DNA of 64,000 bases, taken from an uncultured Candidatus Rokubacteria bacterium (GTDB lineage Bacteria; Methylomirabilota; Methylomirabilia; Rokubacteriales; CSP1-6). Where the stretch lies: the NCBI GenBank assembly GCA_963762145.1, contig CAVXJS010000021.1, positions 192,001 to 256,000 of the forward strand. The letters are read 5' to 3'. The position numbers and the translations under genes are program-made. This document shows, one piece after another, positions 1 through 64,000 of the stretch (position 1 is its first letter; each line of letters opens with the position of its first letter). The notes under the pieces were generated by a model that ran no database searches, was not told the origin of the DNA, and saw nothing but the letters and a program-made list of their open reading frames with translations.

Positions 1-1
1 G

Positions 2-1354
2 GGCCTCGAGTTCCCGATCGATCGCATCACGGTCAACCTGGCGCCGGCGGATGTCCGCAAGGAAGGTGCCGCCTTCGACCTGCCGACCGCGGTCGGCATC
101 CTGTGCGCCACCGGGCTCATCAAGCCGGGCCGGCTGGATCGCGCGCTCGTGATGGGAGAGCTGTCGCTCGACTCCAGCGTGCGCGCGGTGCGCGGCGTGC
201 TGCCGGTGGCCCTGCACGCGCGGCGGGAGGGCTTCACACCGCTGCTCGTGCCCGCCGCGAACGCCCCGGAGGCCAGCGTGGTCGATGGCATCGACGTCAT
301 TCCCATCGCCAACCTGCACGATGCCGTCGAGTACCTGAACGGCGAGCGGGAGATCGGCCCCGCCTTCGGCACGCGCCGGGCCCGGCGGGAGGCCGAGGGC
401 GACGGCCTCGATTTCGCCGACGTGCGGGGGCACGCGCACGCCAAGCGTGGTCTCGAGATCGCGGCGGCGGGCGCGCACAACGTGTTGATGATCGGGCCGC
501 CCGGCACCGGCAAGACCATGCTGGCCCGGCGGGTCGCCTCCATCCTGCCGCCGCTCTCCCTCGAGGAAGCCATCGAGGCGTCCACGGTCTGGAGCGTCGC
601 GGGCCTGCTGCCGCCGGAGGAAGGCCTGCTCGCGTCGCGGCCGTTCCGCAGCCCGCACCACACCGCGTCCGAGGCCGGCCTCATCGGCGGCGGCAGCGTT
701 CCCCATCCGGGCGAGATCAGCCTCGCCCATCACGGCGTACTGTTCATGGACGAGCTGCCCGAGTTCTCCCCGCGGGTGCTGGAAGCTCTGCGCCAGCCGC
801 TCGAGGACGCGCGCGTCGTCGTCTCCCGCTCCGCGGGCACCGCCAGCTTCCCCGCCCGCTTCCAGCTCGTCGCCGCGGCCAATCCCTGCCGCCGTGGTTG
901 CGCCTCGCTCCCGGCCTGCGGCTGCTCCCCGGCCGAGCGCGCCCGCTACCTGGCCCGCCTCTCGCGGCCCCTGCTCGACCGCATCGATCTCCACCTCGAC
1001 ATTCCCGCCCTGCCCTACGCCGAGCTGACCGACGCGGCCGCGGGGGAGCCGTCGTCCGTCATTCGCGCCCGCGTGCTCACCGCCCGCGCCCGCCAGGCGG
1101 TCCGCTTCGCGGGCACCGCGACCCACGTCAACGCCGGCATGTCGGGCCGGCAGACCCGACGCCACTGCCCCCTGCCCACCGACGCGTCGCGGCTCCTCGG
1201 CCTGGCCGTGACCCAGCTCGGCTTCTCGGCTCGCGCACACGACCGCCTGTTACGTGTGGCCCGCACCATCGCCGACCTCGTGGGCTCCGACGCGATCACC
1301 GCCGAGCACGTCTCCGAGGCGATCCAGTATCGCGGGCTCGATCGCGCGCGGTGA
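2..1354 (+). CDS. comM: YifB/ComM family Mg-chelatase-like AAA+ ATPase (5' partial)
   Basis: Frame open from position 2 (GLEFPIDRITVNLAPADVRKEGAAFDLP); Walker A GPPGTGKT, RPFRSPHH, GEISLAHHGVLFMDE, LLDRIDL, RVARTIADL. Confidence 0.92.
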   Translation, partial: GLEFPIDRITVNLAPADVRKEGAAFDLPTAVGILCATGLIKPGRLDRALVMGELSLDSSVRAVRGVLPVALHARREGFTPLLVPAANAPEASVVDGIDVIPIANLHDAVEYLNGEREIGPAFGTRRARREAEGDGLDFADVRGHAHAKRGLEIAAAGAHNVLMIGPPGTGKTMLARRVASILPPLSLEEAIEASTVWSVAGLLPPEEGLLASRPFRSPHHTASEAGLIGGGSVPHPGEISLAHHGVLFMDELPEFSPRVLEALRQPLEDARVVVSRSAGTASFPARFQLVAAANPCRRGCASLPACGCSPAERARYLARLSRPLLDRIDLHLDIPALPYAELTDAAAGEPSSVIRARVLTARARQAVRFAGTATHVNAGMSGRQTRRHCPLPTDASRLLGLAVTQLGFSARAHDRLLRVARTIADLVGSDAITAEHVSEAIQYRGLDRAR

Positions 1355-1391
1355 GGGTCCCCGTCGACGTAGTAGGGTATCTTCACGGAAG

Positions 1392-2930
1392 ATGACGCTC
1401 TTCCAGGGCATGCTCCTGGGCCGGATCCTGCTGCTGGTCGCGCTCGCCGGCCTGCTGTTCACGCTGGCCCGCCGCGGGGTGATCTCGCGACGGCAACGCG
1501 CGTTCATCTTCGTCCTCCTCGTCGGCGCCCTCGCGAGCTACGCGAACTTCGGGATCCTGCACCCGAACCAATCCGGCTACCGGCCGGGACACATCCACTA
1601 CTACGACGCCTTTCACTACTTCATGGGAGCCAAGTACCTCCCGGAGCTGGGGTACTCGGGCCTCTACGAGGCGACCATCGTGGCCGGGCGTGAGCTCGGC
1701 GCCTTCGGCGGGATCACCTACGTTCGAGACCTCACGAGCTATGTCCCACGTCCGACCACGACCGTCGCAGCAGAGCCGATCCGGGCGCGCTTCTCAGCGG
1801 GGCGATGGGAAGCCTTCAAGCGCGACCTCGCCTTCTTCGGCCCACGGATCGACGCGTGGCCAGAGCTCCTCGTCGATCGCGGATACAATGATCCACCGCC
1901 GCGGGCGCTCCTCCTGCACCTGCTGGTCGGGCACCTGGCCGCGAGCGCGCCGACGCTCGCCCTGCTGTCCTCGCTCGACTACGTCCTGATGATCGCGGCG
2001 GCCTGGGCCGTCTGGCGCTCGTTCGGCGCGGTGCCCGCCGCGCTCACGCTCACCTTTCTCTCGCTGAGCTTCTACGCGCGATTCGACTACATCGGCGGAT
2101 CGATCCTGCGCTGGGACTGGGTCGCCGCGCTCCTCGCGGGCGCCGCCGCCCTGGCCCGGGGCGCCGGCACCACCGGCGGGCTCCTGCTCGGGTACGCGGC
2201 CGCGGCCCGGGTGTTCCCCGCCCTGTTCCTGGTTCCCCTCTTGATCAAGTGGACGCAGGCGCGGGTGAGCCGGCGGCCCGAGCCCGTGGTGACGTCCTGC
2301 CTCCGGGCGGCGGTGGGGCTCCTTCTTGCGATCTCGGTGGGGCTCCTCGCGTGGCCCGATCAGCGCCCGCTCGTGCTCGAATTCTTCGCCAAGATCCGGC
2401 TGCACGCCCAGGATCCGTTCGTGAACTCGGTGGGGTTGGGCTCGGTACTCGTGTTCGGCGCAGCACCGTGGAGCACGGCCGCAGACGGAGCGGTGTTCGT
2501 GCCCGCGGAGGCGATCGCGGCCGCGCGGCCCGCCGCGTATCTGCTCCCGCTGCTGTCGGCGGGCTATCTGCTCGCCGCCCTCCCCTTGATTCTCCGCGCC
2601 CGCCCGCTCGAGAGCATGACCTACGCGGTCCCCCTCGTCTTCTGCGCCTTCTCGCTCACCGGGTACTATTACGGCTTTCTGGCCCTTCTGGTCCTCTTGC
2701 CGTGGCACGAGGGTCGGGCGGACCGAATCAGCATCGTCGAGATGGCGCTACTGGCCGTCATCATGGCGAGCGCGTACGCCTTCGAGCTCGCGTCCGCGGA
2801 CCTGCTCCCCCTCTTCTACCAGGCCTCGATCCAGCTCGGCCTCTTCCTCGCCCTCTGGACGGTCTTCGAGTACGTCCGGCTCACCGGCACGCCGACGGGC
2901 GCGACGACTTGCCAACGCTCCCAGATGTGA
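1392..2930 (+). CDS. Multi-pass membrane protein, probable GT-C fold glycosyltransferase (GT87/DUF2029-like)
   Basis: About a dozen hydrophobic segments, large first loop with HYYDAFHYF and DRGYNDPP, later GGSILRWDW; ATG 1392 chosen over the ORF-track start. Confidence 0.55.
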   Translation: MTLFQGMLLGRILLLVALAGLLFTLARRGVISRRQRAFIFVLLVGALASYANFGILHPNQSGYRPGHIHYYDAFHYFMGAKYLPELGYSGLYEATIVAGRELGAFGGITYVRDLTSYVPRPTTTVAAEPIRARFSAGRWEAFKRDLAFFGPRIDAWPELLVDRGYNDPPPRALLLHLLVGHLAASAPTLALLSSLDYVLMIAAAWAVWRSFGAVPAALTLTFLSLSFYARFDYIGGSILRWDWVAALLAGAAALARGAGTTGGLLLGYAAAARVFPALFLVPLLIKWTQARVSRRPEPVVTSCLRAAVGLLLAISVGLLAWPDQRPLVLEFFAKIRLHAQDPFVNSVGLGSVLVFGAAPWSTAADGAVFVPAEAIAAARPAAYLLPLLSAGYLLAALPLILRARPLESMTYAVPLVFCAFSLTGYYYGFLALLVLLPWHEGRADRISIVEMALLAVIMASAYAFELASADLLPLFYQASIQLGLFLALWTVFEYVRLTGTPTGATTCQRSQM

Positions 2931-2972
2931 GAGGATGTTCGCGATTTTCGATCCTCGCTCCCGGAGGTCCCG

Positions 2973-3551
2973 ATGAGCCACGCTGCCGCGCCCCACCCCA
3001 TGACGCTCGATCGCGAGCGCACCGCTCTGGTCGTGATCGACGTGCAGGAGCGCCTGTTCCCCGCCATGGACGCCGACCATCGGGAAGAGGTCATGCGGAA
3101 TATCAAGGTCCTGACCGCGGCGGCGCGGCGGCTGAATCTGGGCACCCTGGTCACCGAGCAATATCCGAAGGGGCTCGGCCATACCCTGCAGGAGGTCAAG
3201 GATGCCCTTCCCGCCGGGGTGCAGCCGGTCGAGAAAGTCGCGTTCTCCTGCCTGGGGGTCGACGCGTTCCGAAGCCGGCTCACCGCCACGGGCGCGCGGC
3301 AGCTCCTCCTGGCCGGCATCGAGGCTCACGTATGCGTGCTGATGTCGGCCCTGGACCTGCTGGCCGAGGGCTACGCGGTACACATCGTGGCCGACGCGGT
3401 GACGTCGCGCACGCAGGCCAACTGGCGCCTGGCCATGGCCCAGCTCCGGCAGGCCGGGGCGGTGGTGACCACCACCGAGACCGTGCTCTTCCAGCTCCTG
3501 CGTCAAGCGGACACGGACGACTTCCGGGAGCTGGCGCGCCTGATTCGCTGA
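2973..3551 (+). CDS. Isochorismatase-family hydrolase
   Basis: LVVIDVQERL, TEQYPKGLG, EKVAFSC, GIEAHVCV motifs; GGAGG RBS upstream. Confidence 0.9.
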   Translation: MSHAAAPHPMTLDRERTALVVIDVQERLFPAMDADHREEVMRNIKVLTAAARRLNLGTLVTEQYPKGLGHTLQEVKDALPAGVQPVEKVAFSCLGVDAFRSRLTATGARQLLLAGIEAHVCVLMSALDLLAEGYAVHIVADAVTSRTQANWRLAMAQLRQAGAVVTTTETVLFQLLRQADTDDFRELARLIR

Positions 3552-3982
3552 TGCCCCGCTATTTCGACATCCGCACCACGGTGCTTCTCGTGGTCGGGTA
3601 CGGCATCCTCGCCGAAGAGGAGGATCGCCCGATCGCCTACGACCTCAAGCGCGCGATCGGCTCGCGCAGCGAGGGAGCGGACCATCGAAGCGCGGTCGTG
3701 GTGACCGACATGTGGATGCTCAACCAGGAGATGGCCGAGATGTTCCCCGCCATCGGCATCGGGGGCCCCGCGGTCAACGCGTTCACCGCGCAGATCTACG
3801 AGGACCTGCCGGTCGCCTTCACACGGGACCAGCGCGTCTTCATCCAGATGAACCAGGACCGCGGCAAGCGGGCCGCGCTCTGGGGCATGGACCAGCGGAG
3901 CACTCGGGAAGCGGCGGAGCTATTCGCGAAGGACGGGCTCCTCGACCGCTTCCTCGAGCTCGTCTGGCCGCGACCCGCCTGA
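3551..3982 (+). CDS. Hypothetical protein (143 aa) with IGIGGPAVN motif
   Basis: ATG overlaps the TGA of the upstream gene (TGATG); normal codon usage; equals the C-terminal part of ORF 2249..3982. Confidence 0.75.
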   Translation: MPRYFDIRTTVLLVVGYGILAEEEDRPIAYDLKRAIGSRSEGADHRSAVVVTDMWMLNQEMAEMFPAIGIGGPAVNAFTAQIYEDLPVAFTRDQRVFIQMNQDRGKRAALWGMDQRSTREAAELFAKDGLLDRFLELVWPRPA

Positions 3983-4000
3983 CCTGGCGGGCGGGCCCGT

Positions 4001-4699
4001 CTAGCGGGCGACGGTCAGGCGACTGCCGGGCGGCAGGTTGCTGTACGTGACCGAGCCGTTGGGGCCCGCATAGCGATACACCGAGCGCGGGATCACGCTG
4101 CGACCGCCGGTCCACACTCCACCGCCCCCGCCACCGCCCAGCACGCGCTGCACGTACTGCTGAGTCTCCGCGTATGGGGGAATACCGCGATGAGTGTCCA
4201 CCGCGCCCTCGCCCGCATTGTACGCGGCGACCGCCAGCGCGACGTTGCCGGGATAGCGGTCCAGCAGATAGCGCAGGTGGCGCACGCCCCCGTCGATGTT
4301 CTCGCGCGGGTTGAAGGAGTCGCGAACGCCGAGCATCACCGCGGTCTTGGGCATCAGCTGCATCAGCCCTCGGGCGCCGGTACGGGACACCGCGGTCGGA
4401 TTGAACGCCGACTCGGCCCGGATCACGGACTCGACGAGGCTCGCGTCCACGCCGTGGCGCGCGGAGATCTCCCGGATCTCGATGGCGTACTGACCACGAG
4501 CAACCTCGGGCATCCGGAGCCAGCCGGTGGCGGTACCCGAAACGACGGGCAGCCCTCGATATCGTGGATCCGCCGGCGCGTTGGTGAGGTGCACGCCCCC
4601 CGCGCCGTCGACCATGCGATAGGTGTCAGCCTGAGCGGCGGGGATTGCACCCAAACCGGCTAACAGGGCTACGAAGGTGAGCACGCCTCTCTTGAGCAC
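4001..4699 (-). CDS. Lytic transglycosylase (SLT domain) with signal peptide and DUF4124-like segments
   Basis: VIRAESAFNPTAVS, GARGLMQLMP, AAYNAGEGAV, PPYAETQQYV. Confidence 0.92.
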   Translation of the reverse strand: MLKRGVLTFVALLAGLGAIPAAQADTYRMVDGAGGVHLTNAPADPRYRGLPVVSGTATGWLRMPEVARGQYAIEIREISARHGVDASLVESVIRAESAFNPTAVSRTGARGLMQLMPKTAVMLGVRDSFNPRENIDGGVRHLRYLLDRYPGNVALAVAAYNAGEGAVDTHRGIPPYAETQQYVQRVLGGGGGGGVWTGGRSVIPRSVYRYAGPNGSVTYSNLPPGSRLTVAR

Positions 4700-4732
4700 G
4701 CCCTATATCCACGTGGCATGCCACGGGGTCCC

Positions 4733-4769
4733 AAAACAACGAGAGGCCGTCCGCACTGGACGGCCTCTC
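4733..4769 (-). terminator. Rho-independent terminator of the dnaK-dnaJ-hspR-lon operon
   Basis: 12-bp stem GAGAGGCCGTCC / GGACGGCCTCTC (4741-4769) followed on the minus strand by GTTGTTTT. Confidence 0.8.
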
Positions 4770-4795
4770 AGACTTACTTTTCAGCTGCTTACAGG

Positions 4796-7225
4796 CTAGT
4801 TCCGGGCCTGGAGCAGCGACTCCCGGACGCGATTGTCCCTGGGTATCGGCTCCTCGAGGGCCAGATTCAGCACTTGATCCACCGTATCCACCAGGTGGAA
4901 GGTCATCCCCTCGCGCACCTGGCTCGGCACGTCCTCGATCAAGTTTTTCTCGTTTCGTTTCGGCAAGATAATGGTCTTGATGCCGGCTCGCCGGGCCCCG
5001 AGGACCTTCTCCTTGATGCCCCCCACGGGCAGCACGCGGCCGGATAACGTCACTTCGCCGGTCATGGCCAGATCCGATCTCACGGGCCGCTGAGTCATCA
5101 GGGAAACGAGTGCCGTCACCAGCGTGACACCGGCGGACGGACCGTCCTTGGGAATCGCGCCCGCCGGTACATGCACGTGCAGGTCGGAGGTCTCCCAGTA
5201 GTCGGACCGGATTCCGAGTTCCGACACATGCGAGCGCACCCACGAGAGCGCGGCCTGGGCGGACTCCTTCATGACATCGCCCAGCTGACCGGTCAGGGTC
5301 AGCGTCTTGCTGCCCTTCATCCTGGTGGCCTCGATGAACAGGATCTCGCCGCCGGTGGGTGTCCAGGACATGCCGATCGCCACCCCGGGAATGCTGGTCC
5401 GCTCCTCGAGCTCCTCGTGCATGTACTTCGGCACCCCGAGCAGCTCGCCGACGAGCGCCTCGGTCACCTCCACGAGATCGGTGTGGCCCTCGACCCGGCG
5501 CTTGGCGATCTTGCGCGTGACCGCCGCGATCGCCCGCTCCAGGTTCCGCAGCCCCGCCTCGCGCGTGTAGCCGCGCACCAGCAACCGCACCGCCCCGTCG
5601 GTCCACTGCAGCTCCACGCCTTCGACCATGCCGTGATCGCTGACCTGCTTCGGCACGAGGTGGCTCCGCGCGATACGCACCTTCTCCTCCTCGGTGTACC
5701 CGGCGATCTCGATGATCTCCATCCGGTCACGCAGCGGCGCCGGCACCGTATCCAGCACGTTCGCGGTCGTGATGAACAGGACCTTGGAGAGATCGAACGC
5801 CACGTCGATGTAGTGGTCCCGGAACGCCACGTTCTGCTCGGGGTCGAGCACCTCGAGCAGAGCGGAGGCCGGATCGCCCCGGAAGTCCATGCCGAGCTTG
5901 TCCACCTCGTCCAGCATCAGCACCGCGTTCTTCGATTCGGCTCGGCGCAGGCCCTGGATGACCTGACCCGGCAGCGCGCCGATATAGGTTCTCCGGTGGC
6001 CGCGGATCTCCGCCTCGTCACGCATGCCGCCCAGCGAGATGCGGTGGAACTTCCGGCCGAGCGCCCGCGCGATCGAGCGGCCCAGCGAGGTCTTGCCGAC
6101 ACCCGGGGGGCCGACGAAGCACAGGATCGGATCCTTCCCGGCCGGGCGCATGCTCTTCACCGCGAGGTACTCGAGGATGCGCTCCTTCACCTTCTCGAGG
6201 CCGGAATGATCGTCGTCGAGCACTCGCCGCGCCTCGTTGATGTCGAGGTTGTCGGTCGTCTCCTTGCTCCACGGCAGCGCCACGAGCCAGTCGAGATAGG
6301 TCCGCGCCACCGTGTACTCCGCGGCGGCCGGCGGCATCTTGCTCAGCCGGTCCAGCTCGCGCACCGCCTCCTTGTGGGCCTCCTCGGTCATCCCGGCCGC
6401 CTCGATCTTCGCCCGCAGCTCGTCGAGCTCCTGGGCGCGATCGTCGGTCTGCCCGAGCTCCTTCTGGATCGCCTTCATCTGCTCCCGCAGGTAGTACTCG
6501 CGCTGGCTCTTGCCGACCTCCGACTCGACCTGCGACTGGATCTTGGAGCCGAGGGCCAGCACCTCGGCCTCTTTCGTGAGGACCGAGACGAGACGGGCCA
6601 GCCGCGCCTTGACATCCGGCGTCTCCAGGAGCTCCTGCTTCACCTGGGTCGTGAGCACGGGCAGCGTGGCCGCGATGAGGTCGCCGAGGCGGTCCGGCTG
6701 TGTCACGTTCTGCGCGACGGTCGCCAGCTCGTCGGGCAGCATCGGGGACAGCTCCACCACCTGACGGAACAGGTTCCCCGCGTTCCGCGCCAGCGCCTCC
6801 GCCTCGAGATCCCCGGCGGGCGGCGAGAGCTCCGGCACCTGCGCGATGCGCGCGGTGAGATACGGGCGCACCTGCGTCATCTCCGTGATGCGGATGCGAT
6901 GAAGACCCTGCACCACCAGCCGCACGGTGCCGTCGGGCTGCTTCAGCACCTTGTGCACGGTGGCCAGGGTCCCGACCCGGTGCAGATCGGCCTCCTGCGG
7001 ATCCTCGGTCGTCGGATCCCGCTGGGTGAAGACCCCGATCAGGCGGCCGCCCCGAACCACGTCTTCGAGCAACCGCACCGACGACTCGCGACCGGCCCCC
7101 AGCGGCAGGGCCGACTGTGGAAACAGGACGGTGTCGCGCAAGGGCAAGATCGGCACGCGCTCCGGAACCGGTTCGTCCGAGCTCGGCGAGCCTGCACTGG
7201 CCAGGGACATCTTCTCGTCCGTCAT
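4796..7225 (-). CDS. lon: ATP-dependent protease La (Lon)
   Basis: LON N-domain, Walker [21 protein letters not shown], catalytic PKDGPSAG and GGIKEK; start set at MTDEK. Confidence 0.96.
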
Positions 7226-7244
7226 GATGATGGCCTCCCTTCCC

Positions 7245-7631
7245 TCAAAAAAGGTCAACCGGCGAAAGCTGGCTGGATGCCGCCCGGACGAGCGCTTCGC
7301 TCTTGCCGCGCCGCGCCTCGTCTCGGGAGTCCGCCATGTCGTTTCGCACGTGATTGGTCAACTCCTCGATCCGCGCCTGCATGTCGAGCATGCGGCGCCT
7401 CATCTTTAGGATGATCTCGATCCCGGCAAGATTCACCCCGAGGTCGCGGGCCAGCCGGGTGACGCGCGCGATCTCCTCGACATCCTCTGTCGAGTACATC
7501 CGGGTCTTCCCCTCCGTTCGGCTCGGGCGGATCAACCCCTTCTTCTCGTACATGCGGAGGGTCTGGGGATGGATCTTCACCATCTCCGCCACGACACCGA
7601 TCATGTAGAGGGGCCGACTGCGGTCGGTCAT
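7245..7631 (-). CDS. hspR: HspR-like MerR-family heat-shock repressor
   Basis: YMIGVVAEMVKIHPQTLRMYEKKGLIRPSRTEGKTRMYS and DLGVNLAGIEIIL; overlaps dnaJ stop. Confidence 0.88.
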   Translation of the reverse strand: MTDRSRPLYMIGVVAEMVKIHPQTLRMYEKKGLIRPSRTEGKTRMYSTEDVEEIARVTRLARDLGVNLAGIEIILKMRRRMLDMQARIEELTNHVRNDMADSRDEARRGKSEALVRAASSQLSPVDLF

Positions 7632-8635
7632 TCGCGCGCGCTCCCGGGTGCCGTGACGTCCGGTTGGGCAGGCAGGAGCCGTCCCAGCTCCCGGAACACC
7701 TCCTGCGTCCTGGTATCCAGGCTGCGGGGAATCTCCACCCGCGCGGTCACGTAGAGATCTCCGCGCCCGTCCCCGGCGAGCCGCCGGACGCCCTTGCCCC
7801 TCAGCCGGAACACCTGGCTGCTCTGGGTGCCGGGCGGGATCGCGAGGTCCACGGAGCCGTCGACACCCTTCACCTTGACGCGGGCGCCCAGGACCGCCTC
7901 GACGAGGGAGAGTGGCACCTCGCAGTAGAGATTGTCGCCCTTGCGCGTGTACCGCGGATCGTCGTGCACCCGCGCGATCACGATCAGATCGCCCCGCGGA
8001 CCGGCGAACGGCCCCGAGTGGCCTTCGCCGGGGATCCGGATCTGGCTGCCGGTGTCCATTCCCGGCGGCAGCAGCACGTGAACCACGGCGCGGCCCGGCG
8101 TGACGCCACGACCGCGGCAGGCCACGCAGGCCGCCGCCACGCGCGTGCCGGCTCCCTCGCAGGCCGGACATACCCCGCTCTCGCGCGAGGACTCGCTCCA
8201 GACCGTGCCCAGCCCGCCGCAATGCGAGCAGGTAGTCGGCGAGGCGCCCGCGGCCGCGCCGGTGGCGCGACAGGCCTCGCACGGAGACAACCGGTCGACC
8301 GGCACGTCCGCCTCGACGCCGGCGACCGCCTGCGCGAACGAGAGCTCGACCGCGACCTGGGCGTCACCGCCCCGGCGCCCGGAGCGCGGGGCTGTCGCCG
8401 GAGCGGGACCGGACCGGTCCGCGCGCCTCACACCCTGCCGGTCATAGACCGAGCGCGCGGTCGGATCGCTCAAGATGCGGTAGGCCTCCCCGATCTCCTC
8501 GAAGAGTGCCTGCGCGTCGCGCTCCCAGAAGTTAACGTCGGGGGAATAGCGGCGCGCGAGACGCTGGTAGGCCCGACGGATCTGGACCGTCGTGGCTCCC
8601 GCACTCACTTCGAGCACCGCGTAGTAGTCACGCAT
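7628..8635 (-). CDS. dnaJ: DnaJ-family co-chaperone (J domain with SPD instead of HPD, four CxxCxGxG-type repeats, C-terminal domain)
   Basis: [54 protein letters not shown]. Confidence 0.88.
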
Positions 8636-8641
8636 GGTCGT

Positions 8642-8676
8642 GCGCGGGGCCGCGCGCTGTTCCGCGGGCCCCGCGC
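8642..8676 (-). other. GC-rich stem-loop between dnaK and dnaJ (mRNA stabiliser or attenuator)
   Basis: GCGCGGGGCC...GGCCCCGCGC inverted repeat just after the dnaK stop, no U-tract. Confidence 0.45.
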
Positions 8677-8686
8677 CTCTCGGTTG

Positions 8687-10603
8687 TTACTTCTTCTCTC
8701 CCAGATCCTCGAACTCGGCGTCCACCACGTCCCCCTTGGGCGGCGTGGCGCCGCCCGCGGGCCCCGGCTCGGGCGCCCCGCCGGCGCCGGGCTGGGACTT
8801 CGCCTGGGCTTCGCGGTACATGGCCTCCGACAGCTTGTGCGAGGCCTGGACCGTCGCTTCCTGTGCCTTCTTGATCCGGTCGAGATCCTCGGTCTTGAGC
8901 GCCTCTCGCAGCTCGCCCAGAGCCGCCTCGGTCGCCTGCTTGTCGGCGGCGTCGACCTTGTCGCCCTGCTCGCGCAGCAGCTTCTCCGTCGAGTACATCA
9001 CCGAGTCGGCGAGGTTCCTGATCTCGATGCCCTCGCGCTGCCGGGCATCGTCGGCCGCGTTCGCCTCGGCCTCCTTCTTCATGCGCTCGATCTCGTCCTT
9101 GCTGAGGCCGGACGAGGCCGTGATCGTGATGTTCTGCTGCTTGCTCGTCGCCTTGTCGCGCGCCGAGACGTTGAGGATCCCGTTCGCGTCGATATCGAAC
9201 GTGACCTCGATCTGCGGTACGCCCCGCGGCGCGGACGGCAGGCCGTCCAGGTGGAATCGACCCAGGGTGCGGTTGTCCCGCGCCATCGGCCGCTCGCCCT
9301 GCAGCACGTGCACCTCCACCGAGGGCTGGCTGTCCGCCGCGGTCGTGAAGGTCTCCGCCTTCTTCGTCGGGATCGTGGTGTTGGCGTCGATCAGCTTCGT
9401 CATCACGCCGCCCAGCGTCTCGATGCCTAGGGACAGGGGCGTCACGTCCAGGAGCAGGAGGTCCTTGACCTCTCCGGTCAGCACCGCCGCCTGCACCGCC
9501 GCGCCGAGCGCCACGACCTCGTCCGGGTTCACCGTCTTGTTCGGCTCCTTGCCGAACAGCCGCTTGACCTCCTCCTGGACCTTCGGCATCCGCGTCTGGC
9601 CGCCGACCAGGATGATCTCGTCGATGTCGTCCGGATTGACCCCCGCCTGCCGCATCGCCTCCCGGCAGGGGGTCAGGCTGCGCTCGATCAGATCCGCCAC
9701 CAGCGTCTCGAGCTTGGCCCGGGTGAGGGTCACCACGAGATGCTTGGGGCCGCTCGCGTCCGCGGTGATGAACGGGAGATTGATCTCGGTCTGCACCGTG
9801 GTGGACAGCTCACACTTGGCCTTCTCGGCCGCTTCCTTGAGCCGCTGGAGCGCCATCCGGTCCTTGCGCAGATCGATGCCGTTCTCGCGCTTGAACTCCT
9901 CGGCGATCCAGTCCATCACCCGCTGGTCGAAGTCGTCGCCGCCCAGGTGGGTATCACCATTGGTGGCCTTCACCTCGACGACACCCTCGCCGATCTCCAG
10001 GACGGAGATGTCGAATGTGCCGCCGCCCAGGTCGTAGACCGCGACCGTCTCGTCCTTCTTCTTGTCGAGACCATAGGCGAGCGCCGCCGCGGTGGGCTCG
10101 TTGACGATGCGGAGCACCTCGAGACCCGCGATCGCCCCCGCGTCCTTCGTGGCCTGCCGCTGACTATCGTTGAAATAGGCCGGCACGGTGATGACCGCCT
10201 GGGTGACCTTCTCCCCCAGGTAGGCCTCGGCCGCTTCCTTGAGCTTGCGCAGCACGAGCGCGGAGATCTCCGGAGGAGAGTACATCTTGCCGCGGCTCTC
10301 CACGCGAACATCCCCGTTATCGGCCTTGAGCACCTTGTACGGGATCAGCTTGGCCTCACCGAGCACCTCGTCATAGCGGCGTCCCATGAAGCGCTTGATG
10401 GAGAAGATGGTGTTCTCCGGGTTCGTGATGGCCTGACGCTTCGCCACCTGCCCGACGAGGGTATCTCCCTCCTTCGTGAAAGCCACCACCGATGGAGTCA
10501 GGCGGCTCCCTTCCTGATTGGCGATGACGGCGGGGTCACCGCCTTCCACCACCGCGACAACCGAGTTCGTCGTTCCGAGGTCGATACCGATCACCTTCGC
10601 CAT
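8687..10603 (-). CDS. dnaK: Chaperone DnaK (Hsp70)
   Basis: [54 protein letters not shown]. Confidence 0.98.
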
Positions 10604-10687
10604 GTCGTGTTCTCTCCTGTCTGAGTGTCCCGGGGCTGCGCCGGGCCGGCGGATTTCCTCGCCCCGACCTGATATGAGCGTACTTGA

Positions 10688-10716
10688 CTTATATATGCTG
10701 AGTTGATCGATGTCAA
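10688..10716 (-). promoter_or_regulatory. sigma70-type promoter of dnaK operon, overlapped by HAIR-like sites
   Basis: Minus strand TTGACA (10716-10711), 17-nt spacer, TATAAG (10693-10688) in an AT-rich island. Confidence 0.7.
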
Positions 10717-10874
10717 ATAGGTTGGAATTATTAAATATATGGGAGCTATATCAGACACTTCCGAAGATCCAGCGAATCCGGGGGAAGACCACCCAGTGTT
10801 CCGGGCAGAGCTCAGGCGCCCCCGATAGGGACGAAGGCGATATGCGTGCGGGCACCGCCTCGCCCGCGCCTGTG

Positions 10875-10880
10875 TATAAT
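10875..10880 (+). promoter_or_regulatory. Candidate -10 box for mazG
   Basis: Perfect TATAAT 26 nt before the mazG ATG in GC-rich context; no clear -35. Confidence 0.45.
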
Positions 10881-10906
10881 GCCGGTGCGACTCGACGACT
10901 GTCCCA

Positions 10907-11716
10907 ATGGCTGACGCCGCCGGCACTCGCTTCGTCTCCCTCCTCTCCCTCATGGCTCGCCTCAGGGCCGAAGGTGGTTGCCCATGGGACCGCGAGCAGA
11001 CCCGGACCTCTCTTCGCCCCTATGTCATAGAGGAGGCGTACGAGGTCGTCCACGCCATCGATGAGGGCTCGCGGGATCACCTCGTGGAAGAGCTCGGGGA
11101 TCTGCTGTTCCAGGTCGTCTTCCACAGTCAGATCGGGACCGAGGCCGGGGAGTTCACGATGGATGACGTCCTGCAGCGGGTCTGCGACAAGATGACCCGC
11201 CGGCACCCGCACGTGTTCGGAGGCGACGCGGTGGCCGATTCGCGGGAGGCCCTCGCCCAGTGGGAGCGAATCAAGCGGGAGGAGGCCGGCTCGACCGGCT
11301 CCACCCTCGACGGGGTCCCCGCGTCGCTTCCGGCCTTGCTCCGCGCCCAGAAGCTCCAGAGCAAGGCGGCCCGCGTGGGCTTCGACTGGCCGAACTGGCA
11401 GGACGCGTGGAGCAAGGTGGGAGAGGAAGTGGGCGAAGTCCAGGAGGCGCTGATCGGCGGAGATGACGCCCGCGTCGCGGACGAGCTCGGTGATTTGCTG
11501 TTTTCGATCGTCAATGTGGCGCGGCTACGGGGCATGGATGCCGAGGACTGCCTGCGCCGAGCCTCCGAGAAGTTCACCCGACGCTTCGGGAAGGTGGAGA
11601 CGGAGATGAAGGCGGGCGGCCGGACGGTCACTGAGGCATCTGCGGCAGACTTGGATCGAGCCTGGGAAGCGGTCAAGGCGCAAGAGGATCAGAGCCCCGA
11701 ATCGAGGGTGCGGTGA
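10907..11716 (+). CDS. mazG: Nucleoside triphosphate pyrophosphohydrolase MazG
   Basis: GCPWDREQT, EEAYEV, EELGDLLFQVVFH, RRHPHVF, second domain ELGDLLFSIVN. Confidence 0.95.
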   Translation: MADAAGTRFVSLLSLMARLRAEGGCPWDREQTRTSLRPYVIEEAYEVVHAIDEGSRDHLVEELGDLLFQVVFHSQIGTEAGEFTMDDVLQRVCDKMTRRHPHVFGGDAVADSREALAQWERIKREEAGSTGSTLDGVPASLPALLRAQKLQSKAARVGFDWPNWQDAWSKVGEEVGEVQEALIGGDDARVADELGDLLFSIVNVARLRGMDAEDCLRRASEKFTRRFGKVETEMKAGGRTVTEASAADLDRAWEAVKAQEDQSPESRVR

Positions 11717-12252
11717 TGAAGTGCAAGATCGGCAAGACGACCGTCATCGTCGAGCGGGGAGATATCACGGAGGCCGAGGTCGACGCGGTGGTCAACGCCG
11801 CCAACGCGGAGCTGTGGATGGGCGCCGGCGTCGCCGGGGCGCTCAAGCGCAAGGGCGGCGTGGTCATCGAGGAGGATGCGATCCGGCAGGGACCGGTGGA
11901 GGTCGGGGAGGCGGTGCTGACGGTCGCCGGGAACCTGGCAGCGACTCACGTCATTCACGCGGTGACCATGGGGAAGGACCTCAAGTCGGACCCCGGGAAC
12001 ATCACGGCCGCCACCCGGGCGACCCTGGCCATCGCCGAGAAGCACAAGCTGTCTTCCCTCGCGTTTCCGGCCCTGGGGAGCGGAGTGGGCGGGATCCCGG
12101 CGGCCCAGTCCGCCGACGCGATGCTGACCACGGTGGTCGAGCACGTCAAGCGCGGGCCCTCGAGCCTGGAGAAGGTGCTCTTCGTGCTGTACGAGGACCA
12201 GGCCGAGAAGGCCTTCAGCGACGTCCTCAGGCGGCTCGGCGGGGTACGCTAG
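11716..12252 (+). CDS. Macro domain protein (O-acetyl-ADP-ribose deacetylase-like)
   Basis: GDITEAEVDAVVNAAN, GAGVAGAL, VIHAV, AFPALGSGVGG. Confidence 0.92.
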   Translation: MKCKIGKTTVIVERGDITEAEVDAVVNAANAELWMGAGVAGALKRKGGVVIEEDAIRQGPVEVGEAVLTVAGNLAATHVIHAVTMGKDLKSDPGNITAATRATLAIAEKHKLSSLAFPALGSGVGGIPAAQSADAMLTTVVEHVKRGPSSLEKVLFVLYEDQAEKAFSDVLRRLGGVR

Positions 12253-12435
12253 CCCTCATTTCGCGCACTGGAGCTACATCCGGTGTGGGATACCCGCGTT
12301 GAAGCCGCCCGGTCCTCTTCCTGGACCTCAGCCATTAAGGGGTTGCTAAAACCACGCTGGGCTAGAATGGCTTGTCGCCACTGGTGACCGGCCCCGGCCG
12401 GACATCCGTCGCGTCCGCAGGTTACCCTGGCAATC

Positions 12436-12451
12436 TGGAATGCAGGTTGCA
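12436..12451 (+). promoter_or_regulatory. sigma54 -24/-12 promoter upstream of pilT
   Basis: TGGAAT-GCAGG-TTGCA, GG-N10-GC spacing. Confidence 0.6.
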
Positions 12452-12511
12452 TGCGCCTTGAGGGGCCCTGGGGCATACACTCAGGTCTTATAGGGAGGTT
12501 CAAGGGAACCA

Positions 12512-13641
12512 ATGGCGGCCACGATGCACGACCTGCTGACTTTGATGATCGAGCGTGGGGCATCCGACCTCCACGTCACGACGGGCACCCACCCGCAGAT
12601 CCGGCTCAACGGTAAGCTCACGCCGATCAGCCAGTTCGAGCCCTTGAGCCCGACCGATACGCAGCGGCTGGCCTATAGCGTCCTCAACGAAGGCCAGAAG
12701 CAGAAGTTCGAGGAAGAGAACGAGCTGGACCTGTCGTTCGGCATCCACGGCCTCGCTCGCTTCCGGTGCAACGTCTACCGTCAGCGAGGCGCAGTGGCCT
12801 GCGCCATCCGCGTCATCCCGGTGAAGATCCGGACCTTCGACGAGCTGGGACTCCCCGCGATCGTCGAGCAGATGGCCGACCGGCCCAAGGGCCTGATCCT
12901 GGTCACCGGCCCCACCGGATCCGGAAAGTCCACGACCCTGGCCGCGATGGTGGACAAGGTCAACTCCGAGCGCTCGGAACACATCGTCACCATCGAGGAC
13001 CCGATCGAGTTCGTGCACCAGCACAAGAAGTGCATGGTGAACCAGCGCGAGGTGTTCTCGGACACCCACTCGTTCAAGAACGCACTGAAGTCGATCCTGC
13101 GGCAGGACCCCGACGTCGTGCTCGTCGGCGAGATGCGGGACCTCGAGACCATCTCGGCGGCGCTGACCATCGCGGAGACCGGCCACCTGACGCTCGGCAC
13201 GCTCCACACCAACTCCTGCGCTCAGACCATCAACCGGATCATCGACGTCTTCCCCACCAGCCAGCAGGCGCAGGTGCGCGCCCAGCTCTCCCTGGTGCTC
13301 GAAGGCGTACTCTCGCAGCAATTCGATCCCGACCGCGGATGGGCGGGGCCGGGCCATGTCGCTGGAGATCATGGTCGCCACTCCCGCGATCCGGAACCTG
13401 ATCCGCGAGGAGAAGATCCACCAGATCTATTCCGCCATGCAGGCGGGCCAGAAGTTCGGCATGCAGACCATGAACCAGTCGCTGGCCGAGCTGGTGCAGA
13501 AGCGCCGCATCAGCCGGGAAGAGGCGATGAACCGCAGCACGCTGCCCGAAGAGCTGGCGGGACTGCTCGGGACCGCGCCGGCCGCCGCCGCGGGCGCCCC
13601 CGCCGCGGTCGCGGGCGGCTCTCCGATTCGGCAGACGGTAG
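12512..13641 (+). CDS. pilT: Type IV pilus retraction ATPase PilT (frameshifted near 13324; 3' end approximate)
   Basis: GASDLH, GPTGSGKSTT, TIEDPIE, LRQDPDVVLVGEMRD, GTLHT; AIRNLIRE and GMQTMNQSL continue in the 13356 frame. Confidence 0.9.
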
Positions 13642-13662
13642 TCCACCGGGGAGGCTTATACG

Positions 13663-14869
13663 ATGGCTGTCTTCGTCTATCAGGGTCGCACCGCCAGTGG
13701 AAACCAGAACGGGCGAGATCGAGGCGCGCCGACCGCTCGGCGCGGTGGGAGAGCTTCGCCGCCGCGCCATTCTCGTCACCAAGATCGCGGAGAAGACGGC
13801 GCCGAAGGTGCCGTCCAAGTTCGGCGGCAAGGTCAAGGACAAGGAGATGGCGATCTTCACCCGCCAGTTCTCCACCATGATCGACGCCGGCCTTCCGCTC
13901 GTGCAATGCCTCAACATTCTCGCCGAGCAGAGCGAGTCGAAGAACGCTCCGCGAGCGTGACCGGGCAGCGTCGCCCGGTCACGTCGAGGAGGGCTCGACC
14001 CTCGCCGACGCCGCTGAGGCGCCACCCGCGGACATTCGACGACCTCTTCACCAACCTCGTCGAGGTGGGCGAGGCCGGCGGTATCCTCGACGTCGTCCTC
14101 CAGCGCCTGGCCGCCTACATCGAGAAGGCGGCGGCCCTCAAGCGCAAGGTCAAGGCCGCGATGGTCTACCCCTGCGCCATCATCGGCGTCGCGCTTCTCG
14201 TCGTCATCTTCATGCTGACCTTCGTCATCCCGACGTTCGCCCAGATGTTCAAGGATCTCGGCGCCGATCTTCCGCTGCCCACGAAGATCGTCATCGATCC
14301 TTTCGGACTTCGTGCGCAGCTACATCCTCCTGATCATCGCGGGGATGATCGGCGCGGTCATGGCCCTGCGTTCGTATTACCGAACCGAGGGCGGGCGCGC
14401 CACCATCGACGCGCTCATGCTCAAGCTACCCGTCTTCGGCACCCTCGTGCGCAAGGTCGCGGTGGCCCGCTTCACCCGGACGCTCGGCACCCTCGTCCAG
14501 TCCGGCGTGCCGATCCTGGACGGCCTGCGGATCACCGCCCGGACCGCGGGCAACAAGGTAGTGGAGAAAGCGGTGCTGCAGTGCCGGGCCGCGGTCACGG
14601 AAGGTAAGACCCTGGCCGACCCGCTGCGCACCTCCGGGGTGTTCCCGCCGATGGTGACCCAGATGATCTCGGTCGGCGAGCAGACGGGCGCCCTCGACGC
14701 GATGCTGAGCAAGATCGCCGACTTCTATGACGACGAGGTGGACACCGCGGTCAGCACGCTGACCTCGCTGCTGGAGCCGATCATGATCGTGTTCCTCGGC
14801 GTGGTGGTCGGCGGCCTCGTCGTGGCCATGTACCTGCCGATCTTCAAACTGGTCACGCTGGTCAAGTAG
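13663..14869 (+). CDS. pilC: Type IV pilus platform protein PilC (several frameshifts)
   Basis: Pieces in different frames: FTRQFSTMIDAGLPL, VGEAGGILD, AMVYP, ARFTRTLGTL, VGEQTGALDAML, AMYLPIF. Confidence 0.88.
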
Positions 14870-14884
14870 TCCGAGAGCTGCTGG

Positions 14885-16529
14885 TTGCCCAAGTCGCCCG
14901 CGCTCCGTTCGTCCCTCTGGGGGCTGAACCGGGCGCGACTGCTCACGGCCGCCATCGTGCTGGCGGTCGGGGCTCTCCTCCGATTCACGGAGGCGTTCCC
15001 ATACGCCTTCAGCACGTTCGCGATGGTGGTGCTCGGGGGCGTCGCGGCCTGCCTCGTGCTCCCGCTGGCGGAGCGCCGGGGCGTGCCGCTCGAGCGGATC
15101 GCGTGGTTCCAGTTCGGCCTGGACGCGATCCTCATCACGGGTATCGTCACCGCCACCGGCGGGCCGCAATCGGTCTTCATCTCGCTCTACGTGCTCCTCG
15201 TGGTGGCCTCCTGCTTCGTGCTGTCCGGCCGGGGAGGCCTCATGGTCGCGGGAATCTGCAGTCTCCTCTATGTGCTGCCGGTCGTGGGCCGGACGATCTT
15301 GCCGATGCTGAAGATGGGCGCCCCCTCCGAGAACACCGCGCTCGAGATCTTGACCGTCTTCATGAACGCGGGGGTACTGCTCGCGGTCGCGGTGGTCACC
15401 GGAGCTCTCGCGGAGCGCTATCACGAGCTGCAGGAGCACATGGAGGATCAGCGGAAGCACCTGTCCGACCTGCAGGCCTTCCGGGACCTCATCTTCGAAT
15501 CGGTGGGATCGGGGCTCGTCGGCGTGGATCCGAGCGGCCGGGTGACCGCGTTCAACCGGGCCGCCGAATCGATCACTGGAGTGCGGGCGCAGGATGCGGT
15601 GGACCAAGGGTGGGAAACGATCTTCGGTGACGGAGTCGATCTGGCCGAGGTGAGCCGTGCCGTCTCGGACGGAAGCGAGCCCGCCCCGCGCTACGAGTTC
15701 CGCCTCCGCCGGCGCGACGGCCAGGAGGTTCCGGTCGGTATCTCGTTCTGGTCGCTTCGCTCCGGTACCGGCGACGTGGCCGGGCTCATCGGCGTCTGCC
15801 AGGATCTCTCCAGCATCAAGCAGATGGAGCAGCGCATGCGCCAGGCGGATCGGCTGGCCGCGGTCGGGCGCCTCTCGGCCAACATGGCGCACGAGATCCG
15901 GAACCCGCTGGCGTCGATCTCGGGAGCGGTTGAGGCCCTCGCCCAGCGATCTGCCCCCCGACAGCACCCGGAGCCAGCTCGTCGAGATCGTGCTCCGGGA
16001 GTCGGCGCGGCTCAACCAGATCGTCGGGGACTTCCTCGAGTACGCGCGCCCGGCCCCGATGGCCGCGATCGAGATCAACATGGCCGAGATCTTCGACGAG
16101 GTGCTGCTCCTCATCGAGCACCGGACGCTGCCCGCCAACCTGAAGGTCTCCCGAGAGTACGGCGAGTCGCTGCCGACGCGGGCCGATCCCCAGCGACTAC
16201 GGCAGGCGGTATGGAATCTTTGCCTCAACGCGGTTCAGGCGATGCCCGACGGCGGTGAGCTCCGGGTCGGAGCGCAGTCGCTCCGCGAGCGCGGAGGGCG
16301 CCTCCAGATCTCGATCACCGACACCGGCCAGGGAATCGCGGAGACCGACCTGCCGCACATATTCGAGCCATTCTTCTCGACGAAGCCGGAGGGCAGCGGA
16401 ATCGGCCTGGCTCTCGTCTATCGGGTCGTCGAAGAACATGGGGGCTCGATCGAGGTGCGGAGCCGCGTGGGCGAGGGCACCACCTTCGTCCTCACGCTGC
16501 CCGCTCCGGAAGGGGCTGCCCGCAGATGA
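14885..16529 (+). CDS. pilS: Sensor histidine kinase PilS (frameshift near 15945)
   Basis: N-terminal TM segments, PAS-like region, H-box MAHEIRNPL; HATPase NLCLNAVQAM, DTGQG, FEPFFSTK, GSGIGL in a second frame. Confidence 0.88.
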
Positions 16530-16587
16530 GCCCGAACAGCATCCTGACGCGGGGGGCCGGAAGCCGGCGCCGCGAGACGAGGCGGAT

Positions 16588-17985
16588 ATGAGTGAACCAC
16601 GGGTTCTGGTGGTGGACGACGAGAAGAGCATGCGCGACCTGCTGGCCATCACGCTCCAGAAGGCGGGCTACGAGGTGACGCTCGCCGAAGGCGGGGCCGC
16701 CGCGATGGAAGCGATCCGCCGAGATCCGTTCGACGCGATCATCACCGATCTGCGCATGCCGAAGGTGGACGGGCTCCAGGTGCTGCGATGCGCGAAGGAT
16801 CTCTCCCCCGATACCGCGGTCATCATGGTGACCGCGATGGCCTCGACCGAGACCGCGGTGGAGGCGATGAAGCTCGGCGCCTACGACTACATCACCAAAC
16901 CGTTCAAGCTCGACGAAGTCAACCTCATCATCAAGAATGCCCTCGAGCGAAAGCAGCTGCGCGCCGAGAACCAGTATCTCCGGAAGCAGCTGGAGACCCA
17001 GCACCGCTTCGAGAACATCATCGGGAAGAGTGGCCGGATGGTCGAGATGTTCGACACCATCCGCAAGATCGCGGACAGCCCTTCCACGGTCATGATCACG
17101 GGGGAGAGCGGCACCGGCAAGGAGCTCGTCGCCCGCGCGATTCACTTCAACAGCCATCGTCGCGACAAGCCCTTCGTCTCCGTCAACTGCGGGGCCATCC
17201 CCGAGGGCCTGATGGAGTCCGAGCTCTTCGGGCACGTGAAGGGGGCGTTCACCGGCGCGGTGGCGAACAAGATCGGCCTCTTCAGCGCCGCCGAGGGAGG
17301 CACCCTGTTCCTCGACGAGATCACGGAGATCCCTGCCCTGCTGCAGGTGAAGCTGTTGCGGGCCATCCAGGTGCGCGAGATCCGGCGGGTCGGTGACACG
17401 CGGGACGTGAAGACCGACGTGCGGCTCATCGCGGCGTCCAATCGCGATCTCGAGACGGCGGTCCGGGACGGGGTGATGCGGGAGGATCTGTTCTACCGCC
17501 TCAACGTGCTCCCCATCCATCTCCCGCCCTTGCGTGAGCGTCGCGAGGACATTCCGCTGCTCATCGCCCACTTCCTCCAGAAGTTCAGCAAGGATCTGGG
17601 CAAGGACGTGCGCGGGGTCGCCCCGGACGCGCTGTCGGTGCTGGAGCGATACCACTGGCCCGGCAACATCCGCGAGCTGGAGAACGTGCTCGAGCGCGCC
17701 GTCGTGCTCGGGGCTGGAGACATGCTGACCGCCGAAGCCCTACCCGAGTCCGTGCGCCGCGAGCGCCCGAGCCGGGGGCCCGAGCTGGTTGACATCCCCG
17801 ATGAGGGCTTGGACCTCGAGACGACCCTTGACGACCTGGAACGCCGCTATCTGCAGCGGGCCCTCGACCGCACCGGCGGCGTGCAGACCAAGGCCGCCGA
17901 GCTCCTTCGCATGACCTTCCGGCAGTTCCGCTACAAGCTACAGAAGCATAGCCTCGCGAAGCGTGGGGCGCCCGGAGACGAATGA
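16588..17985 (+). CDS. pilR: sigma54-dependent response regulator PilR (NtrC family)
   Basis: REC domain (VVDDE, TDLRMP), GESGTGKE, GAFTGA, FYRLNV, WPGNIRELEN, Fis-type HTH; lies between pilS and pilA. Confidence 0.92.
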   Translation: MSEPRVLVVDDEKSMRDLLAITLQKAGYEVTLAEGGAAAMEAIRRDPFDAIITDLRMPKVDGLQVLRCAKDLSPDTAVIMVTAMASTETAVEAMKLGAYDYITKPFKLDEVNLIIKNALERKQLRAENQYLRKQLETQHRFENIIGKSGRMVEMFDTIRKIADSPSTVMITGESGTGKELVARAIHFNSHRRDKPFVSVNCGAIPEGLMESELFGHVKGAFTGAVANKIGLFSAAEGGTLFLDEITEIPALLQVKLLRAIQVREIRRVGDTRDVKTDVRLIAASNRDLETAVRDGVMREDLFYRLNVLPIHLPPLRERREDIPLLIAHFLQKFSKDLGKDVRGVAPDALSVLERYHWPGNIRELENVLERAVVLGAGDMLTAEALPESVRRERPSRGPELVDIPDEGLDLETTLDDLERRYLQRALDRTGGVQTKAAELLRMTFRQFRYKLQKHSLAKRGAPGDE

Positions 17986-18171
17986 CATTCCTCGTCGACG
18001 TGGTTACGCCCGTCGTCAAAGCGCAATCGGGCTGACAGCGTCGACGACGCTGGACCGTGCGCGGGGTCCAAGCCAGCTTTATACATAGATTCAGGTGGTT
18101 AGGTTCTGGCTTGGCTTTTTGCCGCCTTGTCAGGACTGTCAGACTTCTGACGGCCCCCCCCCGGAACGTCG

Positions 18172-18188
18172 TGGCACCGAAGATGCAA
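18172..18188 (+). promoter_or_regulatory. sigma54 promoter of first pilA
   Basis: TGGCAC-CGAAG-ATGCAA. Confidence 0.8.
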
Positions 18189-18262
18189 TCTCCCTCTGCC
18201 AGAAGCAATTCAACTTTCCATACTCGGCCGTAAAAGGCCACTAGGGTTCAGGAGGAATTGAA

Positions 18263-18667
18263 ATGAACAGGTTCTGGAACCGGAAGCGGAAGATGCTGGG
18301 CAACCAGCGCGGCTTCACGCTCATCGAGTTGATGATCGTCGTCGCCATCATCGGTATCCTCGCTGCCATCGCCATCCCGCTGTACGCCAACGTCCAGGCG
18401 CGCGCGCGGCTGGCCAAGGCCCAGGCTGATGCCCGGGCCCTCGCGTCTGCCGTCAGCATCTACTCCGCTCACATGGGCACGCTCCCCGCGGCCCTGACCG
18501 CGCTGTCCACCGTGGTCACCAACTCGCTGGGTCAGTCGGGCGGTCCCTTCATGTCCTCGGTGCCCTCGGGTCCGGCCGGCTGGGGTACGTATGCCTACAC
18601 CGCCACGGCTTCCGGTACCTTCACCATCACCAACTCCGGTGACAGCACCAGCGTCTCGGTCCCGTAA
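18263..18667 (+). CDS. pilA: Type IVa major pilin, copy 1
   Basis: Class III signal QRG|FTLIELMIVVAIIGILAAIAIP; AGGAGG RBS. Confidence 0.93.
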   Translation: MNRFWNRKRKMLGNQRGFTLIELMIVVAIIGILAAIAIPLYANVQARARLAKAQADARALASAVSIYSAHMGTLPAALTALSTVVTNSLGQSGGPFMSSVPSGPAGWGTYAYTATASGTFTITNSGDSTSVSVP

Positions 18668-18697
18668 GGCCTAGGCGCAACGCAGTCCTAGCGGAAC

Positions 18698-18743
18698 CGA
18701 TCACGCGGGCGAGGCAACCCCTCCCCGCGTGATCGTCGTTTTT
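18698..18743 (+). terminator. Rho-independent terminator after first pilA
   Basis: CGATCACGCGGG...CCCGCGTGATCG then TCGTTTTT. Confidence 0.75.
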
Positions 18744-18854
18744 GATGCGTCCTCGTGTCGGTGCACCAACGCTGTCCGATGCTCCGGTGATGGCCTCGCC
18801 CTCTCCTGGCTGCTCAATCAGCCGCCCGGAAGGCGCCTTCGTACGATCCCCGCG

Positions 18855-18871
18855 TGGCACACGATGTGCAA
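18855..18871 (+). promoter_or_regulatory. sigma54 promoter of second pilA
   Basis: TGGCAC-ACGAT-GTGCAA. Confidence 0.75.
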
Positions 18872-18936
18872 ATGGTTGCGAGTGCGCCACGGGCGCGGGA
18901 TCAACATCTCAACCGGAAACAACGGAGGCAGAGTCC

Positions 18937-19341
18937 ATGACGAAGTTCTGGCACCGGCGGCACAAGCTGCTGCGCAACCAGCGCGGCTTCACGCTCATCG
19001 AGTTGATGATCGTCGTCGCCATCATCGGTATCCTCGCTGCCATCGCCATCCCGCTGTACGCCAACGTCCAGGCGCGCGCGCGGCTGGCCAAGGCCCAGGC
19101 TGATGCCCGGGCCCTCGCGTCTGCCGTCAGCATCTACTCCGCTCACATGGGCACGCTCCCCGCGGCCCTGACCGCGCTGTCCACCGTGGTCACCAACTCG
19201 CTGGGTCAGTCGGGCGGTCCCTTCCTGTCCTCCGTGCCCTCGGGTCCGTCTGGCTGGGGTACGTATGCCTACACCGCCACCGCTTCCGGTACCTTCACCA
19301 TCACCAACTCCGGTGACAGCACCAGCGTCTCGGTCCCGTAG
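18937..19341 (+). CDS. pilA: Type IVa major pilin, copy 2
   Basis: MTKFWHRRHKLLRNQRG|FTLIEL; GGAGG RBS; same length as copy 1. Confidence 0.93.
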   Translation: MTKFWHRRHKLLRNQRGFTLIELMIVVAIIGILAAIAIPLYANVQARARLAKAQADARALASAVSIYSAHMGTLPAALTALSTVVTNSLGQSGGPFLSSVPSGPSGWGTYAYTATASGTFTITNSGDSTSVSVP

Positions 19342-19362
19342 CGGCTCGAGCGCCGTGACCTC

Positions 19363-19404
19363 GCGGGGGAGGGAGCCGCACGCTCCCTCCCCCGCCTGTT
19401 TTCT
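19363..19404 (+). terminator. Rho-independent terminator after second pilA
   Basis: 14-bp stem GCGGGGGAGGGAGC / GCTCCCTCCCCCGC followed by CTGTTTTCT. Confidence 0.82.
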
Positions 19405-19515
19405 GGGGCCGCATTTCTTCGGACGGATCCGACCAGCGGCCGCCGTTATAGTTGAGAAGCGCGTGCACAACTACCTGGGCAATCTCGGCGGTCGCGATGA
19501 GCAAGGGGCTGGGCA

Positions 19516-20298
19516 GTGCTGAGCCCGGATGCCATTGCCCTGATCTTCATCGCGCTCCTTGGCCTCTGCGTTGGCAGCTTCCTCAACGTCGTCATCGCGC
19601 GAGTCCCGGAAGGCCGGAGCATCGTCTACCCCGGCTCGGCGTGCCCACGCTGCGGGAACTCGATCCCCTGGTACGACAACCTTCCGGTGCTCTCCTATGC
19701 GCTCCTTCAGGGGCGTTGTCGAAACTGCCGGGAGCCGATCTCGTGGCGCTATCCGGCGGTGGAGCTCGCATGTAGCCTCCTGTTCGTACTGGCCTATCAG
19801 CGCTTCGAGACCGGCACGGCTCTCGCGGCGGCCCTGATCCTCCTGGCCGGCCTTCTGGCGATCACGGCGATCGACCTGGATCACCAGATCATCCCGGACG
19901 TCCTCAGCCTGCCGGGGATCGCCCTGGGCGTCCTGTTCAGCCTCGCCCCGGGGGGGATCGGATGGGCACCTTCGCTTCTTGGTGTACTGCTCGGCGGCGG
20001 CGTCTTCGTGGTGATCATCGTCGCCAGCACGCTCGTGCTCGGACAGGCAGGCATGGGTGTCGGAGACGTCAAGCTCGGGGCCATGCTCGGGGCTTTCCTC
20101 GGCTGGAAGCTCGCCCTCCTGAGCATCCTGCTCTCGACACTTCTAGGAGGCCCGATGGCAGTGGCCCTCCTGGCCACCGGCCGGAAGAGCCGGAAGGATC
20201 CCATTCCGTTTGGGCCGTTTCTGGCTCTGGGCGGGCTGATCAGCCTCTTCTGGGGTGAGGCCCTGCTGGGGTGGTACTTCGCACAGTTCCAGGGCTGA
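19516..20298 (+). CDS. pilD: Prepilin peptidase / N-methyltransferase PilD
   Basis: GSFLNVVIAR, CPRC...CRNC zinc site, IDLDHQIIPD, GMGVGDVKL, IPFGPFL. Confidence 0.95.
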   Translation: MLSPDAIALIFIALLGLCVGSFLNVVIARVPEGRSIVYPGSACPRCGNSIPWYDNLPVLSYALLQGRCRNCREPISWRYPAVELACSLLFVLAYQRFETGTALAAALILLAGLLAITAIDLDHQIIPDVLSLPGIALGVLFSLAPGGIGWAPSLLGVLLGGGVFVVIIVASTLVLGQAGMGVGDVKLGAMLGAFLGWKLALLSILLSTLLGGPMAVALLATGRKSRKDPIPFGPFLALGGLISLFWGEALLGWYFAQFQG

Positions 20299-20480
20299 TT
20301 GCCGGTGTGACGGGCGTTGCAGGCTTGACGTCAGACCGTCGAGCGGGCTACAGCAAGCGTGGCCATCCAACGGAAATCGGCGCAGTTGGTCGGTTGGGGT
20401 GACACCCAGCGGCAGCCACATCCGGTGGTCTCTCAGGCCTTGCAGAATTCGGCGGAAGGGAGCCAGCCCTATCGATTCTC

Positions 20481-20493
20481 AACTAGCTGATTT
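20481..20493 (-). promoter_or_regulatory. IHF-like binding site
   Basis: Minus strand AATCAG-CTAG-TTG matches WATCAR-N4-TTR, about 90 nt upstream of a sigma54 promoter. Confidence 0.6.
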
Positions 20494-20582
20494 GTTGAGA
20501 TATTAGTCCATCCGCCCGGACGTGGTCAGGCAGGTAGAGCGGCAGGGCTGAGAGCTGGGCTTCCGGTGGGGCGCTTCGTCTT

Positions 20583-20598
20583 TGGTCCCCTTCTTGCT
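20583..20598 (+). promoter_or_regulatory. sigma54 promoter of minor pilin operon
   Basis: TGGTCC-CCTTC-TTGCT. Confidence 0.62.
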
Positions 20599-20614
20599 AT
20601 CTCACACCGTTGCC

Positions 20615-21121
20615 ATGCTCAGATACCTTTTGCCCAAGATGCGCGGACGGCGGTCCCAGGCCGGCTACTCGTTGATCGAGCTGGTGATCACGGTCGGCAT
20701 GATCCTGGTCGTCACGACATGGGCACTGCCCTCCTTCCTGAACTATCTCCGGAATGCCCGAGCCCAGGCCGGGGCACGGGTCGTGAGCGCGTATCTCAAC
20801 GAGGGCCGGCAGCTGGCGATCAAGTCGAACGGGCCGGTGTGCGTGGCCCATACGACGAGCACCTTGCAGTTCCGGACGACCACCTGCGGCGGAGCCGTGA
20901 TCTTCGCCCCCGGGCTCTCGGGCGCTGCGGGCAGCGTCAGGCTTCCGGACAACATCAGCCTGTCTTCGGCGGCAAGCGCGACCTTCGGGCAGCTCGGGAA
21001 CGCCACCACGGGAGCGACATACACCGTGACGGACGTCCCCAGCGGACGGACATTGAGGGTCATCGTCGCGCCCTCCGGCCGTGTCTGTCTCGCCTCCTCC
21101 ACCGCCACGGCTTGCCCCTAG
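20615..21121 (+). CDS. FimT/FimU-like minor pilin
   Basis: QAG|YSLIELVITV, ARVVSAYLNEGRQLAIK, C-terminal VAPSGRVC; start may be 20639. Confidence 0.82.
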   Translation: MLRYLLPKMRGRRSQAGYSLIELVITVGMILVVTTWALPSFLNYLRNARAQAGARVVSAYLNEGRQLAIKSNGPVCVAHTTSTLQFRTTTCGGAVIFAPGLSGAAGSVRLPDNISLSSAASATFGQLGNATTGATYTVTDVPSGRTLRVIVAPSGRVCLASSTATACP

Positions 21122-21131
21122 GTCAGCCCGC

Positions 21132-21566
21132 GTGCGGTCGCTCCTCGCGCAGGAGCACGGCTTGACGCTCGCAGAGATTCTCCTGGCGCTCGCCGTGCTC
21201 TCCATCGGACTCGTCGCCTTGATCTCCCTGCTCCCGCTCGCCGGCTTCGGCGTCCACGAAGGCGCCCACCGGTCCGGCGCAGCCTTTCTCGCCACCCAGC
21301 GCCTCGAGCAAATTCGCCTGGCAGTCGGCTCGGGGGCGAGTGTCATCGCGTTCGCCGACGAACCGTCGCTGTCCCCGCCGCACGGCGCCTTTGGCCGGGC
21401 GGTTCGCGTCCGGGACTGCGAGGTCGCTCCCGGATGCTCGGGCATCACGGCGGCCGGCGTCCGTCAGGTCACGGTCACCGTGACCTATCCGGCACCGGCA
21501 GGGCACGGTGCGGCGTCGGCTCTTCGCGGTGCGGTCACCGTCAGCACCTACATCGGGTCTCGCTGA
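21132..21566 (+). CDS. PilV-like minor pilin
   Basis: EHG|LTLAEILLALAVL, AFLATQRLEQIR, QVTVTVTY; GTG start inferred. Confidence 0.75.
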   Translation: MRSLLAQEHGLTLAEILLALAVLSIGLVALISLLPLAGFGVHEGAHRSGAAFLATQRLEQIRLAVGSGASVIAFADEPSLSPPHGAFGRAVRVRDCEVAPGCSGITAAGVRQVTVTVTYPAPAGHGAASALRGAVTVSTYIGSR

Positions 21567-21567
21567 G

Positions 21568-22728
21568 ATGACCGGCCATCAGGGTGGCGCCGTCCTGCCC
21601 GTCGCGATGCTGATTCTCGTGGTGCTCTCGGCCGTGCTGCTAGGTCTGTCGTTGCTCACTGGCCAGGAGCCGCTCATCGCGAGCAACCACGTCATGATCG
21701 TCCAGGCCCAGGCGCTGGCTGAAGCCGGCCTCGAGCGGGCGCTGTGGGCGCTCAGCAATCCCGAATCCATCGACGGGATCGCCTGGTCGGGGCCGGTCGC
21801 GGCCCCCTACGACGGCAACGCCTTCCTCGGCGTGGCGACTGAATCCGGCGTGATGCTTGGCGGCTTCCGCCTCACGGTCAGCGGCGAGGGTGATCGCCAG
21901 CGGGAGGTGGCCACCACCGGTCTGGTGCCCGGCGATGCCGGACCCCTGGGTCGGGCCCGGCAGGACATCACGGCCACCCTCATCCGCCTCCGATTCCCCG
22001 CTTCGCTGGCCGGGCTCACAGTGCGAGGCGATCTCGCGATCGGTGACGGCGTCACCGTCGACGCCAGCGCGGATGGCAGCTGCGGCGATCGCGCGGGAAC
22101 GTGGTCGTCGGGCGTGACCACCGCGGGAGCCGGAGCGCAGGTCCAGGGACGGAGCGGCGATGCGGCAATTCCGAACGAGCCGATCGACATGCAGCAGGCG
22201 CGGCCGGTCGAAGCCTTCGACGCCCTCGCCTTCAGCGCCGCCGAGCTGCAGGCGATGAAGGCCGTCGCGCGGGTGCGCGGCACCTACTATCAGGGCGCCG
22301 TGACGTTCGACACCTCACGGCGGATCCCGGACGGCGTGGTCTTCGTGGATACGGCCACCGGCCAGCCCATCACCGACGCGACGCCCGCCACCGATCTCGC
22401 GGCGGTCACCGTCGGCGAGGGCGCTGCCGGACCGGGCGGATCGTTCCGAGGCTGGCTCGTCGTGAACGGGAGCCTGTCCGTCGGTGGCGACGTCACGATC
22501 CAGGGCCTGGCCTACGCGGCTGACCGCTTCAGCCAGACCGGCGCGGCCCGCGTGATGGGCGCCGCGATGGCCGGGCACGTCCGGAGCACGGCGCCGAGTC
22601 TGGTCGATTCGCGCCCCGCCGGCGATGCCGCGCTGGTGTGGAGCTGCGAGGCGGGCCGGACCGGCGGAGGTCGCATCCCGCAGCGATGGATGGTGAAGCC
22701 GGGCAGTTACCGGGAAGTCGCCGGGTAG
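21568..22728 (+). CDS. PilX-like minor pilin with extended C-terminal beta-rich domain
   Basis: QGG|AVLPVAML lacking Glu5, AQALAEAGLERAL PilX signature. Confidence 0.75.
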   Translation: MTGHQGGAVLPVAMLILVVLSAVLLGLSLLTGQEPLIASNHVMIVQAQALAEAGLERALWALSNPESIDGIAWSGPVAAPYDGNAFLGVATESGVMLGGFRLTVSGEGDRQREVATTGLVPGDAGPLGRARQDITATLIRLRFPASLAGLTVRGDLAIGDGVTVDASADGSCGDRAGTWSSGVTTAGAGAQVQGRSGDAAIPNEPIDMQQARPVEAFDALAFSAAELQAMKAVARVRGTYYQGAVTFDTSRRIPDGVVFVDTATGQPITDATPATDLAAVTVGEGAAGPGGSFRGWLVVNGSLSVGGDVTIQGLAYAADRFSQTGAARVMGAAMAGHVRSTAPSLVDSRPAGDAALVWSCEAGRTGGGRIPQRWMVKPGSYREVAG

Positions 22729-22834
22729 ACGCCGGTTCCGGATGGAACGTACACCGATGATCGCAGAGCAAGGCGGAAGCCCCACCGGTCGGGGGCGGCG
22801 AAACGTGGAAACGCACGCCGTAGGGCAAGAAGTG

Positions 22835-22864
22835 TTGACAGTTTAAATACGGCACCGTTATAAA
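22835..22864 (+). promoter_or_regulatory. sigma70-type promoter of pilMNOPQ inside a long inverted repeat
   Basis: TTGACA (22835-22840), 18 nt, TATAAA (22859-22864). Confidence 0.65.
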
Positions 22865-22967
22865 CTGTCACCACGATAGCGTTTCCTTCCACAACGCACC
22901 GGGCTGACAGCTGATTCGCTTCTTCAGTGAAGTGGAGTCAGAGTCAGGAGAAGGCCGGGAGCCGAAT

Positions 22968-24029
22968 ATGGCGCTGTTTGGACTAGGCAAGAAGCCGACG
23001 ACATTTGGGCTCGACATCGGGACGAGCGCGATCAAGGTTGTAGAACTCGTCCAGAGCAAGGGCGGGCTCGCGCTCAAATCCTTCGCCACCGTCCCGCTTC
23101 CACGGGACGTCATCGCCGAGGGCACCATCCGGGAGCCTCAGGTGGTGACCGACGCGATCCGAGAATGCGTCGAGAAGGCGGGGATCACCGGGACGAGCAC
23201 GATCATCTCGGTGTCTGGACGCGAGGCGATCGTCAAGCGCGTTCCGCTTCCCAAGGTGACCGCGAAGGAGCTGGGAGACGCCATCCAGCTCGAGGCGGAG
23301 CACCATATCCCGTTCGCCATCGACGACGTTTTCCTCGACTACCAGGTGGTCAGCCAGTCGGCCAACGCCATGTCGGTGGTTCTGGTGGCAACCAAGAAGG
23401 TCAAGGTTCTCGAGTACGTAGCCGCGGTCGAGGCGGCCGGGTTGGACGCGGTGGTCGTCGACCTGGACGCGTTCGCGATGCAGAACCAGTTCGAGCTGAG
23501 CAGCGCCGGTGATGGGACCGACGCGGTCGCGCTCATCGACATCGGCGCGAGCGTCATGAAGACTAACGTCATCCAGGGCGGGGCCTGCATCTTCGCCCGC
23601 GACGTCCCGTTCGGAGGGAACAACTATACGGACGCCATCGCCCAGCGCCTGAGCGTCTCCGTCGAGATGGCGGAGGCGGCCAAGCAGGGGCGCGAGGTCG
23701 GCGTGAACTGGGACGATCTCGTTCCCGCCCTGGAGGCCGTCTCCCGGGAGCTGTCGCTCGAGGTCCAGCGGACCTTCGACTACTTCGCATCGACGGCGGA
23801 GTCCGAGAGAATCGGCAAGATCGTACTGTCAGGGGGCTGCGCGAAGCTGACCGGCCTCGACGACTTCCTGGGCTCGTCCTGGGGTGTCCCGGTCGAGCTC
23901 GCTCGACCGTTCCAGGGCATCGAGCACGACGCGGCCCAGTTCGCCGACGAGGATCCGGAGCAGATCGGCCCCGTGCTGGCGGTGGCGGTCGGACTCGCTC
24001 TTCGCCGCCCGGGAGACAAGCCCGCATGA
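22968..24029 (+). CDS. pilM: Type IV pilus assembly protein PilM
   Basis: GLDIGTSAIKVVEL, IPFAIDDVFLDY, ALIDIGAS, LSGGCAKL, VAVGLALR. Confidence 0.95.
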   Translation: MALFGLGKKPTTFGLDIGTSAIKVVELVQSKGGLALKSFATVPLPRDVIAEGTIREPQVVTDAIRECVEKAGITGTSTIISVSGREAIVKRVPLPKVTAKELGDAIQLEAEHHIPFAIDDVFLDYQVVSQSANAMSVVLVATKKVKVLEYVAAVEAAGLDAVVVDLDAFAMQNQFELSSAGDGTDAVALIDIGASVMKTNVIQGGACIFARDVPFGGNNYTDAIAQRLSVSVEMAEAAKQGREVGVNWDDLVPALEAVSRELSLEVQRTFDYFASTAESERIGKIVLSGGCAKLTGLDDFLGSSWGVPVELARPFQGIEHDAAQFADEDPEQIGPVLAVAVGLALRRPGDKPA

Positions 24030-24580
24030 TCAAGGTCAACCTCGCCCCTCCCACGACCAAGCGGCCGCGCCGAGCGGTCAGCAGTGGCGCCGAGCTCAAT
24101 CTCGGCCTGCTGTTTGGTGGGATCCTGGCCGTTCTCGTGCTGATCATCGGCGGTTGGTGGCTCAGCATGTCGCTGGAAAGCCGCCGGCTCACCGCCGAGA
24201 TCGAGACCAACCGGCGCGAGCTCGAGCGGCTCAAGCCCATCATCGCGGCCGGCCAGCGGTATCGCCGGGAGCGGGATGAGCTGGAGCGCCGGCTCAACGC
24301 CATCGAGACGGTGGCCCGCAATCAGGCCCGGCCGGTGTACCTCCTCGACGCCATGGCGGACACCCTGCCGCCCGATCTCTGGCTGACTCGTCTGGAAGAG
24401 CGGGGGCCGAGCCTGCGGATCGCGGGCACCACCTACTCGTCGGTCGCCCTCTCCGATTTCATGGCAAATCTGAAGGCGTCCGGGCGCTTCAAGGACGTGG
24501 ATCTCCTCGACGCCAAGCAAGACCTGAGCAAGTCACCTCGCACGATCACCTTCGAGGTGTCGTGCCGGTTCGAGATTTAG
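24026..24580 (+). CDS. pilN: Type IV pilus assembly protein PilN
   Basis: MIKVNLAP motif, TM, coiled coil, LPPDLWL; follows pilM. Confidence 0.9.
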   Translation: MIKVNLAPPTTKRPRRAVSSGAELNLGLLFGGILAVLVLIIGGWWLSMSLESRRLTAEIETNRRELERLKPIIAAGQRYRRERDELERRLNAIETVARNQARPVYLLDAMADTLPPDLWLTRLEERGPSLRIAGTTYSSVALSDFMANLKASGRFKDVDLLDAKQDLSKSPRTITFEVSCRFEI

Positions 24581-24584
24581 ACCC

Positions 24585-25193
24585 ATGGCCCTCCTGGATC
24601 CGATCACCAACGCTCCGAAGAACCAGAAGATCGCCCTGGGAGTCATGGCTTGCGTGATCGTCGCGGCCCTGGGCTATTTCCTGCTCCTCTCTCCCAAGCA
24701 GATCGAACGGGATGCCCTCCGGGCCCAGGGAGAGCAGGTGCGCGCCGAGCTGACCCAGGCGCAGGCGCTCGAAGCCAGCCTCCGCGGCTTCCGGGCGCAG
24801 GCCGAAGCCCTTCGCAAGCGCCTCGAGGCCGCCCAGGAGCGCCTGCCTACGGAGAAGGAGATGCCGGGGCTCTACCGGCAGATCTCGGACCTGGCGTTCC
24901 AGTCGGGTCTGGCGATGGCGGTGTTCACCCCCCGGACCCCGGAGGAGAAGGAGATCTTCTTCGACGTGCCGATCACCGTGAACGCCGAGGGCAGCTTCCA
25001 CCAGTTCGGCAACTTCCTGGCTCGAATGGGCAAGATGCCGCGGATCGTGACCCTGAACGACTGGCGGCTGCTCGGCATCGACCGGCCGACCGGAACGATC
25101 CGGGCGGAGGTCACGCTGATGACCTATATCTTCCGGCCGGAGGGAGCGCCGCCGCCCAAGCCGCAGCCGGGACAGCCGGGGGCAGGTCGATGA
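24585..25193 (+). CDS. pilO: Type IV pilus assembly protein PilO
   Basis: TM, coiled coil, RLPTEKEMPGL, GSFHQFGNFL, MPRIV. Confidence 0.92.
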   Translation: MALLDPITNAPKNQKIALGVMACVIVAALGYFLLLSPKQIERDALRAQGEQVRAELTQAQALEASLRGFRAQAEALRKRLEAAQERLPTEKEMPGLYRQISDLAFQSGLAMAVFTPRTPEEKEIFFDVPITVNAEGSFHQFGNFLARMGKMPRIVTLNDWRLLGIDRPTGTIRAEVTLMTYIFRPEGAPPPKPQPGQPGAGR

Positions 25194-25657
25194 AGCACGG
25201 CGCGTCGGGGCTGGTCGTCATGGTCGGTGTCGTGGCCGCGATGGCGGCGGGCTGCGGAGGCGGGACGCCTCCGCCACCGCCCACCGCCGTGGCACCGGCG
25301 GCACCCGCCGCCGCAGCGCCGGTGGTCCGACCCAAGGAACCGGAAACGAGCAAGGCCCTGCCGCCGATCGCATACGAGCCGAAGGGGCGCCGCGATCCGT
25401 TCACCCCCATCTTCGTGGGGAAGGACAACGCGGGCCTCTCCGTCAGCGCGGTGAAACTCACCGGAGTCGTCGGAGGCGGAGGGGGGCTGATGGCCCTCGT
25501 CGAGGCTCCGGACGGAATCGGATACATCCTGAAGCCGGGCGACGCATTGGGCGATGGGCGCGTCACCGGCATCACGCCAACCTCGGTCACGTTCGCGGTG
25601 ACAGCTCGAGGCACGCAAGGTGCCTCCAGCCTGACGCTGCGGCTGCCCGAGAACTAG
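25190..25657 (+). CDS. pilP: Type IV pilus lipoprotein PilP
   Basis: Lipobox AAGC, YEPKGRRDPF, ALVEAPDG; between pilO and pilQ. Confidence 0.85.
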   Translation: MKHGASGLVVMVGVVAAMAAGCGGGTPPPPPTAVAPAAPAAAAPVVRPKEPETSKALPPIAYEPKGRRDPFTPIFVGKDNAGLSVSAVKLTGVVGGGGGLMALVEAPDGIGYILKPGDALGDGRVTGITPTSVTFAVTARGTQGASSLTLRLPEN

Positions 25658-25662
25658 ACGGA

Positions 25663-28287
25663 ATGAGGGGGGGGACTGACCTGATGAGAAGCGCGCGGAT
25701 AGCTGGTCTCGTCGTGGCGGTATCACTGGCGGTCACCGGAATCGGTTCGTCCCAGACGACCGACACGGCGGTCCAGCTCAAGGACGTCACCATCGAGCGA
25801 GCGTTCGACGGAGCCGCGGTCACGGTCAAGACCTCCGGACCGAGTCAGTACGAGGCGAAGCTCATCGACTCTCCCACCCGACTCGTCATCGACATCTCCG
25901 GAGCGACGTACAGCTCCTCCAAGTCGCGCTGGATGTCCGGTGTCGACCCGATCAAGGAAGTCCGCGCCAGCCAGTGGCGCAAGGGCGTGGCCCGCGTGGT
26001 CGTGGAAATGAACCGCAACGATGTCGCCTACCGCATCGATGAGACGCCGGACGGGCTGGTCGTCGCGGTGGAGAACTCGAACGGGCAGTCCCCGGAGACC
26101 AAGCTCGAGTCGGCGAAGGTCACCAACGGCGTGTCGGACACGGCGAAGATCGCCCCCAAGCCGGCGGTGGTGGCCACCGTGAAGCCGGCCGAGAAGATCG
26201 CTCCGGCCAGCGTCGTCGTGACCGACTCGTCAACGGACGCGGTCAAGGCCACCCCCACGCCAACCGTCGTCGCCGCCGTCGAGACACCCAAGGCCGCTCC
26301 CAAGCCAGCCGTCGTCGACATCGTCGAGACGCCCAAGGCTGCTCCCAAGCCCGTGGTGGTTGCCGTCGCGAAGCCCGCGGACAAGCCCGTAGATAAGCCC
26401 GCGCCGGCGGTAGCCCCGGTCATCCCGACGCCCGCGCGCAAGGAGCCGCCCGCCTCCGCGGTGGCCGCGGCGCCGGCAGCAGTCCCGGCCAGCCAGATGC
26501 TCGCACAGACGACCACGATCCCGGCTCCGGTCGCTCCGGCCCGCCAGATGGTGGCCCAGGCGACGACCCCTCCGCCACCTCCGCCGCCGGCTCCCTCGAC
26601 GCCCGCGTCCGGTGAGAAGCTGATCTCCCTGGATTTCAAGGACGCCGACGTGGTGAACCTGCTGCGGATCCTGGCCGCGGAGAGCGGCCGGAACATCGTG
26701 GCCGGTGACGACGTCAAGGGGCGTGTGTCCATCTCGCTGAAGAACGTGACGTGGGAGCAGGCGCTGGATACGATCCTCGAGGTGCGTGGCCTCGCCAAGG
26801 TGGAGCGCGACGGCGTGATCCGCATCGTCTCGCTCGAACAGCTCACGAAGGAAAAGGAAGCCCTCTCGCGCGTCGAGGCGGCCAAGCGAAACGCCGAGAT
26901 CGAGACGCGCACCAAGATGGCCGAGGCGCAGCTCAAGGAGACGGAGCTCGCGACCCGCAAGCTGGCCGCGGACGCGGCGGCCGCCGAGGCGCAGGCTCGT
27001 GGTCCGCTCCGCGAGGAGGTCATCCGGCTGTCCTACGCCGACCCGCTCGAGGTCGCTCTGACCCTGCAGGGTATCCTCGGCATCCCGCCGGAGGGCGTGC
27101 AGGTACCCGCGACCCCGCTCGTGCAGGGCGTGCCGGCCGACCCGAGCGTGGTCCCATCCGGCTCGGGGGCGCCGCTCAACCCGGCGCTGGGCCGACTGCC
27201 GCAGATCAACTCGCCGTTTCCGCCGCCGGTACAGCCGCCGGTGCAGTCGGTCAGCCAGGACGTGCTGGCCAAGGGCATCACGGTCAGGGCCAACAAGGCG
27301 ACGAACAGCATCTTCATCCGCCACTACGAAGCCGACCTCGAGCGCCTGAAGAAGCTCATCCGGGAGCAGCTCGACGTGCCGCTTCCCCAGATCAAGATCG
27401 AAGCGCGGATGGAGATCCTGGATCGAACGTCGCTCGAAGCGATCGGCGTCCAGTGGGGTGGGGCGGTAGCCGGCAGCGGGCCCGGCGGCAATACGCTGAT
27501 CGGCCAGGGGTTCAGCAGTGCGACCGACCTCACCCGGACCGGAACCGGCGTGAGCAACATAAGCCCCTCGAACCCCAACCTGAACTTGAGCCAGCTCCTG
27601 CCGATCAGCCCGACCGGCAACGGCCTGCCGACCGGCGGTAACCTGGTGAACCTGCCGTTCGGCCTGCTGCCGAACGCCGGCACCAACCCGGCCGGTGGCA
27701 TCGCGTTCGGGATCGTCGGGACCAAGTTCAACATCAACCTGGCGCTTCAGGCCCTGGCCACCCTCGGGAAGACCCGCACGCTCGCGCACCCCGAGATCGT
27801 CACGGTGGAGAACAACAAGGCGGCCTTCACGCTCGGTGAAGAGATCCCGTACGCCACCGTCAGCTCCGCCGGCACCCAGGTTCAGTTCAAGGAGGCGGTG
27901 CTGAAGCTCGAGGTGACTCCGACCGTGATCCGTGAGAGGATCGACGGCCAGGAGATTCGCAAGGTCAAGATGACGGTTATCGTGGAGAACAACTCGCGGG
28001 GTGACGTGATCTCCCCGGCCGTCGGCGTACAGGTGCCGATCATCAACCGGCGCAAGGCGGAGACGCAGGTCCTCGTCCGGGAGGGCGACCGGCTCGTCAT
28101 CGGCGGCGTCACCCAGAACGTCCAGCAGAAGACCGTGCGCAAGGTGCCGCTCATGGGCGACGTGCCGATCCTGGGCTGGCTGTTCAAGCAGCGTGAGGAC
28201 TTCGAGACGGGACGCGAGCTGGTGGTCTTCATGACCCCTTCCATCCTGAAGACTGACGGCGGGCCTGCCGCGGCCCCCGGAAGGTAG
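25663..28287 (+). CDS. pilQ: Type IV pilus secretin PilQ (AMIN domain, Pro/Ala/Lys-rich linker, secretin)
   Basis: RLVIDI AMIN, ISLDFKDADV N0, QIKIEAR, KVPLMGDVPILGWLFK, ELVVFMTP. Confidence 0.93.
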   Translation: MRGGTDLMRSARIAGLVVAVSLAVTGIGSSQTTDTAVQLKDVTIERAFDGAAVTVKTSGPSQYEAKLIDSPTRLVIDISGATYSSSKSRWMSGVDPIKEVRASQWRKGVARVVVEMNRNDVAYRIDETPDGLVVAVENSNGQSPETKLESAKVTNGVSDTAKIAPKPAVVATVKPAEKIAPASVVVTDSSTDAVKATPTPTVVAAVETPKAAPKPAVVDIVETPKAAPKPVVVAVAKPADKPVDKPAPAVAPVIPTPARKEPPASAVAAAPAAVPASQMLAQTTTIPAPVAPARQMVAQATTPPPPPPPAPSTPASGEKLISLDFKDADVVNLLRILAAESGRNIVAGDDVKGRVSISLKNVTWEQALDTILEVRGLAKVERDGVIRIVSLEQLTKEKEALSRVEAAKRNAEIETRTKMAEAQLKETELATRKLAADAAAAEAQARGPLREEVIRLSYADPLEVALTLQGILGIPPEGVQVPATPLVQGVPADPSVVPSGSGAPLNPALGRLPQINSPFPPPVQPPVQSVSQDVLAKGITVRANKATNSIFIRHYEADLERLKKLIREQLDVPLPQIKIEARMEILDRTSLEAIGVQWGGAVAGSGPGGNTLIGQGFSSATDLTRTGTGVSNISPSNPNLNLSQLLPISPTGNGLPTGGNLVNLPFGLLPNAGTNPAGGIAFGIVGTKFNINLALQALATLGKTRTLAHPEIVTVENNKAAFTLGEEIPYATVSSAGTQVQFKEAVLKLEVTPTVIRERIDGQEIRKVKMTVIVENNSRGDVISPAVGVQVPIINRRKAETQVLVREGDRLVIGGVTQNVQQKTVRKVPLMGDVPILGWLFKQREDFETGRELVVFMTPSILKTDGGPAAAPGR

Positions 28288-29460
28288 GTGGGCGGGCGGC
28301 TGCGCTTCCTTACCGCCGGCGAGTCCCACGGTGAGGCGCTGACCGCCGTCATCGACGGACTTCCGGCGGGTCTGGCCCTGACCGAAGCCGATATCAACGC
28401 CGACCTGGCCCGCCGCCAGCGGGGCTACGGCCGCGGCGGCCGGATGAAGATCGAGCGGGACCAGGCCCACATCTCCGCCGGAGTGAGATGGGGCCTCACC
28501 CTCGGCAGCCCGCTCACCCTGACCATCCGCAACCGGGACTGGGAAAACTGGCAGCAGACGATGTCGGTCGGGCTGCCTCCAGAGGGCGCCGTCCCAAAGA
28601 TGATCACCCGCCCACGCCCGGGGCATGCCGACCTCGCGGGGGCCATGAAGTACGGTCACCATGACATCCGCAACGTGCTCGAGCGCTCGAGCGCCCGCGA
28701 GACGACGGCTCGGGTCGCGGTGGCCGGGGTCGCCAAGCGATTGCTGGGCGAATTCGGCATCACGATCCTGAGCCACGTCACGGAGATCGGCGGGATCCGG
28801 ATCGGCCCGCTCGAGGTCTCGTGGGATGAGGTCCAGCGGCGTGCGGAGGCCAGCGAGGTCCGCTGCGCGGATCCGGGCGCCGAGGCCACCATGATCGAGG
28901 CCATCGACCGGGCCAAGGCAGCCGGCGATACCCTCGGAGGTGTGTTCGAGGTGGTTGCGCTGGGATGCCCGGTCGGCCTGGGCTCCTACGTGCAGTGGGA
29001 CCGGAAGCTCGATGGGCAGCTCGCCCGCGCGTTCTGCTCGATCCACGCGATCAAGGGAGCCGAGATCGGGCTCGGATTCGAGGCTGCGCGCCGCCCAGGA
29101 TCCCAGGTTCACGACGAGATCCTCTTCGACAAGGAGGCCGGCTTCCACCGCGGCTCCAACAGCGCGGGAGGGCTCGAGGGTGGGGTGACCAACGGCCAGC
29201 CGGTGGTCGTCCGTGCGGCCATGAAGCCGATATCGACCCTGCGCAAACCCCTCCGCTCGGTGGATCTCGATACCCGCGAAGCCGTGGAGGCGGTCGTGGA
29301 GCGCAGTGACGTCTGCGCGGTACCCGCCGCGGGGGTCGTGGGCGAGGCCATGATGGCCATCGTCCTGGCCGAGGCGTTCGTCGAGAAGTTCGGCGGGGAC
29401 AGCGTGGACGAGATTCGCCGCAACTATCAGGGATACCTGGACTACCTCAAAGACTGGTAG
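28288..29460 (+). CDS. aroC: Chorismate synthase
   Basis: [47 protein letters not shown]. Confidence 0.97.
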
Positions 29461-29509
29461 GCTTGCCCCTGGCTTCTGTCAGCCGCAGGGGCTTCTGAGC
29501 TCGAAGACC

Positions 29510-30601
29510 ATGACCGACATCTCCGTCAATCTTGGCTCGCGCGCGTACCGGATCCTGGTCGCCATCGGCGCCCTGGGCACGGTAGGGGTCGAGCTCGCCA
29601 AGCTTCGCGTCGGCCGCAAGGCCGTCCTGATCACCGATCCCGCGATCGACCGGCTGCACGGCGAGCTCGTGGCACGGAGCCTCTCCGGGGCCGGCTTCGA
29701 TCTGATCCGGATCGCGGTTCCGGAGGGCGAGCAGGCCAAGGGGCTCGAGACGGCGCGAGAGCTATGGGACCGGCTGCTCGACGAAGGGTGCGATCGGAGC
29801 TCCACCGTGGTGGCCCTGGGGGGCGGCGCGGTCGGGGATCTCTCGGGCTTCGTCGCCGCCACCTACATGCGCGGTATGAACTTCGTCCAGGTGCCCACCA
29901 CGCTCCTGGCCCAGGTGGACGCGTCGATCGGAGGCAAGACGGCCATCGATCATCCCCGGGCCAAGAACCTGATCGGCGCCTTCCACCAGCCCCGGCTGGT
30001 CCTGGTGGACCCCGCGGTGCTGAGCACGCTGCCCGAGCGCGAGTTCCGCTCGGGGCTGGCCGAGGTGATCAAGCACGGCATCGTCCTGGACGCGGCCTAC
30101 TTCCGCGACCTGGAGCAGAGCATTCCCGCCTTGCTCGCGCGGGATCTGCCGACGCTGGAGCGGGTGGTCGCGGGCTCCTGCCGCCTCAAGGCACAGGTCG
30201 TGGAGCGCGACGAGCAGGAAGCCGAGCTGCGCTGGGTGCTGAACTACGGCCACACGATCGGGCACGCCCTCGAGGCCGCCACCGCGTTCACCCGCTGGGC
30301 GCACGGCGAGGCGGTGTCGCTGGGAATCGCGGCGGAGTCCCGGCTGGCCGAGCGCCTGGGCCTGGCGGGCCCGGCCACCCGGGATCGACAGGTGGCCCTG
30401 CTTCGAGCGGTGGGCCTGCCGGTGGCCGGTCTCGGGGCGGAGCCCGCCGCGGTGCTCGACGCGCTCAGCCGGGACAAGAAGGCGCGCGACGGCCGGATCC
30501 CCTTCGTCCTCTCGCCGGAGATCGGCCGGTTCCAGGTCGTGTTCGACGTGTCCCCCGCCGACATCCTCGCCACCTTGAATCAGCTCACGGCCGACGCGTG
30601 A
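29510..30601 (+). CDS. aroB: 3-dehydroquinate synthase
   Basis: ALGGGAVGDL, RGMNFVQVPTTLLAQVDASIGGK, LNYGHTIGHALE, HGEAV. Confidence 0.96.
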   Translation: MTDISVNLGSRAYRILVAIGALGTVGVELAKLRVGRKAVLITDPAIDRLHGELVARSLSGAGFDLIRIAVPEGEQAKGLETARELWDRLLDEGCDRSSTVVALGGGAVGDLSGFVAATYMRGMNFVQVPTTLLAQVDASIGGKTAIDHPRAKNLIGAFHQPRLVLVDPAVLSTLPEREFRSGLAEVIKHGIVLDAAYFRDLEQSIPALLARDLPTLERVVAGSCRLKAQVVERDEQEAELRWVLNYGHTIGHALEAATAFTRWAHGEAVSLGIAAESRLAERLGLAGPATRDRQVALLRAVGLPVAGLGAEPAAVLDALSRDKKARDGRIPFVLSPEIGRFQVVFDVSPADILATLNQLTADA

Positions 30602-30650
30602 GGCGCGCAGAATTGTCTCCCTCACGCCCCCCGCGTATTACACTCTGGTC

Positions 30651-31314
30651 ATGACGCCGGAGCCTCAAGTCGGCGCCCCGGTCACCACCGAGGACAGCGC
30701 CCTGACCGCGGCGATCCGACGCTACGAAGAGCGTCTGGCGCGGGACCCCGGCTCGCTGGCGTTCGCCCCCCTGGCGGATGCCTATCGCAAGGCCGGTCGC
30801 GCGCCCGACGCCATTCGACTCTGCCGCGAGGGCCTCGACCGCTTTCCGCAGTACGTGACGGCCCGCCTGATCCTGGCGAAGGCGCTCCTCGACGACGGCA
30901 ATCCGCGACGGCGCGCTCGACGAGGTGCGCGCGATTCTCACGACCAGCCCGCAGGAGGCGCAGGCGCATCGACTGGCCGGCGACCTGTACCGGCGGGCCG
31001 GTGCCCTGGGCGACGCGGTCCAGCACCTGGAGCAGGCGGTGCGCCTCGATCCCGGGGACCGAGAGTCCCGCGCGCTCCTCGACGTCCTCGGAGCCGGCGG
31101 GGCGGTGCCGGATGGCTCGGCGCTGAAGCAGCTTCTGGCCGACGACACGTTCGCCACCCTGAGCTTCGGCACCCTGTGCCTCGAGCAGGGCCTGGTGGAC
31201 GAGGCGGCCCAGATCTTCCTGCGTCTCCTCCACCGCGACCCGGGGCACACGCGCGCCCGGGAGCGACTGGAAGAGGCGCTCCGACTCAAGACACAACGAC
31301 GGAAAGGGTCCTGA
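30651..31314 (+). CDS. TPR protein (frameshift near 30907)
   Basis: [16 protein letters not shown] and TPR-like repeats continuing in the 30925 frame. Confidence 0.75.
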
Positions 31315-31318
31315 CTGT

Positions 31319-31888
31319 ATGGCAGTGTCCACGGCCGAATTCAAGAAGGGTCTGAAGATCCAGTTCGACGGGGCGCCCTACACCATCGTCGACTTCCAGC
31401 ACGTCAAGCCCGGCAAGGGCGGCGCGTTCGTGCGCACCAAGCTCAAGCACATGAAGCTCGGGCGGGTCATCGACAACACGTTCCGGGCGGGCGAGAAGGT
31501 CGAGCTGGTCGACTTCGAAGAGAAGCGGATGCAGTTCCTGTACAAGGACGACCGGTACAACTTCATGGATCTCGACACGTACGACCAGATCTCCCTGTCC
31601 GCCGAGGAGGTCGGGGACGCCCGCGACTTCCTCAAGGAGAACACCGAGGTGGAGATCCTGTTCATCGACGCGAGTCCGGTCACGGTGGAGCTACCGAACT
31701 TCATCGAGCTGCAGATCGCCAAGACCGATCCCGGCATCCGAGGTGACACCGCCTCCGGCGGCTCCAAGCCCGCCACTCTCGAGACCGGCGCGGTGGTCCA
31801 GGTGCCGCTCTTCCTCAACGAGGGCGACGTGGTGAAGGTCGACACCCGCAGCGGCGAGTACCTCGGCCGCGTGTCGGCGGCGGGCTAG
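31319..31888 (+). CDS. efp: Elongation factor P
   Basis: [33 protein letters not shown]. Confidence 0.97.
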
Positions 31889-31892
31889 CGTC

Positions 31893-32376
<484 letters not shown>

Positions 32377-32386
32377 CCCTCGGGTG

Positions 32387-33722
32387 ATGTTCCACAAGAT
32401 CCTCATCGCCAACCGGGGCGAGATCGCGCTCCGGATCATCCGGGCGTGCCGCGAGATGGGAATCCGGACCGTGATCGCCCACTCCACCGCCGACGCCGAC
32501 TCCCTGCCCGTGCGCCTGGCCGACGAGTCCGTCTGCATCGGGCCGCCCGAGGCGCGCCTGAGCTACCTCAACATCCCGAGCATCATCTCGGCGGCCGCGA
32601 TCACCGACAGCGAGGCGATCCACCCCGGCTACGGTCTGCTCGCCGAGAACTCCGCCTTCGCGGAGATCTGCCGCGCGTGCGGCATCACCTTCATCGGCCC
32701 GTCGCCCGAAGCCATCCGCCTCATGGGCGACAAGGCCCAGGCCCGGGAGATGGCCAAGCATGCGGGCGCGCCGGTGGTCCCGGGCAGCGAGGGGCCGCTC
32801 TCCGGCGTGGACGAGGCGCAGACCCTCGCGGACTCGATGGGGTACCCGGTCATCGTCAAGGCGGCGGCGGGCGGCGGCGGGCGCGGGATGCGCATCGTGC
32901 GCGAGCGGGAAGCGCTGGCCCGCGCCTACACGACCTGCCAGGCGGAGGCGGGCGCCGCGTTCGGATCCTCCGAGCTCTACCTCGAGAAGTTCGTGGAGGA
33001 CGCCCGACACGTCGAGGTGCAGGTGCTCGGGGACAAGAACGGCATGCGCGCTGCACCTGGGCGAGCGCGACTGCTCCGTGCAGCGCCGGCATCAGAAGCT
33101 CCTCGAGGAGGGGCCCGCGCCCGCGCTGCCGCCGGAGACCCGGGCCGGCCTCCACAAGTCGGCGCTCGCGGTGTCGAACGCGGTCAACTACGTGTCGGCG
33201 GGCACGGTGGAGTTCCTGGTCGACCGGGAGGGACAGTTCTACTTCATCGAGATGAACACGCGCATCCAGGTCGAGCACCCGGTGACCGAGATGATCACCG
33301 GCATCGACATCGTCCGCGAGCAGATCCGAATCGCCTCCGGGGAAGCGCTCGGGTACAAGCAGAGCGCGGTGACCTTCAGCGGCCACGCCATCGAGTGCCG
33401 GATCAACGCGGAGGACCCCGAGCATTTCATCCCCTCCCCGGGCCGCATCACCGCCTGGATCGCCCCGGGCGGCCCCGGGGTCCGCGTGGACAGCCACATG
33501 ATGACCGGCTACACGGTGCCGCCCTACTACGACTCGCTCATCGCCAAGATCATCGTCCACGGCCGCGACCGCAACGAGGCGATCGCCCGGATGCAGCGGG
33601 CTCTCCACGAGACGGTGGTCGAGGGCGTCAAGACGACGATCCCCTACCACCTGAAGCTGCTGGCCGACCCGGCGTTCGTGGCGGGCGGATCAACGCTGGC
33701 CCGGCTCGAGCAGAACCTCTAG
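32387..33722 (+). CDS. accC: Biotin carboxylase (frameshift near 33047)
   Basis: [24 protein letters not shown]; then [34 protein letters not shown] in a second frame. Confidence 0.93.
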
Positions 33723-33730
33723 GGCGCCGC

Positions 33731-34357
33731 GTGCGGCTGCCCTCGCCGCTGTACGCGATCCTCGACCGCTCGGTCTCCGGTGGCCGCGAGCTACCCGCCC
33801 TGCTGGATGCGGTCCTGGGAGGCGGCGGCCGGTTCGTCCAGCTTCGCGAGAAGACCCTGCCGCTCACCGAGCTCCTGCCGATGGCGCGACACTTCGCGCG
33901 ACGATGCCGGGAGGCCGGCGCGCTCTTCATCGTGAACGACCGAGCCGACCTCGCCCTGGCCGCGGGCGCCGACGGGCTCCACGTGGGACAGGACGATCTG
34001 CCGGCGCGCCGGGCCCGCCAGATCCTGCGGCCCGGAATGATCCTCGGGGTGTCGACCCACGACCCCGAGCAAGCGCGGCGCGCCGTCGCGGACGGCGCCG
34101 ACTACGTCGCGGTGGGCAGCATCTACCCGACCTCGACGAAGGCCGGGTTCCAGCTGGTCGGGGCGGACCTGATCCGCCGGGTGCGGCCGGACGTGCCGGT
34201 TCCGCTCGTGGGTATCGGCGGCATCACCGCCGACAACGCGAGGGCGGTGCTCGACGCGGGGGCGGACGCCGTGGCGGTGATCTCCGCCCTCTGCGCGGCG
34301 CCGGATCCCGAAGCCGCGACGAGGGCCTTGCTCGGGCGCATCGTCGCGGATCGGTAA
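33731..34357 (+). CDS. thiE: Thiamine-phosphate synthase
   Basis: [37 protein letters not shown]. Confidence 0.92.
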
Positions 34358-34369
34358 GGCCTCTCGCGT

Positions 34370-36136
34370 ATGCGCCGGCTCGTCCCGCTCGCCGTCGCGG
34401 TCCTCACCGCGGTGCCCTTCCTCTCCACGCTGTCCGGCTCGTTCCTCAACTGGGACGACAACGTCAACTTCCTCGAGAATCCGGCGTATCGTGGGCTCGA
34501 CCTCGAGCATGTCCGCTGGGCCTTCACGAGCGTGGCCTTCGGCCATTACATCCCGCTGACCCGTCTCACCTGGAGCCTCAACTGGGTCCTGGGCGGGATG
34601 AACCCCTGGGGCTATCACCTGGTGAACGTGCTGCTGCACGCCGTCAACGCGGCCCTCTTCTACGTCGTGGCCCGGCGCCTGCTGGCTGCCGCGGTGGCCG
34701 ATGGCGCCCAGGCCGGACGGCACGGAGCCGACCTGTGCGTGGCCGCGGCGGTCGCCGCGCTGGTCTTTGGCGTTCATCCGCTGCGGGTCGAGCCGGTGGC
34801 CTGGATCACCGGCCGCCCCGACCTGCTCTGCGGCTCCTTCGTGCTGCTCACGACGTGGGCTTACCTCCGTGCGACCGAGAGCGGAGGGCCCGCCCACCGC
34901 GGCCTCATCGGGATCGCCTCCGTCACACTCGGGGCCGCGCTGCTCTCCAAGGGAGCCGCGCTGCCGTTCGTCGGGGCGCTCTTCATCCTCGATGTCTACC
35001 CTCTCCGCCGAGTCCGGCGGCTGGGCCTCCGCGCCCTGGTGCGGGAGAAGCTCCCGCTCCTGCTGGTGACGGTGGCGGGGGCGGGAGCCGTCATCTACGC
35101 GGTCCGGCAGGGCGCCGTCCTCACCCTCATCTCCGAGCACGGCGGCGGCGCCCGGATCTCCGCGGCGGCCCATACCTTTCTCGTCGCCCCGCTGAGGGTG
35201 ATCTGGCCGGCCGCCCTGTCCCCGCTCTACGAGATGCCGGCGCGGATCAGCCCGCTCGAGCCCAGATTCGCCCTGGCCCTGGCCGGCGTGATCGTGGTCA
35301 CCGTGGTGCTGATCGGGTTGCGCAGGCGCTGGCCCGGAGGCCTCGCGGCGTGGGCGTTCTCGATCCTCATGCTCGCCCCGACGAGCGCGGTGGTGAGGCA
35401 GGGTGTCGATCTGTCGCCCGACCGTTACACCTACCTCTCCGGCATGGGATTCGCCGTCCTCGTGGGGGGTGCGACCCTCGGCCTGATCCGGCTCGTTCGG
35501 CAAGGAACCCTGACCCGTTCCCTTGGATGGTCTGCCGCCTTCGCGGGCCTGATCGCGATCGGGGCCCTCGCGAGCGCCGCGTGGAGCTACAGCCTGGTCT
35601 GGGGGGAATCGGAGACGCTCTGGCGCTGGGCCATCGAGGTCAATCCCGACTGCGGCGTCTGCCACGGCAAGCTCGGCGAGAGCGCCCTCGGCGGGCCGGG
35701 GGGACAGGCGCGGACCACGGAGGCCGAGGCGCTGTTCCGCCACGCGATCGCCTTGCGGCCGGATCTCCCCGACGCGTACTACAACCTCGGAACGGCCCTG
35801 GTGCTCCAGGGGCGATATAAGGATGCAGAGGTACCGCTCCGTAGGTACATGGAGCGCGCGCCCTGGTCCCCGTCGGGACCGGAGCGCCTGGGCCTCGTGT
35901 ACCTCCTGCAGGGCGAGCATGAAGCGGCCGTCCCGCTCCTCCGGACTGCGTTCGCCCTGAAGCCGGGTGCCCCGGACCTGGGCCGCTATCTGATCCAGGC
36001 CCTCGAGGGCCAGGCCCGGGCGCTCGAGGCCCAGGGACGAGCCGGCGAAGCCGGGGCGCTCCTGGCGGAGGCGCGTGCTGTCATCTTGAAGCCGTCGAAG
36101 CCACCCGCCGCGTCCGGTCCATCGTCGCGCCCATGA
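34370..36136 (+). CDS. TMTC-like GT-C membrane protein with C-terminal TPRs, paralog 1
   Basis: NWDD, GYHLVNVLLH, HPLRVEPVAWITGR, LLSK, WPAALSPLY, DRYTYL, SETLW, TPR repeats. Confidence 0.82.
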   Translation: MRRLVPLAVAVLTAVPFLSTLSGSFLNWDDNVNFLENPAYRGLDLEHVRWAFTSVAFGHYIPLTRLTWSLNWVLGGMNPWGYHLVNVLLHAVNAALFYVVARRLLAAAVADGAQAGRHGADLCVAAAVAALVFGVHPLRVEPVAWITGRPDLLCGSFVLLTTWAYLRATESGGPAHRGLIGIASVTLGAALLSKGAALPFVGALFILDVYPLRRVRRLGLRALVREKLPLLLVTVAGAGAVIYAVRQGAVLTLISEHGGGARISAAAHTFLVAPLRVIWPAALSPLYEMPARISPLEPRFALALAGVIVVTVVLIGLRRRWPGGLAAWAFSILMLAPTSAVVRQGVDLSPDRYTYLSGMGFAVLVGGATLGLIRLVRQGTLTRSLGWSAAFAGLIAIGALASAAWSYSLVWGESETLWRWAIEVNPDCGVCHGKLGESALGGPGGQARTTEAEALFRHAIALRPDLPDAYYNLGTALVLQGRYKDAEVPLRRYMERAPWSPSGPERLGLVYLLQGEHEAAVPLLRTAFALKPGAPDLGRYLIQALEGQARALEAQGRAGEAGALLAEARAVILKPSKPPAASGPSSRP

Positions 36137-38043
36137 GGTCCCCGAGAAGCCTCGGCCTGCTCGTGCCCGGGCTGATCTTCCTGCTCGTCGGCGCGGTGTT
36201 CCTTCCGGCGCTGAACGGAGAGTTTCTCAACTGGGACGACTCGGTCAACTTCGTGGCCAACCCCCACTACCGCGGTCTGGCCTGGCCGCAGATCAGGTGG
36301 ATGCTGGGGGCAACGCTCATGGGCCACTACATCCCGGTGACCTGGTTGAGCTTCGGGCTGAACTACACCCTGGGTGGAATGAATCCCTGGGGCTACCACC
36401 TCGGAAATCTCCTGGTCCACGCCACCAACGCCACACTCGTGTACCTCATCGCCCGCCGTCTTCTTGCGGCGGCGCACGGAGATGGTGCGCAGCGGGGGCA
36501 CACGGCGGGCCCGATCGTGGCCGCGGGGGCGTTCGCGGCCGTGGTATGGGGCGTTCACCCGCTGCGCGTCGAGTCCGTGGCGTGGATCACCGAGCGGCGA
36601 GACGTCCTCTGCGGGCTGTTCTTTCTGCTCACCATCCTCGCCTACCTGAAGAGCCTCGAGCGGGGCGGGCACCCCAGGCCGATCTGGCAGGTGGTGGCCT
36701 TGGTCGCGTTCGCGGCGGCCCTCCTGTCGAAGGCGGCGGCGATGCCCCTGCCTGCGGTCTTGCTCCTGCTGGATCTCTACCCACTCCGACGGAGGGGTGC
36801 CGGTTGGAAGCGGCTGGTCATCGAGAAGGTCCCGTACGCGGTCCTTGCCGGCGCGACCGCGGTGGTCGCTCTGATCGCCCTGCCCCGCGGCGCTGCCGTG
36901 ACGTCGTACGAATCGTACGGCATGGGCGCCCGGATCGGCATGGTCGCCTATAGCTTCATGTTCTATCCTTCAAAACTTATTTTGCCAGTTAGTCTTTCGC
37001 CGATGTACGAGCTGCCCGCCCGGGTCGAGCTCGGCAGCTGGCCCTTTCTTGCTGCGCTCGTGGGGGTCGTGGGGGTAACCGCGATCCTCCTCCTAATCCG
37101 GACCAGGTGGCCGGGAGGTCTCGCCGCATGGACGTACTCGGCACTGATGGTGCTCCCGGTCAGTGGCTTCGTCCATGCGGGCAGCCAGCTCGTCAACGAC
37201 CGCTACAGCTACCTCTCGAGCCTCGGCTTCACGGTCCTGGCCGGCGCCGGACTGCTCGCGGTGCTACGCCTCCGGGAGCGGGGCCGCGCGACGAGGACAA
37301 CCGTCTCGGTGCTGATGGCGGGCGCGGCGCTCGTCATCCTGGCCCTGGGCGTCGCGGCCTGGACGCAGACCTACGTCTGGCGGGATTCGGAGACGCTCTG
37401 GCGGTGGGCGGTCGAGATGGACCCGGCCTGCTCGCTCTGTCAAGGCAACCTGGGCTCCGCCATCACCACGGCGGCGCTGGGGCAGGCCCGCCTCGATGAG
37501 GCGGAAGGGCACCTGCGTCGGGCGATCGAGCTACGGCCCGACAACCCCATCCCCCACTTCAACCTCGGGACCCTTCTGTCGGTCCGGACGCGGTACGCCG
37601 AAGCGGAGGCGGCTCTCCGGCGCTACCTCGAGCTCCTGCCGGCCGCACGGGACGGCCTGGGGCGGCTCGGCCTGCTCTACTTGCTCCAGGGTCGTCTCGA
37701 GGATGCGGCCCCGCTCCTCCTACGCGCCCGGGGATTGCCGCCAGCAGGACCCGTGGGGCCGGGCGGCCCGGCCTCCATCACACTCGCGACGGCCATCAGC
37801 CTCGTGGAAGACGATCCGGGAACGCTCATCCTGCTGGGGCGGGCGCTGGTCGAACAGGGGAACCCCGGCGACGCGATCTTCGCACTGCGCCGTGCGGCCG
37901 TCCTGGATCCTTCGGCCGTGCCCGCCCACTTCTGGCTCGTTCTGGCCTACCGGGGCGCCGGGCGGGACGACCTGGCTCGCGAGCAGCTGGATCTCCTGCT
38001 CCGGATCGATCCGCGCGCGGCCGCCGGGGTCCCCGTTCGTTGA
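36133..38043 (+). CDS. TMTC-like GT-C membrane protein with C-terminal TPRs, paralog 2
   Basis: NWDD, GYHLGNLLVH, HPLRVESVAWITERRD, LLSK, DRYSYL, WRDSETLW, TPRs; ATGA overlap with paralog 1. Confidence 0.82.
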   Translation: MRSPRSLGLLVPGLIFLLVGAVFLPALNGEFLNWDDSVNFVANPHYRGLAWPQIRWMLGATLMGHYIPVTWLSFGLNYTLGGMNPWGYHLGNLLVHATNATLVYLIARRLLAAAHGDGAQRGHTAGPIVAAGAFAAVVWGVHPLRVESVAWITERRDVLCGLFFLLTILAYLKSLERGGHPRPIWQVVALVAFAAALLSKAAAMPLPAVLLLLDLYPLRRRGAGWKRLVIEKVPYAVLAGATAVVALIALPRGAAVTSYESYGMGARIGMVAYSFMFYPSKLILPVSLSPMYELPARVELGSWPFLAALVGVVGVTAILLLIRTRWPGGLAAWTYSALMVLPVSGFVHAGSQLVNDRYSYLSSLGFTVLAGAGLLAVLRLRERGRATRTTVSVLMAGAALVILALGVAAWTQTYVWRDSETLWRWAVEMDPACSLCQGNLGSAITTAALGQARLDEAEGHLRRAIELRPDNPIPHFNLGTLLSVRTRYAEAEAALRRYLELLPAARDGLGRLGLLYLLQGRLEDAAPLLLRARGLPPAGPVGPGGPASITLATAISLVEDDPGTLILLGRALVEQGNPGDAIFALRRAAVLDPSAVPAHFWLVLAYRGAGRDDLAREQLDLLLRIDPRAAAGVPVR

Positions 38044-38067
38044 CGAACGTCCAGAAATCGCTATAAT
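38040..38067 (+). promoter_or_regulatory. sigma70-type promoter of liv operon
   Basis: TTGACG (38040-38045), 16 nt, TATAAT (38062-38067). Confidence 0.7.
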
Positions 38068-38116
38068 AGCCGCGCTTGAACCCACCCGTTTTCGTCAGGT
38101 CAAGGAGGAAGAGCCG

Positions 38117-39310
38117 ATGAGATTTGCACGACTTCGCCTCGTCATCGCCGTCATCGCCGCTTTGGCGTTGGTCCTGCCGGTGGCCTCCATCACCGACGCG
38201 CAGTCCAAGGGGACCATCAAGATCGCCTCCCAGAGCCCGCTGTCGGGTGGCCAGGCCGTGCTCGGCGAAGGCATCAAGCTGGGCGCCCAGCTCGCGGTCG
38301 AGAAGCTGAAGGGCAACCTCGAGAAGATGGGCTACAAGGTCGACTTCGTGCCGTTCGACGACCAGGCCAAGCCGGACGTCGGCGTGGCCAACGCGAAGAA
38401 CATCATTGCGGACAAGGACATCATGGTGGTCATCGGCCACCTGAACTCGGGGGTCGCGATCCCGTCGTCCGAGGTCTACAAGGAAGTCACGCTGGCCATG
38501 ATCTCCCCGGCCAACACCAACCCGGTGGTCACCGATCGCAACTACGTCAACGTGAACCGGGTGTGCGGACGTGACGACGTCCAGGGCGTGGTGGGCTCCG
38601 AGTTCGCCCACGGGACCATGAAGGTCAAGAGCGCCTATATCGTGCACGACAAGACCCAGTACGGGCAGAGCATCGCCGAGTTCTTCAAGGCGGACGCCGA
38701 GAAGAAGGGGATCAAGGTCGTGGGCTTCGAGGGCACCGAGGAGAAGTCGAACTTCGATCCGCTCCTCACCCCGATCAAGGCCAAGAACCCCGACATCATC
38801 TACTTCGGCGGGATCTACGACCAGGGGGCGCCCTTCTTCAAGCAGGCGCGCGAGAAGGGGATCAAGTCCAAGTTCATGGGCCCCGACGGCATGGACTCCT
38901 CGGACCTGACCAAGATCGCGGGCAAGGCGGTGGTGGGGATGAACTACACCTCCGCGGCCGGTCCGGCTTCCGCGCTGCCCAAGGCGAAGGCCTTCGTGGA
39001 CGACTACAAGAAGAAGTTCAGCAAGAACCCCGAGCCCTACGCGGCCGAGGCCTACGACGCGACCACGATCGCGATCAAGGCGCTGGAAGAGGCGGCGAAG
39101 AGCGGCAAGGTCACGCGTGAGGACGTCTCCGCCGCGATCCGCAAGGTCAAGCTCTCCGGGATCACCGGCGACATCGCCTTCGACAGCAAGGGCGATCGGC
39201 AGAAGGCCCAGTACTTCGTGCTGACCGTCGCGAGCGACAATCCCGACAAGTGGGGGGACAACAAGATCGTCAAGCAGCTCACGATCGCACCTCCCGCGGT
39301 CAAGAAGTAG
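38117..39310 (+). CDS. Branched-chain amino acid ABC transporter substrate-binding protein
   Basis: Signal peptide, SPLSG, DDQAKP, GHLNSGV, RVCGRDDVQG, YAAEAYDA; AAGGAGG RBS. Confidence 0.92.
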   Translation: MRFARLRLVIAVIAALALVLPVASITDAQSKGTIKIASQSPLSGGQAVLGEGIKLGAQLAVEKLKGNLEKMGYKVDFVPFDDQAKPDVGVANAKNIIADKDIMVVIGHLNSGVAIPSSEVYKEVTLAMISPANTNPVVTDRNYVNVNRVCGRDDVQGVVGSEFAHGTMKVKSAYIVHDKTQYGQSIAEFFKADAEKKGIKVVGFEGTEEKSNFDPLLTPIKAKNPDIIYFGGIYDQGAPFFKQAREKGIKSKFMGPDGMDSSDLTKIAGKAVVGMNYTSAAGPASALPKAKAFVDDYKKKFSKNPEPYAAEAYDATTIAIKALEEAAKSGKVTREDVSAAIRKVKLSGITGDIAFDSKGDRQKAQYFVLTVASDNPDKWGDNKIVKQLTIAPPAVKK

Positions 39311-39324
39311 CGCGGCCATCCGCC

Positions 39325-39354
39325 GGAGGGGCGCCCGGATCCGGGCGCCCCTCC
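39325..39354. repeat. Perfect 30-bp palindrome after the binding-protein gene
   Basis: GGAGGGGCGCCCGGATCCGGGCGCCCCTCC. Confidence 0.85.
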
Positions 39355-39383
39355 CACTGCTCCCGCCTTCCCGTTGACTGCCG

Positions 39384-40355
39384 ATGGACTTTGAGCTCCT
39401 GATCGGCATCTTCCCGCAGGTCCTCATCGACGGCCTCACTCTGGGCTTCATGTACGCCCTGATCGCGCTCGGCTACACCATGGTCTACGGCGTGCTCGAG
39501 TTCATCAACTTCGCCCACTCCGAGATCTTCATCATCGGGGCCTTCGTGGGGGTGGAGATCCTGTTGTCGTTCAAGTCGGCGGGCTGGCTGGACGTGCTGC
39601 CCTGGGTCCTCGTGCTGTTCCTGGTGCTGGTCGCGGGCATGGCGGTGAGCGGCGCCGTCGCGGTGGTGATCGAGCGGACCGCCTACCGGCCTCTGCGCAG
39701 CGCGCCGCGGCTCATTCCCCTGATCTCGGCGATCGGCGTCTCCTTCTTCCTCCAGGACGCGATCCGGCTCTTCGAATCGCTCTGGCGCAACTCCTTCAAC
39801 CTCGTGTACCCGACCATGGATGTGCTCAATCACCGCTTCGAGCTGACCGAGACGATCGACGTCTCCGTCAAATCGCTCGTGGTGATCGTGGCCGCGCTGC
39901 TCATGCTCTGGAGCCTGCACACCCTCGTCAACCGCACCAAGGTCGGGAAGGCGATCCGCGCGGTGGCGGAGGACCAGGCGGCCGCCTCGCTCATGGGCAT
40001 CAACGTGAACCGGATCATCTCGCTGACCTTCCTGATCGGCGGGGCCATGGGCGGGGGCGCCGGCGTGCTCTTCGGCGTGCAGTACAGCCTGATCAACCCC
40101 TACACCGGCTTCATCCCGGGACTGAAAGCCTTCACCGCCGCGGTGCTGGGCGGCATCGGCAATATTCCCGGCGCCATGCTGGGCGGTCTCGTCCTCGGGC
40201 TGCTCGAGGCCTTCGCAGCGTCCTACCTGTCGCTGCTGACCGGCGGTGCCTTCGGGGCGGAGTACAAGGACATCTTCGCGTTCTCGATCCTGATCCTGAT
40301 CCTCATATTCCGTCCGAAGGGTCTCCTCGGCGAAGTGGTGCGGGAGCGGGCATGA
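39384..40355 (+). CDS. livH: Branched-chain amino acid ABC transporter permease LivH
   Basis: YALIALGYTMVYG, INFAH, GKAIRAV, KAFTAAVLGGIG, FRPKGLLG. Confidence 0.92.
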   Translation: MDFELLIGIFPQVLIDGLTLGFMYALIALGYTMVYGVLEFINFAHSEIFIIGAFVGVEILLSFKSAGWLDVLPWVLVLFLVLVAGMAVSGAVAVVIERTAYRPLRSAPRLIPLISAIGVSFFLQDAIRLFESLWRNSFNLVYPTMDVLNHRFELTETIDVSVKSLVVIVAALLMLWSLHTLVNRTKVGKAIRAVAEDQAAASLMGINVNRIISLTFLIGGAMGGGAGVLFGVQYSLINPYTGFIPGLKAFTAAVLGGIGNIPGAMLGGLVLGLLEAFAASYLSLLTGGAFGAEYKDIFAFSILILILIFRPKGLLGEVVRERA

Positions 40356-41740
40356 TCAAGAAGACGCGACAGCTCCCCATAGAGGGCACGCGCCAGCGTG
40401 CCCGTTTCCAAGAAGAAGAGGGGGCTGCCCAACCACCAACCCAGTCCGCCAACACGTTACAAACCCGCAAGGAGAACCGGATGAAGGACCTGAACCGTCC
40501 ACTCCCCGCGAGCATCCTGGTGACCGCCCTGCTCGCGGCCACGACCTGGGGCGTGCTCTAAGCCCCCGTGCGGTGTCGGTCTTCCTGCTGTTCCAGGGCA
40601 CGCTCCTGCTCCTCTACCTGGCCCGCATGCCCGCCCTCGTCAAGGGCGCCCTCACCGTCATCACCCTGGGTGGGTTGATGCCGTGGTCGGTACGGTCAAC
40701 GCGTACTACATGGAGATCGCCATCCAGGTCGGCATCTTCGTGGCGCTCGCGCTCGGGCCTCAACATCGTGGTGGGGCTGGCGGGCCTGCTCGACCTGGGC
40801 TACGTGGCCTTCTTCGCGGTGGGCGCCTATTCCTGGGCGATCTTCGGGTCGCCGCAGGCGAACCTGATCTTCGGCGGCGACTACTTCCCGCTGAACCCGT
40901 GGTGGTTCTTCGTGTTCCTGTTCGTCGGGGTCGGCGGTGGCCGCCGGCGCGGGCATCCTGCTCGGCCTGCCGGTGCTGCGCCTGCACGGCGACTACCTGG
41001 CCCTGGTGACGCTCGGCTTCGGCGAGGTGATCCGCGTGCTCGCCAACAATCTCGACAAGCCGATCAACCTCACCAACGGCCCCAAGGGCATCACCCCCAT
41101 CGGCCGGCCGCCCATCTTCTTCGCCGCGCCCCTCGAGGCGATCGGCATCGATCCCAACCCCAACGTGATCTACCCGCTCTACCTGTACGCGCTGGTGCTC
41201 CTCATCGTGGGCGCCACCGTGCTCGCGAATCGCCGCCTGGAGGACTCGCACATCGGGCGCGCGTGGGAGGCGATCCGCGAGGACCAGACCGCGGCCCAGG
41301 CGATGGGCGTTCCCCTCGTGCGCATGAAGCTGCTCGCCTTCGCCTGCGGCGCCTCCTTCGCGGGCACCGTCGGGGTGCTCTTCTCGGCCAAGCAGATCTT
41401 CATCAACCCCGAGTCCTTCACGTTCATGGAGTCCATCGGCGTGCTCGCCATGATCATCCTGGGCGGCATGGGCTCGATTCCCGGCGCGATCCTTGGCGCC
41501 GCGGTGGTGACCATCCTGAACCTGCAGGTGCTCAAGGGCCTCTCGCTCTGGCTCAACGAGCTGCGGAACGCGGGGACCGTCATCTTCGGCTACGATCTCG
41601 TCAACCTGCCGACCCAGCTCGAGCCGGCCAAGTACGAGCGGATGGTCTTCGGCCTCATCCTCGTGCTCATGATGATCTTCCGCCCCCAGGGCATCCTGCC
41701 CGCGAAGCGCCGGCACCGGGAGCTCGCCGAGAAGCCCTGA
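40352..41740 (+). CDS. livM: Branched-chain amino acid ABC transporter permease LivM (multiple frameshifts, anomalous 5' segment; may be a pseudogene)
   Basis: GLNIVVGLAGLLDLGYVAFF, LHGDYLALVTLGFGE, GRAWEAIRED, ILGGMGS, FRPQG spread over several frames. Confidence 0.8.
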
Positions 41741-42538
41741 TGCCTCTGCTCGAGGCCCGGGCGGTGAGCAAGCACTTCGGCGGGTTGACGGCGCTGAACA
41801 CGGTGGACTTCACGCTCGAGGAAGGTCACATCGCCTCGATCATCGGGCCCAACGGGGCGGGCAAGACCACCTTCTTCAACGTCTTCACCGGGATCTACGT
41901 GCCGGAGGAAGGCGTCGTGACCTTCCGGGGCACGCCGGTGCTGGGCCGGCGCCCCGACCAGATCACCGCGCTGGGCATCTGCCGCACCTTCCAGAACATC
42001 CGCCTCTTCCCCCGGATGACCGCCATCGAGAACGTGCTGGTGGGCATGCACAGCCGCGTCCCGCTGACCTTCTGGGACGTCGTCAGCCGGAACCAGCGCT
42101 GGCGGGACCAGGAGCGGCGGCAGTGGGAGCACGGCGCCGAGCTCCTCGAGGTGGCGGGGCTCCGGGACAAGGCCAACGAGCTCGCGCGCAATCTCCCCTA
42201 CGGTGACCAGCGGCGGCTCGAGCTGGCGCGCGCGCTCGCCTCCGATCCGGCGCTGCTGCTGCTCGACGAGCCCACCGCGGGCATGACCCAGGGCGAGGCC
42301 CGCAGTCTCATGGCGCTCCTGCGCCGGCTGGTGGAGCAGCGCAAGCTCACCTTGCTCCTCATCGAGCACAACATGCGGGTGGTGATGGAGGTCTCCGACC
42401 GCGTCACCGTGCTCGACTACGGCGAGAAGATCGCGGAGGGCCGGCCCGGCGACGTCCAGCGGGATCCTCGAGTGATCGAAGCGTACCTCGGGCGCCGGCG
42501 GTGGACTCCGGGCGCGAACGCGGCGAGCGGCGAGCGCC

Positions 42539-42546
<8 letters not shown>
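41740..42546 (+). CDS. livG: Branched-chain amino acid ABC transporter ATPase LivG
   Basis: FGGLTAL, GPNGAGKTT, RTFQNIRLF, LPYGDQRRLE, LLDEP, IEHNM. Confidence 0.93.
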
Positions 42547-43243
<697 letters not shown>

Positions 43244-43255
43244 GCGCCGGGAACG

Positions 43256-43729
43256 ATGGAGAGGAGCGACAGCATGAAGAGTGCGGGACTGACCTACGAG
43301 GAGCACGCGGTGGGAGCCGTGTACCGGACGCTCGGCCGCACCGTGTCGGAGGCCGACATCTGCGCGTTCGTCAACCTGTGCGGCTTCAACGAGCCGCTCT
43401 TCATGGACATGGAATTCGTCGCGAAGGAGTCGGTCTTCAAGGGCCGGGCCGCGCCGGGCGCGATGACCTTCTGCCTCTCGGAAGGCCTCATCATGCAGAC
43501 CGGGCTGATCCACGGCACCGGGATGTCATACCTCGGCAGCGAGATCCGCATCGTGGCGCCGGTGCTGGAGGGCGACACGCTTCGCGTGAGCGTCACGATC
43601 ACGGACAAGCGCGAGACCAAGAAGGCCGATCGCGGCATCGTGACCTACCGCCACGAGGTCACCAACCAGCGCGGAGAGGTCGTCCTGGAAGCGACCGTGA
43701 AGCGGATGATCAAGCGCAAGTCCGCCTGA
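43256..43729 (+). CDS. MaoC-family hot-dog dehydratase
   Basis: RTVSEADI, PLFMD, APVLEGDTL, RGIV, NQRGEVV. Confidence 0.85.
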   Translation: MERSDSMKSAGLTYEEHAVGAVYRTLGRTVSEADICAFVNLCGFNEPLFMDMEFVAKESVFKGRAAPGAMTFCLSEGLIMQTGLIHGTGMSYLGSEIRIVAPVLEGDTLRVSVTITDKRETKKADRGIVTYRHEVTNQRGEVVLEATVKRMIKRKSA

Positions 43730-44703
43730 TGCGGATCCTCGGCCGCGAGGTGCTGGAGGCGGTGCTCTCTCCCGCCGACGTGATCGCGGCCGTGGAGCGT
43801 GCCTTCCGCGAGGCCGCCGCGGGCCGAGCCGCCGCCCTCCCGCGCGCGGTGCTGCCGATGGGCCGGCACGGGGTGTTCCTGGCCATGGTCTCGGCCCTCC
43901 CCCGCGTGGGCGCTCTCGGCACCAAGCTGGTGACGGTCGTGGAGCGCAACCAGCGTCGGGGATTGCCTACCATCCACGCCACCTACCTGCTCACCGATCC
44001 GGAGACCGGCGCCCCTCTGGCCCTGATGGAGGCCGGCTTCCTCACCGCCATCCGCACCGGAGCGACGTCCGCCGTGGCCGCCCGCTACCTGGCCCGGCCC
44101 GACTCCCGCGTGGTGGCCTGCTTCGGCGCGGGGGTGCAGGCCCGCTTCCAGCTCCTCTGCCTGAGCCAGGTCCTGCCCCTGACCGAGGTGCGGGTGGTCG
44201 GCCGCAATCCGCAGCGGGCCGCGGCATTCGCGGAGCGCATGCGCGGCGAGCTGGGCATCGCGGTACGAGTCGCGGCCAGCCGAAAGGCCGCGGTGACCGG
44301 AGCGGACGTGATCACGTGCGCCACCACCGCCTCGAAGCCCGTCTTCTCGGGCCGCGATGTCGCCGCCGGCGCCCACGTGGACGGCGTCGGCACGTTCCGG
44401 CCCGCCACGCGCGAGATCGACACCCTGACCGTCAAGAGATCGCGGGTCGTGGTCGATACCTACGAAGGGGCCTGGGAGGAGGCGGGGGATCTGCTGATCC
44501 CGATCAAGGCCCGCGCCATCACCCGGCGTCACGTGCGGGCGGACCTGGCCGAGCTGGTGGCCGGAACCCGGCGGGGTCGGACCTCACCCGAGGAGATCAC
44601 CCTGTTCAAGTCGGTGGGATACGCCCCCGAGGATGCCGTGACCGCGCGGCTGGCCTATGACCGGGCGGTGGCGGCCGGACTGGGCATCGAGGTGGCGCTG
44701 TGA
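43729..44703 (+). CDS. Ornithine cyclodeaminase / mu-crystallin family protein
   Basis: GTKLV, LTAIRTGA, GAGVQA, ADVITCAT, TLFKSVG. Confidence 0.9.
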   Translation: MRILGREVLEAVLSPADVIAAVERAFREAAAGRAAALPRAVLPMGRHGVFLAMVSALPRVGALGTKLVTVVERNQRRGLPTIHATYLLTDPETGAPLALMEAGFLTAIRTGATSAVAARYLARPDSRVVACFGAGVQARFQLLCLSQVLPLTEVRVVGRNPQRAAAFAERMRGELGIAVRVAASRKAAVTGADVITCATTASKPVFSGRDVAAGAHVDGVGTFRPATREIDTLTVKRSRVVVDTYEGAWEEAGDLLIPIKARAITRRHVRADLAELVAGTRRGRTSPEEITLFKSVGYAPEDAVTARLAYDRAVAAGLGIEVAL

Positions 44704-44822
44704 TCCCAGCGGCCGGTCCGTCCCGGCCGGCCAGCCGCTGCTGAACGCAGCAAGGTAGGTCTCACCGAAAATACCCCGGCCCCCTATACTGGAAGTGGCC
44801 GACTTCTCTGGCCTTTACGACC

Positions 44823-46869
44823 ATGACTCCAGCATTCCGCCAGGCCACGATCGAGCGATGGCTGCCAGGCCTGACGGCGGTCCTGACCTTCCTCATCTTC
44901 CTCCCGACGATCGAGGCCGCGTTCGTCAACTGGGACGACGAGACCAGCTTCCTCACCAACACCGCATACCGTGGGCTCGGCTGGGCCCAGCTCCGATGGG
45001 CGCTCACCACCACTTTCCTGGGTCATTGGAGCCCCCTCGCCTGGATGACCTGGAGCCTCAACTACGTCACGGGCGGCCTCGATCCGTGGGGCTATCACCT
45101 CGGCAACCTCCTCCTGCATGCCGCCAGCGTGGCCGTGCTCTGGCTCGTCGCGCACCGGCTGCTCGGGTCGAGCGCGGGCACCTCGACCGCCCTCGCCGCC
45201 GCGGGCGCGACCATCGCGGCGCTGGTCTGGGGCCTGCACCCGCTGCGCGCCGAGGCGGTGGCCTGGGCCAGCGCCCGGCGAGACGTGCTGTGCGGGCTCT
45301 TCTACCTCCTGGCGGTCCTCGCGTATCTGCGGGGCGTCGCCTCCGGCGCGGCGATCGAGGGTCGGTACTGGGCGCTCTCGGTGGGCGCCTTCGCGGCCGC
45401 GCTCTCGTCGAAGACCATCGCGATGACGCTGCCGCTCACCCTGCTCCTGCTGGACCTGTATCCACTCCGCCGTCGCGGCCTCGGCTGGTGGATCCTCACC
45501 CGCGAGAAGCTGCCCTACGCGATGCTCGCCGCCGCCGCCGGCGTCGTGGCGTTCCTGGCCCGCCAGGAGAGCGGCAACATCACGGCCTACACGGAGTACG
45601 GCGCCGGAGCCCGCCTGGCCCTGGCCGCGTACACCCTGTGGTTCTCCTGGTGGACCTCTCTCTGGCCGGTCGGCCTGTCGCCGATGTACGAGCTGCCCCG
45701 GCGCGTCGATCTCGGCCAGGCTCGGTTCCTCTCACCGCTGGTGGCCGTGAGCGCATTCACCGCCACGCTCTGGCTGCTGCGGCGCCGGTGGCCCGCGGGG
45801 CTCGCCGCATGGGCCCAGTCGGTCATCGTGCTGGTGCCCATCAGCGGGGTGGTCCATTCGGGCTATCAGCTCACCGCCGACCGCTACAGCCATCTCGCAA
45901 GCCTCGGGTTGTCGCTCCTCGCCGGGGCCGGGACTCGTCTGGATCTTGCGGCGCGCCGCCGACCGGCCGGTCCGGCGCTGGTTGCATCCCCTCGCGTGGG
46001 CGTCGGCCGCGCTGCTGGTGGTGGCGATCGGGGCGACCGCCCGAGCGCAGACCATGATCTGGAAGGACTCCGAGACGCTCTGGCGCCGGGCCGTCGAGGT
46101 CGATCCGACCTGCTCCCTCTGCGAGAGCAATCTCGGCCGGGTGGTGGCTCGTCCGGGGCGCTTCGCGGAAGGCGAGGCGCACCTGCGCCGAGCCATCGCG
46201 CTGCGTCCGGATCGCCCGGGCCCGCACGAGAACATGGGCGCGATCATGCTCGCCCAGGGTCGCCACCCTGAAGCGGAGGAGCACTTCCGGCGCGCCGCGA
46301 CGCTCCAGCCCGACCGTGCGGCGTCCCGGAACGCCCTGGGCGTGGCGCTGGCCACGCAGGGACGCGACCGCGAGGCGGAGGCCGAGTTCCAGGAGGCGGC
46401 GCGCCTGTCGCCTCGGCTCGTGGACGCCCAGAGCAATCTCGGCGTGCTCTATGCGAGGCAGCGGCGCTTCGAGGAGGCGATCACCGCCCTCCGGCGCGCG
46501 CTTGCCCTCGATGGCGGGCGGGACGGGGTCAGGGTCGATCTCGGCCGAGCCCTCAGGAGCCGCGCCATCGAGCTCGCGCGGGAGGGCCGGCTCGACGAGG
46601 CCGCGAAGCGCTGGCAGGAGGCGGCGCCCCTCGCGGGTGAGGATCCCGACCTCCTTCGCGCCCTGGGCCAGGCGCTCGTCGAGCGAGGCAAGGGGGTCGA
46701 AGCCATTCCGGTTCTCGAGCGGGCGGTCGCGCTGGCTCCCCAGCGCGGCGCGGAGCGCCTCTGGCTGGCGCGCGCCTACCGGCTCGCCGGACGGATGCCA
46801 GAGGCCGACCGCGAGGCCGCCACCCTGCGCACCCTGGCGCCCGCGTACGCGGCCGAGCTCGGCCGATGA
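44823..46869 (+). CDS. TMTC-like GT-C membrane protein with C-terminal TPRs, paralog 3 (frameshift near 45932)
   Basis: NWDD, GYHLGNLLLH, HPLRAEAVAWASARRD, WPVGLSPMY, DRYSHL; WKDSETLW and TPRs in the 45946 frame. Confidence 0.8.
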
Positions 46870-48827
46870 CGCGCCTGCCGCGGGCGCTGCTCCCGACCCT
46901 CGTCTCCCTCCTTGCGTTCGCCGCGTTCCTGCCCGCCCTCGAGGGAGGGTTCCTGGACTGGGACGACGACCGGAACTTCCTGTGGAACACCGGATACCGC
47001 GGCCTCGGCCTGCGCGAGCTGCAGTGGATGTTCACCGCGACGTGGATGGGCCACTACATCCCGATCACGTGGCTGACCTTCGGACTCAACCATGCGCTCG
47101 GGGGGATGGATCCGTGGGGCTATCACCTGGGCAATCTCCTGCTCCACGCGGCGAACACGACCCTCTTCTTCTTCGTCGCGCGCCGGCTCCTGGCGGTCGC
47201 CCGGCCGGAAGCTGGGGTGGCCGTCCGCCTGGCGGCCGCCGCCGCCGCCCTGCTGTGGGCTCTTCACCCCCTCCGCGTGGAGTCGGTCGCGTGGATCACG
47301 GAGCGGCGAGATCTGCTCTGTGGCTTCTTCTACCTGATCGCGGTGCTCGCCTATCTGCGGGGGGCGACGCGCGAGCACACCCTCACCGGGCGCTGGCTCG
47401 TGGCATCGCTCGTCGCCTTCGCGGCGGCCCTCGGCTCGAAGGCGATCGCGATGACGCTCCCGCTGACCCTGCTCGTACTCGACGTCTATCCCCTCCGTCG
47501 CCTTCGACTCGGCTGGCCGGCCCTCGTCCGGGAGAAGCTGGGGCACTTCGCGCTCGCCGCCATCGGCGCGGGCGTGGCGAGCTGGGCGGTCACCCGGGGA
47601 GCCGGCTGGACGAGCTACGAGGCCTACGGGCTGGAGGCGCGGCTGGCGATGACCGGCTATAGCTTCTGGTTCTATCCCGCGAAGCTGATCTGGCCGGAAC
47701 GGCTCTCGCCCCTCTACGAGCTGCCCGCCCGCATCCGTCTGCTCGACGCCGAGTTCCTCTGGCCGGCCGTGGCCGTGCTCGTGGTCACCGCCGTCCTGCT
47801 GCTCGCGCGCCGCCGTGCCCCCGGCGCGCTCGCCGCCTGGCTTCACTCCCTCATCGTGCTGGCTCCGGTGAGCGGCATCGCGCACGCCGGCCACCAGCTG
47901 GCGCACGACCGCTATAGCTATCTCTCCGGTCTCGGGTTCGCGGTGCTCGCGGGAGCGGGCGTCGTGTGGCTCGGACAGCAGCGGGCGCGCGGGCAAGTGA
48001 GTCGCTGGGTGGTCGGAGCCACCGCCGCGGCGCTGGTGCTCGCGCTGACCGGACTGGGCGCGAGCACCTGGGTCCAGAGCCGCATCTGGCGCGATTCCGA
48101 GAGCCTCTGGCGATCGGCGGTCACGGCTCATCCCACGTGCGCGCTGTGCCGCCAGAAGCTCGGCGGCGTCCTGCAGACAGCGGGTCTCCACCGAGAGGCG
48201 GAGGCCGAGCTCACCCGCGCGACCGCGCTACGGCCGGAGCGGCCGACCGCGCACAACAGCCTCGGGGCTCTCTACGTGGACCAGGGCCAGCTCGGCCTAG
48301 CCGAGGCGGAGTTCCGCGAGGCCATCCGCCTGGCGCCGCAGTACGCCGAGGCCACCGCAAATCTGGGGGCCCTCTATGCGCGCCAGCGACGGCACGCCGA
48401 GGCGCTTCCGTTCCTGCGCCGCGCCGTCGCCCTCTCCCCGCAGTTCGGCAACGCGCGGGGCAACCTGGCGTTCGCCCTCGACAATGCGGGAGTCGAGCTC
48501 GCCCAGTCGGGCAAGCCCGCGGAAGCGGTCGGCCTGTTCAAGGAGGCGGCCGAGCTGGTGCCCGCGGAGGCCACCTTCTGGCGGAACCTCGGGCAGGCCC
48601 TGATCGAGGACGGGGAAATCGGCGAGGCCGTCGCGCCGCTCGAGCGCGCGGTGGCGCTCCGGCCCAAGGGCGCGACGGAGCGAGTCTGGCTCGCGCGAGT
48701 CTACCTGCTCGCAGACAGGCCGGCCGAAGCGCAGGCTCAGATCGACGTGCTCAGAACGCTGGACCCGGCGGCGGTGGGGACGGTCCTCCGCGCGGCCGGC
48801 GGGTCGGTCGAGGAGCCGCGCCGCTAG
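46866..48827 (+). CDS. TMTC-like GT-C membrane protein with C-terminal TPRs, paralog 4
   Basis: DWDD, GYHLGNLLLH, HPLRVESVAWITERRD, WPERLSPLY, DRYSYL, WRDSESLW, several TPRs. Confidence 0.82.
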   Translation: MTRLPRALLPTLVSLLAFAAFLPALEGGFLDWDDDRNFLWNTGYRGLGLRELQWMFTATWMGHYIPITWLTFGLNHALGGMDPWGYHLGNLLLHAANTTLFFFVARRLLAVARPEAGVAVRLAAAAAALLWALHPLRVESVAWITERRDLLCGFFYLIAVLAYLRGATREHTLTGRWLVASLVAFAAALGSKAIAMTLPLTLLVLDVYPLRRLRLGWPALVREKLGHFALAAIGAGVASWAVTRGAGWTSYEAYGLEARLAMTGYSFWFYPAKLIWPERLSPLYELPARIRLLDAEFLWPAVAVLVVTAVLLLARRRAPGALAAWLHSLIVLAPVSGIAHAGHQLAHDRYSYLSGLGFAVLAGAGVVWLGQQRARGQVSRWVVGATAAALVLALTGLGASTWVQSRIWRDSESLWRSAVTAHPTCALCRQKLGGVLQTAGLHREAEAELTRATALRPERPTAHNSLGALYVDQGQLGLAEAEFREAIRLAPQYAEATANLGALYARQRRHAEALPFLRRAVALSPQFGNARGNLAFALDNAGVELAQSGKPAEAVGLFKEAAELVPAEATFWRNLGQALIEDGEIGEAVAPLERAVALRPKGATERVWLARVYLLADRPAEAQAQIDVLRTLDPAAVGTVLRAAGGSVEEPRR

Positions 48828-48940
48828 GCTCCGCTCATGGTCCATTTCCTTCTTCCCGACACGGGTGCTGACGGATACTTGGGGAGGTTCTCGCTCTCCA
48901 CGCGGATGGAATTCACACCCGAACCCTCCGAGGTGATGTC

Positions 48941-50143
48941 TTGAGCGGAAGCGCCCGGACGGCCGACGCCGTCATCATCGGCGGCGGGGTGACGGGCGTC
49001 TCGATCGCGTTCCAGCTCGCAGGGGCGGGCCTCCGGCGAGTCGTCATCCTCGAGTGGAAGTTCCTCGGCTCGGGCGGGACGGGCCGATCCGTCGGCATCA
49101 TCCGTCAGCTCTATCCCACGCGCGAGACGAGCCAGATGGTGCTCCGCTCGCTCGCGGTCTTCGAGCGCTTCGGCGAGGCGGTGGGGGGCGAGGCGGGCTT
49201 CGTGCGCACCGGCGCTCTCATCGGAGTCTCCCCGTCCATGCGGCCCACGCTCGAGCGGACGCTGGCGCTGCAGAAGGGCATCGGCATCCAGGCCGAGATC
49301 GTGGAGCCCGCCGACGTGGCCCGCATCGAGCCCCGCATCGACACCTCGGAGCTCGGCGCGGTGCTGTGGGAGCCGGGCTCCGGCTACGGAGATCCCAGCG
49401 CGGTGACCGCCGGCTTCGCCGCCGCGGCGCGCCGACGCGGCGTCGCGATCGAGCAGGGCGTCGAGGTGATCGCGATTCGACGCCAGGGCGACCGGGTCGT
49501 CGGGGTGGACACCGCGACCGGCGACCGGATCGACGCGCCGGTCGTGATCAACGCGGCGGGGCTCTGGTCGCCCCGGGTCGCGCAGCTCGCCGGCGTGGCG
49601 CTGCCCATCGTGATCGGGCGTCATCCGGTCTTCACGGTGGCGCGGAATGCGGGATTCGGCCCCGCGCACACCGTGTACCTGGACCTGGCCGGGGGAAGCT
49701 ACGTGCGGCCCGAGACCGGCAACCTCACCTTGACCGGATCCCTCACCGATGACGAGACCCAGCACCCGATGGACCCGGATCTCCTCGGCAGCGAGGCCGG
49801 CTTCGACGAGGCCGCGGACGTCCTGGCCCGCACCGCCCGGGCCATCCCGGCGCTGACCGACGCGCGGTTCACCCGCGGCTACGCGGGAGCCTTCGACATC
49901 ACGCCGGACTGGATGCCGATTCTCGACGAGTCGCCGGTGCGCGGCTTCTGGATCGCGGCGGGCATGTCCGGCCACGGCTTCAAGCTGTCCCCGGCGGTGG
50001 GCGAGATGATGGCCGCCCTGGTCACGGGCGTCCCGTCGCCGGTGAGCCCCGCGCCGTTTCGGCTGGATCGCTTCGGCTCCCTCGACGCCGCGGGGTCCTC
50101 GGGCTTCGTCTCGTCCTACCTGGGAGCGGCCGGCCCGTCGTGA
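48941..50143 (+). CDS. FAD-dependent oxidoreductase (sarcosine oxidase beta / DAO family)
   Basis: IIGGGVTG, TGRSVG, INAAGLWS, TPDWMPIL, GMSGHGFKLSPAVG. Confidence 0.9.
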   Translation: MSGSARTADAVIIGGGVTGVSIAFQLAGAGLRRVVILEWKFLGSGGTGRSVGIIRQLYPTRETSQMVLRSLAVFERFGEAVGGEAGFVRTGALIGVSPSMRPTLERTLALQKGIGIQAEIVEPADVARIEPRIDTSELGAVLWEPGSGYGDPSAVTAGFAAAARRRGVAIEQGVEVIAIRRQGDRVVGVDTATGDRIDAPVVINAAGLWSPRVAQLAGVALPIVIGRHPVFTVARNAGFGPAHTVYLDLAGGSYVRPETGNLTLTGSLTDDETQHPMDPDLLGSEAGFDEAADVLARTARAIPALTDARFTRGYAGAFDITPDWMPILDESPVRGFWIAAGMSGHGFKLSPAVGEMMAALVTGVPSPVSPAPFRLDRFGSLDAAGSSGFVSSYLGAAGPS

Positions 50144-51882
50144 GTGACGTCACCCCGCGGGTGAAACGCCTGCTCCTCGGCCTGGCCGGCCTTCTCTGCA
50201 TCGCCGAGATCTGGATCTCCGGGCTCAACTTCGCGAACTACCAGATCTGGTACGGGGCCCACGGCTGGTTCCCGGGAGAGCTGGCCTTCCTCCTGCACTA
50301 CCTGCTCTTCGGCATCCCCGCCATCGTCCTCCTGACGTTCGCGATCCGGGAAACGGCCGGTCCCCGGATCCTGGATGCCATCGAGCGCCTCGATGGACTG
50401 AATCCTCGCGAGGTCCGCGCCATCGTCTTCGGCGCCTGCTCGGGCACGTTCTTTCTCACCACGCTGACCCGCCTCATGGTCCTGAAGGACGCGGCGGTCA
50501 GCGACGACGAGAACGCCTATCTCTTCATGGCCCAGATGTTCGCGTCCGGAAAGATCCTCGTGCCGGCCCCGCCGGATGCCCTCCGCGCGTTCTTCGAAAA
50601 CCAGTTCCTCGTCATCAACGCCGGGAAGATGTACGGGATCTACTTCCCGGGACATCCGGCCGCGCTCGCGATCGGGGAATCGCTCGGACTGCTCCACTGG
50701 GTGACCACGGTATCGGCCACCGTGACGGTGCTGCTGGCGTTCGCCATCGCGCGTCGCCTCTTCGGCCAGCGGACCGCGCTGCTGGCGCTGCCGATGCTCC
50801 TGGTCTCCCCGTACTTCGTGTTCTCGTCCGCCACGCTGCTCGCCCATTCGACGGTGGCGGTGCTTCTCCTGGCGTTCCTGTACGCGGTGCTGCGCGCCCA
50901 CGAGGACCCGCGCGCGATCCGCTGGTGGCTTCTCGCGGGAGCCGCGCTGGGCTGGGCCACCCTGACGCGGCCGTTCTCGGCGCCGGTCTTCGCGGCGCCC
51001 TGGCTGGGATGGCTCGCGCTGCGCTTGTGGACGGCGCGCTCTCCGCGGGCGCTCGTGGGAGCCGGCGCGGCTACCCTGACGGTGATCGGGGCCGGGCTGC
51101 TGCTCCTCGACTACCAGCACGCGCTTTCCGGCTCCCCGTTCGAGAGCGGCTACCAGACGTTCAGCCGCCTTCGGAACTGGGGCCTCGTCGGCCAGGCGGT
51201 CCGGGCTCCCGCGCCGCTTCCGTCGATCCACGAGCTCGGACACACGCTCGCCCGCTTCAACTTCTGGCTCTTCGGATGGCCGGTCTCGCTGGTGCTCGCG
51301 GCCTTCTTCCATCGCGTTCCGGGCGGGCTGCGGCTGTTCGCGAGCTGCGCCGGAGTGCTACTCCTCTATGCCGGCATCTCGGCGGCCAGCATCAGCAGCG
51401 CCGGCCCCGCCCACTACGCCGAGCTCGCCGCGCCGCTGGTGCTCCTGTCCGCCAGCGGCTTCCTGCGGCTCACCGAGCTGAGCCGCCGACCCGGAGCTCC
51501 CGCGGGCGCGCCCGCGTTCGTGGCCTCGTTCCCGCTCGTCGCCTCGCTCTGTGCGCTGATCACCTTCCTGCCGGTCTACGCCGGCTCCCTGCGGGCCAGC
51601 GCCGATCTGGTGAACGCCCCCTACGATCTCGTGGAGATCGAGGTGCCGGCGCCGGAGCGAGCCGTCGTCTTCGTCCACAGCCTCCCGGGCACCGCGCTGC
51701 CTCCCTACACCTGGGCCTACTACCGCCGGAACAATCGCCCGGACCTGAGCGATCGCGTTCTCCTCGTCAATTTCCTGGACGCGGATCGGAACCGCGCGCT
51801 CATGCAGGCCCTGCCGGAGCGCGTGCCCTACGTGATGGGGATGGACGGGGCGCGCCTGGTGCTGAAGCGCGTCACGCCCTGA
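50140..51882 (+). CDS. GT-C fold (ArnT/PMT-like) membrane glycosyltransferase
   Basis: SDDENAYLF in first loop, YFPGHP, many TM helices, LLAH, TRP motif, soluble C-terminal domain. Confidence 0.72.
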   Translation: MSDVTPRVKRLLLGLAGLLCIAEIWISGLNFANYQIWYGAHGWFPGELAFLLHYLLFGIPAIVLLTFAIRETAGPRILDAIERLDGLNPREVRAIVFGACSGTFFLTTLTRLMVLKDAAVSDDENAYLFMAQMFASGKILVPAPPDALRAFFENQFLVINAGKMYGIYFPGHPAALAIGESLGLLHWVTTVSATVTVLLAFAIARRLFGQRTALLALPMLLVSPYFVFSSATLLAHSTVAVLLLAFLYAVLRAHEDPRAIRWWLLAGAALGWATLTRPFSAPVFAAPWLGWLALRLWTARSPRALVGAGAATLTVIGAGLLLLDYQHALSGSPFESGYQTFSRLRNWGLVGQAVRAPAPLPSIHELGHTLARFNFWLFGWPVSLVLAAFFHRVPGGLRLFASCAGVLLLYAGISAASISSAGPAHYAELAAPLVLLSASGFLRLTELSRRPGAPAGAPAFVASFPLVASLCALITFLPVYAGSLRASADLVNAPYDLVEIEVPAPERAVVFVHSLPGTALPPYTWAYYRRNNRPDLSDRVLLVNFLDADRNRALMQALPERVPYVMGMDGARLVLKRVTP

Positions 51883-51897
51883 CCGGGCCGGCGGGCG

Positions 51898-52578
51898 CTA
51901 GCGTCCGCCGGCGCGGGAGAGGCAGACGAGATTGGATCGGAGGAGCGGGAGGCCCGACTTGAGCAGGCGATTCTGGCGGGCGGCCGGGAAGAGCGACAGG
52001 AAGGCCTCCGCGTCGAGCAGGTTCAGGTTCTCGATCTCCGCGAAGTAGTCGAGGCCGAGGCGGCGAAGACTGGCCCGATACGCCGCATCCGGGAGCCAGT
52101 GGAGCAGCGGCAGCCAGGTGTGCAGCTCGAGCGGGAACCGCTTGTTGGGGGTGGTGAACAGCACGCACCGGGACACTCGACAGACCTCGGCGACCAGAGC
52201 CCGCTGCTGATCGCGCGTGCCCCCGTGCTCGACCACCGCGTTGCAGATCCCGTAGTCGAAGTACCCGTCGGGTAGCGGGATCTCCCGGAGATCCGCCTCC
52301 AGGAACCGCAGACCCGGAAACGCCTCCTCGAACCAGCCCGCCTCCTCCGCCGCCCGTCCGATCGCGGTGACCTGGCGCCGGTACGGGTAGAGGCTCTCGA
52401 AGAAGTAATGCACCGGATGGTCGCGATGCCCGGACACCCCGAAGTCGGCCACGCGCGCCTCCGGGCCGGGGGCGCACTCGCGCATGAATCGGTCGAAGAT
52501 GCGGCGCCGGACCTGGAAGGCCAGATCGTTCTTGATCCGGTCGAAGGCGCCGAGCTCGGTCGCGTAGCGGAGCGCCAC
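51898..52578 (-). CDS. Class I SAM-dependent methyltransferase
   Basis: VADFG, ADLREIPLPDGYFD, NAVVEH, TTPNKRFPLELH. Confidence 0.82.
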   Translation of the reverse strand: MALRYATELGAFDRIKNDLAFQVRRRIFDRFMRECAPGPEARVADFGVSGHRDHPVHYFFESLYPYRRQVTAIGRAAEEAGWFEEAFPGLRFLEADLREIPLPDGYFDYGICNAVVEHGGTRDQQRALVAEVCRVSRCVLFTTPNKRFPLELHTWLPLLHWLPDAAYRASLRRLGLDYFAEIENLNLLDAEAFLSLFPAARQNRLLKSGLPLLRSNLVCLSRAGGR

Positions 52579-52584
52579 GGCGGG

Positions 52585-53517
52585 CTAGGCCTCGGGACGA
52601 CGGGCGATGAACGCCATCGTGGCGGTCCGGCTGACCAGCGCCTGAAAGATGGTCACCGGCAGGAACGGCGCGATCAGGGCCGGATACCAGCGGACGCGGC
52701 CGTTCGCGGGTACCCGGAGCCCGCCCCGGTCCGCGAGCCAGTTCTGGATGCCCGCGCTCCAACCGACCGTGCGCAGGCGAGGCACGATGCGGGTGTCCAC
52801 GAATCCGGTCTGCTCGCAGGCGGCCCGGATGGTCTCGGGGCTGAAGAGCGCGATGTGCCGCGGGAAGTGCAGCGCGCCCCAGTAGCGCCCGAAGAGCCGG
52901 AAGTCCCAGCAGTCGATGTTCGGCGTCTCGCCGAAGAGGATCCCGCCCGGCCGGAGCAGCTCCCGGGCGCGCCGCAGCGTCGCGATCGGATCGCGGACGT
53001 GCTCGATGACGTGGCCCATGCGAATGAGATCGAACGACTCCGGAGGGAAGTCGGTGTCGACCAGATCGCCCTGGCGCACGTTGAACCCGCGCCGGACCGC
53101 CTGGCGGGCGGCCTCCGCGTCGAGCTCGAGCCCGCAGACGTCCCACTCGCCCACCCCGGCGAGGGCGTTCAGGGCGCCGCCCGCGCCGCACCCGACGTCG
53201 AGGACCCGGCCGCGAGGACCGATGAGGCGCGCCACCCGCCGCGCGTCCAGCCAGTAGGTGATGCGGAACAACCAGCCCACCACCGGATCATCGCCGTAGA
53301 CCGCGTAGGTCGGCGGGTAGTAGCTCGGGATCACGTCGCGGGCCGGCCGCGGAGTCTGATAGTAGAGATCACACGCGGTGCAGCGGGAGAGCGTGAAGCG
53401 TCCGGACACGCCGTACTCGTAGTCGCCCGCTTCGAGCACGGGCACCGCGTGGCGGTCGGATCGACAGAGATCGCATACCGCCCCGGCCAGCTCGGCGTCG
53501 CGGACGGACGCGTTCAT
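52585..53517 (-). CDS. Class I SAM-dependent methyltransferase with N-terminal CxxC...CxxC
   Basis: CDLC, CTAC, VLDVGCGAG, HVIEHVRDP, LRPGG, ETPN. Confidence 0.85.
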   Translation of the reverse strand: MNASVRDAELAGAVCDLCRSDRHAVPVLEAGDYEYGVSGRFTLSRCTACDLYYQTPRPARDVIPSYYPPTYAVYGDDPVVGWLFRITYWLDARRVARLIGPRGRVLDVGCGAGGALNALAGVGEWDVCGLELDAEAARQAVRRGFNVRQGDLVDTDFPPESFDLIRMGHVIEHVRDPIATLRRARELLRPGGILFGETPNIDCWDFRLFGRYWGALHFPRHIALFSPETIRAACEQTGFVDTRIVPRLRTVGWSAGIQNWLADRGGLRVPANGRVRWYPALIAPFLPVTIFQALVSRTATMAFIARRPEA

Positions 53518-54557
53518 GCGCGCTCCCGGACGGCCGACCCGCTCCGCCACTCGGCCCGGATCTTCTGGAACAGGAAGCCGAAATAGCTCCGATTCGTGGG
53601 CACCGGGATCCCCGCGGCCACGAGGAGACGATGCACCTCGGGCAGGTTGTAGTTGGGAATGCTGGGAAACACGTGATGCTCGTAGTGGAGGTACTGGCCG
53701 AAGGGCGCGATGATCCACCGCTCGACCACGTTCAGACGGCTCGTCCGCGTCACCCACGCCTCCTGCGGCGACTCCGGATGATAGCCCGCCTCGAAGCCGT
53801 GCTCCGCGATCGAGCGAACCCGGATCTGGAGTGGATAGAGCGTCATGATGGGCAGGACGTGCAGGAGCAGGTAGGCCCAGGGCCCGCCCGTCATCGTGAA
53901 CAGCGCCAGGAGCGCGAGCTGGGTGATCGCCACCGGGATCATCGTGGCGGCCATGCGGACGAAGTAGGCCGGCGTGAGGCGCCGCCACGGCGAGACGGAA
54001 TAGGTGGCGCGGTCGGACTGGGAGTACTGCAGCAGACGCTTGACCGCCGACACCAGGAAGAGGTCCCCGAGCAGGCCCTTGAGCATCGCGGACGCCGACG
54101 CCTCCGGCTGGCTGAAGATGATGTCGGGATCGCGATCGGTGTTCAGGTACAGGTGATGGTCCATGTGCGCGGTCCGGTGCCCCCCGCGCGTGTAGCCGAG
54201 CAGGTACGCGAAGAGATTCCCGAACCCCTGGTTCAGGCGCGGATCGTGGAACAGGGTGCCGTGGTCGCTCTCGTGCACGAGCTGGGCCGCGCAGTTGAAG
54301 TTGCGGATCGCCCAGAGCGCCAGGAGCGCGGCGGTCCACCAGCGGGGATAGAGCCCGAAGACCACCGGTACCGCCACGAACGACGCCAGCGCCGCGATCA
54401 CGTCCAGCGCGCTGCGCCCATCGCGCATCCGGTGCACGGCTCGGAGCGCCTCGAGACTGATCGCGCCCGACTGCAGCGCTTCCCGGGCGGACCGGGGCGC
54501 GCCCACCGTCATGTCCTCGAGACCCGCTCCGCTCCGGTCGGTCATTCCGGTGGTCAT
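53514..54557 (-). CDS. Membrane fatty acid desaturase family protein
   Basis: Three His boxes HESDH, HMDHH, HYEHH plus AEH and TM segments. Confidence 0.85.
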   Translation of the reverse strand: MTTGMTDRSGAGLEDMTVGAPRSAREALQSGAISLEALRAVHRMRDGRSALDVIAALASFVAVPVVFGLYPRWWTAALLALWAIRNFNCAAQLVHESDHGTLFHDPRLNQGFGNLFAYLLGYTRGGHRTAHMDHHLYLNTDRDPDIIFSQPEASASAMLKGLLGDLFLVSAVKRLLQYSQSDRATYSVSPWRRLTPAYFVRMAATMIPVAITQLALLALFTMTGGPWAYLLLHVLPIMTLYPLQIRVRSIAEHGFEAGYHPESPQEAWVTRTSRLNVVERWIIAPFGQYLHYEHHVFPSIPNYNLPEVHRLLVAAGIPVPTNRSYFGFLFQKIRAEWRSGSAVRERA

Positions 54558-54559
54558 CC

Positions 54560-55084
54560 CTAGAGCGCCTTCATGCGGAGAATCTTGCGGGCCGCCAGCC
54601 CGACGCTGCCCCCGATCCAGCCCTTGGGGGTGAGCACGAAGCGGTCGCCCTGGGCCTTCAGGAAGCGATTGGCCAGCATGATCTCCAGACGATCGGCCAT
54701 GAGCACCTCGACCCCGCACACCGCTTGCATCTGGGCGAGCGTGAGGCGCTGATGAGGCGCGCGGGCCAGCTCGATCAGGAGCCGGACGGTGATCGAGCGG
54801 TCGGCGTGGGAATAGAAGAGGCCGGCGGTGAGGAAGAGCAAGACCTGGAGCACGAGGCCGTTCACGAGCCCGAGCCGCCAGTCCGCGCCGACGAACGCGG
54901 GAGGGAGGAAGCCCAGATCGGCCGGGGTCATGACGTAGAGCACGAGGTAGAGCGGCACCGTGGGCGCGAACGCCGCCAGCATGGAGGCGAACGCCTTCCG
55001 GGGTGCCACGAGATGGAACACCGCCGCCTGCACGAGCACCCAGGTCGTGATGAGCAGGCCGCAGAGCACGAGACCCTTCAGCAC
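54560..55084 (-). CDS. Hypothetical membrane protein with winged-helix-like C-terminus
   Basis: Three TM segments, DLGFLP, then SITVRLLIEL...RLEIML...FVLTPKG. Confidence 0.7.
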   Translation of the reverse strand: MLKGLVLCGLLITTWVLVQAAVFHLVAPRKAFASMLAAFAPTVPLYLVLYVMTPADLGFLPPAFVGADWRLGLVNGLVLQVLLFLTAGLFYSHADRSITVRLLIELARAPHQRLTLAQMQAVCGVEVLMADRLEIMLANRFLKAQGDRFVLTPKGWIGGSVGLAARKILRMKAL

Positions 55085-55093
55085 CCGGTCCTC

Positions 55094-55630
55094 CTACGCG
55101 CCCACCTGGGCGTTGATCAGCCGCTTGAGAAAGGACCCCAGCGCCGCGACCCGCTCGCCCGGGGCCAGGATCCGGTACGCGCCCGCCTCCTCCCGCACGT
55201 AGCCGCCCTGCAGGAGCTTGGGGAGCCGCCGCTGGAAGATGAGGTTGACCGGCTGATCGCTCCCCTGGATGGCGAGGGCCGCGGACCGGGTCATGCCCTC
55301 TCGGCCGCGGAGCCGGAGCGCCACCATCACGCTCATGGACGGGCTCAGGCAGGCAAAGTACGAGAAGCACCAGTAGCCGTGGAACATCAGGACGAGGAGC
55401 AGGAAGCCGTTCCCGAAGTCCACCAATGGGACGGTCTCCTGCCAGGCGGTGGGCAGGAAGCCCAGATCGGGCGGCAGGAGCCAGAACCCCGCCACGTAGA
55501 GCGCCTCCGCGGCGGCGAACGCGCCGATGAACAGCCGGAACTCCTTGTTCCCCCGGTAGAAGCGGAGCGCCACCGCGCTCCCGATCACCAGCAGGGCCAG
55601 GGCTGCGCCGGAGAGGACGAGTCCCTTCAT
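55094..55630 (-). CDS. Hypothetical membrane protein, paralog of 54560..55084
   Basis: MKGLVL start, DLGFLP, NG, SPSMSVM...RRLPKL...YRILAPG. Confidence 0.7.
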   Translation of the reverse strand: MKGLVLSGAALALLVIGSAVALRFYRGNKEFRLFIGAFAAAEALYVAGFWLLPPDLGFLPTAWQETVPLVDFGNGFLLLVLMFHGYWCFSYFACLSPSMSVMVALRLRGREGMTRSAALAIQGSDQPVNLIFQRRLPKLLQGGYVREEAGAYRILAPGERVAALGSFLKRLINAQVGA

Positions 55631-56302
55631 CTACTGCATCCACTTCTGGAAGTCGGTCACGAACTGGCGCACCGCTTCGTCGGTCTTGGGGTGGCTGACC
55701 ATGGCCCGGAAGAACTTCGGGGGCACCGTGACGATGTCGGCGCCCGCCTGGAAGGCCTCGCTGATGTCCGCGATGTGCCGGATGCTGCCCACGATGATCT
55801 CGCACGGGACCGCCCGCTCGCGGAACGTCTCCCGGACCGAGCGCACCACCGAGGCCGCGTCGTAGCCCACGTCCCGAATGCGGCCGTAGAAGAGGCTCAC
55901 GTAGTTGGCCCCCGCCGCGGCCGCCATCACCGCCTGCCCGTAGGACATGCAGCAGGTGCAGTTGACCCGGATGCCCCGGCGCCGCAGCTCGCTGATCACG
56001 GCCAGCTCGTCCCAGCCCACCGGGATCTTCACGTTGAGGTTCGGATAGTGGCCGAACTCCCGCACGAAATCCTCGGCTTGCTCGATCATCTCCTCCGGCC
56101 GGGTCGAGAAGACCTCGACGCTCAGCGGGATATCGTACCCGTAGCGCTGCACGAGCTCGATGATCTTCTTCATGTGCTCGCGGAAGTCCGCCTTCTCTTC
56201 CTTGGCGAGGATCGACGGGTTCGTGGTGATGCCGGCGGGAAAGCCGCGCTCCAGCGCCTCCTCGATCTCTACCAGGTTTGCCGAGTCGACGAAGATCTTC
56301 AT
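55631..56302 (-). CDS. Transaldolase (short TalC/FSA-type family)
   Basis: IFVDSA, GITTNPS, SVEV, Schiff-base VKIP, YVSLFYGR, GSIR, TVPP. Confidence 0.88.
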   Translation of the reverse strand: MKIFVDSANLVEIEEALERGFPAGITTNPSILAKEEKADFREHMKKIIELVQRYGYDIPLSVEVFSTRPEEMIEQAEDFVREFGHYPNLNVKIPVGWDELAVISELRRRGIRVNCTCCMSYGQAVMAAAAGANYVSLFYGRIRDVGYDAASVVRSVRETFRERAVPCEIIVGSIRHIADISEAFQAGADIVTVPPKFFRAMVSHPKTDEAVRQFVTDFQKWMQ

Positions 56303-56327
56303 GATGTCTCCCTCCGGGCCCGCCCCG

Positions 56328-56981
56328 TCATTCGGTCAGGGTCCAGTAGTAGTCGCCGGTGTAGCCGGCCTCGCGGAACAACCGGCGCCAGCCCTCCGGA
56401 TCCGAGTAGGTGAGCGCGGTGAGCTGCCAGCGCTCGAACTTCTCGTGCTGCGCCTCGTCGAGCCACGAGTCCACCTGGACGTAGCGATGGCGCCGGCCCA
56501 CCCGCTCGATCTCGCCGAGCGCGCGGATGCAGTCCGAGCGCTCGAGGTTGTGCAGGGTGTTGATCGACACCACCAGGTCGAACGTCTTGTCCGCGAACGG
56601 CAGCCGCTCCGCAGAGCCGCGCGCGAGGAACGGTCGGACGTCGTCCATCGCCTGGCCGAGTGCGTAGGCCGAGACGTCGAGCCCCGCGACGCGCACCCCC
56701 GCGATCACGCGGCGCAGGTCGTGGAGGAGGAACCCCTTGGCGCATCCGACGTCGAGGACCCGATCGCCCGGTCGGAGCCCGTAGAAGTCGCGGAGGCGGG
56801 CCGCGATCGGCTCCCAGCGCCCGTCGTAGCGGTAGCCGCCGTAGCCCTGGCCGCGGTCGCCGTCGAAGTACTCGCGGGCGAACCGCTTCGCGACCTCGCG
56901 CTGGGCGGGGACCGCGGCGGCGCGGGCCGCGATGTCCCGCCGGGCGCGCGGATAGCGGTCGAGGAGATCCACCTCAGCCAT
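56328..56981 (-). CDS. Class I SAM-dependent methyltransferase
   Basis: YFDGDRGQGYGGYRYDGRW, VLDVGCAKG, LPFADKTFDLVVSINTLHNL. Confidence 0.85.
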   Translation of the reverse strand: MAEVDLLDRYPRARRDIAARAAAVPAQREVAKRFAREYFDGDRGQGYGGYRYDGRWEPIAARLRDFYGLRPGDRVLDVGCAKGFLLHDLRRVIAGVRVAGLDVSAYALGQAMDDVRPFLARGSAERLPFADKTFDLVVSINTLHNLERSDCIRALGEIERVGRRHRYVQVDSWLDEAQHEKFERWQLTALTYSDPEGWRRLFREAGYTGDYYWTLTE

Positions 56982-57852
56982 TCGCGATCGCTCCAAAGGA
57001 CGCGAGGGTCGCCCGGAGGCCTTCCCGGATCGGGGTGAAGCGCAGTCCCGGCAGCGCGCGGCCCAGGCGGCCGGTGTCGAACCGGCGGTGCGTGATCGGC
57101 CCCTTCCGCGCCGCGCTCGTCACCGTGAGCTCGTAGGGCACGAGGTCGCGGATCGTCTTCACCACGTCCGCGAACGCCTGGCTCTGCCCGGTCGCCACGT
57201 TGTAGACGCCGTCGGCGCCGCTCCGGAGCAGGTCCGCGACCACGCGCGCCGCGTCGTCCACGTACAGGTGGTCGCGCTCTTCCTCTCCCGCCCCGAAGAT
57301 CCGGACCGTGCGGTCCCGGGCCAGGGAGCGCGCGAAGGCGTTGGGGCCGTAGGACGCGTGCGGATCGCCGGGCCCGTAGACTCCGGTCACCCGGAGCGTC
57401 AGGAGCGGAATCCCGCCCACGCGGGCCGCGCTCTCCATCACCCGCTCCCCGACGTACTTGCCGATCGCGTAGTAGCCCGCGGGCGACACCGGCGTGTCCT
57501 CGGTGACCGGCGCCTCGCCGAAGCCGTACGCCGCGTCCGAGCTCAGGTAGACCAGGCGGCCGAGGCGACGTCCCTCGAGATAGGCGGCCAGGTTCGCGGC
57601 CATCGTGGTGTTGGTGAGGAGCGTGGCGGGGCTCTGGCCTCGGTCCGGGGTCAACGCCGACGCGAACACGAGCGCGGTCTCGGGCCCCAGCGCGTCATCG
57701 AGGACCGCCAGCGCGTCGGCCCGCGTGAGGTCCAGCGTCCGTGACGAGTGTGCGACCACCGCGACGCCGTCCTTCTCGAGCCGCGCGTGGAGCGTCCGGC
57801 CGAGGAAGCCGCTCGCGCCCAGGATCACGACCCGCTCCGCCTTCCCGCTCAT
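56974..57852 (-). CDS. NAD-dependent epimerase/dehydratase (extended SDR)
   Basis: GASGFLG, SSDAAYG, YAIGK, VYGPGD, RDHLYVDD. Confidence 0.88.
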   Translation of the reverse strand: MSGKAERVVILGASGFLGRTLHARLEKDGVAVVAHSSRTLDLTRADALAVLDDALGPETALVFASALTPDRGQSPATLLTNTTMAANLAAYLEGRRLGRLVYLSSDAAYGFGEAPVTEDTPVSPAGYYAIGKYVGERVMESAARVGGIPLLTLRVTGVYGPGDPHASYGPNAFARSLARDRTVRIFGAGEEERDHLYVDDAARVVADLLRSGADGVYNVATGQSQAFADVVKTIRDLVPYELTVTSAARKGPITHRRFDTGRLGRALPGLRFTPIREGLRATLASFGAIANG

Positions 57853-58448
57853 CGCGTGAGGCTCTCCCACCGCATCGGCGCGGCCTGCAGGCGCGGATGC
57901 GCGACCAGCATGTGCCACACCACCGCCTGGAACGCCTCGGCGTGCGCGGTGACCCGCTCCGGGCTCACGGTGGGGATGACCACGCACGCGTCCGCCACGG
58001 TCGCGGTGAAGCCGCCGTCCCGGCCGACGATGGCGCCGATCCGGGCCCTCACCGTCTTGGCGTGCTCGAGCGCGCGGACCAGGTTGATGCTCACCTTCCG
58101 CACCAGGTCGCCCCCGCCCACCGAGAACACGAGCACGCAGTCGCGCGGACCGAGGCGGCTGACCTTGAGCCAGTTGGCGAACGCGGTGTCCCAGCCGTCG
58201 TCGTTGATGCGGGCGGTGAGCTCCGACACGTTGTCGGTCGGCGCGTAGGCCTCGAAGCCCGAGATCTTCCGGAAGTCGTTCACCGCGTGCGAGGCGTTGC
58301 CGGCGCTGCCGCCAACGCCCAGCACGAAGAGACGGCCCCCGCCGTCGCGGGTGTCCGCGAGCAGGTCCACCAGGCTCGAGACCGCCGCGTGATCGATGCG
58401 GGCCGCCACCTCCGCGGCCTCCGCGAGGAACTGGGCGACGAAGTTCAT
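57849..58448 (-). CDS. SIS-domain sugar-phosphate isomerase (GmhA-like)
   Basis: GVGGSAGNASHAVND, TARINDDG, FSVGGG, HAEAFQ. Confidence 0.88.
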   Translation of the reverse strand: MNFVAQFLAEAAEVAARIDHAAVSSLVDLLADTRDGGGRLFVLGVGGSAGNASHAVNDFRKISGFEAYAPTDNVSELTARINDDGWDTAFANWLKVSRLGPRDCVLVFSVGGGDLVRKVSINLVRALEHAKTVRARIGAIVGRDGGFTATVADACVVIPTVSPERVTAHAEAFQAVVWHMLVAHPRLQAAPMRWESLTR

Positions 58449-58981
58449 GGGAGATCCTCTATCCGCGCCAGCACCGCGTCGACCGCGCCGGCCAGATCGG
58501 CCACCCGGGCGTCCGCGACACGGCACTCGCTGTAAGGGCGCTCGATGAGCACCGTGTAGCATCCGACCGCCCGGCCCGCGTCGATGTCCCGCCACCGGTC
58601 GCCCACCACGAACGAGGCGGCCAGGTCGAGACCCCAGGCCCGGGCCGCCGCCTCCAGCATGCCCGGCCGGGGCTTGCGACACGCGCAGCCCTCGCCGTCC
58701 GCGTGCACGCAGACGAGAATGTCGTCGACGCCCACCGTCTCGCGTAGCCGCGCGTGCATGATCTCGAGGGTCTCGGGGCTGAGCGTGCCGCGGGCGACCT
58801 CGGGCTGGTTGGTGAAGACGATCGGCCGCAGCCCGACCGCCCGCAGCCGTCCGACCTGCTCGCGCGCCTCCGGGCAGATGCGGAACTCGGCGAGGGTCAC
58901 CGCCGCGTGGGCTCGGCCGTCCCGGACGAGCGTTTCCACCAGGACGCCGTCGCGATCGAGAAACGCGGCCCGCCCGCTCAC
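58445..58981 (-). CDS. HAD sugar-bisphosphate phosphatase (GmhB-like)
   Basis: FLDRDGVL, TNQP, CVH...CACRKPRPGML, VGDRWRD. Confidence 0.9.
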   Translation of the reverse strand: MSGRAAFLDRDGVLVETLVRDGRAHAAVTLAEFRICPEAREQVGRLRAVGLRPIVFTNQPEVARGTLSPETLEIMHARLRETVGVDDILVCVHADGEGCACRKPRPGMLEAAARAWGLDLAASFVVGDRWRDIDAGRAVGCYTVLIERPYSECRVADARVADLAGAVDAVLARIEDLP

Positions 58982-60276
58982 CGGCGCCCCGCCTGACCCA
59001 TGGCCACGTACTCCACCCCGCGCAGCTCCGCGCGACCGGCGTCCATCACCCCCACGCAGTCGATGACCACGGGATGGCGCATCGCCCGGAACCCGACTCC
59101 GGGCGGCGTGGCGAACTCGTCCCAGTCGGTCAGGATCAGCAGGCAATCGGCGCCGACGAGGGCCGCGTCGCGGCTCTCCACAAGGGTCGCGGCCACCTCC
59201 GCGCCCGGCGCCTTCACGAGGGGATCGTAGGCGCGCACCTCCGCGCGGCCGCGCAGGTTCTCGATCACGCGCAGCGCCATCGAGTTCTTGGTGGAGCGCG
59301 TGTTCTTCTTGTACGCGAGACCCCACACCGCGACGACCGCGCTCGCGTTGCCGTCGAGCACGCGCCGCTCGAGCTGGCGGTGGACCCAGCGATAGCGGCG
59401 GGCATTGTGCGCGAGCAGCGTGTCCACGTACTCGACGTCGACGCCGTGCCGCTGCCCGAGCCCGCGCAGGGTCACGAGATCGCGCTCGAGATTCCCGCCC
59501 GCGACGCCCAGGCTGGGGCGGATGTACGCGGCGGGCCCGATGCGCCGGTCGAGCCGAAGGGCCGGTACCATCTCCGACCAGTTGGCCCCCACCGCCTCGC
59601 AGAGATCGGACAGGGTGTTGGCGTACGTCACCGCGCCGAACAGGTAGAGGTTGATCGCGGTCTTGGTCAGCTCCGCGCTCTCGTACCCCATCGGCAGGAT
59701 CGGGCATCCGAACCGGCGCAGCCCCTCGTCGAGCTCGGCGGGGAGCGGCCGGCCGGGATCGGCGGCGCCCACGATGAGCCGCTCCGGCTTGAGGAATCGC
59801 TCGACCGCGTTGCCGAAGATCAGCGTCTCGACCCAGTAGTAGACCGCGATCCCGCTGTCCGGGCGGCGCGACTCGATCCGCCCGGCGAGCGCGCGAGTGG
59901 CACCCGGCGATACCTGACTCATCAGGACCAGGGTGGAGCCGGGCCGCAGGTGGGGAATCGCCGCCTCGATCAGGCGGTGCACGATCTCCGGATCGCTTCC
60001 ATTGTCCGCGTCGGTCGGGATGTCCCGCGAGACGATCACGAGATCGCATTCCGCGAGCGCGGACGGATCGCTCGAGAACTGGATGCGGTCGCGGGTCGCG
60101 GCCAGGAGCTCCGGGAGCCCCGGCTCGTGTACCGGAAGCTCACCGCGCCCGAGCCGGTCCACCGCCTCGCGGTCGAGGTCCACCGCGATGACGCGGGATC
60201 CCAGCGAGGCCCACCCGATGCTCGAGATGATCCCGAGGTGGGACAGCCCGAGGAAGCCGGTGGGTCGCGCGCTCAC
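58978..60276 (-). CDS. UDP-glucose/GDP-mannose dehydrogenase-like protein lacking the catalytic Cys
   Basis: PVHEPGL, SAELTKTAIN, LDRRIG, WGLAYKKNT, AYDP, LTDWDEF; GGNLERD where the family has GGxCxPKD. Confidence 0.85.
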   Translation of the reverse strand: MSARPTGFLGLSHLGIISSIGWASLGSRVIAVDLDREAVDRLGRGELPVHEPGLPELLAATRDRIQFSSDPSALAECDLVIVSRDIPTDADNGSDPEIVHRLIEAAIPHLRPGSTLVLMSQVSPGATRALAGRIESRRPDSGIAVYYWVETLIFGNAVERFLKPERLIVGAADPGRPLPAELDEGLRRFGCPILPMGYESAELTKTAINLYLFGAVTYANTLSDLCEAVGANWSEMVPALRLDRRIGPAAYIRPSLGVAGGNLERDLVTLRGLGQRHGVDVEYVDTLLAHNARRYRWVHRQLERRVLDGNASAVVAVWGLAYKKNTRSTKNSMALRVIENLRGRAEVRAYDPLVKAPGAEVAATLVESRDAALVGADCLLILTDWDEFATPPGVGFRAMRHPVVIDCVGVMDAGRAELRGVEYVAMGQAGRR

Positions 60277-61187
60277 GCGCCGCCCTCCAGGGGGGCCGCG
60301 GCCGCCGCCTGCACGGTGCGGGACAGCCACAGGTCGTTCTCGCCGGAGCTGGCGCCGGTCGCGGCCATCGCCTCGAAGTGGCGGATATCGGCGGCCCACG
60401 TGGGGTCGGGGCCGTGCGCCATCTCGCGGCTCTCGTCCGGCACGCCGCTGGGGCGGCGCCGGCGCAGGATCACCAGCTCACTCCGGCCCCACTTGGTGAG
60501 CCCGTTCATCTCGAGCGCGCCCTCTTCTCCGAGGGCTTCGATGCGCCACCGATTCTTCCACGACAGGAAGCTGCACTCGATGGTCACGGCACGGTCGGCG
60601 GTCGCGAGGAGGCAGTGGTCGAAGCCCTTCAGCTCGTGGCGGCGGCGCTCCCACACCCGGAACTCGGCGCCGAAGCGTCCGAAGACGAACCCGGTGAGGT
60701 CGATGAGGTGCGAGGCCATGTCCTCGAGGATGCCGAGCGGGCTGTCCCGCCACGTGCCCACGATGTTGCCCGCGCTGCCGTTCCCGTAGAACATGCGCAC
60801 GCGGTAGAGCCGGCCGATCGTGCCCGCGTCCAGATGGCGCTTGAGGGCCACGACGTTCGGCTCGAACCGGAAGTTGTAGGACGTGTACCAGACGGCGCCG
60901 GAGGCCCGGGCCAGCCGGCCGAGCTGCTCGCCGGTCGCCGGGTCCAGGATCAGGGGCTTCTCGACGAGCACGTGCTTGCCGCGAGTGAGGAAGTACTCCA
61001 TGAGGCGGACCTTCACGTCGTTGGGCACCGCCAGGATCGCCGCGTCGTACCGCTCGTCGGGGCACTGGTCGGGCTGGCGAAAGTCCGCCGCCGGGTTGAA
61101 CGGATCGACGGTGGCTACGCAGCGGTCCCCCAGGACCGCGCGGCGCTTGCCGCCGATATTGCCGAGGCCGACGAGCAGGTATCTCAC
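60273..61187 (-). CDS. Gfo/Idh/MocA family oxidoreductase
   Basis: VGLGNIG, GKHVLVEKP, YNFRF, GILEDMASHLID. Confidence 0.88.
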   Translation of the reverse strand: MRYLLVGLGNIGGKRRAVLGDRCVATVDPFNPAADFRQPDQCPDERYDAAILAVPNDVKVRLMEYFLTRGKHVLVEKPLILDPATGEQLGRLARASGAVWYTSYNFRFEPNVVALKRHLDAGTIGRLYRVRMFYGNGSAGNIVGTWRDSPLGILEDMASHLIDLTGFVFGRFGAEFRVWERRRHELKGFDHCLLATADRAVTIECSFLSWKNRWRIEALGEEGALEMNGLTKWGRSELVILRRRRPSGVPDESREMAHGPDPTWAADIRHFEAMAATGASSGENDLWLSRTVQAAAAAPLEGGA

Positions 61188-62719
61188 TCGAAGTGGGCCC
61201 GCTTCTCGATCCGGTGGATCTTCTCGGCCACCTCTTCCGGGGTGATCGGCCGGTTACCCTGATACTCGCAGGCGAGCGCCGCCGACACCGAGCCCAGGAC
61301 CGACGCGATCACGATGTCGCCGGTGGCGGCCAGCGCGAGCGCGGCGTAGCTCAGGAGCGCGTCGCCCGCCCCCACCGGGTCCTTGAGGGTATCCACCAGG
61401 CTGTCGACCGTGAAGAACTCGCGCGGCATGTGGCCCGGCGTCCGGTAGCCGAGAATGCCCCGCTCCCCGAGCTTGAGAATCAGGTGCTTGCACCGGGCGA
61501 GCCGGAAGAGCTGGAGCGCGAGCGGCCGCACCACCGAATCCTGGTCGCCCAGGGCGAAGCGCGCCTCGCGCTCGTTCGGGGTCAGGAGGTCGAAGTCGGT
61601 GAACTCGAGGATGTTGCCCCAGCGGTTCGACACCTGACTGTCCGCCACCTTGATCGCGCCCTCGGGCACCCGCTCCCGCAGCATCCGGATGCTCTTGGAC
61701 CGGAAGATCCCGTGGCGGAAATCGCTGAAGATCACGACGTCCGGGCGGCTGTCCGCCATCGACTCGCTGAGGAAGCGCAGCGCCCGGTCCGAGACCGCCC
61801 GGTTGTCCACCCGATCCACCTGGAGCATCTTGTGGCCGTCCGCGAAGAACCGCTCCTTCTGGGTGGTCGGCCGGGTGCGATCGATGAACCCGTGCACCAC
61901 CACCCCGGCCTCTTCCAGGTCCTTCAGCACGAAATCCTTGGCCGCGTCGTTGCCGAGCACCGTCGAGAAGGAGACCTCGGCCCCCGCCGCCTTCACGTGC
62001 TTGGCCACCACCGCGGCGCCGCCCGAGAAGACCTCGGTCCGCTCGTGCTTGACGCTGAAGGTCGGCGACTTGGCGGTGGCGCCCAGGAGCGAGCAGGACG
62101 AATAGCTGTCCACGATGGTGTCGCCGACCACGTGCACCCGGATCCCCCGCATCCGGCCGAGGGTCTCGCGGAGACGGTCGAAGCCGAAACCCTCCGACTC
62201 CATCAGGGCCAGCAGCTTCTCGACCCCGAGGTTCGGCGGCGCCGCCTCGATGAGCCGGGACGAGGAGTAGACCACGTCGCCCGGCGTGAACACGATCTCG
62301 CCGCCGTAGCTCTCCAGGGTGTCGATCTCCTCCTGGGTGCGCGGCGGCACCCCCTCGGAGAAGTACTCGTAGCCCTTGGCGAAGTAGTCGGGCTGGAGGT
62401 ACTTGATGTGCGCGATCGGGGTCGCGTTGGGGTCGATGATCACGTAGTCGACCATCTCGAGCGCGGCCAGGTTGGCCGCCCGCAGCTCCTGCGGCACGTA
62501 CGGACGGAAGGCCGCCTTGGTCGCGTGCTCGTCGGCGGTCAGGCTCGCGACGAGGAGGTCTGCCTTCTCCTTGGCGTACATCAGGTGGCGCAGGTGGCCG
62601 GGATGCACGATGTCGAACATCCCGTGGCACATGATCACGCTCTTGGCGCGCGGCCGCGGGCCGATGGCGGCGGCCAGCTCCTCGAGCGTCTTCACCTTCT
62701 GCCGGTAGTCGGCTTTCAT
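61184..62719 (-). CDS. Bifunctional nucleotidyltransferase (N-terminal) / PfkB sugar kinase (C-terminal), HldE/RfaE-like
   Basis: HGMFDIVHPGH, KGYEY, SSSRLI; VGDTIVD, GGAAVVA, TPNEREAR, DPVGAGD. Confidence 0.88.
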   Translation of the reverse strand: MKADYRQKVKTLEELAAAIGPRPRAKSVIMCHGMFDIVHPGHLRHLMYAKEKADLLVASLTADEHATKAAFRPYVPQELRAANLAALEMVDYVIIDPNATPIAHIKYLQPDYFAKGYEYFSEGVPPRTQEEIDTLESYGGEIVFTPGDVVYSSSRLIEAAPPNLGVEKLLALMESEGFGFDRLRETLGRMRGIRVHVVGDTIVDSYSSCSLLGATAKSPTFSVKHERTEVFSGGAAVVAKHVKAAGAEVSFSTVLGNDAAKDFVLKDLEEAGVVVHGFIDRTRPTTQKERFFADGHKMLQVDRVDNRAVSDRALRFLSESMADSRPDVVIFSDFRHGIFRSKSIRMLRERVPEGAIKVADSQVSNRWGNILEFTDFDLLTPNEREARFALGDQDSVVRPLALQLFRLARCKHLILKLGERGILGYRTPGHMPREFFTVDSLVDTLKDPVGAGDALLSYAALALAATGDIVIASVLGSVSAALACEYQGNRPITPEEVAEKIHRIEKRAHFE

Positions 62720-63705
62720 CGCGCGAGGTGCTCGAACCACGTCCGGGTGGCGGCCTCGATCTTCTCGGGCGTCCAGAGGGGGGCCGCCCGCCAGTCCTCG
62801 ATCTGTCCGAGCATCGCGGCGACGCCCTGCGGGAAGGCCACCTCCGGCTTCCAGCCGAGGGCCCGCTGGATACGGCCGACGTCGGCCCACGTGCAGTCCG
62901 GCTCGCCCGGGCGCTTCGGCACGTGCACCACGTCGCCTCCCATCAGCTCGATCAGGCGGTTGATGGTCTGGGGATTGCCGGAGCCGAGGTTGAAGACCTG
63001 GTTGGTCTCGGTGGACTCGGCGGCCATCAGGTAGGCCCGGGCCACATCGGTGACGAACACGAAGTCCCGCCGCTGGGAGCCGTCGCCGACCACCGTGAAC
63101 GGCTTGCCGTGGAGCTTCTGGGCCAGGAAGACCCCGAACACCGCGCCGTAGGCGCCGGTGGTGCGGACGCGGGGTCCGTAGACGTTGAACATGCGGATCG
63201 AGACCACGGGCAGCCGGTACACCTGGGCCCAGTGCAGCGCCGCGCTCTCCCCCAGGTACTTGCTGAGCGCGTAGGGGTACTCGGGTCGGATGGGCGCGCC
63301 TTCCGTGGTCGGGAGCTCGGCGGCCATCCCGTAGCAGGAGGACGACGCGGCGTAGACGAACTTCCGGACCCCCGCGTGCCGGGAGGCCTCCAGGACCGCG
63401 AGCGTGCCGTCCACGTTGGCCCGCATGTACTCGAGGGGCCGCTCGATCGACGGCACGATGTCGCCGATGCCGCCGAAGTGGAAGACGTAGTCGACGTCCT
63501 GGAACAGCCGCGAGTCCGCCGCCACCGTGCACATGTCGATCTCGTGGAAGGCGACGCGCGGCTCGCGCCGGTGCTGCGCCAGGTTCTCGGCGCGGCCGGT
63601 CACGAGGTTGTCGATCACCACGACCGAGTAGCCGCGGTCGACGAGCAGATCGACCATGTGGCTGCCGATGAACCCGGCCCCTCCGGTGACGACGGCGCGC
63701 GGCAT
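62716..63705 (-). CDS. NAD-dependent epimerase/dehydratase (extended SDR)
   Basis: TGGAGFIGSH, ASSSCYG, YALSK, FNVYGPR, RDFVFV, KRPGE. Confidence 0.92.
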   Translation of the reverse strand: MPRAVVTGGAGFIGSHMVDLLVDRGYSVVVIDNLVTGRAENLAQHRREPRVAFHEIDMCTVAADSRLFQDVDYVFHFGGIGDIVPSIERPLEYMRANVDGTLAVLEASRHAGVRKFVYAASSSCYGMAAELPTTEGAPIRPEYPYALSKYLGESAALHWAQVYRLPVVSIRMFNVYGPRVRTTGAYGAVFGVFLAQKLHGKPFTVVGDGSQRRDFVFVTDVARAYLMAAESTETNQVFNLGSGNPQTINRLIELMGGDVVHVPKRPGEPDCTWADVGRIQRALGWKPEVAFPQGVAAMLGQIEDWRAAPLWTPEKIEAATRTWFEHLAR

Positions 63706-63707
63706 GC

Positions 63708-64000
63708 TCAGGCCAGCCCCGAGGCCTGGATCGTCTTGACGTTGTAGTAGCGGATGTCGTTCAGCGGATCCGGGATGCGCCCGGTCCGGAACGCGGCACA
63801 CAGATCCACCACCGCGTCCTCGATGGTGCGCTGAGGCGCCCAGCCGATCTCCCGCTTGATCTTCTCCGACGACACGTGGTACGAGCGCGTGTCGTTGCTC
63901 GGCACCGTCTCCAGCGTGATGGGGCCGAGCTGCGGCATCTCCCGGCTCACGATCCCCCGCACCAGCTCGCCCAGCTGGGCCACCGTGTGGTTCTGATAGG
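63708..64000 (-). CDS. NAD-dependent epimerase/dehydratase, C-terminal part (5' partial)
   Basis: DTRSYHVSSEKIKREIGWAP resembles extended-SDR C-termini; frame runs off the window. Confidence 0.65.
   Translation of the reverse strand, partial: YQNHTVAQLGELVRGIVSREMPQLGPITLETVPSNDTRSYHVSSEKIKREIGWAPQRTIEDAVVDLCAAFRTGRIPDPLNDIRYYNVKTIQASGLA

Follow-up and report, generated by a model that had tools for sequence, protein, structure and literature searches.

Towards the end of the window, by which we mean the whole 64,000-nucleotide stretch of DNA analysed, the minus strand encodes a closely packed series of sugar-phosphate and nucleotide-sugar enzymes, raising the question of which sugar they make and where that sugar is used. 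Judged from its sequence, the operon seems to produce an unusual activated sugar, at least seven carbons long, with which the cell surface would be decorated; the route is one that has apparently not been studied so far. In the reading that we favour and hold to be fairly probable, the window contains the larger part of an operon of roughly 18 genes from a Rokubacteria/Methylomirabilota-like bacterium, and the core of this operon is a cassette, shared by many bacteria, that makes a higher-carbon sugar de novo, activates it with a nucleotide and tailors it. A dedicated pathway of this kind had been proposed in an earlier note on this DNA, and the present analysis supports it.

All the gene families named in that note were confirmed on the minus strand by Pfam, NCBIfam and a start-codon check (Table 1). 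Start and stop codons overlap by 4 bp at every junction from SDR1 through SDR2, including the reported overlap of the Ugd-like and Gfo genes, and GC3 is 0.85-0.96 across the frames from SDR1 to the transaldolase (TAL) gene. The operon is larger than first described, extending downstream to position 51898, and its SDR content has been corrected to two SDRs and the C-terminal 96 residues of a third (SDR0). The FA_desaturase gene was overlooked in a longest-ORF reading; its product scores 69 bits against a GntB-like model, under the cut-off. The reported absence of an aminotransferase holds, since a scan of 52 window ORFs gave no match to such a family, and neither promoter-like nor terminator-like sites in the operon exceeded shuffled expectation.

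Table 1. Features of the operon and of the plus-strand genes beside it, in window coordinates.
Feature	Length	Position	Strand	Basis or remark
SDR0 3′ end, Cj1427-like NDP-sugar SDR	96 residues at 63708-63998	63708..64000	-	Cut by window end
SDR1, GalE/WbpP-like NDP-sugar epimerase or dehydratase	329 aa	62716..63705	-	Epimerase 214.8 bits; GDP_Man_Dehyd
Fused nucleotidyltransferase (N-terminal, HldC-like) and PfkB kinase (C-terminal, HldA-like)	511 aa	61184..62719	-	CTP_transf_like and PfkB
Gfo/Idh/MocA oxidoreductase	304 aa	60273..61187	-	Pfam; 4-bp overlap on each side
Ugd-like NDP-sugar dehydrogenase homologue without catalytic Cys	432 aa	58978..60276	-	All three UDPG_MGDP_dh domains
HAD-IIIA (GmhB-like) sugar-bisphosphate phosphatase	178 aa	58445..58981	-	TIGR01662 74.3 bits, cut-off 44.6 passed
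SIS-domain ketose-phosphate isomerase, distant GmhA relative	199 aa	57849..58448	-	SIS_2
SDR2, RmlD/Fcl-like NDP-sugar reductase or epimerase	292 aa	56974..57852	-	rmlD 64.6 bits, cut-off 224
MT1, class I SAM methyltransferase	217 aa	56328..56981	-	Pfam; conserved cassette member
TAL, TalC-type transaldolase	223 aa	55631..56302	-	TAL_FSA 156.3 bits
U1, three predicted TM helices	178 aa	55094..55630	-	U2 paralogue
U2, three predicted TM helices	174 aa	54560..55084	-	
Membrane di-iron enzyme, FA_desaturase family	347 aa	53514..54557	-	PF00487 103.9 bits; frame GC3 switch
MT2, methyltransferase	310 aa	52585..53517	-	
MT3, weak methyltransferase match	226 aa	51898..52578	-	Final operon gene
Convergent GT-C glycosyltransferase (PMT_2), about 8 predicted TM helices		50140..51882	+	PF13231 57.5 bits
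FAD-dependent oxidoreductase (DAO family)		48941..50143	+	Upstream of GT-C gene

Of 434 matching stretches in species-representative genomes, 403 were confirmed as relatives, each a place at which the core cassette is found; its carriers live in soil and water and belong to many phyla. Azospirillum griseum, Skermanella aerolata and Sulfidibacter corallicola are examples of carriers in culture. Between them, the 80 loci that were fetched bear 15 phylum labels, Bacillota and Chloroflexota among them, and because the gene set is repeated in them the grouping is not due to chance. Presence was counted over the 43 loci for which 8 kb or more was available on each side: Gfo was found in 42, SDR0 in 41, SDR1 and the Ugd-like protein in 40 each, the HAD phosphatase in 37, the SIS protein and MT1 in 34 each, TAL in 33, the small GT2 in 21, a NUDIX hydrolase in 15 and DegT in 12, while TAL is absent within 10 kb in 10 and SIS in 9. 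At 59-97% identity, the fused enzyme stands out for its conservation, and its best 120 relatives, at 69-97% identity, share its architecture.

With heptose activation the cassette has four activation chemistries and protein superfamilies in common, namely an SIS isomerase, a PfkB anomeric kinase, an HAD-IIIA phosphatase and an HxGH cytidylyltransferase-like nucleotidyltransferase, but its proteins score far under the equivalog cut-offs. The SIS protein reaches 49.9 bits against TIGR00441 (cut-off 209.45) and 37 bits with the best PDB GmhA, the phosphatase 104.2 bits against the GmhB model NF006506 (cut-off 178), and the fused protein 142.1 bits against the HldE equivalog (cut-off 521), its best PDB matches being 4e84, a heptose 7-phosphate kinase (54 bits), and 5x9q, a ‘putative cytidylyltransferase’ (53.8 bits). 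That kinase and nucleotidyltransferase are fused, as the earlier note had it, is correct; their order is the reverse of HldE, with the nucleotidyltransferase (TIGR02199, residues 22-158) ahead of the kinase (TIGR02198, residues 189-501). This order is not among the three types of heptose nucleotidyltransferase described in PMC11573728 (mono-domain, kinase/NT and isomerase/kinase/NT), and the cassette consensus reads FTPGDVVYSSS where, in our own positional matching, the (F/L)XXGRSTT of that paper is expected. The SIS family comprises 390 representative clusters at E<=1e-30, and many other genomes encode relatives, at 50-64% identity, that are joined to a PF00483 nucleotidyltransferase or an HAD phosphatase, so that by its sequences the group looks like a broad phosphoheptose-isomerase-like family. 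Among characterised proteins, those nearest to the isomerase, kinase, nucleotidyltransferase and phosphatase all belong to heptose metabolism, so that a non-C7 backbone is not in evidence. Beyond these four activities, and unlike heptose activation, the cassette includes a transaldolase, a Cys-less Ugd-like protein, a Gfo protein, a TPP enzyme and a methyltransferase.

The transaldolase is, as had been claimed, a dedicated one and a conserved part of the cassette. Real transaldolases score 154-127 bits with the window protein and FSA at most 87.6 bits, and D6/E63/K92/F138 are retained in 54/54 cassette TALs. Cassettes have recruited TALs of three different lineages: the window type (TIGR00875 169 bits, under the cut-off), a type B (TIGR02134 341 bits, over the cut-off of 282) and a third type seen in Bacillota. 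In the Ugd-like protein, the active-site Lys, Asn and Asp are invariant (33 sequences) and the position of the catalytic Cys is occupied by Asn in 63/63 copies, the window GGN aligning to the GGSC of PDB 4a7p and 3gg2; it therefore cannot be a normal 6-dehydrogenase. It scores 167 and 151 bits against UDP-glucose dehydrogenase equivalogs with cut-offs of 670 and 700. The Gfo protein has a top PDB match of a mere 43.1 bits, and SDR1 reaches 171.6 bits with the galE model (cut-off 262.3) and 178.1 bits with PDB 4zrm. The SDR0 fragment is 53% identical over 96 residues to the C-terminus of SDR0 in a related locus (L037), whose top PDB match (145.2 bits) is 6vo6, deposited as a ‘putative sugar-nucleotide epimerase/dehydratase’, which we take to be Cj1427.

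Synteny with close relatives, on contigs whose fused protein is 85-97% identical, indicates that the operon starts about 3.5 kb past position 64000. Loci L001, L002, L003, L005, L007 and L008 have the window gene order from SDR1 on (L007 without TAL to MT2), preceded by E1alpha-E1beta-GT2-SDR0, indicating that a TPP-dependent E1 alpha/beta pair, a GT2 and the third SDR lie upstream at the start of the window operon; the window itself holds neither a GT2 nor a TPP enzyme. A TPP pair occurs in 36 of the 43 well-covered loci, as E1 alpha/beta in 24 and as a split transketolase in 13, one locus having both. The E1 pair scores 235 bits (cut-off 394) and 245 bits (cut-off 321) against PDH models, and the small GT2, which lies inside the cassette in close relatives, has AglJ/PpgS/ArnC-like matches. 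With these additional genes, the pathway looks more like one that extends or branches the sugar by C2, though the TPP enzyme could equally well cleave off a C2 unit. E1 alpha/beta TPP enzymes also occur in the avilamycin and aldgamycin pathways. The presence of a TPP enzyme among NDP-sugar tailoring genes is likewise a feature of C2- or acyl-branched sugar formation of the YerE type, as far as the excerpt of PMC9306805 describes it; the cassette differs in using a PDH-E1-like pair or split transketolase and in that the backbone itself would be a heptose or octose.

The flow of chemistry that we infer from these families would begin with the transaldolase, converting pentose-phosphate-pathway intermediates into a ketose phosphate, either sedoheptulose-7-P or, as LmbR does, octulose-8-P. 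The SIS enzyme would turn this into an aldose phosphate, the PfkB domain would phosphorylate C1, the HAD phosphatase would remove the distal phosphate and the HldC-like domain would form the NDP-beta-sugar. SDR0, SDR1, SDR2, Gfo and the Cys-less Ugd-like protein may then oxidise, epimerise, deoxygenate and reduce the NDP-sugar, the Ugd-like enzyme presumably being limited to two-electron chemistry, such as the oxidation of a terminal alcohol to an aldehyde or an LmbL/LmbZ-like side-chain dehydration. The E1 alpha/beta pair may add a C2 unit as a branch or chain extension, and MT1 would methylate the product; the roles given to Gfo, the Ugd-like protein, the SDRs and the E1 pair are deduced from chemistry only. 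The small GT2 would load the sugar onto polyprenyl phosphate, and the GT-C protein (PMT_2 here, YfhO in Bacillota relatives) would transfer it to a surface acceptor outside the cytoplasm.

In lincosamide biosynthesis, LmbP/LmbO are of the GHMP/PF00483 families. A lincosamide-type route, in which TAL would join a C3 donor to ribose-5-P to give octulose-8-P and then NDP-octose, with 6,8-dehydration by the Ugd-like/Gfo pair leading to a deoxy-octose, is possible but rather doubtful. As tabulated in the excerpts of PMC4351081 and PMC12945683, LmbR, LmbN, LmbP, LmbK and LmbO are followed by LmbM, LmbL, LmbZ/CcbZ and LmbS/CcbS, and by function this GDP-octose pathway shares with the cassette a dedicated transaldolase, SIS isomerase, kinase, phosphatase and nucleotidyltransferase, then an SDR epimerase and a Ugd-like and Gfo-like pair; LmbM, LmbL, CcbZ and CcbS take GDP-octose to GDP-lincosamide (PMC12945683). 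The recruitment of dedicated TALs from three lineages speaks for such a route, as do the adjacent, overlapping Ugd-like and Gfo genes in nearly all loci, the loss of the Cys required for acid formation, the position of all four activation enzymes outside heptose equivalogs and the absence of the word transaldolase from the main text of PMC10680097 on Campylobacter GDP-heptose clusters. However, the claim that each Lmb enzyme has a family-level counterpart here fails for the kinase and nucleotidyltransferase, which are of the HldA/HldC type (PfkB and PF01467), not the LmbP/LmbO type, and thus form a fused, ADP-heptose-type module instead of the separate kinase and guanylyltransferase (LmbO) of PMC4351081 Table 2. 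The phosphoheptose-isomerase-like relatives of the SIS protein also count against it, sedoheptulose-7-P is itself the normal transaldolase product, and the split transketolase beside TAL in 13/43 loci would, with it, simply give S7P from fructose-6-P. Unlike the lincosamide pathway, moreover, the window has no aminotransferase (related loci carry DegT as counted above), no amino-acid, thiol or resistance module accompanies the cassette, a TPP C2 enzyme, two more SDRs and a methyltransferase are added, and the cassette is spread over many phyla in glycosylation contexts. For the backbone, we give C7 about an even chance, C8 a distinctly smaller but still substantial one, and any other length a slight one.

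The tailoring of GDP-heptose for the Campylobacter jejuni capsule offers another comparison. In the excerpt of PMC10680097, it relies on the C4-dehydrogenase Cj1427, epimerases and C4-reductases, and SDR-based C4 oxidation, epimerisation and reduction of an NDP-heptose is the likeness to the cassette. Unlike the cassette, the Campylobacter route opens with GmhA, the GHMP kinase HddA and a GDP-forming transferase, has cupin epimerases, and is without a transaldolase, Ugd-like protein, Gfo protein or TPP enzyme.

The setting had been described as lying outside antibiotic clusters and within a glycosylation context, and this is upheld. The GT2 of the relatives, the adjoining GT-C gene and the two small three-helix proteins U1 and U2 recall three-component extracytoplasmic glycosylation, in which a polyprenyl-phosphate GT2 works with a small membrane translocator and a GT-C transferase (as in ArnC/ArnT or CsbB/YfhO), and from which the system differs in that the GT2 is outside the window and that U1 and U2 matched no known family, including flippase families, in family searches (Pfam and NCBIfam among them). 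Related loci carry YfhO (L021, L022), PMT_2, GT4, Bac_transf and ABC-2 genes, and a GT-C copy at 57% identity adjoins the cassette in L007. Polyprenyl-phosphate and GT-C transferases are the probable recipients of the NDP-sugar. That the product is instead small and soluble (antibiotic-like glycoside, cofactor, signal or compatible solute) is improbable, although NUDIX genes, through which some product could leave the NDP-sugar pool, occur in 15/43 loci, the window operon adds a membrane di-iron enzyme and two further methyltransferases, the fused enzyme is conserved as for a core metabolite, and family clustering found no glycosyltransferase but the small GT2 in at least 8 loci. Against it, polyprenyl-phosphate-type GT2 and GT-C genes lie in or adjoin many cassettes, ABC-2 exporter and sugar-transferase genes are close by, and PKS, NRPS and resistance families were unmatched among the scanned ORFs of the window and related loci.

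A chance neighbourhood of a pentose-phosphate transaldolase, LPS-core ADP-heptose genes and a UDP-glucose dehydrogenase would agree with the existence of a housekeeping member in each family and with the nearness of the window TAL to genuine TalC-type transaldolases, but it is highly improbable and already largely refuted by the 4-bp gene overlaps, the recurrence of the gene set across 15 phylum labels, scores that all fall under equivalog cut-offs, the reversed fusion and the missing Ugd Cys. With no activation enzyme at a housekeeping equivalog cut-off, the fusion reversed, Asn in 63/63 Ugd-like copies, TAL in 33/43 loci and a TPP enzyme in 36/43, the proteins are not housekeeping Tal, GmhA and Ugd. 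A copy of the DAO-family oxidoreductase at 83% identity adjoins the cassette in L007, and DAO genes are also present in L049 and L033.

The minus strand at the end of the window carries an uninterrupted series of frames running from 64000 to 51898, with a GC3 of 0.85-0.96 in a window whose G+C content is 64-73%, and the gene order within it was set from Pfam and NCBIfam matches together with a survey of start codons. All the gene families that the earlier note had read from the sequence as a lincosamide-type NDP-octose set are present on this strand. The operon that it described exists but is longer at both ends than it gave, and contains more SDRs and methyltransferases than it listed, while its fusion of kinase and nucleotidyltransferase stands, with the nucleotidyltransferase placed first and the kinase second. 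From SDR1 to SDR2, every start codon overlaps the preceding stop by 4 bp, and neither promoter-like nor terminator-like sites exceed the shuffled expectation. The operon end is met by two convergent genes, for a PMT_2 GT-C glycosyltransferase and a DAO-family flavoenzyme. A 584-aa 'methyltransferase' obtained from a longest-ORF reading proved to be an artefact of two genes at 52585-54557: the GC3 profile changes frame at about 54600, giving a 347-aa membrane enzyme of the FA_desaturase family followed by a 310-aa methyltransferase. The first of these would be a di-iron hydroxylase or desaturase lying within a sugar operon.

Genes of the operon and other features of the window, with the frequency of each family among the 43 related loci that have 8 kb or more on either side; rows with no position are families of the related loci
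Feature	Position	Strand	Description	Loci
SDR0	63708-63998	-	final 96 residues only	41/43
SDR1	62716-63705	-	GalE-like SDR	40/43
Fused enzyme	61184-62719	-	cytidylyltransferase-like + PfkB	
Gfo	60273-61187	-	Gfo/Idh/MocA	42/43
Ugd-like	58978-60276	-	NDP-sugar dehydrogenase homologue	40/43
HAD	58445-58981	-	HAD-IIIA phosphatase	37/43
SIS	57849-58448	-	SIS isomerase	34/43
SDR2	56974-57852	-	RmlD/Fcl-like SDR	
MT1	56328-56981	-	methyltransferase	34/43
TAL	55631-56302	-	TalC-type transaldolase	33/43
U1	55094-55630	-	3 predicted TM helices; paralogue of U2	
U2	54560-55084	-	3 predicted TM helices; paralogue of U1	
Di-iron enzyme	53514-54557	-	FA_desaturase family	
MT2	52585-53517	-	methyltransferase	
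MT3	51898-52578	-	methyltransferase	
GT-C	50140-51882	+	PMT_2 glycosyltransferase	
DAO flavoenzyme with GT-C	48941-51882	+	DAO family, PMT_2	
TM + TPR proteins	34358-38043; 46641-48827	+	three large proteins, 7-9 predicted TM helices, then C-terminal TPR repeats	
Type IV pilus cluster	12494-28287	+	T2SSE ATPase, T2SSF platform protein, sensor kinase and sigma-54 response regulator, N-methylation-motif pilin, prepilin peptidase, PilM, PilO, secretin with AMIN domains	
TPP-dependent pair			E1 alpha/beta 24, split transketolase 13, both in one locus	36/43
Small GT2				21/43
NUDIX				15/43
DegT aminotransferase				12/43

The cassette is widely conserved. The best 120 clusters of fused-enzyme relatives are 69-97% identical and all contain PF01467 and PF00294. 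A profile scan over one genome per species, based on an alignment of 14 relatives (A1), matched 434 stretches, of which 403 encode a relative of the fused enzyme; the best 80 loci (L001-L080) were fetched and searched by tblastn with the window proteins and the proteins of three low-G+C loci. The nearest locus, L001, has a fused enzyme 97% identical to that of the window. Upstream of SDR1, L001, L002, L003, L005, L007 and L008 carry E1alpha, E1beta, a small GT2 and SDR0, and from SDR1 onward their gene order is that of the window, except that L007 lacks the genes from TAL to MT2; by synteny, the window operon would start about 3.5 kb past 64000. The window enzyme groups with Methylomirabilota/Rokubacteria contigs in a quick tree. 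In this tree, whose 70 labelled rows bear 15 phylum labels, two clades are well supported, and 23 label changes against a minimum of 14 indicate largely vertical descent within phyla, with some transfer. A second Methylomirabilota lineage (L042, L047, L054, L077 and L032), about 63% identical to the window enzyme, forms a separate clade with 100% support; the cassette of L042 adjoins the nonulosonic-acid genes NeuB, UDP-GlcNAc 2-epimerase and CBS-NTP_transferase. Some titles among L006, L020, L025, L028, L029 and L032 name improbable hosts (Nitrosocosmicus, Dormiibacterota, Akkermansia muciniphila, Klebsiella or Actinobacteria); their fused enzymes group with, or are 88-90% identical to, Methylomirabilota copies, or group with Verrucomicrobiota, and these contigs are probably mis-binned or mislabelled. 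The cassette was not found in plasmid searches: the fused enzyme matched two records (31-32% identity) and the Ugd-like protein 427, none of which reached 60% identity, the closest lying near 33%. The one plasmid locus inspected, from Streptomyces (L081), is unrelated to the cassette.

The activation enzymes are not housekeeping proteins, as all lie far under the curated equivalog cut-offs. SIS scores 49.9 bits against the GmhA equivalog TIGR00441 (cut-off 209.45; 45.2 bits for the L037 copy), the fused enzyme 142.1 bits against HldE NF008454 (cut-off 521) and HAD 104.2 bits against GmhB NF006506 (cut-off 178), the last meeting the HAD-IIIA subfamily model at 74.3 bits (cut-off 44.6). Against HldD TIGR02197 (cut-off 274.6), SDR1 and SDR2 reach 126.7 and 61.4 bits, and the Ugd-like protein reaches 167 and 151 bits against UDP-glucose dehydrogenase equivalogs with cut-offs of 670 and 700. 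The kinase part of NF008454 (positions 5-317) aligns to residues 187-506 of the fused enzyme and its domain II to residues 22-158, so that the domain order, nucleotidyltransferase then kinase, is the reverse of that in HldE, where the kinase comes first and the adenylyltransferase second. In a commentary on heptose nucleotidyltransferases, the forms given are limited to mono-domain, kinase/nucleotidyltransferase and isomerase/kinase/nucleotidyltransferase (PMC11573728). The SIS family comprises 390 representative clusters at E<=1e-30. Pfam was run on 30 of the 150 best representatives: among relatives 47-64% identical to the window protein (P0126-P0266), HAD-phosphatase fusions in either order account for 10 of the 30 and PF00483 nucleotidyltransferase fusions for 5, and none of the 30 has a carrier-protein domain as in LmbN. 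Judged by length and domain content, no LmbN was recognised among the 150, and the one candidate, P0254, is an HAD-SIS fragment.

The transaldolase (TAL) has been drawn from more than one source. That of the window scores 154-127 bits to genuine TalC-type transaldolases, at most 88 to fructose-6-phosphate aldolases (FSA) and 169.4 against TIGR00875 (cut-off 245.95). Most other cassettes use a different, type B lineage of 257 aa (TIGR02134, 341.3 bits, cut-off 281.95), and Bacillota-type cassettes a third. That cassettes have recruited three lineages points to a genuine requirement for the activity; 10 of the 43 loci, however, have no TAL nearby. At the position that discriminates between the two activities, Phe marks transaldolase and Tyr marks FSA. 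The Schiff-base Lys and the Asp, Glu and Phe residues (D6, E63, K92 and F138) are present in all 54 cassette TALs, residues that place them in the transaldolase subtype of the TalC/FSA class I aldolases.

The Ugd-like and Gfo genes overlap, as the earlier note had observed; the overlap is 4 bp, and the two are kept as a pair across related loci. The Ugd-like protein matches PF03721, PF00984 and PF03720, the three-domain architecture, and passes the nucleotide-sugar dehydrogenase model TIGR03026 (226.6 bits, cut-off 189.8). In Ugd, the Cys of GGxC(F/L)xKD is the nucleophile without which the second oxidation, to the acid, does not proceed. This residue is replaced by Asn in 63 of 63 cassette copies, whose motif is GGN(L/I)(E/P)RD; the window GGN aligns to GGSC in 4a7p and 3gg2, two UDP-glucose dehydrogenases of solved structure, with Asn opposite Cys. 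In the 33 aligned sequences, Lys, Asn and Asp of the active site do not vary. Lacking a thiol nucleophile, the protein should not form a uronic acid by four-electron oxidation, and two-electron chemistry is possible. A complex prediction for Gfo and Ugd-like from alignments A2 and A3 scored 0.00, which gives no verdict either way. The L015 and L016 rows were excluded from both alignments; the Gfo match at L015:2639-3550 and the Ugd-like match at L016:12471-13763 each contain one in-frame stop codon, which could reflect sequencing error or a pseudogene.

As to the backbone that these enzymes would handle, the prospects of a seven-carbon, heptose-type sugar are even. The nearest characterised relatives are all heptose enzymes, and the size of the SIS family and its HAD and PF00483 fusions give it the look of a general phosphoheptose isomerase-like family. 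Sedoheptulose-7-P is an ordinary transaldolase product, and a transaldolase plus the split transketolase that 13 loci carry could simply yield it from fructose-6-P. In type, the kinase/nucleotidyltransferase module corresponds to HldA/HldC, whereas LmbO is a guanylyltransferase. An eight-carbon, lincosamide-like backbone is a lesser but serious candidate, favoured by a dedicated transaldolase in the cassette, as in lincomycin, by the Ugd-like/Gfo pair, as LmbL/LmbZ, and by activation enzymes that fall outside the heptose equivalogs. In the lincosamide route, LmbR is the dedicated transaldolase, which condenses a C3 donor with ribose-5-phosphate to octulose-8-phosphate, and the SIS-type domain of LmbN is the isomerase for this product; the cassette proteins of these two families match TAL_FSA and SIS_2. 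The conversion of GDP-octose to GDP-lincosamide includes a 6,8-dehydration. The lincosamide route, however, uses a separate kinase, LmbP, and guanylyltransferase, LmbO, to give a GDP-alpha-sugar, whereas the cassette has one fused PF01467 (HldC-like) and PfkB protein, and the family-level counterparts that the earlier note claimed do not extend to LmbP and LmbO. It also relies on the LmbS aminotransferase and on amino-acid/thiol condensation machinery; in the window, as had been claimed, no aminotransferase occurs among the 52 ORFs scanned with Pfam, and no condensation genes are seen in the Pfam-scanned ORFs of related loci. LmbO appears as 'C8 guanylyltransferase' in Table 2 of PMC4351081, a passage of PMC12945683 assigns the conversion of GDP-octose to GDP-lincosamide to LmbM, LmbL, CcbZ and CcbS, and, in contrast to the dedicated transaldolase of the cassette, the term transaldolase is absent from the main text of a survey of Campylobacter heptose clusters (PMC10680097). 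A backbone of any other length is improbable.

The TPP enzymes offer a further clue to the chemistry. The E1 alpha/beta pair resembles PDH E1 but falls below the PDH cut-offs (235 vs 394 and 245 vs 321 bits). That this pair and the split transketolase replace one another, both occurring in only one locus, suggests one shared role, the handling of a TPP-bound C2 unit. We infer, as the most economical reading of these gene families, that the Cys-less Ugd-like enzyme would oxidize the terminal alcohol of an NDP-sugar to an aldehyde, that the TPP enzyme would add C2 by carboligation, or branch a keto-sugar as YerE-type enzymes do, that Gfo and the SDRs would reduce or epimerize the product, and that MT1 would methylate it. 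A C2-cleaving role for the TPP enzyme is equally compatible with the gene content, as is a side-chain dehydration of the LmbL/LmbZ kind. The carboligation scheme may be extended to an entire route from central metabolites to a sugar of 8-10 carbons in many phyla that would form two C-C bonds in succession, with a C8/C7 transaldolase step, Ugd-like aldehyde formation, TPP-dependent C2 addition, methylation and polyprenyl-phosphate/GT-C export; taken as a whole, this route is rather unlikely. Acyl-branched sugars are attributed to YerE-type enzymes (PMC9306805), and with that attribution erwiniose and caryophyllose are not obvious products. Bradyrhizose was a further lead: PMC4743980 describes an 11-gene sugar-modification operon required for O-antigen, in a text that carries no gene list.

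The genomic context supports a role of the cassette in extracytoplasmic glycosylation. The small GT2 is similar to polyprenyl-phosphate glycosyltransferases (AglJ 113, PpgS 67 and ArnC-type 67 bits, each under its cut-off), and related loci contain PMT_2 or YfhO GT-C enzymes, GT4 and GT2 enzymes, a Bac_transf initiating transferase, ABC-2/ABC exporters and DegT, with NeuB and a hydrolysing 2-epimerase in one Methylomirabilota lineage, as surveyed with Pfam on 91 of 188 large flanking ORFs. Set beside three-component glycosylation, which combines a GT2 polyprenyl-phosphate sugar synthase, a membrane translocator and a GT-C transferase, the GT-C lies in the window, the GT2 only within the cassettes of relatives, and U1 and U2 match no Pfam or NCBIfam family. 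U1 and U2 share a DLGFLP motif, and each has a soluble tail some 80 residues long; the Atlas clusters closest to them hold unnamed proteins 174-180 aa in length, found most often in Verrucomicrobiota and Pseudomonadota, and copies 39-47% identical follow MT1 in L024 and L026. The three TM + TPR proteins of the window are built like GT-C/TMTC-like or O-antigen-ligase-like enzymes, and L001, L002 and L004 encode a protein of similar kind upstream of the cassette. The DAO-family flavoenzyme recurs beside cassette GT-C or GT2 genes in L007, L033 and L049; in L007, the DAO and PMT_2 proteins are 83% and 57% identical to the window copies, and the flavoenzyme might act on a lipid-linked sugar. The NUDIX genes would also be compatible with a soluble product instead of a surface glycan.

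Higher-carbon sugars are, to our knowledge, rare, and few cases of their biosynthesis are known, among them LPS heptose, Kdo, the nonulosonic acids and the octose of the lincosamides. Within the literature searched, which lay outside subscription papers and supplements, neither this gene set nor an NDP-octose outside antibiotics is described. The pathway is taken as a nucleotide-sugar route in which known superfamilies occur in a new combination, with a product that is probably new. The cassette, of 10-12 genes, is present at 403 sites across species-representative genomes; many carriers are uncultured, abundant soil and freshwater lineages, and the few cultured ones (Azospirillum griseum, A. 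rugosum, Skermanella aerolata and Sulfidibacter corallicola) make experiments tractable. If the product were identified, a new surface sugar could be named and several large protein families would gain a function, namely the reversed nucleotidyltransferase-kinase fusion, the Cys-less Ugd proteins and U1/U2; this would also be a direct test of transaldolase-based octose formation outside antibiotic pathways. If the entire route proposed were correct, it would be the first of NDP-octose type outside antibiotic biosynthesis and the source of an undescribed surface sugar in Rokubacteria, Verrucomicrobiota, Acidobacteriota, Chloroflexota and others. Elsewhere in the window, the plus strand holds a complete type IV pilus gene cluster.
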